Of a stretch of 64,000 nucleotides of DNA, positions 1 to 64,000 are shown piece by piece. How positions within the stretch are numbered: position 1 is the first letter of the stretch; every line of letters begins with the position of its first letter. The notes under the pieces are model-generated. The model did no database searches, had not been told where the DNA came from, and worked only from the letters and a program-made list of their open reading frames with translations. The DNA lies in NCBI GenBank assembly GCA_017882335.1, contig JADGPR010000006.1:5419-69418 (forward strand). The letters are read 5' to 3'. The position numbers and the translations under genes are program-made. The stretch comes from Bacteroidales bacterium (GTDB taxonomy: Bacteria > Bacteroidota > Bacteroidia > Bacteroidales > FEN-979).

Positions 1-2
1 TC

Positions 3-224
3 ACGGAAATCGAAAGCATTGTCTCTTCAGGGACAAAGATCGACCTCAATTATTACATCGATGAATTTGTGGATCCATATCACCAGGAAGAAATATTTAA
101 TTATTTCCGTGAAGCTGAATCAGATTCTGTGGAGGAAGCCCTGACTACCCTGGGTGAAGATGAATACACGGAAGAAGAGATCCGGCTCATGCGGATCAAA
201 TTCATATCAGAATTAGGAAACTAA
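3..224 (+). CDS. 3' end of a gene that starts upstream of the window; the acidic C-terminal tail resembles the C-terminal extension of Bacteroidota RecQ-type helicases (uncertain)
   Basis: The frame is open from the window edge to TAA at 222-224. It reads ...IDLNYYIDEFVDPYHQEEIFNYFREAESDSVEEAL..EEEIRLMRIKFISELGN*. It is absent from the ORF track because no start codon lies in the window. Confidence 0.35.
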   Translation, partial: TEIESIVSSGTKIDLNYYIDEFVDPYHQEEIFNYFREAESDSVEEALTTLGEDEYTEEEIRLMRIKFISELGN

Positions 225-238
225 AAACCATCCAGACC

Positions 239-940
239 ATGCAAGACGACTACAACAACAAACCTGAGGTTCCTCAGGCAGGTGAACAGGCTTTTCCGCC
301 AGTAAAATTGGAAGAACCCATAAAAGAAAAAATGAACATCTTTCAAGGCCATCTCGCAATCGAAATGATCCTTCTCATTGGATTAGCCGTGCTTTATGTT
401 CTCTTTTTTACTTCAAAGAAAACCGCAGAACCCGACATTTCATTGGCGTACCAGAAATCAGGATCCAAATCGGTAAGAGTGGTGTTTATCAACATTGATT
501 CGCTGAACAACCAGTACGTGTTTGTGAAAAAACTGAAAACCGAACTGGAGGCGACTGGAAAACGCCTTGAGTCGGAAATCCTGTCAGAACAGGCGGCCTT
601 TGAAAAGGAAGCAACCAATTTCCAGAAACAAGCTGCAGCCAATGCTATCCCTGAAGATAAGGCAAAGATCATGTATGAGGCCCTGATGCAAAAACAACAG
701 GCACTGGCCGATAAGAAAGAACGGTATACACAGCAGGTAGCTGAAAAAGAACAGGCTATGCACCTGACCTTGCTCGACACCGTAACCAATTTCCTGAAAA
801 GATACAACCGGGCCTATAAATTCGACTACATACTCGGATATGCAAATGCAGGCCAGATCCTTCTTGCCAGCGATACCCTCGATATCACTGCCGATGTTGT
901 AAAGGAATTGAACAAAGAATACAAGGAAAAAGGAAAATAA
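239..940 (+). CDS. OmpH/Skp-like periplasmic chaperone family protein
   Basis: 233-aa ORF with a hydrophobic anchor (LAIEMILLIGLAVLYVLFF), a long K/E/Q/A-rich coiled coil, and an OmpH-like C-terminal end (FDYILGY..GQILLASDTLDIT..ELNKEY). Confidence 0.6.
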   Translation: MQDDYNNKPEVPQAGEQAFPPVKLEEPIKEKMNIFQGHLAIEMILLIGLAVLYVLFFTSKKTAEPDISLAYQKSGSKSVRVVFINIDSLNNQYVFVKKLKTELEATGKRLESEILSEQAAFEKEATNFQKQAAANAIPEDKAKIMYEALMQKQQALADKKERYTQQVAEKEQAMHLTLLDTVTNFLKRYNRAYKFDYILGYANAGQILLASDTLDITADVVKELNKEYKEKGK

Positions 941-946
941 CCTTTT

Positions 947-1318
947 ATGCGGCTTGCTATCATATTCTGCCTGCTATGTTTCCTGGCTTCCTGCGGCGGT
1001 CCTAAAAAAGAATTGCTTCCGGGAAGGTTGTCGGCCGATTCGGTCATTCCGCGTGACGAAATGATCCGCATTCTGGTGGATGTCCACCTGGTTGAGGCGA
1101 GCCTGAATCTTCAGAAAGACCGGCGAGGAAATGTTCCTTTGCTGACCCAAAACTATTATCAATGGTTATGCAGGAAATATCATATGTCGCACCAGCGTTT
1201 CAGAAATAATCTGAATTACTACAAGATGGATACTGAGAATTTCAGCAAGATGTATGAAGAGGTGGTGAAGAATTTAAACGACAAGGCAAATAAGCCAGGA
1301 CGACCCGGAAAAAAATAG
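947..1318 (+). CDS. small lipoprotein (DUF4296-like)
   Basis: Signal peptide plus lipobox (LLCFLASCGG). The central motif DEMIRILVDVHLVEASL is typical of this small Bacteroidota family. Confidence 0.5.
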   Translation: MRLAIIFCLLCFLASCGGPKKELLPGRLSADSVIPRDEMIRILVDVHLVEASLNLQKDRRGNVPLLTQNYYQWLCRKYHMSHQRFRNNLNYYKMDTENFSKMYEEVVKNLNDKANKPGRPGKK

Positions 1319-1340
1319 CGCATGTTACCGGTTACACCCC

Positions 1341-1754
1341 CTATTTTTTTGTAAAAACTGCCTGGATATTAATCAGGTTTGCTCCGTCATGGAGTGAATA
1401 AGGCCAGTCGATCCGGGTGGTGCCGGAAACCGTACCGCTGCCGTTAACAATCCAGCCGGGGGAAAGCAGATCGTCGCCTTTCAATGTCACTGTAACTCCC
1501 GATAAATAGGCAGTAGCTTTTGAATTCACACCGGACCCGGCAAAATTGCTGATCAGAATACCGTTTGTAGTTGTGGAATCAATCTCGAAGGTTACCTCAT
1601 AGGTCGCCTTTTTCTTCGATTCACTTACCAGCCATTTTCCGGTAAGTGAGGCCCGGGTTAATGCCAGCGTAGTTCCATTATCCTTATTACAGGACGAGAT
1701 GAAAAATCCTGCAACAAGAGAGAATAGCAGGATGTATTTATTGATGCTTTTCAT
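1341..1754 (-). CDS. lipoprotein, beta-rich (lipocalin-like), function unknown
   Basis: 137-aa ORF with a lipobox (FFISSCNKD). The rest is an alternating beta-strand-like sequence. Confidence 0.5.
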   Translation of the reverse strand: MKSINKYILLFSLVAGFFISSCNKDNGTTLALTRASLTGKWLVSESKKKATYEVTFEIDSTTTNGILISNFAGSGVNSKATAYLSGVTVTLKGDDLLSPGWIVNGSGTVSGTTRIDWPYSLHDGANLINIQAVFTKK

Positions 1755-1790
1755 TTTTCAATAGTTAATTTTTCATGTTTGTTTGCGATT

Positions 1791-1855
1791 CCTGATCCTG
1801 GATGCTAGATGCTGCCTGCCTGCCGCAGGCAGGGATGCTGTTATTTCCTGGATGG
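1791..1855. repeat. heptamer array + GC hairpin element (copy 1, intergenic)
   Basis: The sequence is cctgatc CTGGATG CTAGATG CTG-CCTGCCTGC-C-GCAGGCAGG-GATGCTG.. The core is a 19-bp perfect palindrome flanked by GATGCTG on both sides. Confidence 0.85.
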
Positions 1856-1896
1856 TTAAGAACATTAAGGTAATACCTTTATTCTTCAAACATTTT

Positions 1897-2427
1897 TTAA
1901 ACTAAATTATTGTGATTTTTCCGAAGGATAAGGAAAACGTAAAAGCTGAAGACCATGGTGGTGATTACCTGTGCAATCAGAAAAGAAGGATCCGCTTCTT
2001 CCTTGAGAAACATCATGGAAAAGAAAACCAGGTATAGGGTATAGCAAAGAACCTTGCTGACAACAATAGAAATGATCATCGACAGAAAAGCAGAATCAAT
2101 TTTCCTGAGGAGATAATAAAACAGGAAAACATTGGCTATCATCTCACCCGTCATGACCAGCATTTTGAAAAATTCCGGATGCCCTGATACAGCCCAGGAA
2201 AACATAGATAAGGTAAAGGCCAGGAGGTAAGAATTTACACGGGAAGAATGGGCAATAGATAACACAACCATCAGGCGCATGGGTTCGATCATGTAAAATG
2301 GCAGATGAATGATCTCACCAATTTTAGGAGTGAACATGACAAGAACAAGGGCAGCAATATCAAGGAGTATTGCACTACTGATATCCCGAGCCTGGATGGA
2401 TGAAAGGTTAAATTTTATCAGATTCAT
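1897..2427 (-). CDS. integral membrane protein, function unknown
   Basis: 176-aa ORF with about 5 hydrophobic spans and no recognisable catalytic motif. Confidence 0.45.
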   Translation of the reverse strand: MNLIKFNLSSIQARDISSAILLDIAALVLVMFTPKIGEIIHLPFYMIEPMRLMVVLSIAHSSRVNSYLLAFTLSMFSWAVSGHPEFFKMLVMTGEMIANVFLFYYLLRKIDSAFLSMIISIVVSKVLCYTLYLVFFSMMFLKEEADPSFLIAQVITTMVFSFYVFLILRKNHNNLV

Positions 2428-2474
2428 TAAAGAGTAGCGTGAATACTGATGTAAAGTTAAGAAATATTTTTATT

Positions 2475-3236
2475 TCAGGAAGGAAGTAGGGAAGAACCTA
2501 TTTTCTGTGCGAGCTTATCGGCAAGACGGCTTGCCCCGATCCTGAAGAGGTTTTTGTTGAGCCAGCCTGCTCCAAGGATCCGCTCTGTAAGGAGATAATA
2601 TTGAACTGCCTGATCGGGTTCAGATATTCCACCGGCAGGCTTGATTCCAATTTTCTTGCCGGATTTTTCATACTGTTCGCGTATCACTTCCAGCATGATT
2701 TCCATGGCTTCTTCGGTGGCGGCGGGCTGAATCTTCCCGGTTGAAGTTTTGATGAAATCGGCTCCTGCGGCGATGGCTATCTCACTTGCTTTGCGTATGA
2801 GAGCGGGGCTCTTGAGTTCACCCGTTTCAAGGATCACTTTCAGGTGAACCTCTTTGCAAACTTCACGGATGGCTGCGATCTCATCGAAGACATAACATTC
2901 ATCTCCTTCCAGCAGGCGGCCCCTTGAAATCACCATATCGATCTCGTCGGCTCCCTCGTTTATGGTGTATCTGACTTCCTCAAGCCTTATAGCTAATGGC
3001 GATTGGCCGCTCGGAAATGCTCCTGCTACGGCTGCTACCCGGATACCGGTTCCTTTCAGTTGATTTTTTGCCAACCTTACAAACGGTGGATAAACGCAGA
3101 CAGCAGCAGGCAATGGTAGTCCGGATTCGCCGAATGAACATGCTTTTCGGCACAATTCAATAATCCTTCCGTTATTATCGCTGCCTTCAAGTGTCGTTAG
3201 GTCAATGCATGATAAAAGAGTGCGAAAAGAGTCCAT
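2475..3236 (-). CDS. deoC: deoxyribose-phosphate aldolase
   Basis: Motifs IDLTTLEG, VCVYP, EIDMVI, KVILETGEL, and the Schiff-base lysine in FIKTSTGK. Confidence 0.85.
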   Translation of the reverse strand: MDSFRTLLSCIDLTTLEGSDNNGRIIELCRKACSFGESGLPLPAAVCVYPPFVRLAKNQLKGTGIRVAAVAGAFPSGQSPLAIRLEEVRYTINEGADEIDMVISRGRLLEGDECYVFDEIAAIREVCKEVHLKVILETGELKSPALIRKASEIAIAAGADFIKTSTGKIQPAATEEAMEIMLEVIREQYEKSGKKIGIKPAGGISEPDQAVQYYLLTERILGAGWLNKNLFRIGASRLADKLAQKIGSSLLPS

Positions 3237-3251
3237 TGTTGTTGCGGGATG

Positions 3252-5567
3252 TCAGAATGTAAAGTTGATCCCCATGCTGGGCATGAGTGGTAACTGGTCA
3301 ATGCGCTTATAACTAACCCGGTCGAAATAGAAAATATTCTGTTGGTTTAATGCATTGGTAAGGCTGGCGCTGATTTCAATTTTCGTGTAGCGTCCAAGAT
3401 CGAATTTCTTCTTAAGATTAAGGTCCAGCCTGCTGTAATAGGGCAACCTGCCTTTGTTGTATTCTGCATACATGATTCCGAGGGTTCCGTTCTGGTTTAT
3501 CACGGTGGTTCCTATATCATTGAAATTGATTTGCTCATAGAAACCGGCGGTTTGTGTAAAGGGAAACCCGGAGCCGTAATTCCAACGCACATCTACCTCC
3601 CAGCCCTGGTGTTTGCCGAATACATAAGAAGCCGTGAGATTAACATTGTGCCGGCGGTCATATACAGGCACATACCATGTCTGCCCATCATACCTGTGAA
3701 TAAAACATAGGGAATAGACTCCCCAGAAGTGTAATTGTTTGTAGTCATAACGAAGGGAAACATCAATACCCTCTGCATCTCCCGTTTCAATGACAAAATC
3801 TTTTTTCAGATAATCCGGTTTATCGGCATTTTCCGGAATATCTTCGTAAAGTTTATTTCTGTTCAGGGTGGTAAGTTGTGGATAGTATTTGTAATAGCCT
3901 TCCACATTCAGGGAAAGGTTTTTAAAAAGATCGGCTTCAAAGCCGAACACCACCTGGTCGGATTTTTGATACTTGCTGGTTACCGTATGCCCATTGAATT
4001 TTTCCGGAAGGTTGTTGGGTCCTCCGATAAAACCATAGAAAAGATTGACGACATCCTTATCATAGGTTGTGCTGACAAGATTCTGTGAATAGAGACCGGC
4101 AGCCATTTTTAACCGGAATCGTTCGCTGACATTGAATTTGATGGCCAGGCGGGGTTCAATGGAGGCAGATCCAAGGGAAGCATAATATTGCAGGCGCACC
4201 CCCGGTTCAAAAATAAATTTACCCATCAGCCATTTGTATTTTACATAAACGGAAGGATCGGTGGTATTCTGATCTGTGATGATGCTTCGGTTTACGGAAT
4301 TGAAGAAAGTAAGGTTGGTTTTGTAACCGCTCAGGTCAATTCCATATTTGAGGGCATCCTTCCCGAAAAAATAGGTAAAATGAAATCCCCCTGAAAAACC
4401 TGAAATGGAACTGGATCTGGGTGAAGTATTTGCCTGTTGAAGTGTTACCTTATATTGGGAATAGGCAAAATTACCCTCAAGAAGAACAGGCGACCCCCCC
4501 GGGATGACGATAAAATTGGTTCCACCCCCATAGGAATCCCACTGGTAATTTTGCAGTACCTTGTATTGAACGTTATCGGTAAAATCAAAACCATAGAGGT
4601 TTATTTTACTGCCATTGGATGCACTGATGGATATCTTGCCGTAAATGTCCAGGTAATTATAAGGTAAACCGTTTTTATCGATATAGCTGTACAAAGCTTT
4701 TGAACTCTCTTTGAGGTAAGAGTTTTTTACTGAAAGGATGAAGGATGCGCCGGACCCGTCTTCTCCTTTTGCCCTGGCGATAGGCCCTTCCACTAAGACT
4801 TTTGCTCCGAAGGTACTTACGTCTATCTTCCCTGCAATACGGTTCTTGTTCCCGTCGCGGGTGGTTATATTCATGATGGAAGAGATCCTTCCCCCGTATT
4901 CTGCACCAAAACCACCGGTCATTACATCCACATTTTTCAGGATGTCCACATCAAACACGGAGAAGAGCCCGATGGAATGAAACGGCTGGTAGAGTTCCAT
5001 CCCGTCCAGCAATACCTTGTTCTGGATCGGGGGGCCGCCACGGATGTAAAGTTGCCCTCCCTGGTCGCCGGAAAAGATTACCCCAGGAAGAACCTGGAGG
5101 TACTGTGCCAGGTCGGGTTGCCCGCCAATGGTGGGGATCTGCCCGATGTCTTTCGGCGTTATTTTTATAATGGAGGTCTGTGTTTCAACTTTTTTATCCT
5201 CCCTTGCGGCAGAAATACTGAACTCTCCCAGCGTAAAGGTGGATTTTTTCAGATACAATTTTTTAGTAATCAGATCGTTGCTTTTGATCGTAATGGGGAT
5301 TTGTAAAGTATCAAACCCCATATAGGAAACCATTAAGGTATATTGTCCTGGGGGAATCTTCATGATGGAAAAAAAACCATTCACATCCGTGGCTGCCCCT
5401 AATGACGTTTTATAAAGGTAAACATTGGTGAAAATCACCGGCTCTCCACTCTCTGTTTCGTAAACAAAGCCCCGTATGACCCCGGTTTGCGCCTGGGTCC
5501 GTGAAGAGATCGCGTAAATTAAAAAGGAAATGACAAGGAAAAACAAAAATAGTAACTTAGGCCTCAT
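3252..5567 (-). CDS. TonB-dependent receptor-like outer-membrane protein with N-terminal carboxypeptidase-regulatory-like domain
   Basis: 771 aa with a signal peptide, a CarboxypepD_reg-like N-terminus (GVIRGFVYE..GEPV..NVYL..TDVNGFFSI..PGQYTL), a plug-like region, and a long beta-barrel ending ...SMGINFTF. Confidence 0.8.
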   Translation of the reverse strand: MRPKLLFLFFLVISFLIYAISSRTQAQTGVIRGFVYETESGEPVIFTNVYLYKTSLGAATDVNGFFSIMKIPPGQYTLMVSYMGFDTLQIPITIKSNDLITKKLYLKKSTFTLGEFSISAAREDKKVETQTSIIKITPKDIGQIPTIGGQPDLAQYLQVLPGVIFSGDQGGQLYIRGGPPIQNKVLLDGMELYQPFHSIGLFSVFDVDILKNVDVMTGGFGAEYGGRISSIMNITTRDGNKNRIAGKIDVSTFGAKVLVEGPIARAKGEDGSGASFILSVKNSYLKESSKALYSYIDKNGLPYNYLDIYGKISISASNGSKINLYGFDFTDNVQYKVLQNYQWDSYGGGTNFIVIPGGSPVLLEGNFAYSQYKVTLQQANTSPRSSSISGFSGGFHFTYFFGKDALKYGIDLSGYKTNLTFFNSVNRSIITDQNTTDPSVYVKYKWLMGKFIFEPGVRLQYYASLGSASIEPRLAIKFNVSERFRLKMAAGLYSQNLVSTTYDKDVVNLFYGFIGGPNNLPEKFNGHTVTSKYQKSDQVVFGFEADLFKNLSLNVEGYYKYYPQLTTLNRNKLYEDIPENADKPDYLKKDFVIETGDAEGIDVSLRYDYKQLHFWGVYSLCFIHRYDGQTWYVPVYDRRHNVNLTASYVFGKHQGWEVDVRWNYGSGFPFTQTAGFYEQINFNDIGTTVINQNGTLGIMYAEYNKGRLPYYSRLDLNLKKKFDLGRYTKIEISASLTNALNQQNIFYFDRVSYKRIDQLPLMPSMGINFTF

Positions 5568-5699
5568 AAAGATGATAATGGTAGTAAATAAAATTTATGC
5601 TACAAAAATAGATATTCTGACCTAGAAAAAAAATAAATTAAAGAGAGGTTACTCCGGCATGGGTTCACCTGCTCTTTAGGTTATTCAGAATTTTATTTT

Positions 5700-5707
5700 T
5701 ACTTTTG
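5700..5707 (+). promoter_or_regulatory. Bacteroidota-type -7 promoter box (TAnnTTTG) upstream of iorA
   Basis: TACTTTTG, 28 nt upstream of the ATG at 5735. Confidence 0.45.
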
Positions 5708-5734
5708 TCCATAATAAATAATTTTAATAGGATT

Positions 5735-7351
5735 ATGCAAAGACTTCTACTTCTGGGAGATGAAGCCATCGCTCAGGGAGCACTGGATGCCGGACTGTCG
5801 GGGATTTACGCCTACCCGGGAACGCCATCCACTGAAATCACTGAATTTGTTCAGTACTCAAAGCAAGCGAAACAGGATAAGATTCATTCAACATGGTCGG
5901 CAAATGAAAAGACCGCCATGGAATCTGCTCTTGGAATGTCCTATGCCGGCAAACGGTCCATGGTATGTATGAAGCATGTCGGACTGAATGTTGCGGCTGA
6001 TCCCTTTGTGAACTCAGCAATCACAGGTGCTAATGGGGGATTGATTATCGTGGCCGCCGATGATCCTTCCATGCACTCTTCCCAGAATGAACAGGATTCA
6101 CGGTTTTTTGGAAAATTTGCTATGGTGCCTATCCTTGAGCCGGTAAACCAGCAGGAAGCCTATGATATGGTTCACTATGGATTTGATTTTTCGGAACGTT
6201 ACAAAGTTCCCGTGATGATGCGGATCACCACCCGCCTGGCCCATTCCCGTGCCGGTGTGAAAAGGAAAGATCCCCGGAAAAGGAATGACCTGAAACTCCC
6301 GGAAAACCTCCAGCAGTTTGTCCTATTGCCTGCCCTTGCACGGAAAAGATACCGGAACCTTTTAAAGGCACAGGATTTCTTCGAACAGGAATCAGAAACA
6401 TCACCCTTTAATCAATTCATTGATGGCCCTGACAAATCTCTTGGGATCATTGTTTGTGGTATCGCCTATAATTATTTGATGGAGAATTATCCCGACCGGC
6501 ATGTTCCACATCCTGTTCTGAAAATCGGGCAGTATCCTTTGCCAAGGAAAATGATCGACCGGCTTTATTCGGAATGTAAGGAAATCCTTGTTCTCGAGGA
6601 TGGTTACCCCATCGTGGAAGAATCCCTGAAAGGATTGCTTGGTAAAGGATTGAAAATAAAAGGCCGGCTCGATGGAACCGTTCCCAGGGATGGTGAGCTG
6701 AACCCAAATATCGTCACGGTATCTCTGGGAATGAAAGACACCTATGGCTTGCCAGTTCCTTCACTGATGGTTGAACGTCCACCTTCATTGTGTTCAGGCT
6801 GCCCGCACATCGATTCATTCAAAGCGATAAACGAAGTTCTTGCAGTCTTGCCGAAAGGGCGTGTTTTCTCCGATATCGGTTGCTATACGCTGGGCGCTTT
6901 GAAACCCTACGAAGCCATCAACTCCTGTGTGGATATGGGCGCTTCGATCACGATGGCGAAAGGCGCGGCGGATGCCGGACTGATCCCTTCCGTTGCCGTT
7001 ATCGGCGACTCTACCTTTACCCATTCGGGAATGACAGGATTACTGGATGCCGTCAATGATAAATCGCCGATCACCATTTTTATCCTTGATAATGGCACTA
7101 CTGCCATGACCGGCGGCCAGGACTCACCGGCATTCGGAAAGATCGAAGATATATGTAAAGGAATGGGGGTGGAAGAGGGACATCTTCATGTACTCCGCCC
7201 GCTGAAGAAATTTCACGAAGAAAATGTTAAGATCATCAATGAAGAACTTGCCTATCCGGGGGTTTCGGTTATCATTCCGCGGCGGGAATGCATCGTAACC
7301 ATTGATAAACGTGTCAGGGAAAAATTCAAACAGGCAGAAACGGCCGGATAA
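5735..7351 (+). CDS. iorA: indolepyruvate:ferredoxin oxidoreductase, alpha subunit (TPP-dependent)
   Basis: N-terminus LLLGDEAIAQGALDAGL..YPGTPSTEI, Cys cluster LCSGCPH, and TPP-binding motif GDSTFTHSG. I prefer the ATG at 5735 to the upstream track start because a TACTTTTG box sits at 5700-5707. Confidence 0.85.
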   Translation: MQRLLLLGDEAIAQGALDAGLSGIYAYPGTPSTEITEFVQYSKQAKQDKIHSTWSANEKTAMESALGMSYAGKRSMVCMKHVGLNVAADPFVNSAITGANGGLIIVAADDPSMHSSQNEQDSRFFGKFAMVPILEPVNQQEAYDMVHYGFDFSERYKVPVMMRITTRLAHSRAGVKRKDPRKRNDLKLPENLQQFVLLPALARKRYRNLLKAQDFFEQESETSPFNQFIDGPDKSLGIIVCGIAYNYLMENYPDRHVPHPVLKIGQYPLPRKMIDRLYSECKEILVLEDGYPIVEESLKGLLGKGLKIKGRLDGTVPRDGELNPNIVTVSLGMKDTYGLPVPSLMVERPPSLCSGCPHIDSFKAINEVLAVLPKGRVFSDIGCYTLGALKPYEAINSCVDMGASITMAKGAADAGLIPSVAVIGDSTFTHSGMTGLLDAVNDKSPITIFILDNGTTAMTGGQDSPAFGKIEDICKGMGVEEGHLHVLRPLKKFHEENVKIINEELAYPGVSVIIPRRECIVTIDKRVREKFKQAETAG

Positions 7352-7406
7352 AAAATTTTGACAATTCCCAGATGTTTGAATACTAATCTCAGAATTGATT
7401 ATAAAA

Positions 7407-7994
7407 ATGAAAAGAGACATTATACTGGCCGGTGTAGGCGGCCAGGGAATTATATCCATCGCAGCCATCATCGGTACAGCCGCTCTTGAGCAAGGCCTTT
7501 TTCTTAAACAATCGGAAGTCCATGGAATGAGCCAGCGGGGAGGTGATGTACAATCCAACCTGAGGATTTCAGACAAGGAAATAGCTTCCGATTTAATTCC
7601 ATACGGAAAAGCCGACCTGATCATCTCTGTTGAGCCCCTGGAAGCTTTACGGTACCTGCCTTTACTCTCTCCCGATGGGTGGGTGATCACAAGTACCAAA
7701 CCTTTCATCAATATTCCGGAATATCCTCAGATGGACAAAGTAATGGATGAAATCCGGAAATTACCACATTATATTGCCTTGGATGCCGATGAAATTGCAA
7801 AGGAAATCGGGACATTAAAAGCAGCGAATATTGTGATCCTGGGCGCAGCTTCCCCTTTTCTTGATATGCAATATGAAAAGCTGGAAGATGCCATCCGTTT
7901 TATTTTCCGGAATAAGGGAGAGGAGGTGATCAAGAAAAATCTCCAGGCTTTAAAAGCCGGAAAGGATTTTACTGAAAGGCAAATGCATCCATAA
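7407..7994 (+). CDS. iorB: indolepyruvate:ferredoxin oxidoreductase, beta subunit
   Basis: MKRDIILAGVGGQGI.., about 195 aa, immediately downstream of iorA. Confidence 0.8.
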   Translation: MKRDIILAGVGGQGIISIAAIIGTAALEQGLFLKQSEVHGMSQRGGDVQSNLRISDKEIASDLIPYGKADLIISVEPLEALRYLPLLSPDGWVITSTKPFINIPEYPQMDKVMDEIRKLPHYIALDADEIAKEIGTLKAANIVILGAASPFLDMQYEKLEDAIRFIFRNKGEEVIKKNLQALKAGKDFTERQMHP

Positions 7995-8009
7995 TTGTAG
8001 TTTTTTTCT

Positions 8010-8017
8010 TATCTTTG
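8010..8017 (+). promoter_or_regulatory. -7 promoter box (TAnnTTTG) upstream of the SPT-like operon
   Basis: TATCTTTG, 34 nt upstream of the ATG at 8051. Confidence 0.45.
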
Positions 8018-8050
8018 AATTTTAGCAACAGCGCCAAAAGAACATCATCT

Positions 8051-9238
8051 ATGAGGATATTACAACGGAAAACATCACATTATACTGAACCGCAGAAAGT
8101 TGAAAGAATGGGTCTTTATCCCTTCTTCAGGGTCATTGAATCCGAGCAGGACACTACGGTAACCATGAATGGTAAAAAGGTTCTGATGTTCGGCTCCAAC
8201 AGCTATATGGGGCTTACCAATCATCCCAAGATCAAGGAAGCATCCATAAAAGCAATCGAAAAATACGGAAGTGGCTGTGCCGGTTCCCGCTTTCTTAACG
8301 GAACCCTCGACATTCATATTGAACTTGAGCGAAAGTTGGCCGAATATGTCAATAAGGATGCGGCATTGGTGTTCAGTACAGGATTCCAGGTTAATCTTGG
8401 CGTGATTCCTACCGTTACCGGAAGGAATGATTATATCCTTATCGACGAACTCGACCATGCTTCCATCTTTGAAGCTACCCGGTTGTCGTTCGCAAAGGTA
8501 TTGAAATTCCGCCACAACGACATGCATTCCCTTGAACGCCTGCTGAAACAATGTGAACCCGGTAAGATCAAACTCATCGTGGTTGACGGGATCTACAGCA
8601 TGGAAGGAGATATTGCCGACCTGCCCGGGATCGTGAATCTGGCTGAGAAATATGAGGCCACCGTAATGGTAGATGATGCCCATGCGATCGGCGTGATCGG
8701 GGAACATGGCTCAGGAACTGCATCCCATTTCGGCCTGACCGATAAAGTCGACCTCATTATGGGTACTTTCAGCAAATCGCTGGCATCATTAGGAGGTTTT
8801 ATTGCCAGTGATTTTGATACGATCAATTACATAAAGCACCATTCCCGCACGCTGATTTTCAGCGCTAGTATGACACCTGCATCAGCAGCAACAGTCCTCG
8901 CAGCAATCGATATCATCAAAGCCGAACCCGAAAGAATGGTCAATCTCTGGGAGGTCACCCACTATGCCATCGATAATTTCAAACGGATGGGTTTTGATAT
9001 CGGGAAGAGTGAAACACCGATCATCCCGCTTTATATCAGAGACAACCTGAAGACCCTCAAGCTGACACGAATGTTGCTCGATGAAGGAATCTTTGTAAAC
9101 CCTGTCGTCTCACCGGCTGTCAGCAAAGATTCTACACTGATCCGCTTTTCTCTCATGGCTACCCATACCAAAGCACAGGTCGACATTGCCCTCGACAAAT
9201 TTAATAAACTGGGGAAAAAGCTAGGCATCATTCATTGA
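8051..9238 (+). CDS. alpha-oxoamine synthase (PLP), serine-palmitoyltransferase-like
   Basis: Motifs YPFFRVIES..V.M.GKKVLMFGSNSYMGLT, GSRFLNGT, DGIYSMEGD, VDDAHA, and the PLP lysine in GTFSKSLASLGGF. FSKS and GSRFLNGT are SPT/ALAS-like rather than Kbl-like. I prefer the ATG at 8051 because a TATCTTTG box at 8010-8017 overlaps the track start. Confidence 0.7.
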   Translation: MRILQRKTSHYTEPQKVERMGLYPFFRVIESEQDTTVTMNGKKVLMFGSNSYMGLTNHPKIKEASIKAIEKYGSGCAGSRFLNGTLDIHIELERKLAEYVNKDAALVFSTGFQVNLGVIPTVTGRNDYILIDELDHASIFEATRLSFAKVLKFRHNDMHSLERLLKQCEPGKIKLIVVDGIYSMEGDIADLPGIVNLAEKYEATVMVDDAHAIGVIGEHGSGTASHFGLTDKVDLIMGTFSKSLASLGGFIASDFDTINYIKHHSRTLIFSASMTPASAATVLAAIDIIKAEPERMVNLWEVTHYAIDNFKRMGFDIGKSETPIIPLYIRDNLKTLKLTRMLLDEGIFVNPVVSPAVSKDSTLIRFSLMATHTKAQVDIALDKFNKLGKKLGIIH

Positions 9239-9256
9239 TAAAATCCAGGAAAACAT

Positions 9257-10384
9257 ATGGAAATCTCAATCAAAAAGGTCGCCACACGGAAAGACCTCCG
9301 GAAGTTTATTAATTATCCTAATTCCCTATACAAAGGCAATAAATTCTTTTGCCCACCCATGCTCCTTGATGATAAGAATACTCTTTCGAGGACAAAAAAT
9401 CCTGCCTTCGATTTCTGTGAAGCTGAATATTTCCTCGCCTATCGCGGGAAAGACCTCGTCGGGCGGATTGCAGGGATCATCAATCATAAAGCCAACGAAC
9501 GATGGAAGGAGAAACTGGTGCGGTTCGGATGGATTGATTTTATTGATGATCCGCAGGTTTCAGCGAAACTGATCGATACTGTTATCGCATGGGGAAAGGA
9601 AAAAGGGATGAATGGCATCCATGGTCCGCTCGGGTTTTCCGATATGGATAACGAAGGGATGCTGATCAAAGGATTCGAAGAAGAAGCCAGCCTGGCATCC
9701 ATCTATAATTATGCGTATTATCCTGAACACATGGTACAGCTTGGCTTTGAAAAGGCAGCCGATTGGGTTCAGTACGAATTTGAGGTACCGCAGGAGATTC
9801 CGGATAAAGTGGATCGGGTATCGAAACTGGTCCAGGAGAAATATAAGTTGCGTTTAGTACAGGCAAAAAAATCCAAAGACCTCCTTCCTTATGCCGGAAA
9901 AATGTTTGTTATGCTGAACAAGGCTTTTGATGAACTCTACGGGTTTACGACCCTTTCGCAGAAACAGATGGACATGTATGTGAAGACTTACTTTAGCTTC
10001 ATCCGCCCGGAATATGTTTCTTGTGTGATCGATGAACAAGATGAAATTGTGGGCTTTGGTATCTCGATGCCATCCCTGACAAAGGCCCTGCAAAAAAGCC
10101 ACGGCAAATTATTCCCCTTCGGATTCATCTACTTACTCCGCGCCATGAAAAAGAATGATACGATCGACATGTATCTGAATGCCGTCAGGCCTGATTATCA
10201 TGGGAAAGGTATAAATGCCCTCTATTATAATGAAATGCATAAAGCATACATCCGCAATCATATCACCCGTGCCGTAACCATGCCTCAGCTGGAAGACAAT
10301 GCCAAAGCGCTTACCATCTGGAAAAATTTTAATGGCCGCCAGCACATTACCCGGCGTTGCTGGATAAAGCATTTTGAACATTGA
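9257..10384 (+). CDS. double-GNAT-fold acyltransferase-like protein (paralog A)
   Basis: 375 aa. A GNAT acyl-CoA-binding signature lies near the C-terminus (VRPDYHGKGINALYYNEM). The protein aligns end to end with the 11443-12582 product. Confidence 0.55.
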   Translation: MEISIKKVATRKDLRKFINYPNSLYKGNKFFCPPMLLDDKNTLSRTKNPAFDFCEAEYFLAYRGKDLVGRIAGIINHKANERWKEKLVRFGWIDFIDDPQVSAKLIDTVIAWGKEKGMNGIHGPLGFSDMDNEGMLIKGFEEEASLASIYNYAYYPEHMVQLGFEKAADWVQYEFEVPQEIPDKVDRVSKLVQEKYKLRLVQAKKSKDLLPYAGKMFVMLNKAFDELYGFTTLSQKQMDMYVKTYFSFIRPEYVSCVIDEQDEIVGFGISMPSLTKALQKSHGKLFPFGFIYLLRAMKKNDTIDMYLNAVRPDYHGKGINALYYNEMHKAYIRNHITRAVTMPQLEDNAKALTIWKNFNGRQHITRRCWIKHFEH

Positions 10385-10438
10385 AAAATAGGTGTTTGCA
10401 GTATCTTGCAGGACCTGCGGAATAGAATTACGATAAAC

Positions 10439-11443
10439 ATGGGAAATGTACTGATCACCGGTGCCAGTGGTTTCATTGGCAGTTTTCTGGTTGAAGAGGG
10501 ACTGAAAAGGGATTACCATGTATATGCCGGTATCCGAAAGACCAGTTCCAGGAAATACCTCAAGGATCCCCGGATCCACTTTTTGGAAATGGACTTTTCT
10601 TCCGTGGATACAATCGTAGCAACTCTTGAAGAATGTAAAAACCAGGGTATCCGGTTTCAATATATCATCCACAGCGCCGGGATTACCAAAGCCGGAAAGA
10701 AAGAGGATTATTTCAGGGTAAACGCACAAAACACACAGAATTTCATCCAGGCACTGGCAAAGACCGGCATGGTACCGGAAAAATTTATTTATATGAGCAG
10801 CCTGGCTGCGCATGGTCCGGGCGATCCTGCAACCATGCTCCCGGTCATGCTCTCTGATACTCCTAAACCCATTGAATTGTACGGTAAAAGCAAACTGGAG
10901 GCTGAAAAGTACATCCTGTCACTGGATTCTTTCCCCTGGTTGATTCTCCGTCCCACCGGTGTTTATGGCCCCCGGGAAAAAGACTATTATATTTTTTTTA
11001 AAACCATGAGCCGCGGACTGGAAACCTACATTGGATACCGGCAGCAGATCCTTACTTTCATATATGTAAAGGATTTGGTTCGGTTGATCTTTGATGCACT
11101 GATATCTCCCATTGTCATGAGATCCTATTTTGTTTCCGATGGCAGGGAATACGATACCAAAACCTTTGCCGCCATCACCAAAAAGATCCTTCAGAAAAAA
11201 ACCATAAAAATAACAGTCCCTTCGGTTATTGTAAAGCAACTTGCATTCGGACTCGAAAAATTATTCGGACTATGGGGTACCATTCCCACATTGAATACCG
11301 ATAAATACAAGGTTTTGAGGAGTACCAACTGGCGCTGCGAAACGGAACCTTTGCAGCGTGACTTCGGGTTCATTGCCGAATATGATCTGGAAAAAGGCAT
11401 CAGCGAGACAATCAATTGGTACAAAACTGAACATTGGCTATAA
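10439..11443 (+). CDS. NAD(P)-dependent SDR (epimerase/dehydratase-type) reductase
   Basis: Rossmann motif ITGASGFIGSFLV and catalytic YGKSK (YxxxK). I prefer the ATG at 10439. Its stop overlaps the next start (TAATG). Confidence 0.75.
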   Translation: MGNVLITGASGFIGSFLVEEGLKRDYHVYAGIRKTSSRKYLKDPRIHFLEMDFSSVDTIVATLEECKNQGIRFQYIIHSAGITKAGKKEDYFRVNAQNTQNFIQALAKTGMVPEKFIYMSSLAAHGPGDPATMLPVMLSDTPKPIELYGKSKLEAEKYILSLDSFPWLILRPTGVYGPREKDYYIFFKTMSRGLETYIGYRQQILTFIYVKDLVRLIFDALISPIVMRSYFVSDGREYDTKTFAAITKKILQKKTIKITVPSVIVKQLAFGLEKLFGLWGTIPTLNTDKYKVLRSTNWRCETEPLQRDFGFIAEYDLEKGISETINWYKTEHWL

Positions 11444-12582
11444 TGGATACAGAAATTCATAAAGTCACTTCCCGTAAGGAACTGAAAAAGTTCATCCGGT
11501 TTCAGCTGGAGTTATATAAAGGAAATTCCTACTGGTGTCCTCCCCTGATCTTTGATGAACTGAACACGCTCTCCAAAGACCAGAATCCGGCATTCGAATA
11601 TTGTGAAGCCGAATACTGGCTAGCTTACCGGGATAACAAAATTGTAGGCAGGATCGCGGGTATCATCAATAACAGGGCCAACAAGCGGTGGAATGAAAAT
11701 TTTGTACGATTCGGATGGATCGATTTTATCGATGACCTTGAAGTTTCGACAAAACTCATTGAAACGGTGGCTGAATGGGGTAGGAGCAAAGGGATGACCA
11801 GGATACAGGGGCCACTGGGTTTTACCGATATGGACCCGGAAGGAATGCTGATCGAAGGCTTTGAAGAACTTTCAAGCCTGGCTGCGATCTACAATTACCC
11901 CTATTACCCGGAGCACATGGTTAACCTTGGATTTGCGAAAGGCGCCGATTGGGTGCATTTCATTATGAATGTTCCCCCGGTAATCCCCGAAAAGGTTTCC
12001 CGCTCAGCAGCGATTGCAAAGGAAAAATATCATCTCCGGACGGTACCGGCAAAAAAAGCAAAAGATTTTCTCCCTTACACAAAAAAAATGTTCCGGATGA
12101 TGAACGAGGCATTCGACGACCTATACGGCTACGCAGCCATCGGTGAAAAACAAATTGACCTCTATACCAAACAATATTTTGGATTTATCCGGCCAGAATA
12201 TATTTCAATGGTTATCGACGACAAGGATGATGTCATTGCCTTTGGCATTACGATACCGGACCTGACGCATGCACTTCAGAAATGTAACGGAAGGCTTTTT
12301 CCATTCGGATTTATTCATCTATACCGTGCCTTGAAAAAGAATGATACCATTCACATGTACCTGATCGGCGTTCGCCCCGATTACCAAGGAAGAGGAGCTC
12401 TTGCCCTGGTCTATGATGAACTACAAAAGGCTTATCTGGAGCATGGTATCGTCAAAGCAACTACGCATCCACAACTGGAGAATAACCTGAAAGCCATTTC
12501 GATTTGGAAGAATTATGATTCCCGGATCTATTTACGTCGCCGTTGTTGGGAGAAACAGTTTCAGGGCCTTCCTGTTACCTGA
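11443..12582 (+). CDS. double-GNAT-fold acyltransferase-like protein (paralog B)
   Basis: About 380 aa. By eye, more than half of aligned positions match paralog A (e.g. NPAFEYCEAEYWLAYR..IVGRIAGIIN, VRFGWIDFIDD, GPLGFTDMD.EGML, VRPDYQGRGALALVY). Confidence 0.55.
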   Translation: MDTEIHKVTSRKELKKFIRFQLELYKGNSYWCPPLIFDELNTLSKDQNPAFEYCEAEYWLAYRDNKIVGRIAGIINNRANKRWNENFVRFGWIDFIDDLEVSTKLIETVAEWGRSKGMTRIQGPLGFTDMDPEGMLIEGFEELSSLAAIYNYPYYPEHMVNLGFAKGADWVHFIMNVPPVIPEKVSRSAAIAKEKYHLRTVPAKKAKDFLPYTKKMFRMMNEAFDDLYGYAAIGEKQIDLYTKQYFGFIRPEYISMVIDDKDDVIAFGITIPDLTHALQKCNGRLFPFGFIHLYRALKKNDTIHMYLIGVRPDYQGRGALALVYDELQKAYLEHGIVKATTHPQLENNLKAISIWKNYDSRIYLRRRCWEKQFQGLPVT

Positions 12583-12634
12583 TAATCCAATTATTAATTG
12601 CTGAAAGGATAGTTTTCTATTTCCTATAAAAAGC

Positions 12635-12677
12635 TTCTCGCTGATCTTCGCAGATTTAACGCGGATTTCCGCAGAAG
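12635..12677. repeat. CGCAGAT-word repeat element (copy without hairpin)
   Basis: The sequence ttctcgctgatcttcgcagatttaacgcggatttccgcagaag shares its left and right parts with 16262-16328 and, in reverse complement, with 16379-16423. Confidence 0.75.
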
Positions 12678-12749
12678 TGGTTAAAAATATTAATGTAAAG
12701 GATTAACTTAAGGATCGGGAAAGGTGACAAAAAAAATTAACATATCGCA

Positions 12750-12971
12750 TCAGTATTCATCCTCGTGAAAGAAAAAGTCATCTTTTGTTGGATAATCAGG
12801 CCATATATCCTCAATGCGCTCATAGGTTTCGCCTTCATCTTCGATCTCCCTTAAATTCTCGATCACTTCCTGAGGGGCGCCGGAACGGATAGCCCAGTCA
12901 ATAAGCTCATCTTTGGTTGCAGGCCAAGGGGCATCCTCCAGTTTCGAAGCCAATTCTAATGTCCAGTACAT
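12750..12971 (-). CDS. DUF2795-like small acidic protein
   Basis: 73 aa, with ..WPATKDELIDWAIRSGAPQEVIENL.. typical of DUF2795. A TACTTTTG box lies 27 nt upstream. Confidence 0.6.
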   Translation of the reverse strand: MYWTLELASKLEDAPWPATKDELIDWAIRSGAPQEVIENLREIEDEGETYERIEDIWPDYPTKDDFFFHEDEY

Positions 12972-12997
12972 GGGATAAGTGCTATATGAATTTTTTG

Positions 12998-13005
12998 CAA
13001 AAGTA
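12998..13005 (-). promoter_or_regulatory. -7 promoter box upstream of the DUF2795 gene
   Basis: The minus strand reads TACTTTTG, 27 nt upstream of the start at 12971. Confidence 0.4.
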
Positions 13006-13044
13006 TAAAAAAAACATTCAATAAGTCACCCGTTGTTTTTTTGT

Positions 13045-13605
13045 TTAATGTAAAGGATCCCAAAGCGTTTCATCTGCACCTGCATCCTTCCCGGTTTTCC
13101 GGGCAAGAACGAACAGATAATCTGATAAACGGTTCAGGTACCTGATTATTATCTCTTCGGCCGGGTTTGTTGTGGAGAGTCTTATCACTGCTCGTTCTGC
13201 GCGACGGCAAACGGTGCGGGCGACATGGCATAAGGAAGAGGGAGCACAACCTCCGGGAAGGATAAAATGAGAAAGTTCTTTAAGGGATTTATTCATTTCA
13301 TCGATCTCATTTTCAAGAAAAAGAATTTCTTCTTCCTGGAAAAGTGGGAGAGAAGTGTGCTTTAGATTTGGATCTGCCGCGATCCTGGCTTCGGCAACAA
13401 AAAGGTTTTCCTGGATCCTGAGCAGTACCTGCGGGTAATATTCTCCGATCGGCTGGTCGCGGAGCAGGCCGAGAAAAGAGTTCAGTTCATCAATGGTCCC
13501 GTATGCATCGACCCGGTCGTTGCTTTTAGAAACACGGGTTCCTCCCAGCAGGGAGGTTTTTCCGAGGTCACCTGTCTTGGTATAGATTTTCCGTTTTTCA
13601 GGCAT
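13045..13605 (-). CDS. ATP:cob(I)alamin adenosyltransferase, PduO type
   Basis: Motifs IYTKTGDLGKTSLLGG.RVSK and VDAYGTIDELNS, length 186 aa. Confidence 0.85.
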   Translation of the reverse strand: MPEKRKIYTKTGDLGKTSLLGGTRVSKSNDRVDAYGTIDELNSFLGLLRDQPIGEYYPQVLLRIQENLFVAEARIAADPNLKHTSLPLFQEEEILFLENEIDEMNKSLKELSHFILPGGCAPSSLCHVARTVCRRAERAVIRLSTTNPAEEIIIRYLNRLSDYLFVLARKTGKDAGADETLWDPLH

Positions 13606-13650
13606 CTGTTCGATATTCGCTGTTCGCTCTTCGCTGTTAGTTGTTCACTG
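13606..13650. repeat. (CGCTGTT)n-type heptamer array immediately 5' of the adenosyltransferase start codon
   Basis: The units are cgatatt cgctgtt cgctctt cgctgtt agttgtt. The same unit occurs at 44856-44876. Confidence 0.8.
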
Positions 13651-13705
13651 AAAAATCATTTGTTGTTCTCTTTTTTCTTTCTTCCCGCAAATTTAAAAAA
13701 AAATA

Positions 13706-14449
13706 TTACAGGATGGACTTGTAATGATTCCGGATCCTCATCAGGTCGTACAAAACCCTGAACCCATAAGTCCAGCTTATCTTCGACCCTCCCTTGTCAA
13801 TCCATGATTCCACCGGGACTTCCACCACAACTTCCTCAATTCCATCCCTGCCATATATCCCGATAATCCTCGCCAGGATTTCAACATCAAATAGCCATCG
13901 GGTTATGAAAGGTTTTTCAAATATACGGGCTGCCAGCGGTTGTGTGAATAGTTTTGCCCCGCATTGTGTGTCATATACCATCAGGTGAAGAATGCCGGAG
14001 ATGAAGGTGGCGATTATCCTGCCGATGAGGTGACGGTAAAGTTTCCGTTCGATCCTGACGCCAAGAATGGCAACCCGCGACCCGAATGCGAATTCAAGTG
14101 TAGGTTTTTCCTGTATGCGGGAACGCAACCGGAAGGATTCATCCAGCCGGGTTGAAAGATCCGCATCAAAAAAACCGAAATACCTGCATGTAAAATGCTG
14201 CAAGGCTGAAATCATCCCGGCTTGAATGGCTCCGGCCTTTCCTTTGTTTTGAAGTAAAGTAGTCACAAGGATACGGCCAGCGAATTTTTCATGAAGGGAT
14301 TCGAGCATTTTTTCCGTGTCATCGGTACTTCCGTCATTAACCAGGCAAAATGAAGTTTCCGGATCTTTTTGGAGAAATTCCAGGAATTCATCCACCGGAA
14401 ACCTGTTGGCTTCATTATAAAAAGGAATGATGATACAAATTGAATTCAT
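13706..14449 (-). CDS. family-2 glycosyltransferase (polyprenyl-phosphate sugar synthase-like)
   Basis: Motifs IIIPFYNE, NDGSTDDT, and DxD (FFDADL). 247 aa with no transmembrane tail. Confidence 0.75.
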   Translation of the reverse strand: MNSICIIIPFYNEANRFPVDEFLEFLQKDPETSFCLVNDGSTDDTEKMLESLHEKFAGRILVTTLLQNKGKAGAIQAGMISALQHFTCRYFGFFDADLSTRLDESFRLRSRIQEKPTLEFAFGSRVAILGVRIERKLYRHLIGRIIATFISGILHLMVYDTQCGAKLFTQPLAARIFEKPFITRWLFDVEILARIIGIYGRDGIEEVVVEVPVESWIDKGGSKISWTYGFRVLYDLMRIRNHYKSIL

Positions 14450-14459
14450 GGTTATCCTT

Positions 14460-16016
14460 TTAATGCAGTTTCCAGGCAGAACAGATCTCGCTGTTCTGTA
14501 TGGTTATGGAAAATATTTTTTTCTCCTTCGGATACGGATAATCCCATGGATGCCAACGGTAATCGGTGATAAAATAATCCGCCTGGTCATCGGCTTCCAC
14601 ATATAGGATCCGCTTCCTGTCTTCTGGTTTCAGGATGTACGAATTAAACTCGCCGGGCAGGTTGGCAACCTTGATTTTCAGTATAGGTGAACGGTCACGA
14701 GCAACAATATATTCCAGTGCCTGCTTGTAAGAAGTACCCCAGTAGTCGAGTTCAAATGTTTTCCGCAGGTACTGGTCCTTCTTCGATAATAAAATATTGA
14801 AGTAAATATCCTCAAACGGATGACTTTTTATCATGGTAAATCCGGTGCCGGCAAAGGAAACGATCAACAACATTGAAATCGCCACTTTCGGCAGGTCACC
14901 TGAGAAAATCCTGGCATTCATAAGGGATGATAAGCCATAGACTGCAAGAAGAAGGAAAGCCGGGTAAATAAAATACATCTGCCTCCATCCGTCATACAAC
15001 ACGGAATGCAGTATGATTACAGCCATAACAGGTCCTGCGAAACATATCAGGTAGATCAGTTGATTACGATCATTCGTTTGCCTGATAAAATCAAGAGGCT
15101 TCCTGAAAAAGCGAAGGAAAAGGAAGATGAAACCTGCTATTCCAAGCAGCAGGTAAACAACCGGAGTCGTCAGTCCGAACCATTGCGGGAAGTATTTCCA
15201 GCCAACAGCGGAAGCCCTTACAAAATCCCCATTCATCAGGATATTATTGTCCCACCTGAATTTCGACATATTTGAAAAAGCGATCCTGAAATGCCCTGCA
15301 GGATCTTGCCATAACCAGGGCCAGCTTAGAACCACCACAGTGGCAGTCAGAACAAGATAAACTATGTAATTTATGAACGTTTTTTCCCGGTCCTGTTCAC
15401 TGATCATATCGATTAGTACCAATACAGTCACCACAACCGGGATTACAATTCCCATGATCCGGATATTGATCAGAAGGCCGCTCAGGATCCCGAAAAGAAC
15501 AAAATGCCGGATTTTTTTATCCCGGAAGGCAATGACACAGACCAGGAAACAGAGGATGAACATGCACATAAAGGGAATGTCCTTGCTGTTAAAGAAGGAT
15601 TGGGCATAGATCCTCGGGCTGAGCAAAAGCATGAGATAGCCGCATACGGCAAGAGGTTTATTCCGGTAAAGAATCCAAATCAGAAGATAGAATGCAAAAG
15701 CACTCAAAAGGAACAAAAGATGGATGGTAAAATGACGCATCCGATAAATGTCATGGGTATCATTCATCCCAAGTGTTTTTTCGAAAAAGATCAATGGGAG
15801 TTCAACAGCCACGCCATAGTCCCGGTTTTTGAAATCATTCAGCGTTTTATCTCCCCTGAAAACGTAATCCCAGGATCGCTGGCCGATCTCCCGTTGGTTC
15901 GGTTCATCCCATGCGATCCCGTAATTCCCGTAAACAACGAATCCAATTACAAGGCTTGTAACAAGCAGGAGTAAGGCTACCAGGTGATTCTTCAAGAACG
16001 GAATAATAATTTTCAT
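14460..16016 (-). CDS. polytopic membrane glycosyltransferase, GT39/ArnT-PMT-like (GT-C fold)
   Basis: 518 aa with at least 10 hydrophobic spans, an N-terminal loop with an acidic motif (AWDEPNQREIG), and a soluble C-terminal domain. It is adjacent to the GT2 gene. Confidence 0.6.
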   Translation of the reverse strand: MKIIIPFLKNHLVALLLLVTSLVIGFVVYGNYGIAWDEPNQREIGQRSWDYVFRGDKTLNDFKNRDYGVAVELPLIFFEKTLGMNDTHDIYRMRHFTIHLLFLLSAFAFYLLIWILYRNKPLAVCGYLMLLLSPRIYAQSFFNSKDIPFMCMFILCFLVCVIAFRDKKIRHFVLFGILSGLLINIRIMGIVIPVVVTVLVLIDMISEQDREKTFINYIVYLVLTATVVVLSWPWLWQDPAGHFRIAFSNMSKFRWDNNILMNGDFVRASAVGWKYFPQWFGLTTPVVYLLLGIAGFIFLFLRFFRKPLDFIRQTNDRNQLIYLICFAGPVMAVIILHSVLYDGWRQMYFIYPAFLLLAVYGLSSLMNARIFSGDLPKVAISMLLIVSFAGTGFTMIKSHPFEDIYFNILLSKKDQYLRKTFELDYWGTSYKQALEYIVARDRSPILKIKVANLPGEFNSYILKPEDRKRILYVEADDQADYFITDYRWHPWDYPYPKEKKIFSITIQNSEICSAWKLH

Positions 16017-16058
16017 TTGTCTTGGATTAGCCTCACGCGCTTTTCTGATAAATTTTTA

Positions 16059-16136
16059 ACCACAATAGGCACAATAGGTCACATTAGGTTTGAACAAGTT
16101 TGTTACTCTATTGTGTTCTAATGTGACTATGTGGTG
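16059..16136. repeat. inverted arrays of 9-10-nt tandem repeats (CACAATAGG x2, TCACATTAGG / complement x3) forming a long imperfect hairpin
   Basis: The sequence is accacaataggcacaataggtcacattagg-(18 nt)-ctctattgtgttctaatgtgactatgtggt. Confidence 0.75.
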
Positions 16137-16261
16137 AATATCTTTTGAATTCAGGCGGAAAATTAAGAAAAATAGTTGAGAATCGAGTTTCTCCTCCTCG
16201 GCATTAATGCTTCCTTGATTCCCACTATTTTGTTACAGGTATTATAAGTAATTCCAATTTA

Positions 16262-16423
16262 TTATTTCTCGCAGATCAACGCAGATTTATCGCAAACCTG
16301 CCTGCCGGTAGGCTGGTTTCCGCAGAAGAGATATCGATTTTTAATTAAAACAAATGCTAAATTATCAAATCAGAAGGTGTTCTGCGTTAATCAGCTCTTA
16401 ATTTGCGAAAATCAGCGAGAACG
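16262..16423. repeat. MITE-like composite: CGCAGAT-word repeat with embedded GC hairpin, bounded by imperfect inverted TTCTCGC(W)GAT termini
   Basis: The left end is tttctcgcagatcaacgcagatttatcgcaaa. Then comes CCTGCCTGCCGGTAGGCTGG, then tttccgcagaag. The reverse complement of the right end (16379-16423) is cgttctcgctgattttcgcaaat... Confidence 0.6.
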
Positions 16424-16448
16424 AATTTCATGTTACCTGTTTTTGAAT

Positions 16449-16456
16449 TAGATTTG
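16449..16456 (+). promoter_or_regulatory. -7 promoter box upstream of 16473 ORF
   Basis: TAGATTTG, 17 nt upstream of the ATG. Confidence 0.4.
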
Positions 16457-16472
16457 TATAAAAAATAAAACT

Positions 16473-16997
16473 ATGGAAGTGTTTCTTTTTTCTCTTCTGA
16501 AGATCATTGTAGCCGTGGGGTTCTTATTGGTTTCCGCCCTGGTCGTTCTTCGTTATTATTTTTCACATAAAAAACAGCCTGTCCAATTACAGGCGCAAGG
16601 GGAAGAACAGAGGATCATCCTTCCTTTGCGGTTACAAGCTTGTGAACGCATCGTCCTTTTTCTTGACCGGATCGCCGTGAACAACCTCATTATGCGGATC
16701 AACCGGCCGGAAATGAATGTCCTTCAGTTCCAGGCGGCACTGGTTGGAGCCATCCGTGAGGAATTTGAGTACAATCTGTCCCAACAACTTTACCTCCCAT
16801 CCAAAGCCTGGGGATTGGTCAGAAATGCGAAAGAAGAAACCATTCGGCTGATCAATACCGCATCTATGAAAATACCCGAAAATGCCCCTTCATCCGAGAT
16901 GGTGAGGGTATTGCTGGAACTGGTTCTCGCAGAGGAAAAACCCGCTGTGGATATTGCACTTGAAGAAGTAAAACGGGAGATACAGAAAACTTTTTAA
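16473..16997 (+). CDS. hypothetical protein with N-terminal membrane anchor
   Basis: 174 aa with one N-terminal transmembrane span followed by a helical soluble domain. A TAGATTTG box lies 17 nt upstream. Confidence 0.5.
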   Translation: MEVFLFSLLKIIVAVGFLLVSALVVLRYYFSHKKQPVQLQAQGEEQRIILPLRLQACERIVLFLDRIAVNNLIMRINRPEMNVLQFQAALVGAIREEFEYNLSQQLYLPSKAWGLVRNAKEETIRLINTASMKIPENAPSSEMVRVLLELVLAEEKPAVDIALEEVKREIQKTF

Positions 16998-17073
16998 TTT
17001 TGAATTATGAGTTTGAATTATGAGATATGAATCCTTCATAATTCAAATTTCCAGATTCATAATTCATAATTAC
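16998..17073. terminator. AT-rich hairpin built from tandem 13-mers/heptamers between convergent genes (possible terminator)
   Basis: tttgaattatga (17012-23) pairs perfectly with tcataattcaaa (17036-47), giving a 12-bp stem and 12-nt loop. It is flanked by a second tttgaattatgag copy and (attcata)2. Confidence 0.45.
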
Positions 17074-17180
17074 AAAAAAATCACTTTCCCTTCCTGAATC
17101 GTTGCTTTTCAGCAGGCGTCATCTTTTCGGTAGCATACTGAAAAATCAGCCTGGGTGCACTGTTTTTCAATATTCGTACT

Positions 17181-19868
17181 TTATTTCAGGAAGGTTCTTG
17201 CTTTCTTAAGCGCAGCCGGTATGCCAGCAGGGTTCTTACCTCCGGCCGTGGCAATGTGCGGTTGCCCGCCACCGCCTCCCTGGATTTCTTTTGCCAATTC
17301 ACGGATGATGTTAGCAGCATTGAATCCCTTTTCTTTGATGAGGCTTTCGGAGATCATCACGGTGAGGTTCGCTTTTCCATCATTTTCCGAAGCCAGTACA
17401 AGGAAAAAGTGGTCTGTTGTTTTACTCAGGTCAAAGGCGAGATTCTTGGCAGCATCCACGCTCAGTTCCACTTTTTCGGCAAGGAAATGAATGCCTTTGA
17501 TATTTTGAATCTTTAATGTGATCGCCTCCCGGACTTTATTCAGCTTCATTTTTTCGTATTCGGCTGCCAATAGCTTCAATTCCTGGTTCTCTTCCAGGAC
17601 GGTCTTTAATCCCTTGATGACATCCTTCGGATTTTTAAGCATTTCCTTCACCTCGTCAAGCAAGGAGATCCGGGAATTATAATACTCCATCGCTTTTTCC
17701 CCGGTGATGCCTTCAATTCTGCGGATCCCGGCAGCAATGGCACCTTCTGAAACGATCTTGAATAGCCCGATCTGCCCTGTTGTCGGCACATGTGTCCCTC
17801 CGCAAAGTTCAACAGAGAAATCTTTATCGAAAACAACAACCCTTACCATATCCCCGTATTTCTCCCCGAAAAGGGCCATGGCCCCCATCTCTTTTGCTTT
17901 TTCAATTGCCATCGACCGTTCTTCGTAAAGTTCAATGTTGCTCCGGATCTTCTGGTTCACGTTCTCTTCAGTTTTTTTGATCTCTTCATCTGTCATTTTT
18001 GCAAAATGCGTAAAATCAAAACGAAGGTGATATTCATCCACAAGGGAACCTTTTTGCTCTACATGGGTCCCGAGAACCCTGCGAAGGGCCGCATGCAGCA
18101 GGTGAGTAGCCGTGTGATTGTTGGCTGTATTCCTGCGTTTGGAGTCATCGACCATGGCAGTAACAGAAAGGGAAAGTGTTTCCGGAAGTGTTTTCATCAT
18201 GTGCAGGATGAGGTCGTGTTCCCGAATCGTGTCGGTGACCTCATAATTTTTTTCCAGTGAAACAAGCCACCCCCGGTCGCCCACTTGTCCACCTGATTCA
18301 GCATAAAACGGAGTTTGATCCAATACCACATGGAAAAATTCCCCTTCTTTGGTTTTGACTTTCCGGTAGCGTACTATCTGTGTTTCTGCGGATAGGGTGT
18401 CATAACCGATAAATATATTTCCTGAAGATTCAGGATTCAGGATTACCCAATCTGCCGTATCAACCTGGGCAGCCCGCCGTGAACGGGTTTTCTGCTCAGC
18501 AAGTCCTTTGTTGAAGCCATCCATCTCCACTTCCCAACCTGCTTCCTTCGCCATCAATTGGGTGAGGTCAATCGGGAAACCAAAAGTGTCGTAGAGTTCG
18601 AAAGCGAATGCACCGTCGATGATTTTTTCGACCGGATGCTGGATACTGCCTGCCTGCCGGACAGGCAGGGATGCTGGATGCTGGATATCGGTTGCTCCAT
18701 TCTTGTAAGATTCCAGATAAGAATTGAACTTTGTGATCCCGCTAGCCAGTGTTCGGAGGAATGAAGTCTCTTCTTCCCTGATCACATTTATGACAAGCTC
18801 CTTTTGTTTTTTTAATTCGGGGAAAACATCTCCCATCTGGTCAACGAGAATAGGAATAAATTCATGGATAAAGGCATCTTTCAGGTCAAGAAATACATAG
18901 CCATACCTTACAGCCCTCCGAAGGATTCTCCGGATCACATAACCGGCTTTGACATTGGAAGGCAATTGCCCGTCTGAAATGGCAAAAGTGATGGCCCTAA
19001 GGTGATCGGCGATCACGCGCATGGCAATATCCGCTTTCGGATCGGTGCCGTAAGGAATCCCCGATTTTTGTGCAATGGCTCCGATCAATGGCTGGAAAAC
19101 ATCGGTATCATAATTGGATTTCTTATGTTGCATCACCATGCAGAGACGTTCAAATCCCATTCCTGTATCGACATGTTTTGCAGGCAGGGGAACCAGCTGC
19201 CCGTTTGCCAGGCGGTTGAATTCGATAAAAACAAGATTCCAAACTTCGATGACCAGGGGATTTCCTTTATTTACCAGCGAATAGCCCGGAATTTTTCCCC
19301 TTTCCCGGTCATCCCTTAAATCGACATGGATCTCCGAACATGGACCGCAGGGACCGGTATCACCCATCTCCCAGAAATTGTCCTTCCGCGAACCCAGGAG
19401 GATCCGGTCTTCAGGAATCCACAACCTCCAATTTTCATAAGCTTCAGTATCTTTCGTCAGTCCTTCCTTTTTGTCTCCTTCAAAAACCGTAACATACAAA
19501 CGGTTTTTATCAATCTTGTAAACATCTGTAAGCAATTCCCAACCCCATTCAATCGCTTCCTTCTTAAAATAATTGCCGAACGACCAGTTCCCGAGCATTT
19601 CGAACATGGTGTGGTGGTAGGTGTCGTGCCCCACTTCTTCCAGGTCATTGTGTTTTCCTGAAACCCGGAGGCATTTCTGGGTATCCGCAATGCGCGGGAA
19701 TTTTGATTCTTTGTTACCGAGAAAAATATCTTTAAACCGGTTCATCCCCGCATTGGTAAACATCAGTGTTGGATCATCCTTTATAACCATGGGCGCAGAA
19801 GGAACAATGCTATGTTCCCTGGATCTGAAATAATCAAGGAAGGTCTGGCGTACAGTTTGAGAATTCAT
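17181..19868 (-). CDS. alaS: alanine--tRNA ligase, carrying an in-frame repeat-element insertion
   Basis: Motifs HHTMFEMLGNWSFGNYFK, editing-domain HTATHLLH and CGGTHV, and the DHHA1 tail GGGGGQPHIATAGG. It is 895 aa, and the insertion is at 18633-18688. Confidence 0.95.
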   Translation of the reverse strand: MNSQTVRQTFLDYFRSREHSIVPSAPMVIKDDPTLMFTNAGMNRFKDIFLGNKESKFPRIADTQKCLRVSGKHNDLEEVGHDTYHHTMFEMLGNWSFGNYFKKEAIEWGWELLTDVYKIDKNRLYVTVFEGDKKEGLTKDTEAYENWRLWIPEDRILLGSRKDNFWEMGDTGPCGPCSEIHVDLRDDRERGKIPGYSLVNKGNPLVIEVWNLVFIEFNRLANGQLVPLPAKHVDTGMGFERLCMVMQHKKSNYDTDVFQPLIGAIAQKSGIPYGTDPKADIAMRVIADHLRAITFAISDGQLPSNVKAGYVIRRILRRAVRYGYVFLDLKDAFIHEFIPILVDQMGDVFPELKKQKELVINVIREEETSFLRTLASGITKFNSYLESYKNGATDIQHPASLPVRQAGSIQHPVEKIIDGAFAFELYDTFGFPIDLTQLMAKEAGWEVEMDGFNKGLAEQKTRSRRAAQVDTADWVILNPESSGNIFIGYDTLSAETQIVRYRKVKTKEGEFFHVVLDQTPFYAESGGQVGDRGWLVSLEKNYEVTDTIREHDLILHMMKTLPETLSLSVTAMVDDSKRRNTANNHTATHLLHAALRRVLGTHVEQKGSLVDEYHLRFDFTHFAKMTDEEIKKTEENVNQKIRSNIELYEERSMAIEKAKEMGAMALFGEKYGDMVRVVVFDKDFSVELCGGTHVPTTGQIGLFKIVSEGAIAAGIRRIEGITGEKAMEYYNSRISLLDEVKEMLKNPKDVIKGLKTVLEENQELKLLAAEYEKMKLNKVREAITLKIQNIKGIHFLAEKVELSVDAAKNLAFDLSKTTDHFFLVLASENDGKANLTVMISESLIKEKGFNAANIIRELAKEIQGGGGGQPHIATAGGKNPAGIPAALKKARTFLK
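18633..18688. repeat. heptamer + GC hairpin element (copy 2) inserted in frame in alaS
   Basis: The sequence is cggatgctggatactg-CCTGCCTG-ccgga-CAGGCAGG-gatgctggatgctggata. It is near-identical in architecture and sequence to 1798-1840. Confidence 0.85.
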
Positions 19869-19929
19869 CTAACTACGAGATTATTAGGTGTTTAACAATC
19901 TTTAACATATAACGGGTAATTAACGCCTG

Positions 19930-19937
19930 CAAAGTTA
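19930..19937 (-). promoter_or_regulatory. -7 promoter box for alaS
   Basis: The minus strand reads TAACTTTG, about 62 nt upstream of the alaS ATG at 19868. Confidence 0.4.
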
Positions 19938-19948
19938 CTTTATTTACG

Positions 19949-19956
19949 TAATTTTG
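19949..19956 (+). promoter_or_regulatory. -7 promoter box for the M23/MerR/ATL operon
   Basis: TAATTTTG, 47 nt upstream of the ATG at 20003. It is back to back with the alaS box. Confidence 0.4.
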
Positions 19957-20002
19957 CGATCGTTATACAACCTGTCTCTAATATTTCTTTATTTGGCTTT
20001 TA

Positions 20003-20977
20003 ATGAGCAAGGTAAAGTACAAATTCAATAAAAAATCTCTTACTTTCGACCGTGTCCAGACCACATTCCGGAAAAGGTTGTGGTATTTCTTTACCCATTT
20101 GTCAACCAGCGTTGTATTTGCAGCAGTTGTTCTTGTAGTGGCATTTAATTTTCTCGATTCTCCAAAAGAAAAGGCTCAAAAACGGGAAATCGAACAAATG
20201 AAGTTGCAGTTCCGTATCCTGAACGACCAACTTGACAGGGTTACCAAGGTCATGTCTGATCTCCAGGACCGTGACGACAATATTTACCGTGTGATCTTTG
20301 AAGCGGAGCCCATCCCGGGTTCGATACGGGAAGCAGGGATCGGTGGTGTTGACAGGTATGAGAAACTGAAAGGCTATAAGAATTCAGATCTGATCATCGA
20401 AACTGAGAAAAAGATGACTCGGATCCTCGGGGAATTGTATGTTCAGTCAAAATCGTTTGACGAAGTCTTCGACCTTGCGAAGAATAAGGAACGAATGCTG
20501 GTGAGCATCCCTGCCATCCAGCCTGTTAGCAATAAGGATCTCCGGAGAATAGGTTCCTATTTCGGAACGAGGGTGGATCCCTTTTATAAGGTTCGGAAAT
20601 TCCATGAAGGAATGGATTTTTCCGCCCCGATCGGGACAGAAGTTTATGCTACCGGGAACGGGTCCATTGAAATGGCCGGGCACGATGATGGCGGAGGATA
20701 TGGAAATGAGATCATCATTGACCACGGGTATAGTTACAAAACGGTTTATGCACATCTTTCAAGGATCTTTGTCAAACCCGGACAGAAGATCCTGAGGGGC
20801 CAGATCATCGGTTATGTTGGAAATACAGGGAAATCCACCTCTCCTCATCTTCATTATGAAGTGCGAAAAAACGGGGTTCCGCTCAACCCGATATATTTCT
20901 TCTTCAATGACCTGACGGCCGAACAGTACCAGATGATGCTCGATCTGTCCTCACGGCCTTCGCAAACAATGGACTAA
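20003..20977 (+). CDS. M23 family metallopeptidase (membrane-anchored)
   Basis: An N-terminal transmembrane span and coiled coil, then the canonical HEGMDF (HxxxD) and GNTGKSTSPHLHYEV (HxH). Confidence 0.85.
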   Translation: MSKVKYKFNKKSLTFDRVQTTFRKRLWYFFTHLSTSVVFAAVVLVVAFNFLDSPKEKAQKREIEQMKLQFRILNDQLDRVTKVMSDLQDRDDNIYRVIFEAEPIPGSIREAGIGGVDRYEKLKGYKNSDLIIETEKKMTRILGELYVQSKSFDEVFDLAKNKERMLVSIPAIQPVSNKDLRRIGSYFGTRVDPFYKVRKFHEGMDFSAPIGTEVYATGNGSIEMAGHDDGGGYGNEIIIDHGYSYKTVYAHLSRIFVKPGQKILRGQIIGYVGNTGKSTSPHLHYEVRKNGVPLNPIYFFFNDLTAEQYQMMLDLSSRPSQTMD

Positions 20978-20993
20978 TCGTATTGAATCAGGA

Positions 20994-21329
20994 ATGAAAC
21001 TGACCGGAAAGATCGAAAAGATTTATTATACTATCGGTGAGGTTGCCGAATTGTTCGAGGTGAATGCCTCCCTGATCCGGTTCTGGGAAACTGAATTTGA
21101 TTTTCTCAGTCCTCAGAAAAATAAAAAGGGAAACCGGCTGTTTACCAAAGAGGATATCAATAAGATCCGGATCATCTACCACTTGGTTAAAGAAAAAGGT
21201 TACACCCTCCAGGGAGCACGGGAAAAGATCAAGCGGAATAAAGAAGATGTTGAAAAGCAGGTGGAGATCATAGATTCACTTCAGCGGATCAAAAGTTTTC
21301 TCCTGGAATTGAAAAATGATCTTCCATGA
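20994..21329 (+). CDS. MerR-family transcriptional regulator (small)
   Basis: HTH YYTIGEVAELFEVNASLIRFWETEF, 111 aa. The stop overlaps the next start. Confidence 0.75.
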   Translation: MKLTGKIEKIYYTIGEVAELFEVNASLIRFWETEFDFLSPQKNKKGNRLFTKEDINKIRIIYHLVKEKGYTLQGAREKIKRNKEDVEKQVEIIDSLQRIKSFLLELKNDLP

Positions 21330-21718
21330 AAAAGGAGAAGGGAAAGCGGGACGAAACTTCCTTTTTTGAGAAAGTTTATACAATTGTGCGCAGGATTCCT
21401 GCCGGGAGAGTGACTTCCTACGGTGCAATTGCAGAATATATCGGAACAAAAGGTTCGGCACGCATGGTAGGCTGGGCCATGAACAGTTCACACACACAAA
21501 CCTCCGATATTCCTGCGCACAGGGTTGTGAATAGGGTTGGATTGCTCACCGGCAAGCATCATTTCGGAGGACTGAAGGTCATGCAGCAATTGCTGGAAAG
21601 TGAAGGGATAGGAGTGGAAGAAGATAAAGTTGTGAAGTTTGAGGAACTATTCTGGGATCCGAAGAAGGAATTTATTAGCCTCACCCCCAGTCCCCCTCTC
21701 CTGAAGAAGAGGGGGTGA
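21326..21718 (+). CDS. MGMT-fold alkyltransferase-like (ATL) protein; active-site Cys replaced by Ala
   Basis: Motifs IPAGRVTSYGAIA and IPAHRVVN, where O6-alkylguanine transferases have PCHRV. The last 14 or so codons run into a G/C hairpin element. Confidence 0.7.
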   Translation: MKKEKGKRDETSFFEKVYTIVRRIPAGRVTSYGAIAEYIGTKGSARMVGWAMNSSHTQTSDIPAHRVVNRVGLLTGKHHFGGLKVMQQLLESEGIGVEEDKVVKFEELFWDPKKEFISLTPSPPLLKKRG

Positions 21719-21731
21719 AGGGGGAGAGGTG
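21679..21731 (+). repeat. G/C-rich imperfect hairpin overlapping the 3' end of the ATL gene (possible terminator)
   Basis: CCTC-a-CCCCC-agt-CCCCCTC (loop tcctgaagaa) GAGGGGG-tgaa-GGGGG-a-GAGG. The TGA stop at 21716-18 lies inside the right arm. Confidence 0.6.
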
Positions 21732-21790
21732 ATTGGGTTTAATTCCCCCAAGTTTGCTTTGGGGTTCATATCAGTTGATACTCTTATAAA

Positions 21791-22888
21791 ATGACCAAAA
21801 AACAAATATTAGAAGCGTTAAGCCATGTGCAGGATCCGGATCTGAAAAAGGATCTCGTGACCCTGAACATGATCCAGGATATAAAGATTGACGGGAATAA
21901 GGTGAAATTCACACTGGTGCTTACCACGCCTGCCTGTCCGTTGAAAGATTTTCTGAAAAAACAATGCAAAGATGCCATTCTGAAATATGTTGATCCTTAT
22001 GCTGAAGTGGAGGTGGCGGTTTCATCACAGGTAACGACAGTCAGGAAACAGACGGAAGAATTACTAAAGGATGTGAAGAACATCATCGCGGTCGGTTCAG
22101 GCAAAGGCGGCGTTGGAAAATCAACGGTTGCTGTCAATCTGGCTGTTGCACTGGCCAATACGGGTGCGAAAGTGGGTTTGATGGATGCCGATATCTACGG
22201 ACCTTCGATCCCGATTATGTTCGGCTTGAAGAATGAGCGGCCGCATATGGTCGACCGGGATGGAAAGACCTGGATCATGCCGGTTGAAAAATTCGGGCTG
22301 AAGCTCCTTTCGATCGGTTTTTTTGTTGATCAGTCGAAAGCGCTGATCTGGCGCGGCCCCATGATATCCACTGCATTGAAACAGTTGCTCACGGAAGCCA
22401 TCTGGGGTGAACTCGATTATATGGTGATCGATCTTCCTCCCGGAACCGGCGACATTCCCTTAACGCTGATCCAGAATTTCCCGCTAACGGGCGCCATCAT
22501 CGTCAGCACACCACAGGAAATGGCAATTGCCGATGTGAGAAAGGCTGCAGATATGTTTAACACGGAAGCAATACGGATCCCGATCCTGGGCCTCGTGGAA
22601 AACATGTCCTATTTCGTTCCTCCCGATATGCCGGATAAAAAGTATTACATTTTCGGGAAGAGCGGATGCACAAAGCTTGCTGCAGATCTGTCCGTCCCGC
22701 TGCTGGGACAGATTCCGATCGTGACTGCCATTTCAGATGCCGGTGACCAGGGTAGTCCCATTGCTACCGATAAGAAATCACCGGTGACACTGGCATTTGC
22801 TCAGCTGGCAGCAACAGTGGCTCAACAGGTTGCCATTCACAATGCCATCAAGGAATCGATCGGGGTTAAAGAAACTCTTAAAAAATGA
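21791..22888 (+). CDS. Mrp/NBP35(ApbC)-family Fe-S cluster carrier ATPase with N-terminal DUF59-like domain
   Basis: Motifs GSGKGGVGKST, DLPPGTGD, and an N-terminal region D.DL.KDLV.LNMI. Confidence 0.85.
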   Translation: MTKKQILEALSHVQDPDLKKDLVTLNMIQDIKIDGNKVKFTLVLTTPACPLKDFLKKQCKDAILKYVDPYAEVEVAVSSQVTTVRKQTEELLKDVKNIIAVGSGKGGVGKSTVAVNLAVALANTGAKVGLMDADIYGPSIPIMFGLKNERPHMVDRDGKTWIMPVEKFGLKLLSIGFFVDQSKALIWRGPMISTALKQLLTEAIWGELDYMVIDLPPGTGDIPLTLIQNFPLTGAIIVSTPQEMAIADVRKAADMFNTEAIRIPILGLVENMSYFVPPDMPDKKYYIFGKSGCTKLAADLSVPLLGQIPIVTAISDAGDQGSPIATDKKSPVTLAFAQLAATVAQQVAIHNAIKESIGVKETLKK

Positions 22889-22942
22889 ATTGTTCATCAG
22901 AATGAAAATAACAACATCGAAAAACAAAAAGGAATATTTACT

Positions 22943-23191
22943 ATGACGACAGCTAACCAGGAACTCGAAACCAAAGTGAAAAACGTGCTTGATCAGATCC
23001 GGCCATATCTCCAGGCAGACGGGGGAGATGTTGAATTTATCGAAATGACCGACGACAAAGTCGTGAATGTACGGTTACTCGGAATGTGCGGAAACTGCCC
23101 TCACAGCCAGATGACCCTGAAAAGCGGAATAGAAGCAGCCGTTAAACGTGTGTTGCCTGAGATCAATGCAGTAGAATCGATCATCGAATAA
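22943..23191 (+). CDS. NifU-like (Nfu C-terminal domain) Fe-S protein
   Basis: 82 aa with ADGGDVEF and GMCGNCPHSQMTLK. Confidence 0.8.
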   Translation: MTTANQELETKVKNVLDQIRPYLQADGGDVEFIEMTDDKVVNVRLLGMCGNCPHSQMTLKSGIEAAVKRVLPEINAVESIIE

Positions 23192-23202
23192 AGATCACGC
23201 TT

Positions 23203-24852
23203 TCACGAAAGGTATTTCCCGACAATGGGCATCCTGCGGCCGGTTCCGAAGGCCTTGGGTGAAACCCTCAGGATGGGAGGCGTCTGGTAACGTTTGTATT
23301 CACTAGTGTTGACAAGTTTCAGCACCCGCTTCACCATTTCTTTATCAAATCCTTCCTGTATCAGTTCATTCGGTCCTTTTCTCAATTCGATATAACCGTA
23401 AAGGATTTTGTCGAGGATCGAATAGTCAGGAAGCGAATCTGAATCTTTTTGTCCCGGCCTCAATTCAGCAGATGGGGGTTTATCGATGGTATTCTGCGGG
23501 ATGATCTCTTTCTTTCGATTGATCCAGGAAGCCAGTTCGTAAACCTGGGTCTTGTATACATCCCCGAGCACCGATATGCCGCCGCACATGTCACCGTATA
23601 AAGTTCCATATCCTACGGCAGCTTCGCTTTTATTGGAGGTATTGAGGAGGATATATCCGAATTTGTTTGATAATGCCATCAGGATAACCGCCCTGGCCCT
23701 GGCTTGTATATTTTCTTCCGTGAGATTGAACGGAAGGTCTTCAAACCAGGGCTTCAGCAGATCTTCAAAAGCCGAATAAGCTTTATCGATTTCAATGATG
23801 TCGTGTTTAATATTCAGCCGGTCGGCAAGTTCTATTGCATCCTGTTTGCTGTGTTCAGATGAAAAATGGGAAGGAAGAAGGATTGCACGCACATTTTCAC
23901 TTCCCAATGCCCGTGCAGCCAATACCAGCGTTACGGCCGAGTCGATTCCCCCGGATAACCCGAGAATGGCAGTCTTCAACTCCATCTTCCCGAAATAATC
24001 ACGGATGCCCATGACCAATGCATCATGGATCAGTTCAATCTTGCTTGGCGTATTAGCATCTTCGCGGTATTCTTTTTTATCCTTATAAATAAAATCATTC
24101 AGGTTATAAACCCGGAGGTCTTCCTCAAAATAATTCATCTCATCAAAAACATTTCCTTCCGGGTTCACAACCATCGATCCGCCATCAAATAACAATTCCG
24201 TTTGTCCTCCCACATGGTTCAGGAAAAAGAACGGAAGTTTATACTTCTTTGCATTTCTTATCAGGACATCCCTTCGCCGTTTTGGCTGGCCATAATGAAA
24301 GGGAGAAGCCGCAATGTTGATGACCAGGTCGGGATTCAGGAGGATCAGCTCATCCATCGGGTTACGCACATACAGAGGGTCATCCGTGATGTTCCAGATG
24401 TCCTCGCAGATGGTAACCGCAAATTTGTATTTTTTATATTCAACAACCGCATAAGGCAGGCGGTTGGGTTCAAAATACCGGTATTCGTCGAAAACATCAT
24501 AGTTGGGCAGAAGCGTTTTGTGAAAGACCGCCTGTATCTTACCTTCTGCAAGAAAGTAAGCGGAATTGTACAACGGTTTCCCTTTGTCGGAAGGATTTAC
24601 CGAGGGAGCACCTACGATGACAGCAATATCCTTACACTCTTCGGCAATTGATAGGATCCCATCGCGGCATTTGGAAATAAAATCATCAAATTCAAGAAAA
24701 TCACGTGGAGGATAACCGCAGACAGCCAGTTCGGAAAATATCACCACATCCGCGGGCAGGGTCTTAGCTTTGTGGATACAGGATTTTATATGAGCGATGT
24801 TATTCTCAAAATCCCCGATGTGGTAATTCAATTGTGCTAATGCGATACGCAT
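23203..24852 (-). CDS. nadE: glutamine-dependent NAD+ synthetase
   Basis: An N-terminal CN-hydrolase domain (MRIALAQLN..) plus a C-terminal PP-loop GLSGGIDSAV, 549 aa. Confidence 0.9.
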   Translation of the reverse strand: MRIALAQLNYHIGDFENNIAHIKSCIHKAKTLPADVVIFSELAVCGYPPRDFLEFDDFISKCRDGILSIAEECKDIAVIVGAPSVNPSDKGKPLYNSAYFLAEGKIQAVFHKTLLPNYDVFDEYRYFEPNRLPYAVVEYKKYKFAVTICEDIWNITDDPLYVRNPMDELILLNPDLVINIAASPFHYGQPKRRRDVLIRNAKKYKLPFFFLNHVGGQTELLFDGGSMVVNPEGNVFDEMNYFEEDLRVYNLNDFIYKDKKEYREDANTPSKIELIHDALVMGIRDYFGKMELKTAILGLSGGIDSAVTLVLAARALGSENVRAILLPSHFSSEHSKQDAIELADRLNIKHDIIEIDKAYSAFEDLLKPWFEDLPFNLTEENIQARARAVILMALSNKFGYILLNTSNKSEAAVGYGTLYGDMCGGISVLGDVYKTQVYELASWINRKKEIIPQNTIDKPPSAELRPGQKDSDSLPDYSILDKILYGYIELRKGPNELIQEGFDKEMVKRVLKLVNTSEYKRYQTPPILRVSPKAFGTGRRMPIVGKYLS

Positions 24853-24873
24853 AGGTTCATTCCTGTTACTGCA

Positions 24874-25563
24874 TTAAAAAAGTACGCCGATATTCAGTTC
24901 GGCATAATTCAGGCTGCTTCGGTTCGACAAACTGTTATCTTTCGTGTTTTTCCCCAGTAAAACATTGTTCAGGCTATTGCTGTATGAAAATCCTACTATT
25001 AATGAAACAGATTCATCAATCTTATATTCGGTGCCCAACCCCACGAGAATGGCTTCACGGATAAAACACACTTCACTTGTGTTGAGGTTCTTCATATCCG
25101 TGATAGTCCCGTGATCCTGGGTCATAAAGTTATCCGTCACTTTGGTGCGAAGGTTAAATCCCGTGCCGAACCCGATCTGTCCGAAGAAACTGAAATTACC
25201 GTATTGCTTTGTCTTCATCTTCATCATTAACGGAATTTCGAGATAACGGAAGTTGTATTTTCGGTCAAGGATACCTATATCCGGTGATAGTGCATAGGGA
25301 AATTGCAGGTTCCCACTCAGAAAGGAGAAATTGAAACCGGTGGAAAGAGCGTAATGCTCTGTAAAATAGAATTCACTGATGAATCCGAAGGAGATGCCGG
25401 TTGCAGCTCCATTGTAAATGTAGTTTTTTTCATTTGGGTTCATCCATGAGATGCATGGGGCAACCCTCAATCCCAACCGCACCGGTGAATTCTGTGAAAA
25501 GCCTGCCTTTGTAAAAAAAAAGATCAGGGAAATGGCCAGTAATCGTATTGTTATTTTTGTCAT
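24874..25563 (-). CDS. small outer-membrane beta-barrel protein (PorT/OMP_b-brl-like)
   Basis: I prefer the start at MTKITIRLLAISLIFFF..GFSQ because it gives a signal peptide. The sequence has an alternating beta pattern and an aromatic C-terminus (NIGVLF). Confidence 0.55.
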   Translation of the reverse strand: MTKITIRLLAISLIFFFTKAGFSQNSPVRLGLRVAPCISWMNPNEKNYIYNGAATGISFGFISEFYFTEHYALSTGFNFSFLSGNLQFPYALSPDIGILDRKYNFRYLEIPLMMKMKTKQYGNFSFFGQIGFGTGFNLRTKVTDNFMTQDHGTITDMKNLNTSEVCFIREAILVGLGTEYKIDESVSLIVGFSYSNSLNNVLLGKNTKDNSLSNRSSLNYAELNIGVLF

Positions 25564-25667
25564 AGCTCCGGAATTATTAATACCTCTGATGGTGCTTTTT
25601 AACAAAATTACATTATTCATAACTGAATCAAGAGGTTTCTCATAGGATTTTATCCAAAAGTAATCAA

Positions 25668-25730
25668 CTGGATGCTGGATGCTGGATGCTGGATGTGGAT
25701 TCTAGGTTCTTGGTTCTGGTTACTTGGCTA
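25668..25730. repeat. nine in-phase heptamers: (CTGGATG)4 then TGGATTC TAGGTTC TTGGTTC TGGTTAC TTGGCTA
   Basis: Read directly from the sequence. It lies in the divergent spacer between the porT-like gene and gldB. Confidence 0.85.
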
Positions 25731-25840
25731 ATGTAAAAATGAAAAATAAAGGGTCCGATAGAAGGATTGAGAGGCACTATCAAACATGGCAATCCATAAT
25801 ATCTGATCGAATTTTCCGTTAAAAATAAAACCAAACCCGC

Positions 25841-26842
25841 GTGAAAATTACCCGATTTACCCTGCTGCTTCTTACAATTATTGTTTTTTCTGGATGCAAC
25901 TGGCACAAAAACCGCTTGCAGATTGATGTTTCCAGTGTCACGATAGCCGATGTTAAGATCAATCGCTACGATCAGGACCTGTTCAAGGTCCCCGTTACAG
26001 ATCTTAAAGCCGGCCTTGAACGGATTCAGCATGCGTATTATTTTTTTCTGGGAACAGACCTGAATGATACGAAAAAACTTGACGATATGAAAGCCTACCT
26101 GGAGAATCCCAGGAATATTGATTTTCAGAAAGCAAGTGAAATCCGGTTCAGCGATCTTTCCAAGGTCGAAAAAGACCTTACCGAAGCCTTCCGTCACTGG
26201 AAGTTCTATTTTCCTGAAGTAAAGATTCCAAGGGTTTACTCGTATATCTCCGGTGGGGATTATACCAGTCCCGTTCAACTGGCGGACAGTGTTCTGATCA
26301 TCGCACTGGATACCTATCTCGGTAAGGATTTCAAACCCTATTTCACCGATGGGCTTGCACTCTATAAGGCCGAACGGATGACGGAAGATCATATCGTTCC
26401 CGATTGTGCCAGGGAGATTGTAAATGACATATACCCTGGACCGACCGCACCCATGACCTTGTTGGGAGGAATGGTGGAAGCCGGGAAACGGCAATACCTG
26501 GTTGATGCCCTGATCCCGGATGTCCCCGGTTACCTGAAGATGGATTATACCAAGGAGCAATACAGTTGGGTTGAGAAGAATGAAACACATGTTTGGGCAG
26601 CCCTGGTTGAGAACCGCCTGCTTTATTCTTCCGACGGCCAGTATTTCCGGATGTTTCTTGCCGACGGGCCTTATACCATGGAATTCTCCAAAGATTCCCC
26701 TCCGCGACTGGGCGAATGGATCGGTTTGCAGATTATCCGTTCCTATATGCAAAAAAATCCGGATATTACCCTGAAGATGATGATGCAGGAAACCGATGCA
26801 CAAAAAATCCTCACCTTATCAGGATACAAGCCTGAAAAATAG
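25841..26842 (+). CDS. gldB: gliding-motility lipoprotein GldB-like
   Basis: GTG start with a lipobox (LTIIVFSGCN). 333 aa with GldB/DUF2268-like blocks (YISGGDYTSPV...IIALDTYLGKDFKPY). Confidence 0.65.
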   Translation: MKITRFTLLLLTIIVFSGCNWHKNRLQIDVSSVTIADVKINRYDQDLFKVPVTDLKAGLERIQHAYYFFLGTDLNDTKKLDDMKAYLENPRNIDFQKASEIRFSDLSKVEKDLTEAFRHWKFYFPEVKIPRVYSYISGGDYTSPVQLADSVLIIALDTYLGKDFKPYFTDGLALYKAERMTEDHIVPDCAREIVNDIYPGPTAPMTLLGGMVEAGKRQYLVDALIPDVPGYLKMDYTKEQYSWVEKNETHVWAALVENRLLYSSDGQYFRMFLADGPYTMEFSKDSPPRLGEWIGLQIIRSYMQKNPDITLKMMMQETDAQKILTLSGYKPEK

Positions 26843-26929
26843 AATTGTTAAAAAAAAGTTTTCCAAAACGTATTACCTTTTCGTTTTTTCCGGATTAAGG
26901 GAATAGATTACTCAACCTTATCCGGTTTT

Positions 26930-28468
26930 ATGTTAGTCAGGACATTTGGAAGCGCCTTATACGGTATTCACGCCATAACGATCACGATTGAAGTCTGCAT
27001 CGACCAGGGGATCAATTTTTTCATGGTCGGGCTGCCCGATAATGCAGTGAAAGAGAGCCATCAGCGGATCGATTCCGCCCTCCGGAATACGGGATACAAG
27101 ATTCCCGGGAAGAAAATCGTCATTAACATGGCACCGGCTGATATCCGCAAGGAAGGCTCATCGTATGATCTCCCCATTGCCGTGGCGATCCTTGCCGCCG
27201 ATAAGATCGTGAAGATAGAAAAACTGGAATCATTCATGATCCTCGGGGAACTGTCATTGGATGGCAGCCTTCAGCCGATGAAAGGAGCGCTTCCCATCGC
27301 GATCGAGGCAACCCGAAAAGGATTTAAGGGGATCATTCTTCCACTACAAAATGCCAAAGAGGCTGCCATCGTTGGGAAACTGGAAGTCTATGGCGTAGAA
27401 AATATCCAACAGGTCATAGATTTCCTCAATGATACCGGGAAACTTGAACGGGTGATCGTCGATACCAGTAAAGAATTTTTTTCGAAACTAAATGATTATG
27501 AATATGATTTTGCAGATGTCAGGGGGCAGGAGAATATCAAAAGAGCGTTGGAAATTGCAGCAGCAGGGGGACACAACGTTATTTTGATTGGGCCGCCGGG
27601 GGCTGGGAAGACGATGTTGGCAAAAAGGCTGCCTTCGATCCTGCCACCCCTGAATTTGCAAGAAGCGCTTGAAACCACTAAGATCCATTCGGTAGCAGGC
27701 AAAATGTTACACAACCATTCGATAGTATCCGTAAGGCCATTCCGGTCGCCACACCATACCATCAGCGATGTGGCCCTGGTAGGAGGAGGAGGGGTACCTC
27801 AGCCGGGGGAGATCTCTATGGCCCATAACGGGGTATTGTTCCTGGATGAACTTCCCGAATTTAAACGAACGGTGCTGGAAGTTCTACGTCAGCCATTGGA
27901 AGACCGGGTGGTGACGATCTCCAGGGCAAAATTTACAGTTGATTTTCCGGCGAGTTTTATGCTCATAGCTGCCATGAACCCTTGTCCTTGCGGTTATTAT
28001 AACCATCCGAAGATAGAATGTAAGTGCGGGGCAGGAAATGTTCAGAAGTACCTGAGCAAGATTTCAGGCCCCCTCTTCGACCGGATCGATATTCATGTGG
28101 AGGTTGTACCGGTACCGTTTCGTGAACTGAGTGATGCACGTCCTTCTGAGAAAAGCGAGATCGTACGCTCAAGGGTTATCGAGGCACGGCAGATCCAGGA
28201 AAAACGGTTTGAAGGAATGCCCGGTATCTATTGCAATGCCCAAATGTCGGTAAAAATTTTACGGAAGGTTTGCCATCTCGATGATGCCTCAAATCTCCTT
28301 CTGAAGAATGCAATGGAAAAACTCGGTCTTTCTGCCCGTGCCTTTGACCGCATCCTGAAAGTTTCGAGAACGATCGCAGATATCGATAAGCAACCCGACA
28401 TCCGGGCGGAGCATCTCGCTGAAGCAATACAGTATCGAAGTTTGGATCGCGACAATTGGGGCAAGTGA
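26930..28468 (+). CDS. YifB/ComM family Mg-chelatase-like AAA+ ATPase
   Basis: An N-terminal Lon-protease-like domain, Walker A GPPGAGKTMLA, and GVLFLDELPEF. 512 aa. Confidence 0.9.
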   Translation: MLVRTFGSALYGIHAITITIEVCIDQGINFFMVGLPDNAVKESHQRIDSALRNTGYKIPGKKIVINMAPADIRKEGSSYDLPIAVAILAADKIVKIEKLESFMILGELSLDGSLQPMKGALPIAIEATRKGFKGIILPLQNAKEAAIVGKLEVYGVENIQQVIDFLNDTGKLERVIVDTSKEFFSKLNDYEYDFADVRGQENIKRALEIAAAGGHNVILIGPPGAGKTMLAKRLPSILPPLNLQEALETTKIHSVAGKMLHNHSIVSVRPFRSPHHTISDVALVGGGGVPQPGEISMAHNGVLFLDELPEFKRTVLEVLRQPLEDRVVTISRAKFTVDFPASFMLIAAMNPCPCGYYNHPKIECKCGAGNVQKYLSKISGPLFDRIDIHVEVVPVPFRELSDARPSEKSEIVRSRVIEARQIQEKRFEGMPGIYCNAQMSVKILRKVCHLDDASNLLLKNAMEKLGLSARAFDRILKVSRTIADIDKQPDIRAEHLAEAIQYRSLDRDNWGK

Positions 28469-28551
28469 CAATGTCAGATTACCAAGTTCATCAAATTTAT
28501 AAAGTTCTTAAAGTTAAGAGGGATTTGCCATTTCACCACAGCATCACGGAA

Positions 28552-29427
28552 TTACCGGATAAAAATATCCATGATCACAAACGCAGCAAAGGCCACGCTC
28601 CCAATACCGTTGAGTGTTGCAAAGGCAATGTTGACCCTGGAAAGATCGTTGGGCTTGACGATCAGGTGTTCGTAGATAAGGATGATGCTGAAAATGGTTG
28701 TGCCGATCCAGTAAAAGATGTGGAAATTCCCGAACCATCCTCCGAAAACAGTCAATACGATGGCAAAAAAATGGAATAAAGCTGATACTGTCAATGCATT
28801 CCGGTTACCGAAGGATTCGGGGATGGATCGTAATTTCTCATTTTTATCAAATTCAACATCCTGTAAGGCATAAATGATATCAAACCCGGCCACCCAGAAA
28901 ATTACGATCACGGAAAAAATAATAGGCAGCGTGGCAAAATGGCCGGTCACGGCAAGATAAGCTCCTATGGGCGCCAGGGAAAGCCCGAGTCCGAGGATTA
29001 TATGCGATAGAAAAGTGAACCGCTTGGTGAAACTGTACCCCAGCACAACCAGCAATGCAACGGGGGCCAGGAAAAAACAGAGTTGATTAATCATATAAGC
29101 AGCGGCAAGAAATAAGCCTGCATTCAGCAGGACAAAGAGCAATGCCGAACCCGGCCGGATGATCTCTTTCGGGATTTCTCGCAGCGAAGTGCGGGGGTTT
29201 TTCCGGTCAATTTCCCGGTCCACGAAACGGTTAAATCCCATCGCAGCATTCCTTGCGAAAAATACACACACCAGCACAAGGATCAGCAAACGCAGGTAAT
29301 TTGGATCACCCGTCTCATGAATAGCCAGGCTGAACCCGATAAGGGCAAAAGGAAGAGAAAAAACAGTGTGGCTTATCTTGACAAGCGAAAAATAATCCGA
29401 GACTTTTGAATCCTTATGAAAGATCAT
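28552..29427 (-). CDS. UbiA-family aromatic prenyltransferase
   Basis: NRFVDREIDRKNPRT (NxxxDxxxD), a second Asp-rich motif (YALQDVEFD), and about 8 transmembrane spans. Confidence 0.8.
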   Translation of the reverse strand: MIFHKDSKVSDYFSLVKISHTVFSLPFALIGFSLAIHETGDPNYLRLLILVLVCVFFARNAAMGFNRFVDREIDRKNPRTSLREIPKEIIRPGSALLFVLLNAGLFLAAAYMINQLCFFLAPVALLVVLGYSFTKRFTFLSHIILGLGLSLAPIGAYLAVTGHFATLPIIFSVIVIFWVAGFDIIYALQDVEFDKNEKLRSIPESFGNRNALTVSALFHFFAIVLTVFGGWFGNFHIFYWIGTTIFSIILIYEHLIVKPNDLSRVNIAFATLNGIGSVAFAAFVIMDIFIR

Positions 29428-29502
29428 TCACTGATGTTGAATGACAAAAGTACACATTTTAGTATATTTTCCTTTTCCTGAATTTTATAATCGTAAATGA
29501 CC

Positions 29503-29510
29503 TAATTTTG
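29503..29510 (+). promoter_or_regulatory. -7 promoter box upstream of the methyltransferase gene
   Basis: TAATTTTG, 16 nt upstream of the ATG at 29526. Confidence 0.4.
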
Positions 29511-29525
29511 TGCGATTTTTTAAGA

Positions 29526-30320
29526 ATGTCAAAACAAACGGAAACTGCATTACGGTTTATACATCACCGAATCAGGGCAAAATCGAAGTTTGACCTTCAT
29601 TCGCCTTTTGTCTACGAGATCTATTCTGAGATCCTGAAAGACAAAACCGGTCACGAGGAATTCCGGTCAATCGAAAAACTGAGATCACGGCTTTTAAAGG
29701 ATCAGGGATACATTAAAATGTCTGACCTGGGTGCTGGCGCCGGTAACATTCCCTGGTGCCATCGTATTGTTCCCGTGAAAAAGGTCATTAAAAAATCCTG
29801 CGTCAAACCCGCTTATGGCCAGTTCCTCTTCCGCATGGCAAGGCATTTTCGGCCGGCAGTCATGATTGAACTGGGAACATCCCTGGGAATGAGCACATCC
29901 TACCTGGCGTTGGGAAACCCGCAAGGGAAGATCACAACCATTGAAGGATGCCAGGAAACTGCAGCCGTTGCTAGAAAGAATTTCGAACATCTGGGCCTGT
30001 CAAACATCCACCAGGTTACAGGGTCTTTTGAAGACGTTCTGCCCGGCTTGCTTCGGAAACTTGGAACAGTTGACCTGGTTTTTATCGATGGAAATCACCT
30101 GAAAAAGCCTACCTTACAATATTTTCATCAATGTTTACAACACATTCACGATGATTCCGTTCTTATTTTTGACGATATTCATTGGTCGGGAGCGATGGAA
30201 GAAGCCTGGAAAGAGATCCAGGATCATCCTTCTGTTAGCATCACCATTGACCTGTTCAGGATGGGATTGGTGTTCTTCAGGAAAGGTCTGAGCAAGGAAG
30301 ATTTTATCCTTCATTTCTGA
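29526..30320 (+). CDS. class I SAM-dependent (O-)methyltransferase
   Basis: Motif I is MIELGTSLGMSTSYLA. DLVFIDGNH is typical of O-MTase family 3. I prefer the ATG at 29526 because the TAATTTTG box at 29503-29510 overlaps the track start. Confidence 0.65.
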   Translation: MSKQTETALRFIHHRIRAKSKFDLHSPFVYEIYSEILKDKTGHEEFRSIEKLRSRLLKDQGYIKMSDLGAGAGNIPWCHRIVPVKKVIKKSCVKPAYGQFLFRMARHFRPAVMIELGTSLGMSTSYLALGNPQGKITTIEGCQETAAVARKNFEHLGLSNIHQVTGSFEDVLPGLLRKLGTVDLVFIDGNHLKKPTLQYFHQCLQHIHDDSVLIFDDIHWSGAMEEAWKEIQDHPSVSITIDLFRMGLVFFRKGLSKEDFILHF

Positions 30321-30329
30321 ATTAAATTG

Positions 30330-30337
30330 TATTTTTG
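30330..30337 (+). promoter_or_regulatory. -7 promoter box upstream of the ABC ATPase gene
   Basis: TATTTTTG, 38 nt upstream of the ATG at 30375. Confidence 0.4.
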
Positions 30338-30374
30338 TTGATATACAGAGATTCCAGGCATAATAAAAATTTAT

Positions 30375-31109
30375 ATGGAAAAAGAAATCATCCGGATTGT
30401 CGATATTGTTAAGAATTTTAAAGTAGGAACTGTGCTCGTCGAAGCATTACGTTCTGTTTCGATCGTAATCAAAAAGAATGAATTTGTTGCCATTATGGGT
30501 CCGTCAGGATCAGGAAAATCAACCCTGATGAATATCCTGGGCTGCCTGGATACACCTACCAGCGGCTCCTATTTCCTCAGTGGTGAAGATGTGAGCAAGA
30601 TGGATGATAACAACCTGGCCGAGATCCGGAACCGGCAGATCGGATTTGTATTCCAGACCTTCAACCTGCTTCCCCGTTCATCGGCATTGGAAAATGTCAT
30701 GTTACCCCTGATTTATGCCGGAATGACAAAGGGAAAACGGATCGAAAGGGCGACAGAAGTCCTGGATGAAGTAAAACTTTCTGATCGCATTGCGCATAAA
30801 CCCAATGAATTATCAGGAGGGCAGCGCCAGAGAGTTGCCCTTGCACGGGCCCTCGTGAACAATCCCGCTATTATCCTGGCGGATGAGCCTACCGGGAACC
30901 TTGATTCCAAAACTTCCATTGAAATTCTTGGATTGCTTGAAGAAATTCATAAGATGGGCAATACTGTGATCGTCGTCACGCACGAAGAAGATATCGCATT
31001 GCATGCTCATCGCATTATCCGATTGATGGACGGGAAAATCTCTTCGGATGAACCCAATCGAAATATCAAAACGATAGCAGATTACAATTTGGTTCCGCAG
31101 GAAAATTAA
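30375..31109 (+). CDS. ABC transporter ATP-binding protein (MacB/LolD-type)
   Basis: Motifs [35 protein letters not shown]. Confidence 0.85.
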
Positions 31110-31123
31110 TTCCCTTGGTTTTC

Positions 31124-32131
31124 ATGGACAAACAGAGCAATTACAAAAAGCTTTTTGAGGAGTTCAACAAACTTACCATCATGATCATAGGGGATGTGAT
31201 GGTGGATTCCTATTTATGGGGCAAAGTTGAACGGATCTCACCGGAAGCGCCAATTCCTATTGTTGCATTACGAAAAAGGGAAAACCGCATGGGAGGTGCT
31301 GCCAATGTGGCCATGAACATTAAAAGCATGGGTGCAAAACCGATCCTTTGTTCGGTGATCGGGGAGGATGATAAAGGAGTAAATTTTCTCGATCTTTTGA
31401 AAAAGGAAAAGATTGCAACTTACGGCATCATAAAAAGTCCTCAAAGAATTACCACCACGAAATTCCGGATCTTCGGAAACAGCACACAGATGCTGAGGGT
31501 GGATGAGGAAGAGGAAGACGACCTTTCGGAAAACGATCGTGCGAACCTTCTTGCCAATATTGACAGGATCCTGTCAAAGGAAAAAATTGACGGGATCATC
31601 TTCCAGGATTACAACAAAGGAGTGATCAATCCCATCCTGATTAAGGAAGTCATTGACCGTACTACAACTTTGAAAATTCCGGTAGCCGTTGATCCGAAGA
31701 AAAAAAATTTTTACGATTTCGTCGGTGTGACACTGTTCAAGCCCAATCTGAAAGAGCTGAAAGAAGGTATGAAGATCGAATTTGACCACAGCGATCGTGA
31801 TATGATGATATCGGCTGCGCAAACATTGAGGGAAAAACTTAATTGCCAGTACATTCTTACAACCTTATCAGAACTGGGTATCATGATCAGTATGAAAGAT
31901 AATTTAGAGGAAAAAAATATCTTCATCCCGGCACATGTACGCTCCATCTCTGATGTTTCGGGCGCCGGTGATACGGTGATCGGAGTTGCAGCCCTTTGCC
32001 TTGCCCAAAAATGTTCACCTTATGAGATTGCTTATATTTCCAATCTTGCCGGCGGATTGGTATGTGAGGAGGTAGGGGTGGTCCCGGTTAATAAAGATAA
32101 ACTCCTGAAAGAGGTTCTTGCCCTTCTCTGA
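31124..32131 (+). CDS. PfkB-family sugar kinase, RfaE domain-I-like (heptose-7-phosphate kinase-like)
   Basis: N-terminus IMIIGDVMVDSYLWGKVERISPEAP and DVSGAGDTV. There is no adenylyltransferase domain. Confidence 0.65.
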   Translation: MDKQSNYKKLFEEFNKLTIMIIGDVMVDSYLWGKVERISPEAPIPIVALRKRENRMGGAANVAMNIKSMGAKPILCSVIGEDDKGVNFLDLLKKEKIATYGIIKSPQRITTTKFRIFGNSTQMLRVDEEEEDDLSENDRANLLANIDRILSKEKIDGIIFQDYNKGVINPILIKEVIDRTTTLKIPVAVDPKKKNFYDFVGVTLFKPNLKELKEGMKIEFDHSDRDMMISAAQTLREKLNCQYILTTLSELGIMISMKDNLEEKNIFIPAHVRSISDVSGAGDTVIGVAALCLAQKCSPYEIAYISNLAGGLVCEEVGVVPVNKDKLLKEVLALL

Positions 32132-33417
32132 TGTTTTTTGATACCGATGTAATCATTGTTGGTGCGGGTCCGGCTGGTTCCCTTGCAGCTTATATCCTGG
32201 CATTACAAGGCATACAGGTAACCATTCTTGAGAAAACCCTGTTTCCAAGGTACAAGGTTTGTGGAGGGGGATTGACTCACAAAATCCTGAAAGAGATTCC
32301 TTTCGACCTTTCCCCTGTCATCGAATCGAGCATTCATTCCTTCCGTTTTTCCCATAACTTCGGGAATGTTTTTACCCGGCATTCGGCCAACCCACTGATG
32401 TATTGCACCATGCGTTCCGACCTGGATGCATTCCTTTTGCAACAAGCAACTGAGGCAGGTGCTGAAGTAAAGATGGGAGAACAGGTTATATCCTTCATGC
32501 AGGATGGATCCGGTATTACCGTTTCAACAAAAGAAAAATCTTTTCGTACCCGTTTGCTGATCGGTGCAGAAGGCGCTTCCGGGATCGTTTCCCGAATTGC
32601 AGGACTCCGTGATGCTATTGAAATGGGATTGGCATGGGAGGCGGAAGTAACAGCCGACCCGGAAGACCTGAAAATATTCTCTGAAACGGTTTTCCTGGAT
32701 TGGGGAACACTTCCCGGTGGATATGCGTGGGTATTCCCGAAGAAAGATCATTTTTCCATCGGTGTGGGCGGCCCTGCCGGCTTGTCGAAAGGAATGATGC
32801 CTTATTATGAACGTTTTATATCATCAATTACCGACATCACTACTCCATCCTCCATCCTCGATTCTCAATCCTCCGACTTCCGACCTCCGATCTCCGACCT
32901 CCGACCTCCGACCTCCGGAATCAGGTTCGGAGAAACACGCTCATTGCAATCCTGGCCCATCCCGGTCCGTTCAAGGAAGTCCAGGTTCCATAACGGCCGT
33001 GTTCTGGTAACGGGAGATTCGGCAGGACTGGGTGATCCCCTGACGGGTGAAGGCATCTATTATGCAATCAGAAGCGGGAAACTTGCTGCCGAAACCTGTT
33101 CTGAATATTTATCAGGGAAGATCATATCGGTGGATGTTTATTCTGAGAAGATCAATGACGAGCTGATGACGGAACTGCTGGAGGCAAATAAGATCAAACA
33201 TCTGCTTAATGCTTTTCCATTGAAAATTCATTCCTTTATCGGTGACAGTGACCATGCTTGGGGGGCTTTCTGCAAGATTCTTCGCGGTGAGCGATGGTAC
33301 GAAGATGTCCGTAAGGGTTTTGGGAAATGGAAGCACTTCTGGAACCTGGTCTGTTTTATCTCCGGAATCGTGAAAAAACGCAAAGAGAAGCGGTTTCTGA
33401 AAAAAAACACCGTTTAA
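32131..33417 (+). CDS. geranylgeranyl-reductase-family FAD-dependent oxidoreductase with low-complexity insertion
   Basis: Motifs VIIVGAGPAGS, GGYAWVFPK, GDSAGLGDPLTGEGIYYA. An inserted SDFRPPISDLRPPTSG tract is encoded by a heptanucleotide array. Confidence 0.8.
   Translation: MFFDTDVIIVGAGPAGSLAAYILALQGIQVTILEKTLFPRYKVCGGGLTHKILKEIPFDLSPVIESSIHSFRFSHNFGNVFTRHSANPLMYCTMRSDLDAFLLQQATEAGAEVKMGEQVISFMQDGSGITVSTKEKSFRTRLLIGAEGASGIVSRIAGLRDAIEMGLAWEAEVTADPEDLKIFSETVFLDWGTLPGGYAWVFPKKDHFSIGVGGPAGLSKGMMPYYERFISSITDITTPSSILDSQSSDFRPPISDLRPPTSGIRFGETRSLQSWPIPVRSRKSRFHNGRVLVTGDSAGLGDPLTGEGIYYAIRSGKLAAETCSEYLSGKIISVDVYSEKINDELMTELLEANKIKHLLNAFPLKIHSFIGDSDHAWGAFCKILRGERWYEDVRKGFGKWKHFWNLVCFISGIVKKRKEKRFLKKNTV
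32846..32922. repeat. eleven in-phase degenerate heptamers (CCATCCT x2 ... CCGACCT x3 ... ) inside the FAD-oxidoreductase CDS
   Basis: The units are ccatcct ccatcct cgattct caatcct ccgactt ccgacct ccgatct ccgacct ccgacct ccgacct ccggaat. They translate with 7-aa periodicity (SDFRPPI SDLRPPT SG..). Confidence 0.85.
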
Positions 33418-33438
33418 ACCAGTAAAAAATTTTTCAGA

Positions 33439-33891
33439 TCAGGCCCCGAGGATTTTCTTCACTATTTCAGAAACCCTTTTATTATCTGCCTTTCCGGCAA
33501 GTTCTTTGGATGCAGCGCCCATCACCTTTCCCATATCTTTAAGGGAAGTTGCCTGGGTCTGTGCAATGATCTGTCTGATCTTTTCCGTCAGTTCCTCTTC
33601 CCCCATTTGTTGTGGCAGGTACCTCTCGATGATGGAAGCTTCAAAACGTTCTTTTTTGGCAAGGTCCTCCCGGTTGGCCGCTGCATAAATATCGGCCGAT
33701 TCCCGGCGTTGTTTTACCAGTTTCTGCAAAAGTGTAAGCTCAACCGATTCAGGGATCTCTCCGGTCGTTCCTTCTTTGGTCTTTTCCAGCAGTAATGCGG
33801 CTTTGATGGCACGGAGAGCCTCCAGCTTCTCCGGATCCCTGGCAAGCATGGTGTTCTTAATATCGTTGTTGATCAGCTTTTCCAATTCCAT
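33439..33891 (-). CDS. GatB/YqeY domain protein
   Basis: 150 aa with ..IKNTMLARD..L.ALR.IKAA.. and ..RRESADIY..A.RE.LA..E. Confidence 0.8.
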   Translation of the reverse strand: MELEKLINNDIKNTMLARDPEKLEALRAIKAALLLEKTKEGTTGEIPESVELTLLQKLVKQRRESADIYAAANREDLAKKERFEASIIERYLPQQMGEEELTEKIRQIIAQTQATSLKDMGKVMGAASKELAGKADNKRVSEIVKKILGA

Positions 33892-33893
33892 GA

Positions 33894-35519
33894 TCAGTCG
33901 ACATTATTGTGCAGGTAGGAATTCTCCTTTTTGATCTCGATATTTGCATCTTTCTCGGAAATCGTATAGAGCTGTACCTGTGATTCGGAAGATGGCTGTA
34001 CATCGGAAAGCTCAACGTTCCTGCGTTTATATGCCGGTACGCTCTCGATCTCGGCCAGGTGAGTTTCCAGCGGAGGATGCGTCTTGAGCTTTTCGCTCAA
34101 TGCCCTGAGTTTTTGTACCCGGTCGTTCATCATCTTTTCCATCTCGGGTTGTTCTTTTTGAACTTCAGGTTCTGTCTTTTGAACCGGTTTGACAGAAGGC
34201 CTGAAAAAAACCTCCGACACAGGGATCTCAATCTGCTTGTTTTCGTACTTTATTTCTTCGGCAGGCTCTTCATGAATTATTTTCCGTGGTTCGGTGTCCT
34301 GGGGTTCCATGTTGAAGACAATGGTACGATGAGGGAAAGATTCTTCCGGAATGATCTCTCTTTCGATAACCTGGGGTTCGGGTTCCGGTTCGGGTTCCGG
34401 TATAATGGCCAGGATCTCTTCAGCAGGTTCCTGCTCCAAAGAGATGGCCGGTTCCTCCTTGGGCATTACCGAGATATCAAGGGGTTTGATTTTTATTTCC
34501 TGCCCGTAAAGGGGGGTCACGATCACCGGCTTTTCTCTTTCTGCAGGTTTTTTCTTGTGCTCCTCATCAAATCCGGTTGCGATGATGGTTACGCTGATAT
34601 TGTCTTCCAGCGATTCATCGATCCCGTTTCCCCAGATCACTTCTGCTGAATTTTTTGTCTTTTCCTGGATGTAATCGGTAATTTCGGAAACTTCGTCCAT
34701 CGTGATCTCATCTTTACCGGAAGCAATGTAAAGTAAGAGATTATTGGCTCCTTCGATATTGTTGTCGTTGAGTAACGGCGAATTGAGGGCCATTTCAATT
34801 GCTTTAATGGCGCGGTTTTCACCATTTGCAAGCCCTGAACCCATGATCGCCACCCCGCTGTCCTTCATCACCGTTTTCACATCTTCGAAATCCACATTGA
34901 TGTATCCTGTAACCGTGATGATCTCAGCGATTCCTTTTGCAGCGGTAGTCAGCACATCATCGGCATGACTGAAAGCAGCGGAGAGCCGCTGATCGCCAAA
35001 AAGATCCCTCAGCTTATCATTGCATATGATGAGTAAGGCATCCACATATTTCTTCAACTCGGCGATGCCCTGTTCGGCATGCTGTTTACGCTTCCTGCCT
35101 TCAAAGGAAAAAGGCATGGTAATGATTCCCACGGTTAGGATACCAAGTTCTTTCGAAACGCTGGCAATAACTGGTGCAGCACCGGTTCCGGTTCCACCAC
35201 CCATCCCGGCAGTGATGAACAGCATCTTGGTGTTTTTTTCCAATATGTTCCGCAGGTCCTGGATGTTTTCCAGTGCCGCGTTTTTTCCGATTGAAGGAAC
35301 GGCTCCTGCACCAAGGCCCCCCGTAAGATTTGCCCCCAACGCTATCTTTGTCGGTACCGGACTGGATTCCATCGCCTGCGAGTCGGTGTTGCAAATAATG
35401 AAATCAACACCTTTGATGCCTTGCCGGAACATATGGGTTACGGCATTGCTACCACCTCCGCCGACACCGATCACCTTAATGATGGATGACTGGTTTTTAG
35501 GTAAATCAAATTTTAACAT
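33894..35519 (-). CDS. ftsZ: cell division GTPase FtsZ (long Bacteroidota-type C-terminal region)
   Basis: Motifs GVGGGGSNAV, GGGTGTGAAPVIA, VPAYKRR, and the terminal NSYLHNNVD. I prefer the ATG at 35519 (MLKFDLPKN..). Confidence 0.95.
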   Translation of the reverse strand: MLKFDLPKNQSSIIKVIGVGGGGSNAVTHMFRQGIKGVDFIICNTDSQAMESSPVPTKIALGANLTGGLGAGAVPSIGKNAALENIQDLRNILEKNTKMLFITAGMGGGTGTGAAPVIASVSKELGILTVGIITMPFSFEGRKRKQHAEQGIAELKKYVDALLIICNDKLRDLFGDQRLSAAFSHADDVLTTAAKGIAEIITVTGYINVDFEDVKTVMKDSGVAIMGSGLANGENRAIKAIEMALNSPLLNDNNIEGANNLLLYIASGKDEITMDEVSEITDYIQEKTKNSAEVIWGNGIDESLEDNISVTIIATGFDEEHKKKPAEREKPVIVTPLYGQEIKIKPLDISVMPKEEPAISLEQEPAEEILAIIPEPEPEPEPQVIEREIIPEESFPHRTIVFNMEPQDTEPRKIIHEEPAEEIKYENKQIEIPVSEVFFRPSVKPVQKTEPEVQKEQPEMEKMMNDRVQKLRALSEKLKTHPPLETHLAEIESVPAYKRRNVELSDVQPSSESQVQLYTISEKDANIEIKKENSYLHNNVD

Positions 35520-35616
35520 AGATTGGGATTTTAGCTTTTTAAAATTAGACAGAAACAATGCATGAAAAATGGCAGGCGTTTTTTTTTATTAACAGAACGA
35601 TTGTTAATAGCAGAAT

Positions 35617-36951
35617 TTACTCATTCTCTTCCTCGAACCATTTCTGAATTTTCTCAATAAATGAGTCGGTGAATTTCCGCCCTGACTTATCGGGATCCTT
35701 TGGTTTCTTCTCTTTGACCTTCTTTGTTTTCGTCACTTTTTCCTCGGGTTCCGGAATCTCCTCGGCAACGGCAGGTTTCATTCTTTCTTTTTCCTTTTCA
35801 TACCGGTCGATCCCGACAATGACGAGGCCGATTCCGGTTGCATACATCGGACTGGCCATCTCCTCTGGAACGTCGTTGGCAAGGTGTTCATTGGGATAAC
35901 CGATACGTGTATCCAAGCCGGTCTTAAATTCTGTCAGCTGTGCGATATGCTTCATTTGTGCACCGCCACCTGTCAGCACAATCCCTCCGATAAGCTTCTT
36001 CTCATAACCCGAGTTCTTGATCTCAAAATAGATGTATTCAATGATTTCTTCCATTCTTGCCTGGATGATGTTTGCCAGGTTGCGGATGCTGATCTCCTTC
36101 GGGGAGCGGCCTCTTAACCCGGGGATTGCCACAATCTCTTCTTCCCGGTTTTCACTTGCCAGTGCAGAGCCGAATTTGACTTTCAATTCCTCTGCATGTT
36201 TCTTTATTATCGAACACCCTTCTTTTACATCTTCGGTGATAATATCTCCACCAAGGGGAATCACAGCCGTATGCCGGATGATGCCTTCATGAAAGATGGC
36301 TATGTCCGAAGTTCCTCCGCCAATATCGACAAGAACGACACCTGCTTCTTTTTCTTCTTCACTCAAAACAGCCTCGGCCGAAGCAATGGGTTCAAGGATC
36401 AGGTCAACCACATCGAGTCCGGCTTTCCTTACACATTTATAGATATTCTTGGCAGCAGCCGTTTGTCCTACAATAATGTGAAAATTAGCTTCGAGCGAAC
36501 TGCCCATCATCCCCTTGGGCGACTTGACAACATGCTCACCGTCGAGGCTGAATTGCTGTGGAATAACCTCGATGATCTCCTCACCCGGGTTCATATTCAG
36601 GTTATACATGCTATTGACGAGGGTCTCGATCTCTTCCTGGCTGATCTCCGTTTCGCTGTCCTTGCGGATGGTACTGCCATGATGCTGAAGGCTCTTGATA
36701 TGCTGGCCGGCAATTCCGACATTCACATACCGGATATCGACACCCGATTTCTGCGAAGCTTCCTTGATGGCATCCTTGATCGATTGCACCGTGTTTTCAA
36801 TGTTGGAAACAACGCCTCTTTTTACTCCGATCGACGGAACCTTGCCATGGCCAAGAATTTCGATCTTCCCAAATTCATTTTTATGTCCGACAATGACTGC
36901 AATCTTCGTCGTGCCAATATCTAATCCTACAATGATCTCTGATGTTTTCAT
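35617..36951 (-). CDS. ftsA: cell division protein FtsA
   Basis: Motifs GLDIGTTKI, DIGGGTSDIAIF, LTGGGAQ. Confidence 0.95.
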   Translation of the reverse strand: MKTSEIIVGLDIGTTKIAVIVGHKNEFGKIEILGHGKVPSIGVKRGVVSNIENTVQSIKDAIKEASQKSGVDIRYVNVGIAGQHIKSLQHHGSTIRKDSETEISQEEIETLVNSMYNLNMNPGEEIIEVIPQQFSLDGEHVVKSPKGMMGSSLEANFHIIVGQTAAAKNIYKCVRKAGLDVVDLILEPIASAEAVLSEEEKEAGVVLVDIGGGTSDIAIFHEGIIRHTAVIPLGGDIITEDVKEGCSIIKKHAEELKVKFGSALASENREEEIVAIPGLRGRSPKEISIRNLANIIQARMEEIIEYIYFEIKNSGYEKKLIGGIVLTGGGAQMKHIAQLTEFKTGLDTRIGYPNEHLANDVPEEMASPMYATGIGLVIVGIDRYEKEKERMKPAVAEEIPEPEEKVTKTKKVKEKKPKDPDKSGRKFTDSFIEKIQKWFEEENE

Positions 36952-36958
36952 ATTCTAC

Positions 36959-37762
36959 TTAAATTTTTGAACAAACAACCTGATTTTTAAATTTTATATT
37001 GATGATATTGTATCTGGTCCATCCGGTTTTACTCAATCCCATCCTGTAAAAGACAAACAAACGTTCGAATTTATCTTCCAGGTTATCTGCTCTTCCCATC
37101 AGGATGATATGGGTTCCTACCCTGGGGATCAGCTCGAATTCACCGTTTGGATCAACATAGATTTGCTCGATCTGGGCTTTCAGAAATTTATCTTTGGTAA
37201 TAAAGGCAGATAACTTGTAAAGATTGTTCATCACCGAGTGGCATTCCATCGAATCTTTCTTTCGTACCGAATCGGTAAGGTAACAAACCTTCTTCGAGAA
37301 AGGTTCCAGGATGGATCCTGTGGCTACAAGCACACGGGCCGAGAAAGCAGGATTCAGGGGCATCAGATTCCCCAGGCCGTCAAGGTAAAAACTCTCTCCC
37401 TTTTCATTAAAGATACGGAGGATGGGTTGGCGCTGAACAACGTCGATTTCAACTACTCCATCAAGTGTCATGTAAGCCTCCGCATCGGCCACATATGATT
37501 GACGCTTTATATCACGCTCGATCCGCTCGAAATCGATAGAACCCAGGTGTTGACCTTTCAGTAGGTTCCCGGTTGCTTTTACAACCGTATAAATATCTCC
37601 TTCCGTAACCAGCACATCCGCCTTGCCGTAATCGACGCGAATGATGTATTTTTTACAAACTTCGTTGTTGTGCTCGATGGCGGTAAATCCAAGAAGTGCA
37701 AACAGGCCGCCTGTCATAAGCACCCATGCTGCAATTTCAAGGATCTTCAGAAATTTCTTCAT
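36959..37762 (-). CDS. ftsQ: cell division protein FtsQ-like (POTRA-containing)
   Basis: An N-terminal transmembrane span, position between murC and ftsA, 267 aa. Confidence 0.75.
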   Translation of the reverse strand: MKKFLKILEIAAWVLMTGGLFALLGFTAIEHNNEVCKKYIIRVDYGKADVLVTEGDIYTVVKATGNLLKGQHLGSIDFERIERDIKRQSYVADAEAYMTLDGVVEIDVVQRQPILRIFNEKGESFYLDGLGNLMPLNPAFSARVLVATGSILEPFSKKVCYLTDSVRKKDSMECHSVMNNLYKLSAFITKDKFLKAQIEQIYVDPNGEFELIPRVGTHIILMGRADNLEDKFERLFVFYRMGLSKTGWTRYNIINIKFKNQVVCSKI

Positions 37763-37771
37763 TTTCTTTTG

Positions 37772-39157
37772 TCACATATTCGTAAATAACTCCCGTATCG
37801 GTTTTACAAGTTGGTCAATATCGCCTGCACCCAATGTTAACAGGACTTCCGGTTTACTTGATCTCAGTTCGCCCGTAAGATCGGTTTTACTACATATCTT
37901 TTTGTTTTGCAGTTGCACTTTTCCCAGCAGCATTGCCGAATCAATCCCTGCTACCGGGTTTTCCCTTGCAGGGTAGATCTCAAGAAGGATCAGTTCATCC
38001 AGTAATTCCAGGCTGCGTGCAAATGCATCTGCAAAATCACGCGTGCGTGTGAAAAGATGCGGCTGGAAGATCCCGGTTATCTTTTTGGAGGGATAGATCT
38101 CCCTGACAGCACGGATACAGGCCTTTAACTCTTGCGGGTGATGGGCATAATCGTCAATGTAAACAAAATCATCTTGGATCACCTGGAAATCAAAACGGCG
38201 CTCAACACCCTCAAAGGTCAGCAACGACTGTGCAATAACCTCATCCGGTATTCCGACTGTATAAGCAACTGCGGCGGCGGCTATGGCATTTTCAAGATTG
38301 AATTTCCCAGGTAAGCCGAGTGTAATATTCCGGATCGTTCTTGCGGGTGTGACAAGATCAAAAATAAAACGGCTGTTCTCCAGCCGGATATTCTCCGGAT
38401 AAAAATCTGCATCTCCTTCGAGGTGATAGGTCTGTATGGTATAGTTGTCAGCTTCTTCCGGTACGATATCTACGCCTTTTTTCAGGATCAGTGTTCCGTT
38501 TTTTTGAAGGTTGGATGTGAATTCACCGAAGGAGAGCCTGACTTCATCAATATTACCATAGATGTCGAGATGATCCGCATCGGCAGAAGTGATAACCGCA
38601 ATATCCGGGTAAAGCCGGAGAAACGAACGGTCAAACTCATCGGCCTCAACAATATAATATACTGGTGAACTGATAGACTGGTTAGCGGACAGGCCGGAGG
38701 TGATGAAGTTTGAGTGGTAATTTTTAGAAATTCCTCCGAGAAATGCTATGCTGTCTATTCCTGCAGTTTTTAGCAGGTGGGCAACCAGTGTCGTGATGGT
38801 GGTTTTTCCATGGGTTCCGGCAATGGCAATGGTCTTTGCATTGCGGGTGATCATCTCAAGGACTTCAGATCGTTTTTTCAGGGGAAGTCCTTTTGCAATC
38901 ACGAATTGAAGCTCATTATTGTCTTTTGGAAGGGCAGGCGTATAAACTACAAGATCTGGATGATCCGGAACAAGTTCCGGGTTATCATCAAAATGAACAG
39001 AGATTCCTTCTTCGATAAGTTGATGGGTCAAGGTCGTTGGCGTTTTATCATACCCCAAAACCATCACACCGTACCGGTGGAAATAACGGGCCAGGGCACT
39101 CATACCGATTCCTCCGATGCCCAGGAAATATACCGACCTATACTGATGAATTTCCAT
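37772..39157 (-). CDS. murC: UDP-N-acetylmuramate--L-alanine ligase
   Basis: Motifs FLGIGGIGMSALA and IAGTHGKTTITTL. Confidence 0.95.
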   Translation of the reverse strand: MEIHQYRSVYFLGIGGIGMSALARYFHRYGVMVLGYDKTPTTLTHQLIEEGISVHFDDNPELVPDHPDLVVYTPALPKDNNELQFVIAKGLPLKKRSEVLEMITRNAKTIAIAGTHGKTTITTLVAHLLKTAGIDSIAFLGGISKNYHSNFITSGLSANQSISSPVYYIVEADEFDRSFLRLYPDIAVITSADADHLDIYGNIDEVRLSFGEFTSNLQKNGTLILKKGVDIVPEEADNYTIQTYHLEGDADFYPENIRLENSRFIFDLVTPARTIRNITLGLPGKFNLENAIAAAAVAYTVGIPDEVIAQSLLTFEGVERRFDFQVIQDDFVYIDDYAHHPQELKACIRAVREIYPSKKITGIFQPHLFTRTRDFADAFARSLELLDELILLEIYPARENPVAGIDSAMLLGKVQLQNKKICSKTDLTGELRSSKPEVLLTLGAGDIDQLVKPIRELFTNM

Positions 39158-39165
39158 CCTGTTCT

Positions 39166-40269
39166 TTATTCTTTTTTTCTGATAAGTTTCATGGTTTCTT
39201 TCGCGATCTTGCTGGCAGACTCCGGAAGAGCCATGGTTTTAATATGTTTACTTAAATCATTTTGTAACCCGTTGTCAGCAGCCAGGCTTTTCACAAGGCC
39301 GAAAAGTTTCTCTACAGCATCCTGGTCCTTTAGCATCAATGCTGCCGACTTTCTTTTCAGCGCCTCAGCATTTTTCGTTTGATGATCTTCGGCAACATTG
39401 GGGGAAGGGATGAGGATGACCGGTTTTCCGATAATACACAATTCCGATATGGCAATCGCACCTGCACGGGATATAATGATATCTGCTGCCGTATAGGCCA
39501 GGTCCATCCGGTCGATGAATGGATGTACATGAACATCTTCCCTGTTCAGGATTTTCTGGTTGGATTTGATGGAGTTATAATGATACTTCCCTGTTTGCCA
39601 CAACAATTGAAAATTATCTTGTTCATCCTGGTGGTACAGATAGTGTAAAACGCTTTTGTTAATTGTTCCGGCACCAAGGCTGCCCCCGATGATCAAAACC
39701 ACTTTCTTTTCCTTATTCAGTTGAAAATGTTCCAGTGCCTCGGTATTATTTCCCGGCGTGATAATATCCTGGCGTACCGGGTTCCCGGTTAGGATGATCT
39801 TCCCGGCTGGGAAAAACCGCTCCATGCCTTCATAGGCAACACAAATCTTATCGACTTTTCCACCCAGCAACTTATTTGTTATTCCGGGATAGGAATTCTG
39901 TTCCTGGATCAATGCCGGTATTTTTCTTCTCACTGCTATTCGCAGGGTAGGACCGCTTGCATAACCGCCAACGCCAATCACCACATCGGGTTTGAATTTC
40001 GCAAGGATCCGGTCAGCCATTACTAAACTGGAGATGACTTTAAATGGAAAACTCAGGTTTTTCCAGGTAACCCGGCGCTGGAGGCCGCTGATCCATAAAC
40101 CCTGGATCTTGTATCCTGCAGCAGGCACTTTTTCCATCTCCATTCTGCCCTTTGCTCCGATGAAAAGGATCTCTATGTTTGGCTCAATCGCTTTGAGGGC
40201 ATTGGCAATAGCAATGGCAGGAAAGATATGTCCTCCTGTTCCTCCTCCGCTGATAATGATCCGGGTCAT
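39166..40269 (-). CDS. murG: undecaprenyldiphospho-muramoylpentapeptide beta-N-acetylglucosaminyltransferase
   Basis: SGGGTGGHIFPAIAIA, 367 aa. Confidence 0.95.
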   Translation of the reverse strand: MTRIIISGGGTGGHIFPAIAIANALKAIEPNIEILFIGAKGRMEMEKVPAAGYKIQGLWISGLQRRVTWKNLSFPFKVISSLVMADRILAKFKPDVVIGVGGYASGPTLRIAVRRKIPALIQEQNSYPGITNKLLGGKVDKICVAYEGMERFFPAGKIILTGNPVRQDIITPGNNTEALEHFQLNKEKKVVLIIGGSLGAGTINKSVLHYLYHQDEQDNFQLLWQTGKYHYNSIKSNQKILNREDVHVHPFIDRMDLAYTAADIIISRAGAIAISELCIIGKPVILIPSPNVAEDHQTKNAEALKRKSAALMLKDQDAVEKLFGLVKSLAADNGLQNDLSKHIKTMALPESASKIAKETMKLIRKKE

Positions 40270-40287
40270 ACTTTTCAGAATTATTTT

Positions 40288-41484
40288 TTAGCTGGTTGCA
40301 GGAACAAGGTTCCCTTCACTCAGAATTTCAACTTCCGTTCCATCCTTGGTTTCAATATCAATTCTCCTGCTCACACTCAAAATGATCCCGATAGAAATAC
40401 AGGTAAACCATATCGAAGTGCCTCCCATACTGATCAGTGGCAATGTTTGTCCCGTAACCGGGAACAGATGAACAGCCACTGCCATGTTGATCATGGCTTG
40501 GAATACCAGGCTGAAACCGATCCCGATCGCAAGAAAAGCCCCGAAATTTCCCTGGCATTTCGTAGTAATCCTTACAACACGGAAAAAGAGGATACAGTAC
40601 AAGAGCACCACGAATCCTCCTCCCACAATACCATATTCCTCCACGATGATGGCAAATATGAAATCAGAATAGGGGTGAGGCAGAAAATTCCGTTGTGTGC
40701 TTTTTCCCGGCGATTTCCCCAGTATTCCGCCTGAAACAATGGCAATCTTAGCTTGCTCTACCTGGTAATTCGCATCTTCATCGCCTTTTTCTTTATTCAG
40801 GAAATGATCCACACGGTTGATCCAGGTTCCGCCACGGGGGAAAAGATTGGGTGCAGCTTTTGCCAGAGTGAAGATCAGCACAACGGCAACGATACCCAAT
40901 CCTACCAGTGAAAAAATATATTTCAGCGAGATCCTTCCGATAAACATCAGCACCATGCTGGTTACAAATAAAATTGCTGCCGTGGAAAAATTGGCAGGAA
41001 GGATCAATGTACAAATGAAGATGGCGGGAATAATAACTGGTAAAAATCCCGACTTGAAATGCTTGATCTCCTCCTGTTTTTTGCTGAGCACCCGTGCCAG
41101 GTACATGATCAGGAAAAGCTTGGCTACATCAGAACTCTGAAAAGTAAGATTGATGATGGGTACCGTGAGCCAGCGGTTTGCTTCGTTGAGGTTGGTTCCT
41201 GATAATAGTGTGATGAACAATAAAGGGATGGTTAAGATCAGGCCGATCTGGGAGATTCTTGAAAAATATGTGTATTTGACAAGGTGTGTCGCATACATCA
41301 GCAGGATCCCGAAAACCAGGATTGCAAAATGTTTGAAAAGGTAATATTCGGTGTTCCCTCCCTGCTTCTTATAAGCCAGCGTTCCCGTTGAACTATAAAC
41401 CGCAAGTAAGGAAAAAATGCAAAGGATGGTCACAACGACCCAAATCACTACATCTCCTTTTGCATTCCTGAAATATTTGTTCAT
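40288..41484 (-). CDS. ftsW: SEDS-family peptidoglycan polymerase FtsW
   Basis: About 10 transmembrane spans and LPLISMGGTS. Confidence 0.9.
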   Translation of the reverse strand: MNKYFRNAKGDVVIWVVVTILCIFSLLAVYSSTGTLAYKKQGGNTEYYLFKHFAILVFGILLMYATHLVKYTYFSRISQIGLILTIPLLFITLLSGTNLNEANRWLTVPIINLTFQSSDVAKLFLIMYLARVLSKKQEEIKHFKSGFLPVIIPAIFICTLILPANFSTAAILFVTSMVLMFIGRISLKYIFSLVGLGIVAVVLIFTLAKAAPNLFPRGGTWINRVDHFLNKEKGDEDANYQVEQAKIAIVSGGILGKSPGKSTQRNFLPHPYSDFIFAIIVEEYGIVGGGFVVLLYCILFFRVVRITTKCQGNFGAFLAIGIGFSLVFQAMINMAVAVHLFPVTGQTLPLISMGGTSIWFTCISIGIILSVSRRIDIETKDGTEVEILSEGNLVPATS

Positions 41485-41495
41485 GACTTTGAAGA

Positions 41496-42044
41496 TTAAA
41501 GTTGTTTCACTGCTTTTTTGAAGGCGATTCCACGTTCTTCATAGTCTTTAAAGAGATCAAAGCTGGCACATCCCGGAGAGAGTAGGACAACATCCCCAAT
41601 CACTCCTGCAAAATAGGCCAACTCCACGGCTTCGTCCATCGTCGATGCATCCGTTAACGGGATTTCAAGGTCCGACATCGAAGAAATGAAATAAGTGCTG
41701 TCCATCCCAAGAAAAATGATCGACTTGACCTTGGCCTTGATCAAAAGTTTAAGTTGGGTATAATCGATGCCTGAATCCATGCCCCCGGCGATCCAGATGA
41801 CCGGTTTGGACATGCTTTCCAGTGTGAACCAGGTCGAATTGATATTTGTGGACCTGGAATCATTGATGAACTCGATCCCATGAACATTTGCAACGGATTC
41901 CATCCTATGCTCCATGTCCTGGAAATCACAAAAACATTCCCTGATGAAATTACTCCTGACTTCCTTAATGCGGGCTGTTATGGATGCAGCCATAGAACTA
42001 TGCACCCCGGGATGTCCTTGTAAAGCCAATGTTTCTAATGTCAT
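41496..42044 (-). pseudogene. murD: murD 3' remnant: only the C-terminal third of UDP-N-acetylmuramoylalanine--D-glutamate ligase
   Basis: The 182-aa ORF covers the Mur-ligase C-terminal domain (..HGIEFINDS.STN...T...L.....PVIWIAGG.D.G.DY..L......K...II.LG........VLLSPGCASFDLFKDYEERG..F). Only 38 nt separate it from the mraY stop at 42083. There is no N-terminal Rossmann domain or GxxGKT domain in any frame. Confidence 0.75.
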
Positions 42045-42082
42045 GTTTTCAGTTTTATAGAGTTCGTCTTTGAATGACTGTT

Positions 42083-43336
42083 TTACCTCAATTTCAATGT
42101 TACAATGGTCAGCACTGCCAGCATGATCCCGATAATGAAAAAGCGGATCACAATTTTTGATTCATGGTATCCTTTGACCTGGAAATGATGGTGCAGCGGC
42201 GACATCAGGAATATCCTGCGGCCGGCCCCGAACCTGCGTTTCGTATATTTAAAGTACCCTACCTGCATAACCACCGAAAGGTTCTCAATGAGAAAGATCC
42301 CACAGAAAATCGGGATCATGATCTCTTTTCGGATCAGGATGGCAAATACAGCGATAATGCCGCCCAGCGCCAGGCTGCCGGTATCTCCCATAAAAACCTG
42401 GGCAGGATATGAGTTGTACCAGAGAAACCCGATACAGGCCCCGACGAATGCGCTGATATAGATTGCCAGCTCGCCGGTATTCGGAATGTACATGATGTTC
42501 AGGTAATTTGCGAAGATGATGTTGCCGGAGACATAAGCCAGGATTCCCAGCGTAAGTCCGATGATTGCCGAACTCCCGGTCGCAAGCCCGTCCAACCCGT
42601 CGGTCAGGTTTGCACCATTTGATACAGCAATAATGATGAAGATGATGATGGGTATGAATATTAAGAATGTCCAATTTTTATAATTCTTCCCGATCCAGGA
42701 GATCAAAACAGAATAATCAAATTCATTGTTTTTCAGGAAAGGGATGGTAGTCTTCGTGGATTTTGTTGGAATATTCGTGTACATCTTTGCACGGTCTGAA
42801 TTACCTTCCACATTGAAAATCTCGGAGGAGGGAACAAAGGCCTGCCTGGTTGTCTTCTCACGGATTACGATGTCCTTGCTGAAAAACATGGTGGTTCCGA
42901 CAATCAGGCCCAACCCGATCTGTCCCATGATTTTGAATTTTCCTGCAAGACCTTTTTTATCCTTGCGGAATACTTTGATGTAATCATCCATGAATCCGAT
43001 GGTTCCCAACCAGACCGTTGAAACGAGGATCAGAAAGATATAGATGTTATGAAGTTTTGCCAGGAGAAGGGTAGGGACAAGGATAGCTGCAAGGATGATA
43101 AGCCCACCCATCGTAGGTGTTCCCTGTTTGGCCGTTTGTCCTTCCAGACCGAGATCCCGGATGGTTTCACCTACCTGTTTTCTCCGCAGGTAACCGATCA
43201 GCCTTTTTCCAATGATCATTGAAATGAAGAGCGATGTAATAAGCGCCAGTGCTGCCCTGAACGAGATGTATTGGAATACACCTGCTCCTGGGAAATCAAA
43301 GGCTTCGTGCAGCCAGATGAATAAATAATACAGCAT
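42083..43336 (-). CDS. mraY: phospho-N-acetylmuramoyl-pentapeptide transferase
   Basis: Motifs [28 protein letters not shown]. 417 aa. Confidence 0.95.
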
Positions 43337-43353
43337 AATCTTTTTATTATGAG

Positions 43354-44817
43354 TTATTCTACTCCCACTCCCAATACTTCATTCAAAACTATTTTATCGT
43401 CAAAAGGATACTTAACTCCTTTTATTTCCTGGTATGTTTCGTGCCCTTTGCCGGCTACCAGGATGATATCTCCCGGTTTCGCAAGGGCACAGGCCGTTTT
43501 GATCGCCTCTTTGCGGTTTACGATCACCAGTACCTTGTTGGCAAACTGCGGCTCTATCCCTTTCTTCATATCATCCAGAATGGCTTCAGGCTCTTCAAAA
43601 CGGGGATTGTCGGACGTAAGGATAACCCTGTCGCTGAGGTTGCATGCTATTTTAGCCATCATAGGCCGTTTGGCAGCATCGCGATTCCCACCTGCTCCAA
43701 CAACCGTGATGATCTTTTCCTTGTGGGTACGGATCGATTGGATTGTTCCCAGGACATTTTGCAAAGCATCAGGAGTATGCGCATAATCCACAATGGCTGT
43801 GATCGCATTCGGTGTCCGGATATAATTGAACCGCCCGTCAACAGGCTCACAAAGGCTAAGCTGGGTTAATACATTTTGCCGCTCCTCTCCGAGAAGGACT
43901 GCCGTGGCATATACTGCCAACAGGTTATAGGCATTGAAGTTCCCGATCAGCCGGAACCAGCAATCTGTTCCATCCATAGAGAGATGCAAACCCTGGAATT
44001 GGTTCTCGAGGATCCTGCAATGGAAGTCAGCCATGGATTGCATGCTGTAGGTGGAAACAGTCGCATTTGTATTCTGTACCATCATCCTCCCATTCCTGTC
44101 ATCCTTGTTAATAAGTGCAAATGCGCTACCGGGCAGGTCGTCAAAAAAGGTTTTCTTGGCCTTAAGATAGGCATCAAAAGTTTTATGATAATCCAGGTGA
44201 TCGTGTGTCAGATTAGTAAAAATGGCTCCCCTGAAAGTAAGACCGGCAACCCGGCGCTGAACCACTGCATGTGAACTTACTTCCATGAAACAATGGGTGC
44301 ACCCTTCCTCAACCATCTGTGCCAGCAATTCATTCAGCTGAACAGGATCGGGAGTCGTATGGGTTGTCGCAAGGTTCCGTTCCCGGATCTTATTCTGTAT
44401 GGTGGAAATCAACCCGGCTTTGTGACCCAGTTTTTGAAAAAGCTGGTGCAAAAGAGTAACCGTTGTCGTTTTTCCATTAGTGCCGGTAACTCCCACCAAG
44501 TTCAGTAAGGATGAGGGATTCCCAAAAAAATTTGAAGCGATTACAGCCTTGGCATAGCTGCTGTCATCTACGAGGATATAAGTGACTTGCCTTTCCGGGT
44601 TTTTCGGAATTTTTTCACATACCACTGCAACGGCTCCTGACCTTACAGCATCGGGAATAAATTGATGTCCATCAGAGGCGGTCCCCTTTACAGCAAAGTA
44701 GAGACAACCGCGGTCGACTGTCCGGGAATCGAATTTCAGCGAATGAATTTCAATATCCACTGACCCAAATATCTCCTTCACTCCCGCCTTTTCCAGTATA
44801 TCTCCTAACCTCTTCAT
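43354..44817 (-). CDS. murE: UDP-N-acetylmuramoyl-L-alanyl-D-glutamate--2,6-diaminopimelate ligase
   Basis: Motifs [21 protein letters not shown], and a DNPR-type motif (TSDNPRFE). Confidence 0.95.
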
Positions 44818-44820
44818 GAT

Positions 44821-44918
44821 CTCTGTTCTCTGTTCTCTATTCTATATTTGTTATTCGCTGTTCGCTGTTCGCTATTCGCTTTCGCTTCTCACTCTTCACC
44901 CTTCACCCTTCACCCTTC
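44821..44918. repeat. 98-bp tract of 14 in-phase heptamers filling the ftsI-murE spacer
   Basis: (CTCTGTT)2 CTCTATT CTATATT TGTTATT (CGCTGTT)2 CGCTATT CGCTTTC GCTTCTC ACTCTTC (ACCCTTC)3. The tract is pyrimidine-rich on the plus strand, so it is purine-rich in the dcw mRNA. Confidence 0.9.
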
Positions 44919-44920
44919 AC

Positions 44921-47050
44921 TCAACCTTTTCCCATTGCCAAATCCAATGACACTATGGATCCTTTTATATACATTCTTCCCGGGCTGAGAGATTGCCTGA
45001 CCACATTGCCTTTCCCATTCAACACAACCTTTAATCCCATTTGTTCGAGGAGAAAAACGGCATCTTTCACCCCCATTCCAGTCACATCCGGCATGGTTCC
45101 CTGGTAATGATTTGATGGCAGAAGTATCACCGATGAATTGTTCGAAACCGGTATCGCCCACTGGGCCACCGGGTTCAAGGGTTTTGCTTTGATGTTAAGC
45201 CAAGCATAAGCATCTTCCAGGTCCTTTTGTACACCTGCATTTGCAGAAGGGATCAGGTGTCCGGAGGTATCCTGCGGAGGAGGATTGTTGACGTCATGAA
45301 GGTTGGCAAAGATCCGGTCGGCGATCTCCTTGAAAACCGGAGCAGCAACCGCACCACCATAATATTTTCCCTTGGATGGATTGTTGATGACCACAATGAT
45401 GGAATACCTGGGATGGTCGGCCGGAAAATACCCCACAAAGGATCCTTTGTATTTAATGGCTTTGGTTCCCTGCCCATATCCCTTGTTGTTCATGGCAATC
45501 TGGGCAGTGCCGGTTTTCCCTGCAACTTTGTAATGCGGGTTCTTTAATGAAGTTCCAGTTCCGCGTTCCACAACTCCTTCCAGGAGCATTTGGGCTTTTT
45601 CAATCGTAGCCGGCGAACAGATATGCGGATTGATGACCACCGGCTCAAAAGATTGAACTACCTGGCCATTTTTCCGGATTTCCCTGACAAAAAGTGGCTT
45701 TACCATTACCCCGTTATTGGCAACTGCATTGTATAATGTAAGGGTCTGTAAAGGAGTAATGGCGACTTCATATCCGATCGCCATCCAGGGTAACGATACT
45801 GCAGACCACCATTTACTCTTCGTGTTCTTAATATAAGGCATGCCTTCACCGCCTATTTGGAGATTCTGCGGGAGGTTGATCGACATCCTGTAAAGTCCGT
45901 CGATATATTTCTGCGGTTCATCGACATATGCATTATAGATCAGTTTGGAAGTTCCAACATTGGAGGATTTTTCAAACACCTGGTGCGCCAGTAAGGTACC
46001 TGTCAACTTATGTGCATCCGTCATCGACCTTCCATGATAATTCATGACGCCATTGCCCAGGTTGACCGGCTGGTCCATGGAAATCTTCCCATCTTCCAAT
46101 CCTACAAGAAATGAAGCCAGTTTAAAAGTCGATCCGGGTTCCGAACTTTCTCCTATAGCATAATTAAATACCTCTTCATATCCTCCTTTAGGGCTTTTAC
46201 CAAGATTGATGATCGCTTTGATAAACCCGGTCTTGACTTCCATCACGATCACGCATCCATGATCAGCACTATCGGCGCTTAGTTCTTTTCTTAAAGCAGA
46301 TTCTGCCAGGTCCTGCAGATTGATATCCAGTGTTGTGATGATATCATCTCCATTCTGGGGCTCTACTTCATTCTCGATATCCACAGGCATCCAGGCGGCA
46401 TTACCGATCCTTCGCATCAGCCTCTTGCCCCCGGTGCCTTGTAGATTTTTACTGAACGAGCCTTCCAGTCCCACATAAACTTTTTGTGCAGCTTCCGTGT
46501 TCTCATATCCGATAGTACGACGGGCAAGGTTCTTAAAAGGAAGCTCCCGTTGGAATTGCGGTATGACGATCATTCCACCTTTATAGGTCCCCAGTTTGAG
46601 AATCGGGAATTTGCGCATCTGCCTGAGTTCCGGATAGGTTACATCGCGGTGGATCATCAGGTATCGGTCTCCGTTTCGCCTTCCTTCCCATAAGAAATTT
46701 TTGTACTCGGAAAGATTTTTGTCTTTGAACAGTTTTGTAAGTTGATAAGCAAGCGAATCTATCTTATTCTTGAAAAGACCCTCGGTGATCAGGTCTGAAC
46801 TTACGTCCATCCGGATGTCGAAAATGGGAATGGATGTGGCAAGCAGCGTCCCATCGTCTGCACAGATATTGCCGCGGATTGCATCGACAGGAAAAAAACG
46901 CATTTCCTGCTTTCGGGCTTTTTCAAGCAATTCTTTTCCTTCCGAGGACCGGATATAAATCGCTTTCCCGATGATCGCCATGCCGAAAAGCAGTATCCCG
47001 AAATAAACGACATACACACGTAACAATATGTCTTTCTTGATCTCTTTCAT
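44921..47050 (-). CDS. ftsI: class B penicillin-binding protein (FtsI/PBP3-type) with C-terminal PASTA domain
   Basis: Motifs GSTFK, SSN, and KTGT (AGKTGTAQ). C-terminal PASTA-like region MPDVTGMGVKDAVFLLEQMGLKV. Confidence 0.9.
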   Translation of the reverse strand: MKEIKKDILLRVYVVYFGILLFGMAIIGKAIYIRSSEGKELLEKARKQEMRFFPVDAIRGNICADDGTLLATSIPIFDIRMDVSSDLITEGLFKNKIDSLAYQLTKLFKDKNLSEYKNFLWEGRRNGDRYLMIHRDVTYPELRQMRKFPILKLGTYKGGMIVIPQFQRELPFKNLARRTIGYENTEAAQKVYVGLEGSFSKNLQGTGGKRLMRRIGNAAWMPVDIENEVEPQNGDDIITTLDINLQDLAESALRKELSADSADHGCVIVMEVKTGFIKAIINLGKSPKGGYEEVFNYAIGESSEPGSTFKLASFLVGLEDGKISMDQPVNLGNGVMNYHGRSMTDAHKLTGTLLAHQVFEKSSNVGTSKLIYNAYVDEPQKYIDGLYRMSINLPQNLQIGGEGMPYIKNTKSKWWSAVSLPWMAIGYEVAITPLQTLTLYNAVANNGVMVKPLFVREIRKNGQVVQSFEPVVINPHICSPATIEKAQMLLEGVVERGTGTSLKNPHYKVAGKTGTAQIAMNNKGYGQGTKAIKYKGSFVGYFPADHPRYSIIVVINNPSKGKYYGGAVAAPVFKEIADRIFANLHDVNNPPPQDTSGHLIPSANAGVQKDLEDAYAWLNIKAKPLNPVAQWAIPVSNNSSVILLPSNHYQGTMPDVTGMGVKDAVFLLEQMGLKVVLNGKGNVVRQSLSPGRMYIKGSIVSLDLAMGKG

Positions 47051-47475
47051 GGATTTTTATGAAGCGTATCGGTTTCTTTTTTTAAAAGGGCTTTTGAATA
47101 AAAGAGCTTATAAGGAGGCGTGGTGGTTCCTTTTATCCCCAGCCGTTCTACCTTTTTAGCGATCTCGGTTTGCTTGCCTACATCCAACATCTTCGCTTTT
47201 GCTGTTATTGACTGATACCGCAATTCTTTCAGTTCATTTTTTATTTTTTCGATATTTTTGAATGTCTTTTCCGAGTAATAGGTATTGCCGATATAAAACA
47301 TGGCGAGGATGGCTATGAAGATGAGGAATGGCAGATTCCTGAGCACGGCATGATTCGACAGAAGATCACCGCCGATGACATCATGGATCCCTTTGGTCAT
47401 CTTCCGGGGCTTCCTCACGGGACGGATTTCTTCCATCTGTGATTCCGGCGTTGGATTTTTCTTTTCCTCCTCCAT
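47047..47475 (-). CDS. ftsL: FtsL-like cell division protein
   Basis: 142 aa with a single transmembrane span (LPFLIFIAILAMFYI) and a coiled coil. It sits between rsmH and ftsI. Confidence 0.7.
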   Translation of the reverse strand: MEEEKKNPTPESQMEEIRPVRKPRKMTKGIHDVIGGDLLSNHAVLRNLPFLIFIAILAMFYIGNTYYSEKTFKNIEKIKNELKELRYQSITAKAKMLDVGKQTEIAKKVERLGIKGTTTPPYKLFYSKALLKKETDTLHKNP

Positions 47476-47478
47476 TTA

Positions 47479-48372
47479 TCAGATCTTTTCAGCAATACGT
47501 AATCGGGCGCTCCGGGCCCTGCTGTTCATACCAATCTCTTTCTGGTCAGGAACAATGGATTTCCGGTTGATGACCGATAAGGGGACGATCGGGTTCCCAT
47601 AAAAGTCCTTTTGCAGATTCCCGTCAAAATTCCCCGAACGGAAATAATCCTTTACCAGTTTGTCTTCCAGCGAGTGATAGGAGATCACAACCAGGCGGCC
47701 TCCCTTTTTCAGAACATCTGTTGCCTGGATTAGGAATTCCTTCAAAGCTTCCAGTTCCTGGTTCACTTCTATTCTCAGTGCCTGGAAGACTTGTGCAAAA
47801 AATTTATTTTCTTTTCCCTTTTCGGCTGCATGCGTCAGTGCTTCTTTTAATTCCATTGTGGTGTTGACCGGGTTCGTTTTCCTCGCTGTTACGATAAGCC
47901 TTGCGATTTTTGTGGCATTCCGCAGGTTGCCATATTCACGGAATATTGATGCCAGTTTATCTTCCGGGTATTGATTCACGATTTCTTTTGCCGATATTTT
48001 TTTATCCCGGTTCATTCTCATATCCAGTTCCCCTTCAAACCGTGTTGAAAATCCCCTTTCAGGATGATCGATCTGGTAGGATGAGATCCCAAGATCAGCG
48101 AGAATTCCATCGACCGGAACGGTTTTGTAGAGTTTAAGAAAATTTCGCAGGTACCTGAAGTTGTTATGGATCAGGATGAGGCGCTCATCCTCAATCTTAT
48201 TGTTCAATGCATCTTCATCCTGGTCGAATGCGAACAATTTTCCCCCTTTCAATTCTTTCAGGATCGCCTTTGAATGTCCGCCTCCCCCATAGGTTGCATC
48301 CACATATGTGCCACCCGGCTGTATCACCAGTGCCTTTATGCTTTCCTCAAGGAGCACACTTTTATGAAACAT
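47479..48372 (-). CDS. rsmH: 16S rRNA (cytosine1402-N4)-methyltransferase
   Basis: Motifs HKSVLL.E, DATYGGGGHS, GISSYQ. Confidence 0.95.
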   Translation of the reverse strand: MFHKSVLLEESIKALVIQPGGTYVDATYGGGGHSKAILKELKGGKLFAFDQDEDALNNKIEDERLILIHNNFRYLRNFLKLYKTVPVDGILADLGISSYQIDHPERGFSTRFEGELDMRMNRDKKISAKEIVNQYPEDKLASIFREYGNLRNATKIARLIVTARKTNPVNTTMELKEALTHAAEKGKENKFFAQVFQALRIEVNQELEALKEFLIQATDVLKKGGRLVVISYHSLEDKLVKDYFRSGNFDGNLQKDFYGNPIVPLSVINRKSIVPDQKEIGMNSRARSARLRIAEKI

Positions 48373-48838
48373 TTTCCGGTTCTTCAGGTTTATGGAGTTT
48401 CCCCATCACTTTTTCCGCCAGGTCAGCATATTCCTCGTCCGACATTTTCAGATGCTGCTCATATTCCTCTTTAGCCCATACTTCAATTCGATTGGAAAAT
48501 GCAGATAAGATCAGATCCTTCTGGATCCGGGCGTATTCCAATAAAGTTTTAGGTATAAGGACTCGATTGCTGGCGTCAAGCTGAAGTTCCGTTGCCCCTC
48601 TGTTGAAATTGCGGGCAAAAATCCGGTGATCTTTAACAAAAAGGTTCAATTGATTTACATCCCTGCTGACCTCTATCCACTCATTCATAGGGTACATGGT
48701 CAGGCAGTTCTCAAAACCCCGGTTGATGACAAATTTCTCCTGCGCTTCCGGCGGGATTTGCTTCTTCAGCCCGGCAGGAAGGATAATACGCCCTTTGTCG
48801 TCGATACGGCATTCATATTCACCGTGGAGAATGGTCAT
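48362..48838 (-). CDS. mraZ: division/cell-wall cluster transcriptional regulator MraZ
   Basis: Two SpoVT/AbrB-like halves with DDKGRIILP and DASNRVLIP. I prefer the ATG at 48838, because the longer track ORF (to 48892) reads through the operator repeats. Confidence 0.9.
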   Translation of the reverse strand: MTILHGEYECRIDDKGRIILPAGLKKQIPPEAQEKFVINRGFENCLTMYPMNEWIEVSRDVNQLNLFVKDHRIFARNFNRGATELQLDASNRVLIPKTLLEYARIQKDLILSAFSNRIEVWAKEEYEQHLKMSDEEYADLAEKVMGKLHKPEEPENVS

Positions 48839-48875
48839 AGCAGGGGGAAAATTTGAAGGTGTAAATATATAGGAA

Positions 48876-48902
48876 TCCCCACGATTCCCCACCTTTCCCC
48901 AC
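48876..48902 (-). promoter_or_regulatory. putative MraZ operator: three direct GTGGGGA repeats at 10-bp spacing upstream of mraZ
   Basis: The minus strand reads GTGGGGAAAG GTGGGGAATC GTGGGGATTC. On the plus strand this is TCCCCAC at 48876-82, 48886-92 and 48896-902. The site lies 38-64 nt upstream of the mraZ ATG and is directly preceded by a near-consensus -7 box AATATTTG (plus strand 48903-48910). Confidence 0.65.
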
Positions 48903-49012
48903 CAAATATTTTGTGAATTGTTAATAACTTTTTTAAAAAAACGAGTAAATAACTCATTATCCGTATCTTAAAAAAGAAAGGAAATTAAGGTTGATAATAA
49001 ATCAGATGATTA

Positions 49013-51319
49013 TCAATGAATCACTACGATTTTGGTAGTGAATGGGTTGGCAGACTCGTGGGGAGAAAGAGGGGATACAATAAGAAAATAAATGCTTTCA
49101 GTGAGATTGGCTACAAAGAGAGAAATTGAATTGGAGGCAAGAAAAACTTTTTGAACTACAGATTGACCCAGGCTGTTGTAAAGTGTTACCTGAAAATACT
49201 CAGGATTGAAACGCTGAACGGATTGGATGAATACCTGCTGGTCGGCCGGGTTTGGATATACCACAAATTGCTTTGTTGATGCAGGTCCTTTTTCTTCGAT
49301 CGCTGTATAAACTACCGGGCTTGTTTTATGACTGAAATAATTCAATCCTCCTGAAAAATTTCCCACGATAAGGTCCATAAAATCCGGATCTTCCAGGTTC
49401 GCAACAGTGGCAGCCGTCCGGTAACCAAATGAAGAAGGTATTGGAGATCCGCAGAGAACGGTCAACAGGGAATCCGCTCGTGTAAATGTGCCATTCAGGT
49501 TCCCGTCAATATTCGTATAATAATGAACTTTCCCTTCCTCGCAACCAACGATCAGGCCGGTCTTTCCGGAAGGATCCTTGAAAAAGAATGGTGTGCTATA
49601 CCCGTCATAGGAGATCAATGGATTTGTTACGACTACTTTTCCCAGGCTATCGGTCACATGCGTAAAAACAGGCGAAACTAAAGTCCCGGTATTTTGATAA
49701 TACACAAGGGTTCCTTTCTGGTTCCCGATCGCAAGGTCCGGCAACCCGTCTTCGTCAAGGTCGAATAACTGAGGCGTACTGAAACTCCCGGCGTCGATCT
49801 TCTGATATTGAGTTTGTGCAGGAGCAAAAACCGGTTCATGACCGGAACCGGCAGTATTTTGAAAATAGGTCAGCGATCCGTCAGCATTCCCGATGATCAT
49901 GTCCAGGTCACCATCTCCATCCAGATCTGCAAAAGTCGGGTAAAATCCGAGACCATGAAGCCTGGAAAGGTCAGCAAAATCATCGGTTACAAGGTGAAAG
50001 GATGGATTGTTGGGTTGTCCGGTATTTTTATAATAGGAGATCTTCGATATAAATACAGACTTCAATGATCCCTGGAAATAATAAGAAGAATCATATTCAC
50101 CGTAATTGCCGATCAGAAGATCCGGTAAACCGTCTCTGTTAACATCTGTAACAACGGGATAAGCATTTGTACCTACATCGATCATTTCATTTTGAAAAAA
50201 ATGATCAGTCTGAAATTGAAATACCGGGTGATCATTGGTTCCGGTATTTTTATAGAACCAGCAGCTACGCTTGTTTTCAGAAACGTAGAAAGAGGGATCA
50301 AAAGGAGAAGCCACCAGGTCGCGGATGCCATCATTATCCATATCTAGGAAAGAACAGGCGGGAAAGGAAAATAGCCGAACAGGATAAGGATTCCCCGGGA
50401 ATGCGCTGTCCTGGCTGATCATATGCGCAGAATCAATCGTTCCTCCGTTAATCAGGGCGATCAGGTTAGGGAAATCGACATCACCTATGATCAGGTCATT
50501 CAACTCGTTGCCGTCAAGGTCAGCTGCCAGGAGGGTTGAACCGGTATGTTTTGGGGATAACCTATTGCATGATAAATCCGGTAATTCCGAATATTTGTAA
50601 GGACATTGAATGTTCAGGGTGATTTCGTTTCCTCCTTCACTTTCTTTGAAATCTCCCCAGCACTTATCAGAAAGCCTGTAATCAAGACTGTCGCAGTTTC
50701 CGTTTTTTTCCATCGACAGGTTTTTATGGTATTCAATATAAGAACCCAGCCCGAAAAAAGTGAGCAAGTCGAGGTCGCCGTCATGATCAATATCCGAGAT
50801 GGCAGGATAATCTACGGGAGTAAGCAGGATGCCCACTTTCCCGGTATAAAAATAGGAGGTCAACAGGTTGGTAATGAGTTCAAATTTGAGTGAGGTATCG
50901 CTGATGTTCTTGAAAACCCTGACTCCGCCAAGGGAATAAGTGAAAATGTCCTGTTTGCCATCGCAATTGTAATCTGCAAAGATAACCCAGTCATGAAGAT
51001 CAGGAAACAGGGAAGAAAGTTCGGGATGATAGGAATACTTGATTTCTCCTGTTGAGCCTTCATTTATAAATGGAAGGATCCGGTTTCCGAAGCGGTCAAA
51101 GATCACCAGATCGGGTTTCCCGTCAAGGTTGATATCGATCGCCCCGAACTGGCATGAATTCATACCTCCGGCCCATGGAAACTGCAGAGGAACTTCAGAG
51201 ATGTTTTGTGCGGTAATGGCAATAGAAAACCCGCAGATCAGTAACCAGGATAAAAAACAATATGCTGTATGTTGAGATTTGTAACTACTGGAATTTGTCT
51301 GTGATCCGGATCTGCCCAT
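49013..51319 (-). CDS. FG-GAP/VCBS-repeat protein with T9SS-type C-terminal sorting domain
   Basis: It has a signal peptide and many copies of D.DGDGK.D-type FG-GAP/VCBS motifs (DINLDGKPDL, DIDHDGDLDL, DLDGDGDLDM, DLDEDGLPDL). The C-terminus (VVYPNPADQQVFIQ...IYFLIV...TKIVVIH) is typical of T9SS CTDs. Confidence 0.8.
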   Translation of the reverse strand: MGRSGSQTNSSSYKSQHTAYCFLSWLLICGFSIAITAQNISEVPLQFPWAGGMNSCQFGAIDINLDGKPDLVIFDRFGNRILPFINEGSTGEIKYSYHPELSSLFPDLHDWVIFADYNCDGKQDIFTYSLGGVRVFKNISDTSLKFELITNLLTSYFYTGKVGILLTPVDYPAISDIDHDGDLDLLTFFGLGSYIEYHKNLSMEKNGNCDSLDYRLSDKCWGDFKESEGGNEITLNIQCPYKYSELPDLSCNRLSPKHTGSTLLAADLDGNELNDLIIGDVDFPNLIALINGGTIDSAHMISQDSAFPGNPYPVRLFSFPACSFLDMDNDGIRDLVASPFDPSFYVSENKRSCWFYKNTGTNDHPVFQFQTDHFFQNEMIDVGTNAYPVVTDVNRDGLPDLLIGNYGEYDSSYYFQGSLKSVFISKISYYKNTGQPNNPSFHLVTDDFADLSRLHGLGFYPTFADLDGDGDLDMIIGNADGSLTYFQNTAGSGHEPVFAPAQTQYQKIDAGSFSTPQLFDLDEDGLPDLAIGNQKGTLVYYQNTGTLVSPVFTHVTDSLGKVVVTNPLISYDGYSTPFFFKDPSGKTGLIVGCEEGKVHYYTNIDGNLNGTFTRADSLLTVLCGSPIPSSFGYRTAATVANLEDPDFMDLIVGNFSGGLNYFSHKTSPVVYTAIEEKGPASTKQFVVYPNPADQQVFIQSVQRFNPEYFQVTLYNSLGQSVVQKVFLASNSISLFVANLTESIYFLIVSPLSPHESANPFTTKIVVIH

Positions 51320-51344
51320 CAGACAAAAGTATTCAAACTTTATT

Positions 51345-51352
51345 TATCTTTG
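51345..51352 (+). promoter_or_regulatory. -7 promoter box upstream of the sigma54-type response regulator
   Basis: TATCTTTG, 20 nt upstream of the ATG at 51372. Confidence 0.45.
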
Positions 51353-51371
51353 AAACAAATAAACAAACGCC

Positions 51372-52532
51372 ATGTCAAGGATTTTAGTGATCGATGATGA
51401 AAAAAGTATCCGCAATACGTTACGTGAAATCTTGAAATATGAAAAGTATGAAGTAGATGATGCGGCGGATGGCCCGGATGGGTTGAAACTTCTGGAATCA
51501 AACAAATACAGTGCAATCCTCTGTGATATCAAAATGCCGAAAATGGATGGCATCGAAGTGTTAGAGAAAATTCTCCTGGTGACGGATACGCCGGTCATCA
51601 TGATCTCAGGGCATGGAACAATTGACACTGCTGTCGAAGCAATAAAGAAAGGGGCATTTGATTATATTTCCAAACCACTGGATTTAAACCGGCTCCTGAT
51701 TACGATCCGGAATGCAATGGATAAATCGATCCTGGTGGATGAGACAAAGATCCTGAAAAAGAAGATCAACGGGGTTCATGAAATGATCGGTGAGTCGGAA
51801 GAAATGCTTAAGGTTAAAGACCTCATTGCCAAAGTAGCTTCAACCGATGCCCGTGTTCTGATCACCGGCGAGAGTGGAACCGGAAAGGAACTTGTTGCGC
51901 GGTGGCTGCATGCACTGAGCAACCGTTCAGAAAATCCGTTCATTGAAGTGAATTGTGCCGCCATCCCTTCCGAGCTTATCGAGAGCAACCTTTTTGGGCA
52001 TGAAAAAGGCTCTTTTACTTCTGCCATCAAGCAACGGAAAGGAGATTTTGAGCTGGCCAATGGTGGTACCTTGTTCCTGGATGAGATCGGTGACATGAGT
52101 CTTTCGGCCCAGGCGAAGGTTCTACGGGCTTTGCAAGAAAACAAGATTACACGCGTTGGGGGAGAGAAGGAGATTCCGGTTGATGTCAGGGTGATTGCTG
52201 CAACAAACAAAAACATCAAGGAAGAACTGGAGAATAAAAATTTTCGTGAGGATCTCTACCACCGATTGAGTGTGATACTGATTGATGTGCCTCCCCTTTC
52301 TAAACGATTGGACGATATTCCCCTGTTGACAAAACAATTTATTTCCGAGATCTGTGAACACCAGGGAAAAGCCCCGCTGGAGGTTATGGAGGATGCCTTC
52401 GATGCTTTGAAAAAAATCAAATGGACCGGTAATATCCGTGAGTTGCGGAATGTTGTCGAAAGGTTGGTGATCCTGTGTGATGGAAGAATCACGGAGGAAG
52501 ATGTTAAAAAATATTCAATGCCGTTGTACTAG
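51372..52532 (+). CDS. response regulator with sigma54-interaction AAA+ domain, lacking a C-terminal DNA-binding domain
   Basis: A receiver domain (ILVIDDE..., CDIKMPKMDG), Walker A GESGTGKE, and a GAFTGA-equivalent loop that reads GSFTSA. The protein ends about 10 aa after the AAA+ lid (NIRELRNVVERLVIL..) with no Fis-type HTH. A TATCTTTG box lies 20 nt upstream. Confidence 0.8.
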   Translation: MSRILVIDDEKSIRNTLREILKYEKYEVDDAADGPDGLKLLESNKYSAILCDIKMPKMDGIEVLEKILLVTDTPVIMISGHGTIDTAVEAIKKGAFDYISKPLDLNRLLITIRNAMDKSILVDETKILKKKINGVHEMIGESEEMLKVKDLIAKVASTDARVLITGESGTGKELVARWLHALSNRSENPFIEVNCAAIPSELIESNLFGHEKGSFTSAIKQRKGDFELANGGTLFLDEIGDMSLSAQAKVLRALQENKITRVGGEKEIPVDVRVIAATNKNIKEELENKNFREDLYHRLSVILIDVPPLSKRLDDIPLLTKQFISEICEHQGKAPLEVMEDAFDALKKIKWTGNIRELRNVVERLVILCDGRITEEDVKKYSMPLY

Positions 52533-52595
52533 CGGAAAAGAAAAGAATAATACTCAATATTGTTTAGTTAAATGCCACTTTAAAATCATTTATCC

Positions 52596-52856
52596 ATGAA
52601 ACTCCGAAAAAATGTTGCTGTCAGTGAAGCCGGATTGTTGTTTAACCCTGTAACCGGTGAATCCTACTCAGTGAACCCCATTGGTGTTGAGATTATCAAT
52701 CTCCTGCGGGAGGAGAAAAGCCCGGAGGACATCAGTAAATTCATATTGGGGAAATTTGCAACGGATAAAGCCACATTTGAGAAAGACTATCACGATTTCA
52801 TCGGTATCCTTGAACACCACAACCTCTTAGACAGCCATGAAGAAACGAAAGCTTAA
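52596..52856 (+). CDS. PqqD-family (RRE-like) small protein
   Basis: 86 aa. The pattern LLFNPVTGESYSVNPIGVEIINLL.E..SPEDI...L..F..D....E.DYHDFIGIL..HNLL matches the PqqD/peptide-chaperone fold signature. It overlaps the next gene by 20 nt. Confidence 0.6.
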   Translation: MKLRKNVAVSEAGLLFNPVTGESYSVNPIGVEIINLLREEKSPEDISKFILGKFATDKATFEKDYHDFIGILEHHNLLDSHEETKA

Positions 52857-53883
52857 AATTGCCGTCACTGGGTTGAATGCGATTGACAGTCCGGGTCCCG
52901 GGATTTCGGTAATCAGGGCCCTGAGGGAGGCGGCATCGTTTGATGTCAGGATCATAGGACTGTCATACGAATCGCTTGAGCCGGGCATTTACATGCACGA
53001 CCTGGTGGACCGTACATACTCGATTCCTTATCCTACGGCTGGAATCGACACCCTTCTGGCTCGCCTGGAATATATCCATGAAAAGGAGAAACTGGATGTG
53101 ATCATCCCCAACTTTGATGCGGAACTTTACCCGTTTATCAAACTGGAGACGAAACTCAAGGCCATGGGCATTCATATGTTTCTTCCAACCCTGCACCAGT
53201 TCGAGGAACGGCAGAAGGTAAACCTCAACGAATTCGGGAAGAAGTATAACATCAATGTCCCCAGGAGCAAAGTTATTCATGACCTCAGCATGGTATACAG
53301 TCTCCAGTCGGAATTTTCATTCCCGATGATCGTGAAAGGAAAATTTTACGATGCCTCTATTGCATACAGCATCGAACAGGTGAAAAGCTATTATAATAAA
53401 ATCAGCGCCAAATGGGGGCTTCCCATCATCATCCAGGAATTTATCCATGGTACGGAATTCAACGTAACCGGCCTGGGCGATGGTAAAGGCAATACCATTG
53501 CGGCTGTTCCGATGCGCAAGCAATACATCACTGAAAAAGGAAAGGCCTGGGGAGGCATTTCGATTTCTGACGAGGAAATGCTGGATATGACGCGCAAATT
53601 CCTGCGCACAACAAAATGGCGTGGTGGATTTGAACTTGAACTGATGAAAAATAAGGATGGCGAACTTTACATGTTGGAGATCAATCCGCGCCTGCCTGCA
53701 TGGATCTACCTTGCTGTCGGTGTCGGACAAAACATTCCCGAAGCATTGGTCAAGCTGGCCATGGGTGAAAAGGTAAAACCCTTTACAAAGTATACTGTGG
53801 GAAAGATGTTCGTGCGTTATTCATGGGATATGATTGTTGACAGGGAAGAGTTTGAGCAGATCTCAATCTATGGAGAACTATAA
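52837..53883 (+). CDS. ATP-grasp family ligase (carboxylate-amine ligase type), unassigned subfamily
   Basis: 348 aa. A pre-ATP-grasp region (KIAVTGLNAIDSPGPG..), a central block FPMIVKG......I...E, IIQEFI.G.EF.V, and the Mg/ATP loop LMLEINPRLPAW. Confidence 0.7.
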   Translation: MKKRKLKIAVTGLNAIDSPGPGISVIRALREAASFDVRIIGLSYESLEPGIYMHDLVDRTYSIPYPTAGIDTLLARLEYIHEKEKLDVIIPNFDAELYPFIKLETKLKAMGIHMFLPTLHQFEERQKVNLNEFGKKYNINVPRSKVIHDLSMVYSLQSEFSFPMIVKGKFYDASIAYSIEQVKSYYNKISAKWGLPIIIQEFIHGTEFNVTGLGDGKGNTIAAVPMRKQYITEKGKAWGGISISDEEMLDMTRKFLRTTKWRGGFELELMKNKDGELYMLEINPRLPAWIYLAVGVGQNIPEALVKLAMGEKVKPFTKYTVGKMFVRYSWDMIVDREEFEQISIYGEL

Positions 53884-53886
53884 TAA

Positions 53887-53924
53887 CTAGCGAAGCCTGC
53901 CTGCCGGTAGGCAGGTAGCGAAAA
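53887..53924. repeat. GC hairpin element (copy 4) flanked by 7-bp direct repeat TAGCGAA
   Basis: cTAGCGAAg-CCTGCCT-gccggt-AGGCAGG-TAGCGAAaa, starting 4 nt after the ATP-grasp stop codon. Confidence 0.8.
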
Positions 53925-53944
53925 TAAAAATACTTTATGACTCT

Positions 53945-53957
53945 GTGACTTTGTCAC
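53945..53957 (+). promoter_or_regulatory. perfect palindrome GTGAC-TTT-GTCAC upstream of the decarboxylase gene (candidate operator), overlapping a -7-like TGACTTTG
   Basis: The sequence ctctGTGACtttGTCACtttttt lies 22 nt upstream of the ATG at 53979. Confidence 0.35.
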
Positions 53958-53978
53958 TTTTTTAATAAAATATTATCT

Positions 53979-55334
53979 ATGAGTAAAACAAGATACGAAC
54001 GTCCGGTGATTAAGAAACTTGAAACCGGAATGCCGAATAAATTCGGGACGAGAACAGAATATGAACCGATGACGCACATCGATGGGGTAGCGGTAAAGGA
54101 CCTGATCAAAGAGTTTGGTTCGCCTCTGTTCGTCATTTCTGAGAAAACCATCCGCGATACGGTGAAAAAAGCCAAAAAAGCTTTTGGAACGCGCTATCCC
54201 AAGGTTCAGTTTGCCTGGTCGTACAAGACTAATTACCTGAATGCAATTTGCAATATTTTCCACCAGGAAGATTCCTGGGCAGAAGTGGTCTCGGGTTTTG
54301 AATACGACAAAGCCATTAACCTGGGAGTGGATGGCCGGAAGATCATCTTTAACGGTCCGGATAAAAGCGAACAGGATCTTACAAAGGCTATAACCAATGA
54401 TTCTCTGATCCACATCGACCACCTCGATGAATTATATTCTATCAGAGAATTAGCCGATAAACTGAAGAAGCGTCCGAGAGTGGCAATCAGGGTGAACATG
54501 GATACGGGTGTATATCCTATGTGGGACCGATTCGGTTTTAACTATGAAAACGGTCAGGCGTGGGATGCCATCAACAAGATCATGCATTCGGAAAAGATGG
54601 AACTGGTCGGACTTCATTGCCACATTGGTACTTTCATGCTTTCGCCATTTGCTTATGGCACTGCGGCATCTAAGCTGTCTGAACTGGCGCTTGCCGTTGA
54701 ACAGAAATTCAAACATGAAATAAAATACATCGACATGGGGGGCGGATTTGCTTCGAAGAATACATTGAAAGGTTCCTATCTTCCGGGAACCGATACCAAT
54801 CCCACCTTTGACGACTTCGCGGAAGCCATTTCCACAGTGCTTCTTAACAGTAATTTCAAAAAAGATAAATTGCCATTGCTCATCCTCGAAACCGGCCGCG
54901 CCCTTGTTGATGAGGCAGGTTATTTGCTTGGGTCAGTGATCTCAAACAAGCGTTCCAGTACCGGCCGCCGCAACACCATAATCGATGTCGGGGTAAATAT
55001 CCTCTTTACATCCTTCTGGTACGATCACAAAATCACCCCGGCACAGCCGTTCACCCATTATTCAGAAGATACCTGCCTATACGGACCGCTCTGCATGAAC
55101 ATCGATGTGATCCGCGAAAGCGCCAACCTGCCGTTGCTCAATATGGGAGACCATATAGTGATCCACAATGTGGGTGCATACAATATGACCCAGTGGATGC
55201 AGTTTATAACTTTGCGGCCCAACGTGGTGCTTATCGACCTGGATGAAAAACCGCATCTGATCCGGATTAAGGAATCACTGGAAAATATGAACAGCATGGA
55301 ACGGGTGCCTTCACATTTAACTTTTGACCGTTGA
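53979..55334 (+). CDS. PLP-dependent decarboxylase, Orn/DAP/Arg (alanine-racemase-fold, group IV) family
   Basis: The PLP lysine in FAWSYKTNY, then HCHIGT, DMGGGF, ETGRALV, and GPLCMNIDV (CxxxD-type), with NVGAYN at the C-terminus. Confidence 0.8.
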   Translation: MSKTRYERPVIKKLETGMPNKFGTRTEYEPMTHIDGVAVKDLIKEFGSPLFVISEKTIRDTVKKAKKAFGTRYPKVQFAWSYKTNYLNAICNIFHQEDSWAEVVSGFEYDKAINLGVDGRKIIFNGPDKSEQDLTKAITNDSLIHIDHLDELYSIRELADKLKKRPRVAIRVNMDTGVYPMWDRFGFNYENGQAWDAINKIMHSEKMELVGLHCHIGTFMLSPFAYGTAASKLSELALAVEQKFKHEIKYIDMGGGFASKNTLKGSYLPGTDTNPTFDDFAEAISTVLLNSNFKKDKLPLLILETGRALVDEAGYLLGSVISNKRSSTGRRNTIIDVGVNILFTSFWYDHKITPAQPFTHYSEDTCLYGPLCMNIDVIRESANLPLLNMGDHIVIHNVGAYNMTQWMQFITLRPNVVLIDLDEKPHLIRIKESLENMNSMERVPSHLTFDR

Positions 55335-57541
55335 GTTTTAAAAAAACAACATATCTCTTTCCCTCCTTCCTTTCCAGTGTAGTGAATAGCTATACACAGA
55401 TTTTCTTTTCGAACAGCAAGATTTTCGCATTGATCCTGATGGTGGTATCGTTTTTCGACTTCTGGGCAGGTTTGAGTGGATTTATTGCAATTGTTGTATC
55501 GAATGCAATGGCTTATCTCATCGGGTTCAACCGGATGAACATAAAGAATGGATATTACGGATTCAATAGCTTGCTGGTAGGATTGGCACTTGGAGTTTAC
55601 TATCAACCCGGACCGGAATTTTTCATTGTGCTCGCATTTTCTTCGATGCTTACCCTTTTTCTAACCTTGATGGTTGAGGGGGTAGTAGGAAAATACGGAT
55701 TGCCCTTCCTGAGCCTTTCGTTTTTACTTGCAACCTGGCTGGTAAGCCTTGCCACCCGGCAATTTACCGCATTGCATGTCAGTGAACGGGGTATTTTCAT
55801 GACCAATGAGATGTTTGCATTGGGTGGGAACCGGATGGTAGAATCTTACAACTGGCTGGCAAATTTGAGGATCTATGGATCTGTCCGGCTTTATTTCACT
55901 TCGCTGGGCGCCATTTTTTTTCAATATCATCTCTTTGCAGGGATTCTTGTTGCGATAGGGCTTCTCATCTATTCACGAATTGCATTTATCCTGTCCCTGG
56001 TAGGTTTCTTTTCAGCCTATGCCTATTATATCTTTATCGGGGCCGACATTCAGGAACTCACATCCAGCTTCATCGGCTTTAATTTTATCCTCACTTCGAT
56101 TGCCATTGGCGGGTTTTTCATCATCCCTTCACGATGGTCGTTTTTATGGGTGATCCTTCTTACACCCCTTATTTCAATCATTCTCACGAGCACCAATGTG
56201 ATATTTTCAATTTTCCAGCTATCGGTTTATTCATTGCCTTTCAACATTGTAGTGCTGATTTTTCTTTATTCCCTGAAGTTCCGTGAACGGTTTTATGATA
56301 AACCCCAATTGGTGGCTTACCAGCAATTTTCTCCTGAGAAAAACCTTTATTCACATGTGAACTACAAAACCCGTTTTGGTAAATCACTCATTTTCCCCTT
56401 TGTCTTACCTTTCTGGGGTGAATGGAAAGTGACCCAGGGCCATAATGGGAAGTTCACGCACCAAGGCGACTGGCGTCATGCGTGGGATTTTGAAGTGACA
56501 GATGAGGAGGGGCTTACCTATTCCGGAGATGGAAACAACTGTGAGAATTATTATGCCTACAACAAACCGGTAATTGCACCTGCAGATGGCCATGTGGAAG
56601 AGATTGTTGATGAAGTGGAGGAAAATGAAATCGGCAAGGTAGACCTGGAACATAATTGGGGAAACACCATTATCCTTCGCCATACAGACCAACTCTATTC
56701 AAAGTTGTCGCATCTGAAAAAAAAGAGCTTTAAAGTGGCAGTGGGAGATACTGTGAAGAAAGGACAGGTTCTTGCCAACTGCGGGAATTCTGGCCGTTCG
56801 CCGGTGCCACACGTTCATTTTCAAATCCAGGGAACACCCTATATTGGATCCAAAACGCTTGATTATCCCATCAACCATTATATTCTTCATAAAGCAGGAA
56901 TTTTCGAATTGAAATCTTACATTTCTCCTGAAAACAATGCACTGGTTTCGAATATCAGTAAAAATAGTTCTCTTGAAAAGGCATTTCATTTTATCCCGGG
57001 ACAAAAATTCAAGCTCAATGTAACCCAACCGGGGGAGAAGGATTACCAGGTAGATTGGGAGGTTCAGATTGACGCAGTGAACAATATGTTTATTTTTTGC
57101 GAAAAGAGCAAATCACGTGCTTATTTCCGTAACGATGACGATATTCATTACTTCACCAATTTTGAGGGGAACAAGTCATCGCTTCTCTTTAAATTTTTCC
57201 TGGGTGCCTACAAAATCATGCTGGGTTATTACAACAACCTGCTGGTAAAAGACCAGTTCCCGGTAAACATGTTTAATAACTGGATAGTTAACCTGGGGCA
57301 GGATTTTATTGCGCCATTCTGGATTTTTTCACATTCGGAATACAGTCTCAAATACCTGGGCATGGATGATGCACTGATGCAGACCAAATTCCGTTTACGG
57401 TCGATGGTATGTGCAAAGGTCGGGAACCGTGAAATAAAAAAAATGGAGTGTGAATTGTTTATAGGTCCTCACGGACTCGAACTGTTTGTCATCAACGAAA
57501 ATGAAAAAATAACAACAGTTAACCTGGTGAGTGGCCGATGA
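55331..57541 (+). CDS. fusion protein: urea-transporter (UT)-like 10-TM domain + M23 metallopeptidase domain + uncharacterised C-terminal domain
   Basis: The N-terminal ~320 aa have UT-family hallmarks (VVNSYTQIFFSNS..., GYYGFNSLLVGLALG, a second half with FIGFNFILTSIAIGG). The M23 core spans aa ~350-505 (HQGDWRHAWDFEV ... NCGNSGRSPVPHVHFQI). About 230 aa of unassigned sequence follow. The TTG start overlaps the upstream stop (GTTGA). Confidence 0.7.
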   Translation: MSFKKTTYLFPSFLSSVVNSYTQIFFSNSKIFALILMVVSFFDFWAGLSGFIAIVVSNAMAYLIGFNRMNIKNGYYGFNSLLVGLALGVYYQPGPEFFIVLAFSSMLTLFLTLMVEGVVGKYGLPFLSLSFLLATWLVSLATRQFTALHVSERGIFMTNEMFALGGNRMVESYNWLANLRIYGSVRLYFTSLGAIFFQYHLFAGILVAIGLLIYSRIAFILSLVGFFSAYAYYIFIGADIQELTSSFIGFNFILTSIAIGGFFIIPSRWSFLWVILLTPLISIILTSTNVIFSIFQLSVYSLPFNIVVLIFLYSLKFRERFYDKPQLVAYQQFSPEKNLYSHVNYKTRFGKSLIFPFVLPFWGEWKVTQGHNGKFTHQGDWRHAWDFEVTDEEGLTYSGDGNNCENYYAYNKPVIAPADGHVEEIVDEVEENEIGKVDLEHNWGNTIILRHTDQLYSKLSHLKKKSFKVAVGDTVKKGQVLANCGNSGRSPVPHVHFQIQGTPYIGSKTLDYPINHYILHKAGIFELKSYISPENNALVSNISKNSSLEKAFHFIPGQKFKLNVTQPGEKDYQVDWEVQIDAVNNMFIFCEKSKSRAYFRNDDDIHYFTNFEGNKSSLLFKFFLGAYKIMLGYYNNLLVKDQFPVNMFNNWIVNLGQDFIAPFWIFSHSEYSLKYLGMDDALMQTKFRLRSMVCAKVGNREIKKMECELFIGPHGLELFVINENEKITTVNLVSGR

Positions 57542-59031
57542 AAAGCTGTTTTGTTCTTTTTTTGGTTTTTTTTCTATTGTTGATTTTATCGTCAAAGGCA
57601 GGAACAAAACTCGATTTCAAAACAGTAGATATGCTTACATACCGTTTTTTTGAAGAAAAGAAATGGGACAGCGTGATAGTGGTCGGCAAGCAAGCCTTGC
57701 ACCAGGATATCGATTATTACTACCTGCGGGTAAGGCTGGGCATTGCTTACTTTGAAAAGCAGGAATACATTCCGGCAACAGTGCATCTGAGGAAAGCAAG
57801 ACAGTTTAATTCAGGAGATCCGATGGTTTCAGATTATCTATACCGGGCATATGTTTATACGAACCGGAATGAAGAGGCGCATATCCTTAAGGAAACCTTC
57901 CCTGTGGAGGACAGGGAAACAACCGGTTCAAAAAGCGGTTTTTTGGAACTGGTGCATTTTGAAAGCGGTTATACACTCAGCAGTGACAATGCCCCGAAAA
58001 ATCTTTCCACGCTCATGGGTCACGATAGCATTTATGGAGAACAGGATCTTTATGGCAATAACTTTTATACTGATCTCAATGTTAAGGTGAAGATTTCAAA
58101 CCGGGTAAGTATTTCGATGACGTATAACTACCTCAATTTCACTAAGACGAAATACATTCAATTTGGCAAAAGGGAGGATAATTTGAATAGTATAACCGAT
58201 ACCATCTTTGGTAAAAATTATAATTATACATTTCCCTGGGTTATTTATGATACCAGTTTCAGGTACCATATCAGTCAGAACGAAGTACATATTGGCGCAA
58301 CAATAACCCTTCCGGATGGATTTAAGATCATGCCGGCCATCCATTGGGTACATGTCAGCTACCCCATGATCAACTCAAGATTCCATATGGATTCCATCCA
58401 GGATACGGCATTTTATACTAGCATTGACAATGTATATCATACATTCCCTTTTGCACGTGCAAGTTATTCATATGAACAGAAAGATACCGCGTTCAACAAT
58501 TGGGTGGCTTCACTCACGATAACCAAAGATCTTGGCATTTTCAATATTGGTCTATCCGGAAGCTGGTCGAACCTGAATAACAAAAAACAGATCCAGGCTG
58601 GGCTTATACTGACCTATTACCCGCTTGGGAACCTCAATTTTTACGGAACCAACACCGTCACCGGATTTTTCCAGGGGAAAGATACTAGGCTGCTGTTAAG
58701 CCAGGTTATAGGGGCAAAAGTCGCACCCTGGTTATGGCTCGAAGGAAACTTTTATTACGGGGATTATACCAATGGCAACATTTTCAATAGTTCAATCATA
58801 TATAACAACAGCGACATCATTGATTACCGTGCTGGCGTCAACCTGGTCTTTGTTATAAATAAACACATTCAACTGTCACTCATTTACCAGTATTTCCGTA
58901 AGGAAAACCAGCAATTGTACTACGTTAAAACCATTAATCCAGACACACACCTTCCCATTGAAACACTAAAAACAGAGAATAATCCATATAACACTAATAC
59001 TTTAATAGGAGGAATCACATGGAAACTGTAA
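57538..59031 (+). CDS. outer-membrane protein: N-terminal TPR-like segment + beta-barrel
   Basis: Signal peptide (FVLFLVFFLLLILSSKA). About 110 aa of TPR-like helices (..DYYYLRVRLGIAYFEKQEYIPA..) precede ~380 aa of alternating beta-strand sequence ending ..GGITWKL. ATGA overlap with the upstream gene. Confidence 0.55.
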   Translation: MKSCFVLFLVFFLLLILSSKAGTKLDFKTVDMLTYRFFEEKKWDSVIVVGKQALHQDIDYYYLRVRLGIAYFEKQEYIPATVHLRKARQFNSGDPMVSDYLYRAYVYTNRNEEAHILKETFPVEDRETTGSKSGFLELVHFESGYTLSSDNAPKNLSTLMGHDSIYGEQDLYGNNFYTDLNVKVKISNRVSISMTYNYLNFTKTKYIQFGKREDNLNSITDTIFGKNYNYTFPWVIYDTSFRYHISQNEVHIGATITLPDGFKIMPAIHWVHVSYPMINSRFHMDSIQDTAFYTSIDNVYHTFPFARASYSYEQKDTAFNNWVASLTITKDLGIFNIGLSGSWSNLNNKKQIQAGLILTYYPLGNLNFYGTNTVTGFFQGKDTRLLLSQVIGAKVAPWLWLEGNFYYGDYTNGNIFNSSIIYNNSDIIDYRAGVNLVFVINKHIQLSLIYQYFRKENQQLYYVKTINPDTHLPIETLKTENNPYNTNTLIGGITWKL

Positions 59032-59681
59032 TAATTAAAAATTACGAATTACGAATTACGAAGGTTTCGCTACTTCGCTATTTCGCTACTTCACTATTTC
59101 TCTTCATCACCCTCGGCCTCTTCTCCCAAAACTATACAGTGATGCATGAGGCATTCGGAAAAAGTTATGAGTTTGAATCGAAGGGAAATTATTCGGAAGC
59201 AATTTCCGTTTTAAAGAAGGTATACCAGGAAGATTCATACGAAATCAACCTGCGCCTGGGATGGGTGACCTACCTTGCTGGTCAGTTTACCGAATCGTCG
59301 GCTTATTATCAGGAAACTATGAAGCTGAAACCCTATTCCATTGAGGCAAAATTCGGGTTTGTCTATCCGGCTTCCGCCTTGGGAAACTGGGACCAGGTCA
59401 TAACCCAGTACAATGAAATTCTGGCAATTGACCCGCAGAATACACTTGCCAATTATCGCATGGGATCAATTTATTACGGGAGAAAGGATTATGCAAAAGC
59501 GGAAAAATACCTGGAAAAGGTGGTAAACCTCTATCCGTTTGATTATGATAGCCTGGTTCTCTATGCCTGGACAAACCTAAAACTGGGGAAAATGCGGGAA
59601 GCGCAGGTGCTCTTCAACAAAGTGCTGCTGAACAGGCCAAAGGATTCCTCTGCGCTTGAAGGGCTTTCTCTTATTAAATAA
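59019..59681 (+). CDS. tetratricopeptide-repeat protein (start uncertain: 59019 or 59142)
   Basis: TPR units (..GNYSEAISVLKKVY.., ..FTESSAYYQETMKLKP.., ..NWDQVITQYNEILAIDPQN.., ..DYAKAEKYLEKVVNLYP..). The first ~30 codons, including the putative signal peptide, are encoded by simple tandem repeats. Confidence 0.65.
   Translation: METVIIKNYELRITKVSLLRYFATSLFLFITLGLFSQNYTVMHEAFGKSYEFESKGNYSEAISVLKKVYQEDSYEINLRLGWVTYLAGQFTESSAYYQETMKLKPYSIEAKFGFVYPASALGNWDQVITQYNEILAIDPQNTLANYRMGSIYYGRKDYAKAEKYLEKVVNLYPFDYDSLVLYAWTNLKLGKMREAQVLFNKVLLNRPKDSSALEGLSLIK
59040..59105. repeat. (AATTACG)3 followed by five TTCGCTAC-type octamers
   Basis: aattacg aattacg aattacg aaggt ttcgctac ttcgctat ttcgctac ttcactat ttctcttc. 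It overlaps the annotated 5' end of the TPR gene. Confidence 0.85.
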
Positions 59682-59717
59682 GGGATTTCACCATTTTAGA
59701 TCTTGTCATTCTGCCAT

Positions 59718-62700
59718 CTAATCCTTTAAGCATCGGACACTGAATGCATTCGCCCTGCTTGCAGGATAAAGCGCTACACTGGGATCATAATCATTCATCA
59801 CATGCGCCCAGGATTTGGTGGAAGTATATGCCGTTGAAGACCAAAAGAAGGTGGCGAAACCGTCATAGCTCCAGGAGATGTTGAACAACCTGGTACCTGC
59901 TAATAATGCATTGTACCCGGAATATCCGGAATATTTCAAAGGGCTTCCTGCAAAGCCATTGTTTGTCCAGTTGACAAATAATATATTCCAGTCATTTTCT
60001 GTCGGCACATGCCATCCCGGGGGGCACAATCCCTGGTTCGACACAGAAAAATCGTACTGCATCAATTCATCCCATTGATAGAACACGGATCCGGTGGTGC
60101 AGCGCACAGGGATATCGTTGTAACAGTACTTTTCAACTATGCAATTGTCCCTTTGAGTTGATGATCCTGCTATCTGTGACCCATAGTTCAGGTTGGCAGC
60201 CATCCAGCACTGGGTGCCGATCTGAACGGTAGGATAAACCTTGTTGTCCCTGATATCGGTGATCGGGCTTCCACAATTGACAATTGAAAATGGATAATTG
60301 ATAATATTGGCATGGGCAAGGGTGCTGCAGAGTGCTGCATTGGTGTAGGTATACGTGATTGAGTGTGTGCCTATGCCTGCGAGTGATGGGGTAAAAACGC
60401 CGGTTAAGGAATTGACTCCTGGTCCCGAGTAGGTTCCCCCCAATGGAATTCCACCTTTGAGCATAAAGGGTTTGGCATTGATGGTTGTAACCGTATCAAA
60501 ACAAGGGTTAAAAGTAACAATAGGATTACTGTTAACCGACATGGTGATTGCATTGCTGGTGGCAGGATTACCACTGGTACAGGTGAGGTTGGAAGTCAGC
60601 AAACAGGAGATCAAATCGTTATTTGATGGATTATAAGTGTATGCCGGGTTATTGGTACCAACATTGATCCCGTTGACTTTCCATTGATAGGATGGAGAGC
60701 TGCCACCATTTGCAGGTATTGCAGTGAAAGTAACTGCGATACCCGCACAAACCGGGTTATCCGATGCAGCAAGTGAAACACTGACCGGCAGGTTGGGATT
60801 GACAATCATCTGAAGCTGGATGCTGGATGCTGGATTGCTGGATGTACAAGATTCTGACGAAGTAAGTACACAGGATACCAGGTCCCCGTTTGCCGGAATA
60901 TAGGTGAAGTTTGGAATATTGGTTCCGACATTTATTGAGTTAACCTGCCATTGGTATGCAGGCAATATTCCTCCGTTTACAGGATTTGCAGTGAATGAAA
61001 CAGAAGTTCCGGAACAAACCGGATTTGCATCAGCAGATATGGAAATGGTGACAGGCAGATTGGGGTTAATTGTCATTACCACTATATTGCTTGTTGCCGG
61101 GTTACCGGAAGTACAAGTCAGGTCAGAAGTCAGAACACAGGAAACCGCGTCATTATTGGATGGCGCGTACGTGAATGCAGGTGAATCTGGGCCGATATTG
61201 ATACCATTCACTTTCCACTGGCAGGTTGGTAAAGCCCCTCCATTGACCGGTGCTGCTGTAAATGTCACTGGTGTGCCGGCACAAACGGGATTGGCTGATT
61301 CTGCAACTGAAACACTGACCGGCAAATTAGGATTGACGGTCATTATCACGGTTGTGCTTGTGGCAGGATTCCCTGTTGTACATGATAAGTCAGAAGAGAT
61401 CATACAGGAAACAGCATCATTATTGGATGGTGTGTATGTAAACAATGGTGAATTTGATCCTTGATTAACTCCATTGACTTTCCATTGGTAAGTTGGTAGA
61501 GTCCCTCCGTTAACAGGTGTCGCAGTAATTGTAATAGGAGAGCCGGCACATACCGGGTTTGCATCGGGTGAAATTGTCACACTAACCGGCAGATTTACAT
61601 TGACCGTCATGTTGACCTGGTTGGAGGTTGCGGGATTATTGGCGATGCAAAGCGTTTCGGAAGAATTAAGTATACAGATGACTTGATCATTTTCGGCCGG
61701 AGTGAAAGTATATATGGGGTTGTTTGTGCCGACATTGATGCCATTTACCTGCCATTGGTAAGTTGGAGAGGTTCCTTCATTTTGTGGGGTCGCCGTAAAT
61801 GTAACAGTTGATCCTGAACAGACCGGATTGGCCGAAGGAGATATCGATATATTGACAATATTAACCGGGTTAACAATCATTATAATGGCATTGGATAATG
61901 CTGGATTATTGGAGATGCATGTGATATTGGATGAAGTTAAAACACAAGCGACAATATCTCCGTTCAGCGGAACATAGGTATAAACAGGAAAATCGGAACC
62001 GGCATTGAGTCCATTCACCTTCCATTGGTAAGAAGGATTTATCCCGCCATTGGTCGGTGTGGCTGTGAAAGTTACCATAGTTCCTACGCAAATGTTATTG
62101 GAAGAAGAAACAATGGATATATTTACAGTACTAATTGGAATTACCGTTACAATATATGCTACTGTATTTCCAACACAACTCCCCAATACTGGCGTAATAA
62201 AATAGGTTACAGTTTCATTGACTGTATTTGAATTTGTGAGCACCTGGTTGATCGTATTTCCTATACCAGATGAATAACCGGCAACAAAGCCTGAGGAACC
62301 GGTAGCTGTCCACGAAAATGTTGTAATTGGAACATTTGAAGTTAAAATAATATTTGTTGAATTGCCTGAACAGATCGATTTTGCCAGGGGGAAATTCGTG
62401 ACAACTGGAGTTGTAATGGTTAACAACTGGACTGTATCCATAACCTGGCACCCGCTTGTATTTGTGACAGTAACCTTATATATACCAACCAGACCCGTTG
62501 TGAAAGTCTGTGATGTTCCAACTGTTAAACCGGAACCGAGGTCTATCCACAGATAAGTGCAACCCGCACATGCGCCCGCATCGAAGATAACGGTTTGTCC
62601 CTGGCAAACGGTTGTATCCGGTCCAAGGTTTACGGGTGTAACTGAATATAACGACACGTTCACCTCATCGTTTGCTGTGCAGCCGGTTTTTGTAACGGTT

Positions 62701-64000
62701 ACGGAGTAGGTCCCGGCGACTGATACGATGATCGTTCTGATAGTTGCCCCGGTCGACCAGAGGTAGGTTGTATATCCTGCGCCGGCATCAAGAGTGGTAT
62801 AGGTTCCCGGGCAGATGCTCCTGTCGGGTCCCAGATTTACAATAGGCACAGCTCCGATAATGATGGTCTTGCAAAGACTCACTTGGTCTGGCAGCCCCTC
62901 GTTAACTAATAATCTTACATTATAGGTTCCGGGCTGGTTATATGAGAATGGTGGTGGGTTGAACAAAGTGGAAGACGGAACCGATGCATTGGCGCAAGGG
63001 GGGAAAGTCAAACGGGTAAGTGTATTCGATCCCCTGTTAGTTATATAAGCAAAAAGAGTATCATTTTGACGGAAGATCTCAGAAAAGCTGTGAGGCAGAT
63101 TGAGATTACCAATGTTCCCTAAAACCTGACCTGTGACAGTACCTGTAACCCCTCCTGTAAAAATCAATTTGCCCAGTTGCCCGTTCGTAAGATATTTTGT
63201 AAAGTAGCCGCTTGTTAAATCACAATCACGAACTATTGAGAGTCCCCCTCCAGACAAAACACCACCGGGGTTACCTAAATTTTCTCCGGTTGGAACATTC
63301 AGAAGTGAATTACCAAATGTCAACCGGGATATACTAGCGTTGCCATTTATCATTAACGCATACCATAATAGGTTTTCCTTAACAATACATAAAGGACCTG
63401 GATTGATCAAAACTCCTAAATCTCCAAAGTCTGTTATTGTTGGGATGTTAGTTAAGCTGTTTCCAAAATTGAATCTGACAAATTTATCTCCCGTAGAACA
63501 GTTTGCAAATGCCATCCATGTTGTACCTTCTTTCATTACAACCAATCCATGTAACATAATTAACCCGCTAAATGGACCCAGATCAATGGCTGTTGGAGTA
63601 TTCGCTAAAGAAACGCCAAAATCCAACCTGACCAATGTAGTGTTGTTACAAACAAATCCATACCAGTTTCCATTATCCTTTTTTACTTGAATCCCTTCAA
63701 TGGAAGTACCAAGTATACCACTAAAAGTTCCGAAATTAGTCCAGCTTATCGGATTATGATTAAATGTCGTCCCATGGTAATATCGGATTATTCCAGCCTG
63801 TTGACAACTTATAAAGGAATAACAATTGTTTCCATCCTGAACAAGTGTCATATATGTTGGAACACTAAGCAAACCTCCTGCATTTCCAATATTTACCCCT
63901 GTTGGATCATTGGTTGTATTTCCGGAACAAAAATTCCAATAAAAAGTTGATCCTCCGGTTGTCAGGTTTGTAATAGTTATCTGAGCGCCGATACAGCTGG
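59718..64000 (-). CDS. giant surface protein (5'-truncated by window): beta-propeller-like repeats, PKD/PKD-like domains, six tandem ~89-aa Ig-like repeats, C-terminal Fibrobacter-succinogenes-major-paralogous (FISUMP) domain
   Basis: The reading frame stays open upstream of the track start to the window end. The C-terminal ~185 aa match the FISUMP pattern (DIRDNKVYPTVQIGTQCWMAANLN...CPPGWHVPT..DW..L...AGG.LK......FFWSST......AW......V......AFSVRCLKD). The middle holds 6 repeats with NPVC.G..VTFTA.P.NGG..P.YQW.VNG. Confidence 0.8.
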   Translation of the reverse strand, partial: SCIGAQITITNLTTGGSTFYWNFCSGNTTNDPTGVNIGNAGGLLSVPTYMTLVQDGNNCYSFISCQQAGIIRYYHGTTFNHNPISWTNFGTFSGILGTSIEGIQVKKDNGNWYGFVCNNTTLVRLDFGVSLANTPTAIDLGPFSGLIMLHGLVVMKEGTTWMAFANCSTGDKFVRFNFGNSLTNIPTITDFGDLGVLINPGPLCIVKENLLWYALMINGNASISRLTFGNSLLNVPTGENLGNPGGVLSGGGLSIVRDCDLTSGYFTKYLTNGQLGKLIFTGGVTGTVTGQVLGNIGNLNLPHSFSEIFRQNDTLFAYITNRGSNTLTRLTFPPCANASVPSSTLFNPPPFSYNQPGTYNVRLLVNEGLPDQVSLCKTIIIGAVPIVNLGPDRSICPGTYTTLDAGAGYTTYLWSTGATIRTIIVSVAGTYSVTVTKTGCTANDEVNVSLYSVTPVNLGPDTTVCQGQTVIFDAGACAGCTYLWIDLGSGLTVGTSQTFTTGLVGIYKVTVTNTSGCQVMDTVQLLTITTPVVTNFPLAKSICSGNSTNIILTSNVPITTFSWTATGSSGFVAGYSSGIGNTINQVLTNSNTVNETVTYFITPVLGSCVGNTVAYIVTVIPISTVNISIVSSSNNICVGTMVTFTATPTNGGINPSYQWKVNGLNAGSDFPVYTYVPLNGDIVACVLTSSNITCISNNPALSNAIIMIVNPVNIVNISISPSANPVCSGSTVTFTATPQNEGTSPTYQWQVNGINVGTNNPIYTFTPAENDQVICILNSSETLCIANNPATSNQVNMTVNVNLPVSVTISPDANPVCAGSPITITATPVNGGTLPTYQWKVNGVNQGSNSPLFTYTPSNNDAVSCMISSDLSCTTGNPATSTTVIMTVNPNLPVSVSVAESANPVCAGTPVTFTAAPVNGGALPTCQWKVNGINIGPDSPAFTYAPSNNDAVSCVLTSDLTCTSGNPATSNIVVMTINPNLPVTISISADANPVCSGTSVSFTANPVNGGILPAYQWQVNSINVGTNIPNFTYIPANGDLVSCVLTSSESCTSSNPASSIQLQMIVNPNLPVSVSLAASDNPVCAGIAVTFTAIPANGGSSPSYQWKVNGINVGTNNPAYTYNPSNNDLISCLLTSNLTCTSGNPATSNAITMSVNSNPIVTFNPCFDTVTTINAKPFMLKGGIPLGGTYSGPGVNSLTGVFTPSLAGIGTHSITYTYTNAALCSTLAHANIINYPFSIVNCGSPITDIRDNKVYPTVQIGTQCWMAANLNYGSQIAGSSTQRDNCIVEKYCYNDIPVRCTTGSVFYQWDELMQYDFSVSNQGLCPPGWHVPTENDWNILFVNWTNNGFAGSPLKYSGYSGYNALLAGTRLFNISWSYDGFATFFWSSTAYTSTKSWAHVMNDYDPSVALYPASRANAFSVRCLKD
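60528..62126 (-). repeat. six tandem ~267-bp coding repeats (Ig-like modules) inside the giant surface-protein gene
   Basis: By eye the protein repeats are 87-90 aa each. Conserved blocks are NLPVSV.., ANPVCAG..VTFTA.PVNGG.LP.YQWKVNGIN.G.., FTY.PSNNDAVSC.L.S.L.C.SGNPATSN...M.VNP. Confidence 0.85.

Follow-up and report, generated by a model that had tools for sequence, protein, structure and literature searches.

The window, that is, the whole stretch of 64,000 nt analyzed here (C83:5419-69418), belongs to an assembly of 3.13 Mb in 123 contigs with 44% G+C and contains four copies of a short GC-rich hairpin, hereafter the core, lying next to or inside tandem arrays of short words (Table 1). 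The pattern CCTGCCTGCC-N2-8-GGCAGG matched three times in the window, compared to 0.00 matches expected from 100 dinucleotide shuffles, and one degenerate copy came in addition. The initial annotation, made from the letters of this stretch, had described a multi-copy family with four members, and all four are present, including a perfect 19-bp palindrome with GATGCTG on both sides (1808-1814 on the left and 1834-1840 on the right), a copy in alaS flanked by GATACTG and GATGCTG, and a degenerate copy. The TAGCGAA words that it had read on either side of the fourth copy are also there, but not with the 7-bp spacing, as they follow a period of 8 and a single G stands between the left word and the core.

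Table 1. Copies of the hairpin core, tandem arrays and the alaS host gene in the window (positions are those of the window).
Feature	Position	Strand	Description
GGATGCT heptamer array split by core	1800-1840	+	GGATGCT AGATGCT G / core / GATGCTG
19-nt core CCTGCCTGCCGCAGGCAGG	1815-1833	+	intergenic; 9+1+9 palindrome; folds as 8-bp stem
Degenerate 20-nt core CCTGCCTGCCGGTAGGCTGG, one mismatch	16297-16316	+	in CGCAGATTNN decamer array 16270-16335
alaS (alanyl-tRNA synthetase), host gene	17181-19868	-	895 aa; 873 aa where relatives lack both array and core
In-frame GGATGCT array of alaS	18634-18690	+	minus-strand reading DIQHPAS...SIQHP; holds core
21-nt core CCTGCCTGCCGGACAGGCAGG	18649-18669	+	within alaS; flanks GATACTG / GATGCTG
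Coreless GGATGCT array, ~4 units	25670-25698	+	counted among the genome's 59 AGCATCC arrays
20-nt core CCTGCCTGCCGGTAGGCAGG, GGTAGG variant	53896-53915	+	intergenic; between TAGCGAAG and TAGCGAAA
Coreless GGATGCT array	60811-60845	+	within long open frame 59718-63872 (-)

The first core is found between ORFs 1341-1754(-) and 1897-2427(-), and the phase (GCTG/core/GATG) and orientation in its array agree with those of the other script-scorable copies of this class (type A). The degenerate copy, C83:21714 in the genome list, has the decamer context (type B) found in 12 other copies, and the GGTAGG variant starts 12 nt past the stop of ORF 52837-53883. The two coreless GGATGCT arrays of the window illustrate that arrays outnumber cores (59 AGCATCC arrays genome-wide, compared to 13 with a core). 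One of them is located at the 3' edge of an ORF, and the other does not interrupt the open frame of 1384 aa in which it lies. At the spacer around 29462-29482 (C83:34880-34900), the orthologous spacer of the nearest genome-level relative (G001) has an extra block of ~190 nt, made of 'gattgacgat / aatcgtaaatc' arrays and a 19-nt core, which this genome does not have. A search for known RNA families gave no Rfam match in the window.

Genome-wide, 50 core loci were found with a looser pattern, ~48 of which belong to the family, and with up to two arm substitutions allowed there were ~68 copies. The core is by far the commonest hairpin with a 7-bp stem in this genome (38 occurrences, compared to 16 for the next, unrelated family). 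Its consensus is the perfect palindrome CCTGCCTGCCGGCAGGCAGG, from which every variant differs by one central change. The loop is CCG in 19-nt copies and CCGGA or CCGGC in 21-nt ones, and copies of 20 nt have either CCGG or, through a C-to-T change, GGTAGG. Copies are single, without an inverted-doublet arrangement, and direct repeats flank at least 14 of the 50, compared to 0.7% of random sites. The genome-wide pattern search and flank tabulation that the initial annotation had proposed therefore yielded a family of ~48-68 copies, whose flanks fall into a few array classes: GGATGCT heptamers (13 copies), CGCAGATTNN decamers (~12 copies), and TAGCGAAN, AATCGTA and GACGCAA words, next to several unique sequences. 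The array words are abundant throughout the genome (59 AGCATCC arrays, 39 AATTACG arrays and others), and altogether 351 heptamer and 120 octamer arrays were counted, compared to ~0 in a shuffled genome, making up 0.48% of the bases. AGCATCC arrays occupy 0.07% of the genome, yet 13 of the ~48 cores are inside them, always in the phase GCTG/core/GATG and, for the script-scorable copies, in the same orientation (11 the same, 0 reverse). The core thus lands at unit junctions of pre-existing arrays ~400 times more often than expected by chance, with fixed phase and orientation. It also lands in other dispersed repeats, in its own loop center and at unique sites, and can exist apart from each of the array types. 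On the left of three type-A copies is a unique sequence that ends in TG, and on their right at least one GATGCTG unit. In type-B copies, TTTT directly follows the core. Runs containing the sequence came from permafrost, peat and soil metagenomes; RNA runs contained only 5-6% of words.

Comparison of filled and empty sites in relatives, also proposed in the initial annotation, revealed three cases (alaS, mutS and C118) in which the difference is precisely the core. The mutS gene reads CATCCAG CATC/core/CAG CATCCAG CATCCAG CATC, and that of G001 has a coreless 32-nt array of equal length, the sole difference being 21 nt. The reverse was found for a 20-nt core of G001 at aattcg^taatt, where C118 of our genome has an uninterrupted AATTCGT array. 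Within the genome itself, the joined flanks of 24 of the 50 copies were found elsewhere as paralogous empty sites with a continuous junction. Examples are C86:18480 and C79:5400 (type-B decamer element, 100% identical over 46 nt), C75 and C105 (98% over 58 nt), and C62:24388 and C62:23760 (a filled and an empty site in each pair). Empty paralogues outside arrays include gggatt^gttcgac (four paralogues), aatcaaa^taatcaa, caggagag^ggttaggg and accgcaaa^gggcgcgg. At orthologous sites, the whole 20-21 nt is either present or absent, with no intermediates. Since the type-B decamer element occurs both with and without it, the core is a secondary guest in pre-existing repeats. It is a discrete, gene-less insertion module of 19-21 nt that is gained precisely, without target duplication or deletion, leaving the neighboring bases unchanged. 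Target-site duplications, the origin first suggested for the identical 7-bp flanks, had to be abandoned, because filled and empty sites (alaS, mutS and the paralogues) do not differ in unit number. The relatives bear out the alternative that the initial annotation had mentioned, namely that the core inserts into heptamer arrays already in place, as they carry the same alaS and mutS arrays without a core. Its broader idea of a small mobile or templated element family holds for the multi-copy nature and the mobile-like behavior, and fails only in its reading of the flanks as target-site duplications.

The best-documented insertion is that in alaS, the orthologue of which carries the Pfam domains tRNA-synt_2c, tRNA_SAD and DHHA1. 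Array and core are both missing in three relatives (G010, G011 and G005), G001 has the array without the core, our genome has the array as in G001 plus exactly 21 nt, and G008 has the array with a variant core. On the minus strand, the core is translated as LPVRQAG in the context ...DIQHPAS-LPVRQAG-SIQHP.... In GCA_936412005, a closer relative found via the protein cluster, the array is uninterrupted. The AlaS identities (93% between our genome and GCA_936412005, and 87% for each of them against G001) and the tree support the topology ((own, GCA_936412005), G001), so a single gain in our lineage is more parsimonious than two precise losses, a polarity that rests on parsimony with few taxa. The array has kept unaltered a private CAGTATC unit that is only 4 nt away from the junction. 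The insertion is also covered by contigs of two independent runs (X4 and X5), and the core may be missing in a further run, X3. Because the repeat interrupts Logan contigs, no insertion was caught in reads. In G012, both alaS (L003) and mutS (L283) have arrays of another heptamer, with ATCCCAC in place of ATCCAGC, which suggests either concerted rewriting or independent insertions at the same permissive loops.

The core turns over fast, decays neutrally and is filtered by reading frame in genes. G001 has 23 core loci, ~15 of which could be mapped to our genome with both flanks close, and none of these ~15 is filled at the orthologous position. The ~68 copies comprise 21 with perfect arms, 23 with one substitution and 24 with two, and no substitution is compensated, which indicates that copies are decaying and that the structure is not kept by selection. 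Each of the 10 copies located in credible genes has 21 nt (7 codons), compared to none of the 36 intergenic copies, all of which are 19-20 nt. The genes involved are alaS, mutS, a uvrA-like gene, iscS-selD, a DPP7-like gene, dxr, GT9, asparaginase, a membrane glycosyltransferase-like gene and one small ORF, and the intragenic cores use more than one reading frame and either strand of the element. An enrichment of 21-nt variants in long open frames was likewise seen across phyla, both in low-GC loci (6/28 compared to 5/94) and in high-GC loci (29/40 compared to 21/65). Selection within genes keeps only the 21-nt variants, in permissive segments such as the variable loop of alaS. In the membrane glycosyltransferase-like gene (C72:30975-31157, L295 in G001), the two genomes have independent 21-nt cores ~90 nt apart, one inside a heptamer array, the other outside the array. 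Some cores are found beside tRNA sequences. At C94:20686-21200, the D-arm of a tRNA-Arg(TCT) 5' fragment contains a core, and a small GIY-YIG-like ORF and an intact tRNA-Arg gene come next, in that order. At two loci of Patescibacteria (L057 and L098) the core is abutted by 5' tRNA fragments. Insertion into tRNA genes was discarded, as all three contexts are 5' fragments and not intact genes.

Among 40 relatives, the distribution was patchy, ranging within the genus from 0 matches per genome, as in G003, to 126, in G008, with several genomes of the same genus without any core. GGATGCT arrays were patchy too, although not in parallel, and two genomes (G005 and G033) have cores and no GGATGCT arrays. 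Bursts of the core carry genome-specific loop variants, such as GGCAAAGG in G127, and in G008 a burst family consists of a 19-nt core within 'cacagatt' decamer arrays. At the level of the phylum, 97 of 401 genomes had a core match, compared to ~6 for the same pattern read backwards as a control. A scan with one genome per species found at least 120 stretches in more than 10 phyla, where ~1-10 are expected by chance. The matches listed include Patescibacteria, Omnitrophota, Planctomycetota, Gammaproteobacteria, Bdellovibrionota, Nitrospirota, Chloroflexota and Ignavibacteria, as well as cultured Flavobacteriia and Sphingobacteriia. Each of the cultured Winogradskyella echinorum KCTC 22026, Flagellimonas yonaguniensis and Olivibacter oleidegradans has at least one copy. 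The stem sequence is identical across phyla. Among the cross-phylum matches listed, flanks are mostly unique, junction repeats appear at 6.6% of sites compared to 0.75% of control sites, the target shows a weak R^K preference and beyond that no conserved motif, and six loci in six genomes have a core inserted in a core, split at CCG^G. The core was also present in 84 viral contigs, one of which has a terminase gene and at least six copies. A sequence-based literature search for the core matched only unrelated primers, and plasmid BLAST gave weak matches only. Other GC hairpin families were seen beside GGTGAGG-type arrays, namely CCCTCTCC-N4-GGAGAGGG (~14 copies) and CCCCTCCCC-AATT-GGGGAGGGG (~15 copies), with example sites at C51:12500 and C98:5410 and at loci L051, L125 and L149. 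Such families accompany cores in unrelated phyla too, so several phyla may have more than one hairpin module in common.

A gene that might drive the element was searched for in several ways. The initial annotation had noted no transposase in the window, and indeed the Y1_Tnp search gave no match on its contig. Next to the cross-phylum copies listed, no Pfam family was recurrent in 108 flanking ORFs, and only phage genes were found in the phage with at least six copies. Genes for PF05635 four-helix-bundle and PF13366 GxxExxY proteins were rejected as drivers, their counts not tracking those of the core. PF05635 ('23S rRNA IVS protein') gave 14 hits, and in all 11 whose flanks were read (C21:41425, C42:36718, C14:2419, C81:3437, C35:25619, C65:6905, C72:23352, C25:64211, C4:46333, C77:12152 and C32:20225) the gene is located between inverted arrays of a private 7-8-mer, which in one case are GGATGCT arrays. 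The PF13366 GxxExxY gene at C51:60547 likewise has inverted CGCAGAT arrays on both sides. The arrays, which bracket these genes, are thus part of a second, larger modular system. In G014 (C131:9500-10500, L320), a four-helix-bundle gene between two tRNA genes has inverted GTGTGGG/CCCACAC arms with the CCTGCC core mirrored in each arm, and the orthologue in our genome, at C32:20225, has the arms without the cores.

Several explanations of the family can be weighed against these data. The least credible one invokes a miniature inverted-repeat transposon generating target-site duplications of 7 bp. It would account for the identical 7-bp words beside several copies, but these words fall into few classes that are themselves abundant arrays, empty sites of relatives and paralogues match the filled ones in unit number, and a junction repeat accompanies only the 6.6% of listed cross-phylum copies given above. 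That the core is a REP element mobilized by a RAYT (a Y1/IS200-like HUH enzyme), for which the initial annotation had recommended a search elsewhere in the genome, also appears improbable. Its size and palindromic form fit, as does the lack of target duplication, and Y1_Tnp genes do exist in the genome; however, the two strong ones (C5:39950 and C85:23244) are both flanked by non-core hairpin repeats, presumably the REPs of these very genes. At C85:23690-23900, four tandem units of ~52 nt with a CACCCCTGCGGGGTT hairpin lie beside the Y1 gene, and at C5:39830-39940 and 40500-40610, direct repeats with GCCACGAAGTGGC and CCGTGGGCGGAGTCCACGG hairpins flank the other. Three cores are 5-320 bp from a Y1 gene (in our C5, G016:C53 and G029:C258) and one phage carries GTAG-headed core copies, but a GTAG or CGTC head is not general, as no enriched 4-nt head was found among 346 core instances. 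The 10 intragenic copies and the absence of REPIN doublets point the same way. Y1 is present in 29 of the 37 phylum genomes with at least four core matches, compared to a baseline of 60% over the 401 genomes, a weak association with clear exceptions: no Y1 gene (E<=1e-10) was found in the complete genome G047, which has 34 matches, nor in seven other core-bearing genomes, and the phage with at least six copies lacks one as well. The RAYT link was therefore discarded.

A host-functional motif, be it a terminator acting in both directions or a site bound by a conserved protein, selected and non-mobile, seems very improbable. The hairpin is strong, its stem is conserved across phyla, and some copies lie 3-30 nt past stop codons or between convergent genes, but the numbers in convergent, tandem and divergent spacers (8/22/6) do not differ clearly from the length-weighted expectation (4.9/20.9/10.3), which reveals no clear positional bias towards a terminator role. 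Translation of 10 copies within genes, the coreless genomes of the same genus, the ~15 mapped loci of G001 with no copy at the orthologous site, the uncompensated decay and the lack of an Rfam match in the window argue against such a motif too. Even harder to sustain is a repeated de novo origin by (CCTG)n slippage followed by symmetrization of the palindrome, with no copying. The arms are indeed tetranucleotide repeats, variants with three left units exist, and nested LLRR forms could arise by slippage and quasi-palindrome correction; against this, the control palindrome of equal composition and reversed sequence is almost absent, orthologous sites hold all 20-21 nt or nothing, and the bursts have genome-specific variants. 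Much more weight is due to spread by DNA-templated copying from donor copies elsewhere in the genome with no dedicated enzyme, a serious rival that we nonetheless regard as rather unlikely. Copying could proceed by double template switching where forks stall in arrays or hairpins, or else by gene conversion over short tracts or homing-type repair of breaks between arrays with a common unit. The strong array preference speaks for it, as do the fixed phase and orientation in each array class, which copying from one homologous array to another would likewise produce. Further support comes from the genome-specific loop variants, the three type-A copies, whose TG on the left and GATGCTG on the right look like co-copied donor flank, and the core-rich complete genome without Y1. 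The mirrored cores in both inverted arms around a single gene of G014 indicate that intramolecular template switching is active in such structures. Templated copying would work in Patescibacteria and phages without special genes, and the occurrence of the core in these small genomes and in phages fits general replication and repair as well as it fits a dedicated enzyme. On the other hand, many insertions at unique sites have exact hairpin boundaries and share only 0-2 nt of visible homology with the flanks at other copies, and the private unit of the alaS array 4 nt from the junction was not converted. The stem, identical across phyla and free of compensatory changes, suggests recognition of the sequence and not of the structure alone.

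On balance, we favor, with moderate confidence, the reading of the core as an SDR-like, gene-less, ultra-small mobile or templated module, which combines precise insertion with a trans-acting route that recognizes the hairpin. New copies would derive from resident ones, which would explain both the bursts and the loop variants specific to each genome. A sequence-specific trans-acting factor might bind the extruded or single-stranded hairpin and cut and join at its foot, as in the behavior proposed for cyanobacterial small dispersed repeats. Such a factor would be encoded away from the element and is probably not a Y1/RAYT transposase. That the hairpin is recognized by sequence in this way is plausible, if somewhat short of probable, and is suggested by the same uncompensated stem across phyla together with the exact boundaries at unique sites. 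Phages with copies may seed new lineages. After insertion, copies decay by uncompensated substitutions, and in genes only 21-nt variants are kept. A bolder version is more doubtful, namely that the 20-nt palindrome CCTGCCTGCCGGCAGGCAGG is the smallest mobile DNA yet, pan-bacterial (at least 10 phyla plus phages), written by conserved, sequence-specific machinery other than Y1/RAYT, and a module of a wider system of arrays and four-helix-bundle/GxxExxY (PD-(D/E)XK-like) cassettes.

If the favored reading of an SDR-like module is true, mobile repeats below 30 nt, represented by the Nostoc SDRs of one cyanobacterial family, would be extended, through one conserved core, to Bacteroidota and numerous further phyla. 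The congeneric variation in copy number (0 to more than 100), the cultured isolates with the core and the defined target GCTG^GATG in GGATGCT arrays offer handles for finding the driver. For annotation, the inserts of seven codons and of heptamer arrays in alaS, mutS, the uvrA-like gene, dxr and other genes would be real and translated rather than assembly errors. They also break short-read assemblies, as seen in the contigs at the alaS copy. The element further bears on how protein loops gain sequence and on the puzzle of bacterial heptamer repeats.

To our knowledge, the SDRs of Nostoc are the one class of mobile repeats below 30 nt described so far. SDR1-8 (especially SDR4-6) of Nostoc/Anabaena, which Elhai and colleagues are said to have described in 2008, are reportedly nested in STRR heptamer arrays and in HIP1. 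SDRs lie within tandem heptamer arrays without disturbing their phase, and the core does the same, with 13 copies in GGATGCT arrays and others in 8-mer and 10-mer arrays. Both are palindromic, gene-less and of the ~20-27-nt class, the core being slightly shorter (19-21 nt) than the published ~21-27 nt. Both insert precisely without target duplication, with mobility inferred from filled and empty sites; SDR5, for instance, is located between bases 3 and 4 of HIP1 (PMC4390886; see also PMC2884548 for SDR background). However, SDRs have been reported in Nostocaceae only, other families reportedly lacking them (PMC5861425), whereas the core is found in Bacteroidota, more than 10 other phyla and phages, and its 21-nt variants are translated within essential genes. 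The core thus works like an SDR in a Bacteroidota host, a comparison of behavior and not of sequence, and we do not file it as a member of that class. With the Rickettsia palindromic elements, a miniature version of which it resembles in behavior when inside genes, it shares a palindromic and selfish nature and the in-frame presence in coding sequences, including essential genes, at permissive protein segments, but those are ~100-150 bp long and not known outside Rickettsia, while the core is 21 nt, sits in heptamer arrays and occurs in many phyla. REPs and REPINs are also short, GC-rich, dispersed palindromes without target duplication (PMC3116915), and REPs are tagged by GTAG/CGTC (PMC3733652). 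Unlike them, the core has no tetranucleotide head, no doublets and no cognate Y1 gene flanking it, and is not strictly extragenic; REP sequences are lineage specific, whereas its stem is the same across phyla. It differs from the IS200/IS605-derived PATE in being a single 20-nt hairpin with no common 5' target word, and from MITEs in having no fixed-length target duplication and continuous junctions at unique sites. Finally, the heptanucleotide long simple-sequence repeats, cyanobacterial STRR and TAACTGA repeats (Mrazek 2007, as relayed in PMC4679880) are of the same kind as the host arrays described here and equally patchy in phyletic distribution. They correspond to the arrays and not to the hairpin, and the arrays of our genome also flank four-helix-bundle and GxxExxY genes.

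Follow-up and report, generated by a model that had tools for sequence, protein, structure and literature searches.

A four-gene spt-GNAT-SDR-GNAT cluster of an uncultured Bacteroidales bacterium as a probable ceramide backbone operon with a duplicated acyltransferase

Layout and genomic context of the cluster

We found that an uncultured Bacteroidales bacterium of peat and permafrost carries four tightly spaced genes, spt-GNAT1-SDR-GNAT2, all on the + strand of a 64-kb window (the whole stretch of DNA that was analyzed). The features at the locus are as follows:

5705..7994, + strand: iorA (5705-7351) and iorB (7395-7994), indolepyruvate:ferredoxin oxidoreductase subunits, context only
8010..8017, + strand: predicted promoter box TAnnTTTG (TATCTTTG) of the Bacteroidetes -7 type, within the 56 nt that separate the stop codon of iorB from the ATG of spt
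8051..9238, + strand: spt, predicted serine palmitoyltransferase, 395 aa from the ATG at 8051; the ORF is open from a TTG at 8015
9257..10384, + strand: GNAT1, predicted bCerS-type tandem-GNAT acyltransferase, copy 1, 375 aa
10439..11443, + strand: SDR, predicted CerR-type extended SDR reductase, 334 aa from its ATG, with the NAD(P) motif GASGFIGS and the catalytic motif YGKSK
11443..12582, + strand: GNAT2, predicted bCerS-type tandem-GNAT acyltransferase, copy 2, 379 aa from its ATG

The spt/GNAT1 and GNAT1/SDR gaps measure 18 nt (9239-9256) and 54 nt (10385-10438), respectively, and the TAA that ends SDR shares one A with the ATG of GNAT2 (TAATG). The TAnnTTTG pattern occurs 46 times in the window on both strands together; in the 5400-12800 interval of the + strand, it is found only at 5700 and 8010, with none inside the four-gene cluster. 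We infer the box at 8010..8017 to be the promoter of the spt cluster. The true Spt start is most likely the ATG at 8051 and not 8015, because the box itself starts at 8010 and the alignment to the NCBIfam model NF047600 begins only at residue 15 of the TTG-started ORF. A sequence-only reading of this DNA had described one such box followed by four same-strand genes, the 18-nt and 54-nt gaps, the TAATG overlap and the motifs GSRFLNGT, GTFSKSLASLGGF and YGKSK, all of which agree with the coordinates and translations. A 170-nt metatranscriptome contig bridges the spt/GNAT1 junction; the soil metatranscriptome contigs over spt and GNAT1 are few, short and of low depth, and could reflect DNA carry-over.

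The order iorAB-spt-GNAT-SDR(-GNAT) recurs in about 55 named MAG loci of the host's family, in which iorA and iorB are the conserved immediate upstream neighbors of spt. Of the two, iorB exceeds the cut-off of its model (NF005324, 309 bits), and iorA scores 536 bits against the NCBIfam model IOR_alpha, under the cut-off of 650.9. The spt-GNAT-SDR array is found without iorAB at L068-L073, bringing the loci with a GNAT beside spt and SDR to about 60 altogether, and among 201 Bacteroidia genomes it is contiguous in six sampled genomes from four other Bacteroidia families. The iorA-iorB pair is absent next to spt at the more distant Spt-GNAT-SDR loci. We regard it as genomic context of the probable ceramide operon. 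Spt/SDR or SDR/GNAT pairs are also seen in Ignavibacteria and Aminicenantes MAGs.

Family assignments of the gene products

The product of the first gene is an AOS enzyme that scores 679.7 bits against NF047600 (SerpalmtaseCFB), over the equivalog cut-off of 640, which B. thetaiotaomicron alone passes among 14 control genomes. Its closest solved relative is the Spt of Sphingobacterium multivorum (3A2B/8GUH; 498 bits), with which it is colinear (385 residues) and shares the active-site motifs. Its PLP lysine lies within GTFSKSLASLGGF, and the FSAS found 30 residues after this motif aligns to the FSAS of the S. multivorum enzyme. The latter is known as a lone enzyme, its partner genes not being covered by the structure work, whereas the window Spt is part of an operon. 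On sequence grounds, the AOS enzyme is a genuine serine palmitoyltransferase, predicted to condense L-serine and a long-chain acyl thioester.

GNAT1 and GNAT2 share 61% identity over 374 residues. The AlphaFold2 model of GNAT1 (pLDDT 92, pTM 0.89) is built of two halves that each resemble a GNAT domain, and tandem-GNAT proteins head its PDB matches, which bears out the double-GNAT description of the sequence-only reading. Both copies align almost end to end with YghO of E. coli BL21(DE3), a colinear protein of 380 aa: GNAT1 at 26% identity over 341 aa (E 4e-39; residues 3-336 of 375) and GNAT2 at 27% over 377 aa (E 9e-42; residues 4-373 of 379). In the literature, yghO/ECD_02850 is listed with Caulobacter CC_1154 and epi/ECD_02852 with CC_1164 (PMC9386255); the link from the GNATs to bCerS runs via E. 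coli YghO at 26-27% identity. GNAT1, GNAT2 and a third host paralogue, GNAT3, encoded on contig C73, are all equally far from YghO. Membership in the YghO family alone does not fix the substrate, because this very large family comprises 11,093 clusters at 50% identity and GNAT1-like proteins of 36-47% identity are present in many Spt-less genomes. In several Bacteroidia families that are negative for Spt and CerR and positive for SulA, such GNAT1-like proteins (36-47%) are the sole members of the YghO family.

The third gene product matches the Pfam Epimerase domain (PF01370, 4.5e-27) and forms a pair of reciprocal best hits with BL21 epi (ECD_RS14835; 26% identity over 325 aa, E 4e-29); when epi is searched against the host genome, the SDR comes first at 101 bits, with the runner-up at 55 bits. 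Its N-terminus, MGNVLITGASGFIGS, places the Rossmann motif at the very start with no signal peptide evident by inspection, as in BL21 epi; Caulobacter CerR has been reported to be periplasmic (PMC11087976). Homologues of the SDR occur in 11 of the 201 sampled Bacteroidia genomes, and nine of these 11 are Spt-positive, as against 15 of 201 with an Spt-like protein overall. The SDR is, thus, nearly confined to Spt-bearing genomes.

Comparison with known ceramide systems and the proposed pathway

The sequence-only reading had taken the AOS as SPT-type, the flanking proteins as double-GNAT paralogs akin to bCerS and the SDR as CerR-like, and had proposed a sphingoid or sulfonolipid-type pathway. 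The enzyme assignments are upheld by the scores, alignments and structural model above and together support the sphingoid option; the sulfonolipid option is contradicted by the active-site residue and the separate SulA described below. In the summaries of the Caulobacter crescentus pathway (Stankeviciute et al. 2022; Olea-Ozuna et al. 2021) given by PMC11087976 and PMC9386255, the enzymes are Spt (CC_1162), bCerS (CCNA_01212/CC_1154) and CerR (CCNA_01222/CC_1164). They belong to the same three families, with Spt depending on PLP, the N-acyltransferase being soluble and of the GNAT type and the reductase being an extended SDR, and they follow the same three-step logic. CCNA_01212 and CCNA_01222 are also given as CerS and CerR in PMC10865984 and bioRxiv 10.1101/2023.05.23.541633, where knockouts of their B. 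fragilis homologues led to a build-up of 3-KDS and keto-dihydroceramide. Relative to Caulobacter, the window locus lacks a dedicated ACP, an acyl-ACP synthetase and the LptF2/G2/C2 paralogues, forms a compact operon and has a duplicated acyltransferase.

The E. coli BL21(DE3) locus is arranged as yghO / aasR-epi-acpR-spt / lptG2-lptF2 (NC_012971, 2989282-2997066; Padilla-Gomez et al. 2022, PMC9386255), and its epi and spt are reciprocal best hits of the window SDR and Spt. Its divergent yghO, specialized acyl-ACP donor and adjoining export genes all distinguish it from the window locus, which has none of the three. Likewise, the proteobacterial five-gene ceramide locus comprises spt, acpR, aasR, epi and aca, whereas the window operon is without the ACP and acyl-ACP synthetase genes. 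Identities to the proteobacterial enzymes, measured on the E. coli B homologues, are 26-27% for the GNATs and the SDR and 39% for Spt (the BL21 protein). Closer to the host, Bacteroides fragilis shares the phylum and the three families (Spt; CerS, BF9343_4218; CerR, BF9343_4240), the comparison with the window proteins being made via gut MAG homologues. MAGs with gut-type Bacteroidales labels (Bacteroides, Muribaculaceae and Barnesiella) encode a single homologue each of the GNATs (42-49% identity) and of the SDR (40-47%), and a Prevotellaceae MAG has two copies of the GNAT homologue. The ceramide genes are scattered in gut Bacteroidales (PMC11334938), and the gut MAGs examined here agree; against these dispersed genes, the window displays a single operon with an additional acyltransferase copy.

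Accordingly, we consider it very probable that the four genes form an operon for the ceramide (dihydroceramide) backbone, of the type already known from bacteria. In this pathway, Spt would make 3-ketosphinganine from serine and a long-chain acyl thioester, the soluble YghO/bCerS-type tandem-GNAT enzyme would N-acylate the amine of 3-ketosphinganine, and the CerR-type extended SDR would use NAD(P)H to reduce the 3-keto group. The predicted order, acylation and then reduction, is taken by analogy from the genetics of Caulobacter and B. fragilis. The operon encodes neither an acyl carrier protein nor an acyl-ACP synthetase of its own, and BL21 AcpR and AasR find weak or housekeeping-type matches elsewhere in the genome; the acyl donors are therefore presumed to be housekeeping acyl-ACP or acyl-CoA. 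In favor of the ceramide reading, one member of the family (P0383) is fused to a PAP2_3 (AUR1-type) domain. The host genome, on the other hand, contains no AUR1-type PAP2_3 head-group enzyme, and the assignment therefore stops at the predicted backbone.

The duplicated acyltransferase and competing explanations

In the tree, the GNAT1 and GNAT2 proteins of the host's Bacteroidales family form two sister clades; dN/dS of GNAT2 is 0.06-0.09 within the genus, and both GNAT1 and GNAT2 stay below 0.13. GNAT2 is a second acyltransferase copy that originated by duplication inside this family and has been retained under purifying selection. It is missing genome-wide from at least one near-complete relative, G018 (98% complete; the genome of L023), in which SulA, the Spt-GNAT1-SDR set and GNAT3 are present. 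We infer that the two copies most likely share out N-acylation, e.g., by acyl-chain type or long-chain base; the sequence-only reading had likewise raised a second acylation specificity or step as a possible role of the duplicate.

The sulfonolipid pathway (CapA/Cys, SulA/CapB/CFAT and CapC/KCR) runs in parallel to that of ceramides through AOS condensation, keto reduction and N-acylation (PMC9304779, PMC11211663), and GNAT2 (or GNAT1) could instead be the N-acyltransferase for capnine or 3-ketocapnine derived from SulA, so that the operon would serve two amino-lipid pathways. The host genome does encode a clear SulA orthologue, which carries the diagnostic Lys and scores 572 bits against the A. 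finegoldii SulA structure 7U7H; its gene, on contig C101, has neither an acyltransferase nor a reductase beside it. Moreover, the verified sulfonolipid enzymes in the papers considered are the cysteate synthase, CFAT/SulA and the reductase, the N-acyltransferase being without a name (PMC9304779, PMC11211663). Both points favor this explanation, as does the occurrence of GNAT1-like proteins as the sole YghO-family members of the Spt-negative, CerR-negative, SulA-positive families. However, GNAT2 is located in the spt operon and was duplicated within a single family, G018 has SulA yet lacks GNAT2, and GNAT3 is an equally good and far more widespread candidate: its type is present in 118 of the 201 genomes (115 of 182 SulA-positive and 3 of 19 SulA-negative ones). 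We therefore judge a sulfonolipid role for GNAT2 or GNAT1 to be unlikely.

Less likely still, the cluster might make a non-ceramide N-acylated amino lipid, with the GNATs acting on another amine or the SDR on a sugar nucleotide and a merely positional link to Spt. The huge and mostly uncharacterized YghO family, for which there is no specific Pfam or NCBIfam model, leaves room for this, and the best NCBIfam matches of the SDR are to sugar epimerase and HpnA-type models, though far under their cut-offs. Against it, the linkage of the three families recurs across E. coli B, Caulobacter (from the literature), Bacteroidia, Ignavibacteria and Aminicenantes, the SDR keeps almost entirely to Spt-bearing genomes, and the B. 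fragilis knockouts of homologous families yield the expected sphingolipid intermediates.

It is highly improbable that the AOS is itself a cysteate acyltransferase (SulA/CapB) of a capnine/sulfobacin operon, even though the AOS fold and the pairing of an AOS with a reductase are common to the sulfonolipid pathway (PMC9304779). Set against the 498 bits to the Spt 3A2B, the AOS scores only 223-230 bits with the SulA/CFAT structures 7U7H and 28EH. Further, the essential Lys281 of SulA is the signature of cysteate acyltransferases, with Ala typical of Spt (PMC9304779), and the window AOS has Ala (in FSAS) at this position. The host, in turn, possesses the separate, Lys-bearing SulA on another contig, and descriptions of the known ketocapnine reductases place them among short-chain dehydrogenases other than the CerR-type extended SDR of the window. 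The sulfonolipid identity of the AOS was rejected on the Ala residue and the separate SulA. Finally, a Kbl/threonine-dehydrogenase pair for threonine catabolism, which the sequence-only reading had disfavored for leaving two GNATs unexplained while naming a grouping of the AOS with Kbl or BioF as grounds against its own interpretation, has a negligible chance and was rejected: the AOS does show secondary matches of 400-415 bits to Kbl models, but it stays under the cut-offs of the Kbl, BioF and ALAS models (Kbl 400.6 vs. 460; 319.4 vs. 493) and over that of Spt, two genuine Kbl genes lie on contig C4 (609 and 561 bits; cut-off 460), and neither GNAT is accounted for.

On the preferred reading, the cluster is a clear further instance of a pathway already known, with one additional acyltransferase gene for which that pathway does not account. 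Beyond the operon, the YghO-family GNATs of Spt-less, SulA-bearing Bacteroidia may be candidates for the missing sulfonolipid N-acyltransferase. We tentatively raise the broader and rather doubtful possibility that the YghO/bCerS family of Bacteroidia has repeatedly diversified across amino-lipid bases, with one branch acylating capnine to give sulfobacin-type sulfonolipids; candidates for this branch would be GNAT2, proteins of the widespread GNAT3 type, or those GNAT1-like proteins that occur in the Spt-less, SulA-bearing families. If this were true, the duplicated acyltransferase would not be redundant, and the three host paralogues would divide the products of Spt and SulA among themselves.

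The spt operon and its condensing enzyme

We found four same-strand genes at 8010-12582, directly preceded by an ior pair:

5705-7994, forward strand: iorA and iorB (indolepyruvate:ferredoxin oxidoreductase), directly 5′ of spt
8015-9238, forward strand: spt, the alpha-oxoamine synthase (AOS) gene; ORF open from TTG 8015, likely start ATG 8051
9257-10384, forward strand: GNAT1, ORF of 375 aa
10439-11443, forward strand: SDR, ORF of 334 aa from ATG 10439
11443-12582, forward strand: GNAT2, ORF of 379 aa from ATG 11443

The sequence-only reading had placed these genes behind a single TAnnTTTG box (the Bacteroidetes -7 motif), and the ORFs, the spacers of 18 and 54 nt and the TAATG in which the SDR stop overlaps the GNAT2 start were all recovered; its layout of gene calls stands, and the start of the first gene shifts, probably to ATG 8051. 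On the forward strand between 5400 and 12800 the motif occurs at two sites only, at 5700 before iorA and at 8010, where the box (TATCTTTG) lies between the iorB stop (7994) and the spt ATG, and none falls inside the four-gene cluster. A sigma-70 promoter scan returned sites no more numerous than in shuffled sequence, and a terminator scan found none 3′ of GNAT2. It is conceivable that iorAB supplies acyl-CoA primers. Downstream, on the reverse strand (13706-16016), are a GT2 glycosyltransferase and a PMT_2/ArnT-like polytopic glycosyltransferase, which are probably outside the operon because this adjacency is not kept in the relative OY820914.

Four soil metatranscriptomes yielded short contigs with 95-100% matches to spt and GNAT1 (8380-10378 of the window). 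One of 170 nt, with zero mismatches, runs across the junction between the stop of spt and the start of GNAT1; none were seen over the SDR or GNAT2. These contigs, at a depth of about 2-4 and with DNA carry-over possible, weakly suggest in situ expression and co-transcription of spt and GNAT1 in this or close strains. Permafrost, peat and soil metagenomes are the source of the DNA runs containing this stretch.

The proposed SPT-type identity of the AOS is borne out by its score against NCBIfam NF047600 ('serine palmitoyltransferase, CFB group'; 679.7 bits, cut-off 640), a cut-off exceeded in Bacteroides thetaiotaomicron only among 14 control genomes, and by its closest solved relative, the Sphingobacterium multivorum Spt (3A2B/8GUH), which it matches colinearly across 385 residues at 498 bits. 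The AOS falls under the cut-offs of the ALAS and proteobacterial Spt models, as it does under those of Kbl and BioF, with which it might otherwise have been grouped. Further AOS-family genes of the same genome lie on two other contigs:

C101:2600-3853, forward strand: orthologue of the cysteate acyltransferase SulA/CapB; A. finegoldii SulA (7U7H) matched at 572 bits, diagnostic Lys in IYAKS
C4:24243-29262, reverse strand: two paralogues past the Kbl cut-offs (609 and 561 bits), flanking a gene (25905-27476) weakly similar to fatty acyl-AMP ligase

The sequence-only reading had also allowed that the operon makes a sulfonolipid of the capnine type. The active sites of the two enzymes differ at Lys281 of SulA, which lies thirty residues past the PLP lysine and is replaced by Ala in Spt (Radka et al., PMC9304779); the AOS carries this Ala in a GTFSK...IFSAS motif matching S. 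multivorum Spt and reaches only 223-230 bits against the cysteate acyltransferases 7U7H and 28EH. We reject this reading for the operon because of these scores, the Ala and the separate SulA on C101. A Kbl/Tdh pair, the other alternative, is likewise rejected, since the AOS lies below the Kbl cut-offs and the true Kbl genes are on C4. The C4 arrangement with an acyl-AMP ligase-like gene is itself unusual for threonine catabolism. In another genome (G174, contig C3:207852-211755) an Spt gene on the forward strand, which clears the cut-off at 675 bits, and a SulA-like gene on the reverse strand are convergent and 1.5 kb apart.

Acyltransferases, reductase and the predicted ceramide route

GNAT1 and GNAT2 are 61% identical over 374 residues, which confirms their presumed paralogy. 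The Pfam search gave a weak Acetyltransf_1 match in their C-terminal half, NCBIfam models gave no match, and a PDB sequence search with GNAT1 returned nothing meaningful. The AlphaFold2 model of GNAT1 (32 homologues; pLDDT 92, pTM 0.89) finds its best PDB matches in tandem GNATs, namely 5KF1 (glucosamine N-acetyltransferase), MAB_4324, the clavulanate tandem GNAT, VipF and MshD, at a TM of about 0.6 and 10-14% identity; judged by these structural matches, GNAT1 is a double GNAT without a close solved relative.

We used YghO and Epi of E. coli BL21 as a bridge from the operon proteins to the Caulobacter and B. fragilis (BF9343_4218/4240) enzymes. Padilla-Gomez et al. (PMC9386255) paired the Caulobacter acyl-CoA N-acyltransferase CC_1154 with BL21 yghO (ECD_02850) and the epimerase/dehydrogenase CC_1164 with ECD_02852; CCNA_01212 is the bacterial ceramide synthase bCerS and CCNA_01222 the ceramide reductase CerR (PMC10865984; bioRxiv 10.1101/2023.05.23.541633). 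At the BL21 locus (NC_012971) yghO (380 aa) is divergent from genes for a fatty acyl-AMP ligase, an epimerase-family SDR (epi), an ACP and Spt, which are followed by lptG and lptF paralogues.

Matches of the operon proteins to the E. coli BL21 proteins
GNAT1 to YghO: 26% identity over 341 aa, E 4e-39
GNAT2 to YghO: 27% identity over 377 aa, E 9e-42
SDR to Epi: 26% identity over 325 aa, E 4e-29
Spt to Spt: 39% identity, E 8e-91

The comparisons with bCerS and CerR that the sequence-only reading had called for gave a family-level match for both GNATs, through YghO, and a best hit in both directions for the SDR with Epi. In the reverse search of the whole genome, BL21 Epi and Spt recovered the operon SDR and spt as clear best hits; YghO scored GNAT2 (139 bits), GNAT1 (130) and a third paralogue on contig C73 (129) roughly equally. 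By sequence we assign the GNATs to the YghO/bCerS-type family, and at family level only, because YghO is roughly equidistant from the three copies and the scores do not resolve strict orthology of any one. A Bacteroides-type homologue used as query led to B. coprosuis, B. graminisolvens and Phocaeicola vulgatus among named species, and not to B. fragilis. In one representative protein (P0383) an AUR1-type PAP2_3 membrane domain is fused to a bCerS-like unit, a domain combination that hints at a further link to sphingolipid chemistry and at a head-group step; no AUR1-type PAP2_3 head-group gene was found in the genome studied here. Another (P0258, 784 aa) is a tandem fusion of two bCerS-like units, from which it follows that, in another lineage, two such units can act as one polypeptide.

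Each of the four operon proteins passes the family tests run here, and by analogy the operon most likely encodes a ceramide route through Spt, GNAT and SDR in that order. Spt would produce 3-ketosphinganine, a bCerS-type GNAT would N-acylate it, and the CerR-type SDR would then reduce the keto group to give dihydroceramide. This order is backed by cerR knockouts in Caulobacter (PMC11087976) and B. fragilis (bioRxiv 10.1101/2023.05.23.541633). Unlike proteobacterial loci, the operon has no dedicated ACP or acyl-ACP synthetase, and the acyl donors are therefore presumably drawn from general acyl-ACP or acyl-CoA pools. Caulobacter CerR is reported to be periplasmic (PMC11087976); a signal peptide is not obvious in the SDR, nor in BL21 Epi. 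The closest systems include the Caulobacter Spt-bCerS-CerR pathway, with the same enzyme families and logic, and the yghO-aasR-epi-acpR-spt locus of E. coli B; the spt, cerS and cerR genes of B. fragilis are dispersed. The operon differs from these known systems in its compactness, its lack of ACP and synthetase genes, the conserved iorAB neighbor and the duplicated acyltransferase.

Distribution and the second acyltransferase

Among 79 named MAG loci retrieved with GNAT1, about 55 display the order iorA-iorB-spt-GNAT-SDR, mostly followed by a second GNAT. At a greater distance, five loci labelled Bacteroidales or Lutibacter (L068-L073) have spt-GNAT-SDR with one GNAT and without the ior genes. 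In gut-type MAGs (Bacteroides, Muribaculaceae, Barnesiella, Prevotellaceae) the GNAT stands alone at its locus and each has an SDR homologue on another contig, which fits the dispersal of ceramide genes remarked on in known Bacteroidota producers (PMC11334938). Farther afield, the SDR adjoins Spt with the GNAT 2 kb off in an Ignavibacteria MAG, and an Aminicenantes MAG has SDR-GNAT and Spt-SDR pairs. An evenly drawn sample of 201 Bacteroidia genomes, searched with each protein, contained Spt-like genes in 15 and SDR homologues in 11, nine of the latter being Spt-positive; six sampled genomes, spread over four other families, carry a contiguous Spt-GNAT-SDR run. This distribution ties the SDR to Spt, as would be predicted for a CerR.

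In a maximum-likelihood tree of 106 family members, the GNAT1 (44 rows) and GNAT2 (31 rows) clades are sisters within a well-supported family-level group, set above the single-copy Spt-GNAT-SDR lineages and the gut Bacteroidales proteins, which points to a duplication specific to this Bacteroidales family. One 5.27-Mb MAG has the variant order spt-GNAT1-GNAT2-SDR. Both copies are under purifying selection in the genus (dN/dS about 0.05-0.13 for GNAT1 and 0.06-0.09 for GNAT2, some dS values being near saturation), and both keep all invariant residues of the family alignment. Across the family GNAT2 evolves faster (60-66% identity versus 72-77% for GNAT1), and about a dozen loci lack it 3′ of the SDR; a 98% complete genome (G018, locus L023) has no GNAT2 anywhere and retains Spt-GNAT1-SDR, SulA and the third paralogue. 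Only four differences are fixed between the clades (N320L, M327L, F358Y, T365R), all in the C-terminal GNAT half, too few to argue for a changed substrate. We conclude from these comparisons that GNAT2 is probably a functional yet dispensable specialist, whose specialty may be an acyl-chain class, a long-chain base, a heteromer with GNAT1 or another acceptor.

The sulfonolipid lead and its meaning

The C101 SulA orthologue indicates that the organism probably makes sulfonolipids besides sphingolipids. The SulA gene is followed by one for a membrane protein of 450 aa whose N-terminus is strongly basic. Of 31 relatives, 29 have a SulA-like gene, as do 182 of the 201 sampled Bacteroidia (59-68% identity), a near-universal presence that made a phyletic test of SulA versus GNAT2 uninformative within the family. 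The third YghO-family paralogue lies apart from both loci:

C73:3511-4707, reverse strand: GNAT3, 398 aa, about 25% identical to GNAT1 and GNAT2

GNAT3 neighbors a divergent LptF/LptG-family permease and is followed by glycosyltransferases. The genome has this permease and one weakly similar copy, compatible with housekeeping LptF/LptG, and a sphingolipid-specific LptF/G paralogue as in Caulobacter is not supported. GNAT3 orthologues are present in 118 of the 201 sampled Bacteroidia (115 of 182 SulA-positive and 3 of 19 SulA-negative genomes, uncorrected for phylogeny). They lie 15-25 kb from the spt operon in several relatives, and none adjoins SulA in sampled genomes with both on one contig. 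Several families without Spt, the CerR-like SDR or GNAT3 still hold a GNAT1-like protein (36-42% identity) together with SulA (for example G046, G092, G167 and G225 of family f22; G050, G096, G169, G199 and G227 of f26; G048 and G094 of f24; G195 and G224 of f75). The sulfonolipid papers covered here list three enzymes as verified (cysteate synthase, cysteate acyltransferase and a reductase) and name no N-acyltransferase. Given this and the co-occurrence with SulA, we offer as a lead that YghO-family GNATs are reasonable candidates for the capnine N-acylation step.

The cluster itself is correctly annotated as a known pathway; the points worth an experiment are the second GNAT copy and the sulfonolipid lead. 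The operon extends the Spt-bCerS-CerR ceramide pathway to abundant uncultured Bacteroidales of peat, permafrost and lakes and, unlike in gut Bacteroides, gathers its three genes in one compact operon that could be expressed as a single unit. With the extra acyltransferase kept and SulA in the same genome, it offers a test case for the acyl-chain and base specificity of bacterial ceramide synthases, and equally for the capnine N-acylating enzyme of sulfonolipid synthesis.

Follow-up and report, generated by a model that had tools for sequence, protein, structure and literature searches.

Short GC-rich hairpins that insert beside a specific short target sequence, in strict orientation, without target-site duplication and with seamless excision, are known from the REP/REPIN-RAYT and IS200/IS605 systems; REPs, which by definition lie outside genes, typically reach hundreds of copies per genome and are associated with a RAYT gene. 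Small dispersed repeats (SDRs) are essentially intergenic and are associated with tandem heptamer repeats. SDR1-8 of Nostocaceae were reportedly described by Elhai et al. in 2008, Genome Res 18:1484. SDRs are very small mobile repeats of 21-27 nt (PMC4390886, PMC5861425, PMC3116915), reported only from Nostocaceae (PMC5861425), and SDR5 is placed between nucleotides 3 and 4 of HIP1 (PMC4390886). Rickettsia palindromic elements (RPEs; Ogata et al. 2000 and 2002, as summarised in PMC10969869) of obligate intracellular Alphaproteobacteria are ~100-150 bp in length, encode 30-50 residues, and are found in intergenic DNA as well as in frame within many unrelated, often essential genes, where they lie in loops, are compatible with function and differ in occupancy among relatives. 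Heptanucleotide tandem repeats (STRR, or long simple-sequence repeats) form intergenic arrays in Cyanobacteria, Beggiatoaceae and some Bacteroidetes, and repeat units inside genes are expected to have a length divisible by 3 (PMC4679880).

We analysed a stretch of DNA of 64,000 nt (the window), in which a first-pass annotation had pointed out a palindromic segment within alaS. The segment has the sequence quoted and lies inside a single ORF of 895 aa (17181..19868, minus strand); the product, alanine--tRNA ligase (AlaRS), matched PDB AlaRS chains over the full length (E=1e-131). The host gene is intact and its frame preserved, as had been stated. The palindrome itself, CCTGCCTG-CCGGA-CAGGCAGG, is a GC-rich mini-element of 21 nt (18649..18669, minus strand) with a perfect 8-bp stem, a 5-nt loop and GCTGGAT heptamers on its flanks. 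The plus strand reads CCGGATGCTGGATACTG at 18632-18648, CCTGCCTGCCGGACAGGCAGG at 18649-18669 and GATGCTGGATGCTGGATAT at 18670-18688. On the coding strand the palindrome is CCTGCCTGTCCGGCAGGCAGG, which is translated as LPVRQAG (aa 401-407) in the context DIQHPAS-LPVRQAG-SIQHPVEK. The flanks are in-frame heptamer arrays, (ATCCAGC)n encoding DIQHPAS on the upstream side in the coding sense (18670..18688, minus strand; period 7 found by TRF at 18669-18686) and CAGT ATCCAGC ATCCGG encoding SIQHPV on the downstream side (18632..18648, minus strand, read from the sequence). Three ATCCAGC units amount to 21 nt and encode IQHPASS, and both the heptamer and the palindrome are free of stop codons in all six frames. 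The palindrome interrupts one heptamer after its third nucleotide, ATC^CAGC (GCTG^GAT on the opposite strand), and the predicted DNA hairpin is -10.1 kcal/mol for the occupied allele vs -0.7 kcal/mol for the empty one. Two other identities were considered for the palindrome and rejected. Derivation from three heptamers, both being 21 nt, was set aside after a phase-matched comparison by eye, which gave almost no identity; an intrinsic terminator does not fit either, as the alaS copy lies in the middle of the gene and the sequence after it, GATGCTGG (CAGTATCC on the coding strand), has no T-run.

The segment is an insertion, as had been proposed. A 93%-identical alaS from another metagenome (L001/P0004) lacks precisely these 21 nt, and its empty site is an intact heptamer: the window has GCATC|CCTGCCTGTCCGGCAGGCAGG|CAGTATCC on the coding strand, L001 and L002 have GCATCCAGTATCC, and the rest of the linker is identical. 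These two close relatives are thus empty, and the size of about 19 aa that had been suggested for the insert is to be replaced by a discrete unit of 21 nt, or 7 aa (LPVRQAG). Likewise, the CTGGATG-type heptamers do flank the palindrome, but they are not part of the insert; they belong to an older in-frame tandem array that was its target. The array is present with varying copy number in L001 and L003-L007 (~5 units in L001, L006 and L007, ~10 in L005), and its copy number changes across close relatives in frame-preserving steps. The palindrome is present in the same heptamer phase in L003, which differs in the loop alone (ACCGG), and in L004, also a loop variant, in which both sides of the stem are changed and the pairing is kept (CCTACCT...AGGTAGG). 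Further alleles carry two copies (L028), one copy with an extra CAGG (L051) or a decayed copy (L052). As the aligned alleles demonstrate at the level of sequence, the first layer is the older in-frame ATCCAGC tandem array found in most close relatives, and the second layer is the 21-nt palindrome, which splits one heptamer and adds LPVRQAG. The alaS segment combines these two layers of repeats in the AlaRS linker, and the explanation developed below is, as a whole, the account that we consider likely.

Occupancy does not track gene distance, because the window alaS is nearer to the empty alleles of L007 (94.3% identity) and L001 (93.3%) than to the occupied allele of L003 (89.7%); the local tree, ((WIN,L001),(L003,L004)), requires at least two gain or loss events. 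As for the kind of event, one gain followed by an exact loss is equally parsimonious with two gains. The window alaS combines L007-like with L001-like tracts in a mosaic (alaS columns 900-1350), and the recombinant tract includes the linker. Such a mosaic could reflect a strain-chimeric assembly, which is the one observation in favour of regarding the insert as a metagenomic assembly or sequencing artefact (a chimeric join or a spurious hairpin); this is very improbable, since L003, independently assembled from another sample, is occupied at the same site with a different loop base, the assemblies that supplied copies come from JGI, ENA and NCBI, and every coding copy keeps the reading frame of a real host gene.

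The linker follows a long helix ending near residue 389 and precedes the conserved IDGxFAFELYDT block. It is 31 aa in the window vs 10 aa in A. aeolicus AlaRS (1riq) and 8 aa in human AlaRS (4xem), or ~21-23 aa beyond the length in solved structures. Among 120 alaS homologues, all with PF01411, PF07973 and PF02272, the linker length is hypervariable (0 to >40 extra residues). The AlphaFold2 model of the full AlaRS, which was built from 25 close homologues and is poor overall (mean pLDDT, 61), gave coil with pLDDT <50 for residues 391-413 and weakly suggests a disordered loop there; the placement of the insert in a surface loop is indicated mainly by the variation in linker length and by the alignments to solved structures. 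The linker is permissive, appears to be disordered and tolerates insertions, and the most likely role of the insert is that of a neutral passenger, with no effect beyond a longer surface loop. No match to alaS was found in the plasmid search. It had been recognised from the start that the segment might instead be ancestral and conserved at the protein level, with the intergenic likeness described below coincidental or the intergenic copy derived from alaS. Peptides like IQHPAS are indeed common in the linker of related AlaRS proteins; however, the closest orthologues are without LPVRQAG and show a clean empty site in their DNA, the linker varies as stated above among the 120 orthologues, and a 21-mer identical to the alaS copy is found in unrelated genes on either strand and in all three reading frames. 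The ancestral reading is refuted by these three observations, and we assign it next to no probability.

In the window, a second copy of 19 nt, CCTGCCTG-CCG-CAGGCAGG, is located at 1815..1833 (plus strand) between ORFs 1341..1754(-) and 1897..2427(-). It is in the phase GCTG^GAT within an array at 1797-1814 and 1834-1840, and the architecture of 1797-1840 (CCTGGATGCTAGATGCTG | CCTGCCTGCCGCAGGCAGG | GATGCTG) matches that of the alaS segment. The same stems, heptamer phase and orientation place the two copies in one repeat family, as had been noticed by the first-pass annotation. A 20-nt intergenic palindrome, CCTGCCTGCCGGTAGGCAGG, lies between two TAGCGAA units at 53896..53915 (plus strand), 13 nt past the stop codon of ORF 52837..53883. 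Two arrays are unoccupied: the intergenic (CTGGATG)4.9 at 25668..25700 (plus strand; repeat search), upstream of an OMP gene (24874..25620, minus strand), is a potential target array, and an ATCCAGC array at 60815..60844 (minus strand; TRF) is in frame (TSSNPASSIQL) in a 1384-aa PKD/Fib_succ_major gene (59718..63872). The pattern CCTGCCTG-N(1-12)-CAGGCAGG was found twice in the window vs in 0/100 dinucleotide-preserving shuffles; the octamer CCTGCCTG was observed 11 times (1.2 expected), and CTGGATGCTGGAT-like runs 10 times (1.9 expected). Period-7 arrays are abundant in the window, with diverse units and mostly between genes. No Rfam family reached the gathering threshold in the window, and no transposase or RAYT-like gene was found among its 50 main ORFs.

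The census of public data gave 55 distinct non-redundant copies. Matches to the strict pattern numbered five in 185,579 representative genomes (one of them in a complete 5.27-Mb Bacteroidales genome) and 42 in the metagenome collection, and the copy number seems low. All matches were in Bacteroidales MAGs or in metagenome contigs with Bacteroidota-like genes, and none was found in viral contigs. Forty-nine of the 55 copies are at GCTG^GAT, in a single orientation and without target duplication; note that the GCTG...GAT flanks were imposed on 42 copies by the census pattern, so that the apparent target specificity is partly built into the search. The other six, found in loci fetched for other reasons, comprise three between units of the heptamers TAGCGAA, TTTCGCT and TTATGAA, one in less regular ATCTGCG-like repeats and two without heptamers. 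The copies are 19, 20 or 21 nt in length, with one of 25 nt. Read in the GCTG^GAT orientation, 22 copies have the loop CCGGA and none has its reverse complement, TCCGG; the loop of the 19-nt copies is CCG or CCA (10/10). Tandem copies are spaced by exactly 7 or 14 nt (L029 and L028). A 49-aa composite peptide, when searched against a database of 5.8 billion proteins, retrieved only short spurious ORFs over heptamer arrays. To judge from these sequences, the palindrome of alaS is a member of a dispersed family of 19-21-nt hairpins in uncultured Bacteroidales, almost always at GCTG^GAT and in one orientation. The view that such an element had no equivalent description in Bacteroidota is upheld as far as the searchable literature goes, in which no relevant description of the element sequences or of the heptamer repeats in Bacteroidales was found.

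The location in genes depends on the length: the 21-nt copies are coding in 26 cases and noncoding in six, vs one coding and 21 noncoding for the 19/20-nt copies (Fisher p = 2e-8), although many coding copies come from few related metagenomes and orthologous genes, so that the events are not all independent. The 26 in-frame 21-nt copies are in ~12 protein families, the hosts having been verified with Pfam, and include AlaRS, IspG, MeaB, S46 peptidase, asparaginase, GT9, MutS, alpha-2-macroglobulin and ABC ATPase; the insert lies inside or adjoins the Pfam envelopes of GcpE/IspG, MeaB, Peptidase_S46, Asparaginase_2, Glyco_transf_9, DUF6873, MutS_V, A2M and ABC_tran. The insert peptide depends on the frame, with six different translations. 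In orthologues of IspG (81-84% identity), two adjacent sites were found in all four occupancy states: both empty (MLDAGYWMLD), the first alone occupied, the second alone occupied, and both occupied. Orthologues of the other host genes were absent from the window and from the alaS loci, which thus gave no extra empty sites. Outside proteins, L033 has a duplicated 5' fragment of tRNA-Arg with a 20-nt palindrome in the D-loop, whereas the intact tRNA, 250 nt away, has GCTCAGCTGGATAGAGC; to judge from this copy, a single GCTGGAT can be a target. No target-site duplication was found at the alaS, IspG or tRNA sites.

The insert could instead be kept because it is useful, either as a structural signal of the mRNA or DNA (for instance one that pauses translation, binds a protein, or acts in replication or recombination) or as a peptide of benefit to the host proteins. 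The 8-bp stems are nearly invariant over the 55 copies while the loops vary, the two-sided stem change in L004 keeps the pairing, and 21 nt equals three heptamer units, so that the 7-nt periodicity of the array is kept; however, stem conservation is equally expected of a young element or of hairpin-dependent mobility. The peptide changes with the reading frame, the hosts are functionally unrelated, decayed copies exist (L052 and P0223), and in two essential genes occupancy differs between very close relatives and shows no tendency towards fixation. We regard a selected function as improbable.

The explanation that we favour as likely is that the palindrome is an ultra-small, site-specific mobile hairpin tolerated in the disordered linker of AlaRS. 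As a putative mechanism, a non-autonomous hairpin would insert precisely at GCTG^GAT and would probably also be excised exactly there; the most plausible route would be a single-strand, hairpin-recognising one of the HUH/Y1 type, as in IS200/IS605 and REP/RAYT. Copies landing in the heptamer arrays of tolerant protein loops would outlive purifying selection, and those of 21 nt would survive in genes because they have no stop in six frames and keep the frame, while the 19/20-nt isoforms would persist outside genes only.

The constant phase and orientation could also be explained with no dedicated mobility enzyme, if the palindrome had spread between (GCTGGAT)n arrays by gene conversion or replication template switching with the heptamers as homology. 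Nearly all copies are embedded in, or border on, arrays of this one heptamer, in an invariant phase and orientation; the exact 7- or 14-nt spacing of the tandem copies, the lack of a transposase among the 50 main ORFs of the window and the recombinant tract of alaS, linker included, agree with such copying as well. However, several copies (for example in L033, L019, L020, L022, L023, L032 and L048) have almost no flanking heptamer homology on at least one side, the tRNA D-loop fragment of L033 has GCTGGAT alone in common, and the palindrome core also separates units of unrelated heptamers. RecA-dependent exchange usually needs more homology than flanks of 3-17 nt provide. Furthermore, the private heptamer variant CAGT beside the alaS insert also occurs in L001, where the site is empty, so that this flank was not brought in with the palindrome. 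Thus, copying by array homology appears to us rather unlikely.

A wider reading of the mobile hairpin is put forward tentatively, as plausible rather than probable: that it represents a previously unrecognised class of 19-21-nt mobile hairpins, site- and orientation-specific (GCTG^GAT), without duplication and with exact excision, of which a stop-free 21-nt isoform, either evolved or filtered, colonises genes including the essential alaS and ispG. If this is true, it would imply a transposition machinery of a new kind (perhaps HUH-like) whose substrate would be the smallest reported to date, and a new route by which proteins gain loop insertions.

A 7-codon hairpin cassette can come and go in tolerant protein loops, and heptanucleotide arrays can occupy the reading frame of essential genes and provide landing pads. 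The family offers a tractable system (a 21-nt substrate and a 7-nt target) for the movement of ultra-small repeats, and strain-level markers for environmental Bacteroidales. For annotators and phylogeneticists it is a caution that linker indels in universal marker genes (alaS, ispG) can be repeat-driven and homoplasious.

Until now, in-frame 'selfish' palindromes in genes have been regarded as peculiar to Rickettsia, and mobile repeats of very small size as peculiar to heterocystous cyanobacteria; the Bacteroidales finding brings both phenomena together in a third, free-living phylum. The comparison with Rickettsia made by the first-pass annotation is apt and broader than first thought, given that the 21-nt element is in frame in ~12 protein families (26 copies). 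Like RPEs, the element is palindromic, is found between genes and in frame, has unrelated and essential hosts, resides in loops, is compatible with protein function and is polymorphic in occupancy among relatives, and the 21-nt hairpin of alaS resembles, on a much smaller scale, the 'selfish DNA inside genes' of Rickettsia. Unlike RPEs, it is 19-21 nt in length and contributes seven frame-dependent residues, far from the RPE length and peptide, and it is found in free-living environmental hosts, nested in a heptanucleotide array at a fixed phase; as all copies are from Bacteroidales or Bacteroidota-like sequences, it is set apart from RPE-1 to RPE-10 of Rickettsiales by taxon and by description.

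The size (19, 20 or 21 nt, and 25 nt in one copy) is that of a dispersed repeat of ~21-27 nt, and the position between nucleotides 3 and 4 of ATCCAGC is comparable to that of SDR5 in HIP1; the fixed position in an iterated motif with empty orthologous sites, as in SDRs, was found in alaS, IspG and the tRNA D-loop. In contrast to SDRs, the frame-neutral 21-nt isoform is mostly intragenic, and, the likeness being drawn from descriptions and the taxon being Bacteroidales, the two would be analogous families at most. The hairpin, the lack of duplication, the orientation and the short target suggest a mechanistic analogy with REP and IS200/IS605 elements; unlike REPs, the 21-nt copies are mostly intragenic (26 of 32), there are apparently few copies and no RAYT/Y1 transposase was found among the 50 main ORFs of the window. 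With 19-21 nt and no duplication, the element also differs from MITEs, which have terminal inverted repeats and a duplication and are ~50-500 bp. Finally, the window resembles STRR-bearing genomes in its diverse, mostly intergenic period-7 arrays, and the alaS array consists of head-to-tail 7-nt units with a copy number that varies among relatives; in contrast to described STRRs, such arrays are here in frame in the essential alaS and ispG, where a second element uses them as its landing sites.

The alaS gene (17181..19868, minus strand), encoding alanyl-tRNA synthetase (AlaRS), is one uninterrupted ORF of 895 aa; its product was aligned to solved AlaRS structures over the whole length (catalytic fragment, E=1e-131), and all three AlaRS Pfam domains were present in 120 of its 120 best database relatives. 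Read on the + strand, the gene holds the palindrome CCTGCCTG-CCGGA-CAGGCAGG at 18649-18669, flanked by CCGGATGCTGGATACTG (18632-18648) and GATGCTGGATGCTGGATAT (18670-18688). The linker before the conserved IDGxFAFELYDT block was compared at the DNA level between the window and six close orthologues from independent assemblies. The coding strand of the window reads GAT ATCCAGC ATCCAGC ATC-CCTGCCTGTCCGGCAGGCAGG-CAGT ATCCAGC ATCCGGT, and that of loci L001 and L002 (P0004, 93% identical protein) reads GAT ATCCAGC ATCCAGC ATCCAGT ATCCAGC ATCCGGT, that is, the window linker minus exactly 21 nt, with the heptamer whole at the empty site and the target not duplicated. L001 and L002 are shorter by exactly 21 nt, so the discrete insertion is 21 nt, or seven codons (LPVRQAG, aa 401-407). 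On either side, the IQHPAS/SIQHP residues come from an older heptanucleotide array translated in frame (three ATCCAGC units span 21 nt and give IQHPASS). The first-pass annotation had described heptamers and palindrome together as one inserted element of about 19 aa; the inserted palindromic repeat is borne out by the exact empty site, its size is corrected to 7 aa by the orthologue comparison, and the heptamers are the target, outside the element. Loci L005 (~10 units), L006 (~5) and L007 (~5) carry only (ATCCAGC)n. L003 (P0006) is occupied at the identical position, its loop differing by one base (ACCGG), and L004 (P0009) has, in the same heptamer phase, CCTACCTTGCCGGCAGGTAGG, whose stem is changed on both sides relative to the window with the pairing kept. 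The predicted single-stranded DNA fold of the occupied allele is an 8-bp hairpin (-10.1 kcal/mol), versus -0.7 kcal/mol for the empty allele.

Nucleotide identity to the window alaS was 94.3% for L007, 93.3% for L001 and 93.1% for L006 (all empty), and 89.7% for L003 (occupied). In a sliding-window comparison, the window gene tracked L007 at 0.96-0.98 over most of its length, and at alignment columns ~900-1350 (~450 nt, linker included) it tracked L001 at 0.966-0.976, the value for L007 dropping to 0.84-0.87. This mosaic may stem from homologous recombination among strains or from an assembly that joined different strains; L003 provides independent confirmation of the insertion itself. Since the local tree is ((WIN,L001),(L003,L004)), WIN being the window alaS, and L001 is empty, the occupancy of the other three needs at least two events, which could be two gains, or one gain and one exact loss. 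Further events are seen in alaS genes at greater distance: two palindrome copies 14 nt apart in L028, a copy plus an extra CAGG in L051, and a decayed one in L052.

Among the 120 orthologues, the linker between KFNxYxES and IDGxFAFELYDT varies from near nothing to >40 residues with both flanks nearly invariant; it has 31 residues in the window versus 10 in A. aeolicus AlaRS (1riq, residues 366-375) and 8 in human AlaRS (4xem, residues 416-423). Both this hypervariability and the closest alleles, empty of the 21 nt, agree with the insertion proposed in the first-pass annotation. In an AlphaFold2 model of the window AlaRS (poor overall, mean pLDDT 61), residues 391-413 are coil (pLDDT <50) between helices 356-389 and 419-429, which weakly supports a disordered surface loop there. 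The AlaRS insert is most probably a neutral passenger. In other lineages the same linker holds other repeats. In more distant Bacteroidota (L053 and related proteins) we observed differing ones: in the alaS of P0086 (L053 1001-3703), SCVTRHVSQV (SRVTRHAS in relatives) is encoded by a (TGTCACG)-type heptamer array, and PPQPLPKKGG by a CCCCTCCCC...GGGAGG element.

The phenomenon is wider than first recognized, and many genes are affected. The intergenic counterpart at 1797-1840 (CCTGGATGCTAGATGCTG, then CCTGCCTG-CCG-CAGGCAGG, then GATGCTG) has the same build as the alaS segment at 18632-18688, as had been noted before, and a third window copy of 20 nt lies between two TAGCGAA units (53896-53915). 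The window holds two instances of the palindrome pattern (0 of 100 dinucleotide-preserving shuffles contained it), 11 of the octamer CCTGCCTG versus 1.2 expected, and 10 of CTGGATGCTGGAT-like runs versus 1.9 expected. No Rfam family matched the element. With a strict pattern (palindrome with heptamer flanks), 5 copies were found in 185,579 representative genomes, all in Bacteroidales MAGs, and one of them, within a 2068-aa alpha-2-macroglobulin gene, is in frame and comes from a complete 5.27-Mb genome. The GCTG-palindrome-GAT pattern gave 42 copies on 38 metagenome contigs and none in viral contigs.

Copies were scored as coding when inside an ORF of >=190 aa with >=30 codons on each side. 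Copy length predicted location: 26 copies of 21 nt were coding and 6 were not coding or uncertain, the respective counts for 19- or 20-nt copies being 1 and 21 (Fisher's exact test, p = 2e-8, with several copies orthologous and not all independent). The single 19-nt copy seemingly within a long ORF (L014) in fact precedes the evident start, MKKILILGAG. Copies occur in about 12 gene families, and the hosts are real genes by Pfam with the insert inside or adjoining the domain envelope: AlaRS, GcpE/IspG (two copies), MeaB GTPase, Peptidase_S46 (two orthologues), Asparaginase_2 (five orthologues, between signal peptide and domain, in all three frames), Glyco_transf_9 (two orthologues, with one and two copies), DUF6873 (two orthologues), MutS (C-terminal tail), alpha-2-macroglobulin, an ABC ATPase and a Fer4 protein. 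None of the six frames of heptamer or palindrome contains a stop codon, the palindrome translations being SLPVRQAG, PCLSGRQA, PACPAGR, ACLPDRQG, CLPAGQAG and LPACRTGR. Most hosts are encoded on the ATCCAGC strand; presumably IQHPASS is better tolerated than AGCWMLD. In most IspG relatives at 78-84% identity, MLDAGYWMLD is an in-frame GCTGGAT array, and all four occupancy states of its two adjacent target sites were seen: neither (P0168 and many others), first only (MLDA[ACLPDRQ]GYWMLD; P0165, P0208), second only (GY[CLPAGQAG]MLD; P0163, P0164, P0166) and both (L029), with a decayed copy in P0223. Unless the 21-mer was gained or lost exactly, repeatedly and independently, such a pattern is difficult to account for. 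The hairpin or peptide is unlikely to have a selected function, since occupancy is polymorphic, the peptides vary with reading frame, and decayed copies are present.

Several other repeats were observed in the window. The alaS gene itself has (GATTCAG)2.6, encoding ILNPES, at 18427-18444 in a less conserved stretch past the catalytic fragment. Another coding gene with period-7 repeats, that of a 428-aa FAD-binding oxidoreductase (32131..33417), has adjacent in-frame arrays (CTCCATC)4.6 and (CCTCCGA)6.9 at 32843-32917 (TPSSILDSQSSDFRPPISDLRPPTSG), and that of a 1384-aa PKD/Fib_succ_major surface protein (59718..63872) has an unoccupied in-frame ATCCAGC array (60815-60844, TSSNPASSIQL) and an ACAATTG array (60273-60305). 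The gap (44820-44920) between the murE-like (43354..44817) and PBP/ftsI-like (44921..47050) genes consists wholly of TCTCTGT, TTCGCTG and TCACCCT arrays; period-7 arrays also occupy intergenic DNA at 13606-13650, 16991-17071 and 59040-59110, and a (GGGTTC)4.7 hexamer/dodecamer repeat (34374-34401) lies in the C-terminal linker region of ftsZ (33894..35558). The murD-position ORF of the dcw cluster (41496-42044) has only 182 aa, matches only Mur_ligase_C and lies 39 nt from the start of mraY (42083..43336); the N-terminal two thirds of MurD are seemingly absent, with truncation, a split gene and an assembly problem all being possible causes. Desulfobacterales, Caldithrix, Glaciecola and an Olavius symbiont have annotated short hypothetical proteins (P0121, P0147, P0148, P0161) that resemble ATCCAGC-type array translations, so this type of heptamer may be iterated in other phyla too.

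The pattern matches and the flank-unconstrained copies in all retrieved loci gave 55 non-redundant copies, 49 at GCTG^GAT (^, insertion point; the pattern matches had GCTG/GAT flanks set by the search) and six elsewhere. Three of the six lie between clear units of other heptamers (TAGCGAA, TTTCGCT, TTATGAA), where one extra base typically brings a 20-nt core to 21 nt again; a fourth, in L007, lies in less regular ATCTGCG-like repeats, and two (L047, L050) lie outside heptamer repeats. Read in the GCTG^GAT orientation, the 21-nt copies have the loop CCGGA (22 copies) or 1- or 2-base variants and never the reverse complement TCCGG, and 10 of 10 19-nt copies have CCG or CCA; therefore, the orientation of the element relative to the heptamer is fixed. 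At L033 2679-3040, a duplicated 29-nt 5' fragment of tRNA-Arg(CCT), GCTCAGCTG-(20-nt palindrome)-GATAGAGC, has the palindrome at the D-loop GCTG^GAT and is followed by a GIY-YIG-like ORF (MIYVYAIESLKAKRIYVGQTNNLEKRL) and, ~250 nt downstream, by the intact tRNA, which reads GCTCAGCTGGATAGAGC. This copy shows that a lone heptamer suffices as the target.

There is thus an exact 21-nt presence/absence polymorphism with several events per gene, position and orientation are constant in a 7-nt motif without target duplication, and copies are frame-neutral in genes and of other lengths outside them. The hairpin would be a non-autonomous mobile element. The main rival, enzyme-free copying between arrays via heptamer homology, accounts equally well for the constant phase and orientation, and is weakened by copies with <=7 nt of homology and by the private CAGT variant found beside the occupied as well as the empty alaS allele. 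The set of traits seen here (one short hairpin, a specific target sequence, insertion in a strictly fixed strand orientation, absence of duplication, and loss that is apparently seamless) is the one that single-strand HUH/Y1 systems (IS200/IS605, REP/RAYT) are known to produce, and by analogy the element could move by such a route. The 50 main ORFs of the 64-kb window are ordinary housekeeping genes, the dcw cluster included, with no HUH/Y1 (IS200/IS605, RAYT) gene among them.

No description of the exact sequences, or of heptamer repeats from Bacteroidales, turned up in the literature searched. Heptamer arrays have been described from Cyanobacteria, Beggiatoaceae and a few Bacteroidetes, for the most part in intergenic DNA (PMC4679880). 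The element is placed outside the Rickettsia palindromic elements (RPE), REP and MITE because at least one defining feature of each was tested and is absent from it. RPE behave alike as in-frame palindromes in many unrelated genes (PMC10969869), whereas the Bacteroidales element is 5-7 times smaller, belongs to a different phylum and is nested in heptamer arrays. It is provisionally kept apart from the small dispersed repeats (SDR) of cyanobacteria, which are alike in size and insertion precision: the insertion point of SDR5 lies precisely between nt 3 and 4 of HIP1 (PMC4390886). SDRs are reported in Nostocaceae only (PMC5861425); the Bacteroidales element is largely intragenic.

Follow-up and report, generated by a model that had tools for sequence, protein, structure and literature searches.

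An alternative to the MurI/MurD route to peptidoglycan D-Glu, through MurD2 and MurL, has been described in Xanthomonas oryzae (Feng et al. 2017, 2019; 2021 review, PMC8788868). The determinants of L-Glu specificity in MurD2 are E197 and R358, which put Glu in place of E. coli D182 and Arg in place of K348; a change at K319 also lets MurD accept L-Glu, and Xanthomonas MurL and MurD2 act alone in vitro (PMC8788868). Holders of the pathway in that review are Xanthomonadales, a few Alphaproteobacteria and rare actinomycetes only, with Bacteroidota not listed, and our literature searches found no report of MurL in Bacteroidetes.

Mur ligases have also been converted to other uses. MurT of the GatD/MurT lipid II amidotransferase (structures 6H5E and 6GS2) is a Mur-ligase derivative that lost one domain and gained a new role, although it keeps the ATP-binding central domain and is catalytic. 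In the plastid-encoded RNA polymerase complex, a Mur-ligase fold serves as a non-enzymatic structural subunit; this MurE-like PAP subunit, which we take to be chains 8R6S_Q and 8QMA_O, belongs to a eukaryotic organelle, derives from MurE and has no link to the cell wall or division. Literature searches found no published description of a truncated or stand-alone MurD C-terminal domain.

Here we describe such a domain, encoded in the dcw cluster of a Bacteroidales bacterium within a 64,000-nucleotide stretch of DNA (the window). We hold it likely, with good confidence, that this is a selected gene for a non-ligase MurD tail domain and that the ligase step has passed to a murL–murD2 pair elsewhere in the genome, and we infer a role as a non-catalytic adaptor. 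The features of the locus are as follows.

35617..48892, minus strand: dcw cluster, assigned by Pfam for part and by gene order and length for the rest
42083..43336, minus strand: mraY, upstream neighbour (Pfam Glycos_transf_4 and MraY_sig1)
42045..42082, minus strand: 38-nt A-rich spacer from the mraY stop to the ATG (...AAAACTGAAAAC ATG)
41496..42044, minus strand: stand-alone MurD tail-domain gene, 182 codons plus stop, ATG start
41913..42044, minus strand: residues 1–44, what is left of MurD domain 2, its last strand and helix (alignment; pLDDT 46–70)
41499..41912, minus strand: residues 45–182, core of MurD domain 3 (AlphaFold2 pLDDT 82–97, Foldseek, residue table)
40288..41484, minus strand: ftsW, downstream neighbour (Pfam FTSW_RODA_SPOVE, 254.8 bits)

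Pfam confirmed the order murE–mraY–(murD tail)–ftsW–murG–murC, with the usual lengths and domains for the five genes around the tail; putative mraZ, rsmH, ftsL and ftsI precede murE, and putative ftsQ and ftsA follow murC, on position and length only. The initial annotation of this DNA had reported an otherwise normal cluster in which only a 182-codon ORF, the last third of MurD, stands between mraY and ftsW at 38 nt from mraY, and ORF calls, Pfam and TIGR01087 all agree. The product scored 28.6 bits against Pfam Mur_ligase_C (PF02875), whose gathering cut-off is 28.4, and thus belongs to this domain family. Against TIGR01087 (murD) it scored 159.9 bits over model positions 264–440 only, below the cut-off of 211.95 that defines MurD ligases. 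When the whole 3.13-Mb assembly was searched with HMMs in six frames, murD positions 242–440 alone were matched at the locus, which bears out the earlier statement that the N-terminal UDP-binding Rossmann domain and the P-loop domain are absent there in all frames. The start of ftsW lies 11 nt past the stop of the short ORF. At the other end, A occupies position −3 in 76% and position −11 in 74% of short-ORF starts (n = 46). As initiation in Bacteroidetes is promoted by an A at −3 (PMC6847099), the 38-nt spacer is probably a translation initiation region of the Bacteroidetes type, without a Shine–Dalgarno sequence. Some lineages start 17 residues later, giving 165-aa forms; the N-terminal tryptic peptide of the 182-aa product is (M)TLETLALQGHPGVHSSMAASITAR.

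The AlphaFold2 model of the product, built with 46 homologues, had a mean pLDDT of 82, being confident over residues 45–182 (82–97) and weak over residues 1–40. Its best structural match by Foldseek was domain 3 of Pseudomonas aeruginosa MurD (7U35; rmsd 1.5 Å over 143 columns, E = 9e-16), and the two MurT structures (E about 3e-5) and the two plastid polymerase chains (E = 1e-4 to 2e-5) matched as well. Compared to MurT, the short ORF is likewise a reduced Mur ligase but keeps the C-terminal domain only. With canonical MurD it shares the mraY–ftsW slot, the domain-3 fold and, as argued below, direct descent; the core keeps the motifs HR.E, NDS.(A/S)TN, GG and LLSP.C.SFD.F..YEERG, of which HR.E, NDS.ATN and SP.C.SFD.F are common to both. 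It differs in having lost domains 1 and 2 save the last strand and helix, in its decayed adenine motif, in the replaced and variable Lys348 and in its score (160 versus 212 bits), and the column of the GxxGK(S/T) P-loop is a gap in all 46 short forms aligned.

In the window protein, the GKHNxxN ATP-adenine motif reads GHPGVHSS, as had been noted from the sequence, K319 is replaced by Arg and K348, which binds D-Glu in E. coli MurD, by Ser (Ser91), so the MurD-ligase contacts of N268/N271 in the motif, K319 and K348 are missing. Across the 46 short forms, the K348 position is Lys in 16 and takes 12 different residues overall, and the K319 position is mostly Lys or Arg. With no UDP-binding domain, no P-loop, a decayed adenine motif and a variable K348, the product is incapable of ligation; lacking domains 1 and 2, it is unable to bind UDP-MurNAc-L-Ala or ATP productively. 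A ligand-binding or sensor role of the tail domain is possible, because the short forms of Bacteroidales retain D317 (46/46), H301 (43/46), S415 (41/46) and T321, along with the strand motifs.

The sole full-length MurD of the genome lies on another contig (C3, 3364–4746; 460 aa; 310 bits over TIGR01087 positions 1–440). The first 8 nt of its gene are shared with the end of another (4739–6130), which encodes a 463-aa homologue of MurL, the ATP-dependent L-Glu to D-Glu epimerase. This homologue matched NCBIfam NF041275 with E = 7.9e-75 and 252 bits over positions 37–393, against an equivalog cut-off of 700 in a model tuned to Xanthomonadales, and its sequence includes both a GGGKDS PP-loop and a cysteine cluster, CGSCAKC. 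The C3 copy reads QEH, GGFDRG and NDSIAT at the diagnostic sites, giving Glu at D182, Ile at K319 and Arg at K348. The same Glu/Ile/Arg combination was found in 21 of 21 MurL-adjacent copies, and Asp/Lys/Lys was invariant in the canonical dcw MurDs examined. Having both the Glu and Arg residues and murL next to it, the C3 copy appears to be of the MurD2 type, with L-Glu specificity predicted from its residues.

Glutamate racemase gave no TIGR00067 match above the cut-off in the window's genome (best, 38 bits) and is absent in all relatives with the short ORF, every one of which pairs murL with murD2. A MurD2/MurL replacement fits a genome without glutamate racemase. On homology and the published DETERMINANTS, the essential ligase step would be carried out by the overlapping murL–murD2 pair on the other contig, and dcw murD could be truncated because that pair replaces the ligase. 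Among the explanations put forward at the outset, a murD copy elsewhere in the genome was thus found by the genome-wide search that had been suggested, on contig C3 and once only, and D-Glu addition by other means proved correct in substance, given the MurD2-type residues, the overlap with murL and the missing racemase.

On contig C3 (2224–6130; locus L001), murL, murD2 and a gene for a cell-wall hydrolase with glucosaminidase and LysM domains (2224–3243) run head to tail on one strand, and an ORF of ~330 aa comes next after murD2 in most family members too. In two further genomes, MurL and MurD2 matches fall in single frames of 949 aa (G113:C329:4119-6818) and 885 aa (G106:C23:10814-13216), which are probably MurL–MurD2 fusion proteins in two Bacteroidales families. 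The dcw cluster lacks murF, and the other Mur-type ligases of the window's genome are MurC, MurE and three encoded outside the cluster, on contigs C8 (46.9 kb), C94 (52 kb) and C42 (6 kb): an 848-aa fusion of a Mur ligase with alanine racemase (Alr), a 429-aa MurF candidate (Mur_ligase N/M/C) and a 455-aa Mpl-like ligase, MurF and Mpl being named by resemblance. Pfam recognized a C-terminal domain in two of the ligases on other contigs, and one was seen by eye only in the Mur-ligase–Alr fusion. We rejected a split MurD with its N-terminal and central module elsewhere, since every other Mur-type ligase has a C-terminal part of its own.

To place the pathway in the order Bacteroidales, we used an even sample of 201 genomes. 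MurL was present in 74 and MurI in 120, and both occurred together in one, a fragmented genome. The murL–murD2 pair of the window's genome matches the X. oryzae pathway in its Glu and Arg residues, with overlapping genes and no murI; here the pathway extends to over a third of the sample, and the short ORF itself derives from canonical MurD, outside the MurD2/MurL family. About half of the MurL-bearing genomes have a full canonical dcw MurD and the other half the short form. The full MurDs in MurL-bearing, MurI-lacking Bacteroidales (for example, L086–L097) have the P-loop Lys, D182, K319 and K348 intact. These genomes have no recognized D-Glu source, with neither murI nor D-amino-acid aminotransferase above the cut-off. 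The aminotransferase (TIGR01121), considered as a source for the genomes that keep full MurD, was dismissed, being above the cut-off in 0 of 67 MurL-bearing genomes; class-IV aminotransferase matches below threshold (11 of 34 genomes with the full form, 3 of 33 with the short form) are too weak to interpret.

A comparison of the syntenic region in relatives, also suggested in the initial annotation, located the short ORF in the same slot in ~50 Bacteroidales genomes. Nineteen of these are members of the same genus and family, with 47–91% identity over residues 1–182, and the other ~30 represent different families within the order. The distance from the end of mraY to the ORF stop is 535–680 nt in short forms versus ~1,340–1,390 nt where murD is full length, and a closed 5.27-Mb contig from the same family has the identical mraY–short ORF–ftsW arrangement. 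In public protein collections, 1,519 clusters matched at E ≤ 1e-10, and most of the best 120 listed are exactly 182 aa long. Short forms are now annotated as MurD, 'cyanophycin synthetase' or hypothetical protein.

Within the genus, pairwise dN/dS of the short ORF was 0.057–0.106 (dS 0.23–2.3), and in the three closest pairs (dS 0.23–0.42) it was 0.09–0.11, compared with 0.08–0.16 for murC, 0.08–0.16 for murE and 0.03–0.09 for mraY. These values are in the range of murG, murC, murE and ftsQ and slightly above those of mraY and ftsW. The frame is open at ~182 codons down to 31–47% identity in dozens of families, and 28 columns are invariant in 46 diverse short forms. Because purifying selection matches that on its essential neighbours, the short ORF is a real gene, functional and maintained by selection, rather than a decaying relic. 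The term 'remnant', used for it initially, is right in that only the tail of MurD is present, but is misleading for a gene under such selection.

Some genomes depart from this pattern. Two branches of the C-domain tree are very long (G094, 3.28; G106, 1.73). Complete loss in G141 and G082 was rejected, as diverged copies at 31–32% identity are present, and in G138 and G172 mraY was not found, so the slot after it could not be read. In the MurL-bearing genome G103 (L185; G103:C183, 1–2727), the dcw cluster breaks off after mraY and neither a tail domain nor ftsW was detected there, so that the gene may be dispensable in some lineages; the next gene after mraY encodes a 333-aa ApbE-like protein (by eye). 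In one genus member (L057; G011:C4, 3864–4469), the short ORF and murG look split, with only residues 75–167 aligning in one frame, probably through assembly indel errors rather than decay.

We next considered where the short gene came from. In the C-domain tree, MurD2 formed a separate clade (support 100/100) and the short ORFs were nested among canonical dcw MurDs; the window's short ORF has 31% identity to the MurD2 of its own genome versus 44–59% to canonical dcw MurDs. By its sequence relationships, the short gene descends from canonical dcw murD, not from MurD2. The ancestral gene lost approximately its first 262 codons, and the reading frame now begins at an internal Met codon, which is conserved in 74 of 79 full-length canonical murD genes spanning Bacteroidales, Flavobacteriales, Chitinophagales, Sphingobacteriales and Marinilabiliales. 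A profile search with the short-ORF alignment against other Bacteroidota contigs, close relatives left out, yielded no MurDs other than canonical full-length ones.

The tree intermingles short and full forms, requiring 10 state changes, at least 3 of which are forced by well-supported branches, and a single clade of all short forms was rejected by the AU test (p = 0.011). A single GTDB family, or even genus, can contain both states, the spacers after mraY range from 1 to 126 nt with stop-ridden pieces of the central domain retained in some lineages, and GKHNxxN is intact in the short forms G069 and G163 but decayed in others, including that of the window. On these grounds several independent truncations are probably the better reading, and they would converge on the same product because each starts at the conserved internal Met codon.

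The sequence ahead of this codon is A-rich in full-length genes too. In 74 full-length murD genes (L098–L177), A makes up 49% of the 18 nt leading up to the conserved internal ATG, compared with 33% of the whole gene, 33% ahead of 601 other internal ATGs and 45% ahead of the annotated start. At −3, A is found in 69% of these genes, and at third codon positions from −7 to −16 its frequency is 0.39–0.49 versus 0.19–0.27 before other internal ATGs. Whether species with only a full-length murD might make the tail domain from the internal AUG as well is a conjecture that we regard as rather doubtful. The internal Met is not lost where an extra copy of the domain exists (13 of 13 keep it), which lends no support to a nested gene, and its conservation may be purely structural.

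Such extra copies were found in Flavobacteriales-type genomes. In 13 of 80 canonical Bacteroidota loci, a full murD is followed by an additional MurD-C-only ORF of 155–190 aa directly before ftsW, and one Cryomorphaceae locus (L118, 3061–4107) has two such MurD-C-like ORFs in succession. Seven more loci (L099, L110, L121, L132, L148, L149 and L157) have murD–ftsW gaps of 400–640 nt with ORFs of 120–160 aa, which may be further diverged family members. The extra copies form their own clade among Flavobacteriales-type MurDs and are under purifying selection (dN/dS 0.07–0.29); their genomes have MurI in 13 of 13 cases and MurL in none. Like the window gene, they are free, selected copies of MurD domain 3 upstream of ftsW with degenerate D-Glu-site residues. 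Unlike it, they are partial tandem duplications beside an intact murD, with MurI present and without MurL, fall in a separate clade and are without the N-terminal MTLE.LALQG strand. That a free tail domain is selected both with and without MurD2/MurL argues against a role as a partner of these two proteins and for a ligase-independent function tied to the surrounding membrane and division genes; a tail domain that serves MurL or MurD2 was down-weighted for this reason.

These data bear unequally on the other ways in which the locus might be read. The last of the initial explanations, that the assembly collapsed or dropped ~0.8 kb with the coding sequence of the N-terminal and central MurD domains, has in its favour that the window comes from a 123-contig draft, but it is in effect refuted and we give it virtually no credence: the short ORF and short spacer recur in ~50 independent assemblies, one of them the closed contig, and in the 1,519 protein clusters, and a complete alternative pathway is present with murI absent. 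Barely more probable is a neutral relic, a pseudogene fragment left by the MurD2/MurL takeover and not yet erased. Lost catalytic domains, decay at K348 and GKHN..N, the two very long branches and the possible loss in G103 would all suit a relic, which is at odds with a dN/dS of 0.06–0.11 over the whole range of dS, with a frame kept open at 31–47% identity and with the 28 invariant columns. The sequence could also be retained for operon mechanics only, with the protein irrelevant, if its translation were coupled to that of ftsW or if the 3' end of murD housed a promoter or RNA element. The 11 nt to ftsW and the constant slot just upstream of it are compatible with this, yet such a constraint would account neither for amino-acid changes being ten times rarer than synonymous ones over the whole ORF nor for an extra, separately evolving copy where a full murD already precedes ftsW; we rate it as highly improbable.

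The strongest of these competitors, though still unlikely, is that domain 3 acts in trans, docking either on the N-terminal and central module of another Mur-type protein or on MurD2 or MurL, and so retains a part in D-Glu chemistry, for example by recognizing the product or passing it on to MurE. MurD2/MurL accompany every short form, and the short forms largely retain H301, D317, T321 and S415, as well as a Phe in the L416 position. Weighing against docking, the other Mur-type ligases have C-terminal domains of their own (two by Pfam, the Mur-ligase–Alr fusion by eye), K348 varies through 12 residues, and free tail domains are found in 13 genomes with MurI and full MurD but no MurL; moreover, Xanthomonas MurL and MurD2 are sufficient in vitro (PMC8788868).

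We therefore return to a non-catalytic structural adaptor, which from gene position, recurrence and selection is the most likely role of the short gene. Free domain 3 would act independently of the ligase within the precursor and division machinery (MraY, FtsW and MurG), in the way that the MurE-like plastid polymerase subunit offers a precedent for a Mur-ligase fold as a non-enzymatic structural part. The proposal builds on the arrival of a free domain before ftsW by two unrelated routes: murD would be truncated once MurD2/MurL makes the ligase dispensable, and the domain would be duplicated in tandem where MurD is still needed. The MigC–MurD interaction of Acinetobacter was set aside, since it involves MurD domain 2. 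Because Bacteroidota have repeatedly kept or made a free tail domain in front of ftsW, a second, undescribed role of this domain is probable. The more specific proposal, that MurD domain 3 is a small cytoplasmic adaptor working with FtsW together with MraY and MurG and has repeatedly been freed by truncation or duplication, is tentative, and we put it at somewhat short of an even chance.

For the order as a whole, approximately one-third of the Bacteroidales species in the sample, most of them uncultured, appear to obtain their peptidoglycan D-Glu through MurD2/MurL rather than MurI/MurD, which is relevant to any idea of a narrow-spectrum inhibitor directed against MurD2/MurL. A 'missing essential enzyme' in these genomes marks the replacement of a pathway, and this bears on how they are annotated. 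Selection as strong as on essential dcw genes, combined with repeated origins before ftsW, constitutes a natural experiment that hints at a new role for a domain of a textbook enzyme.
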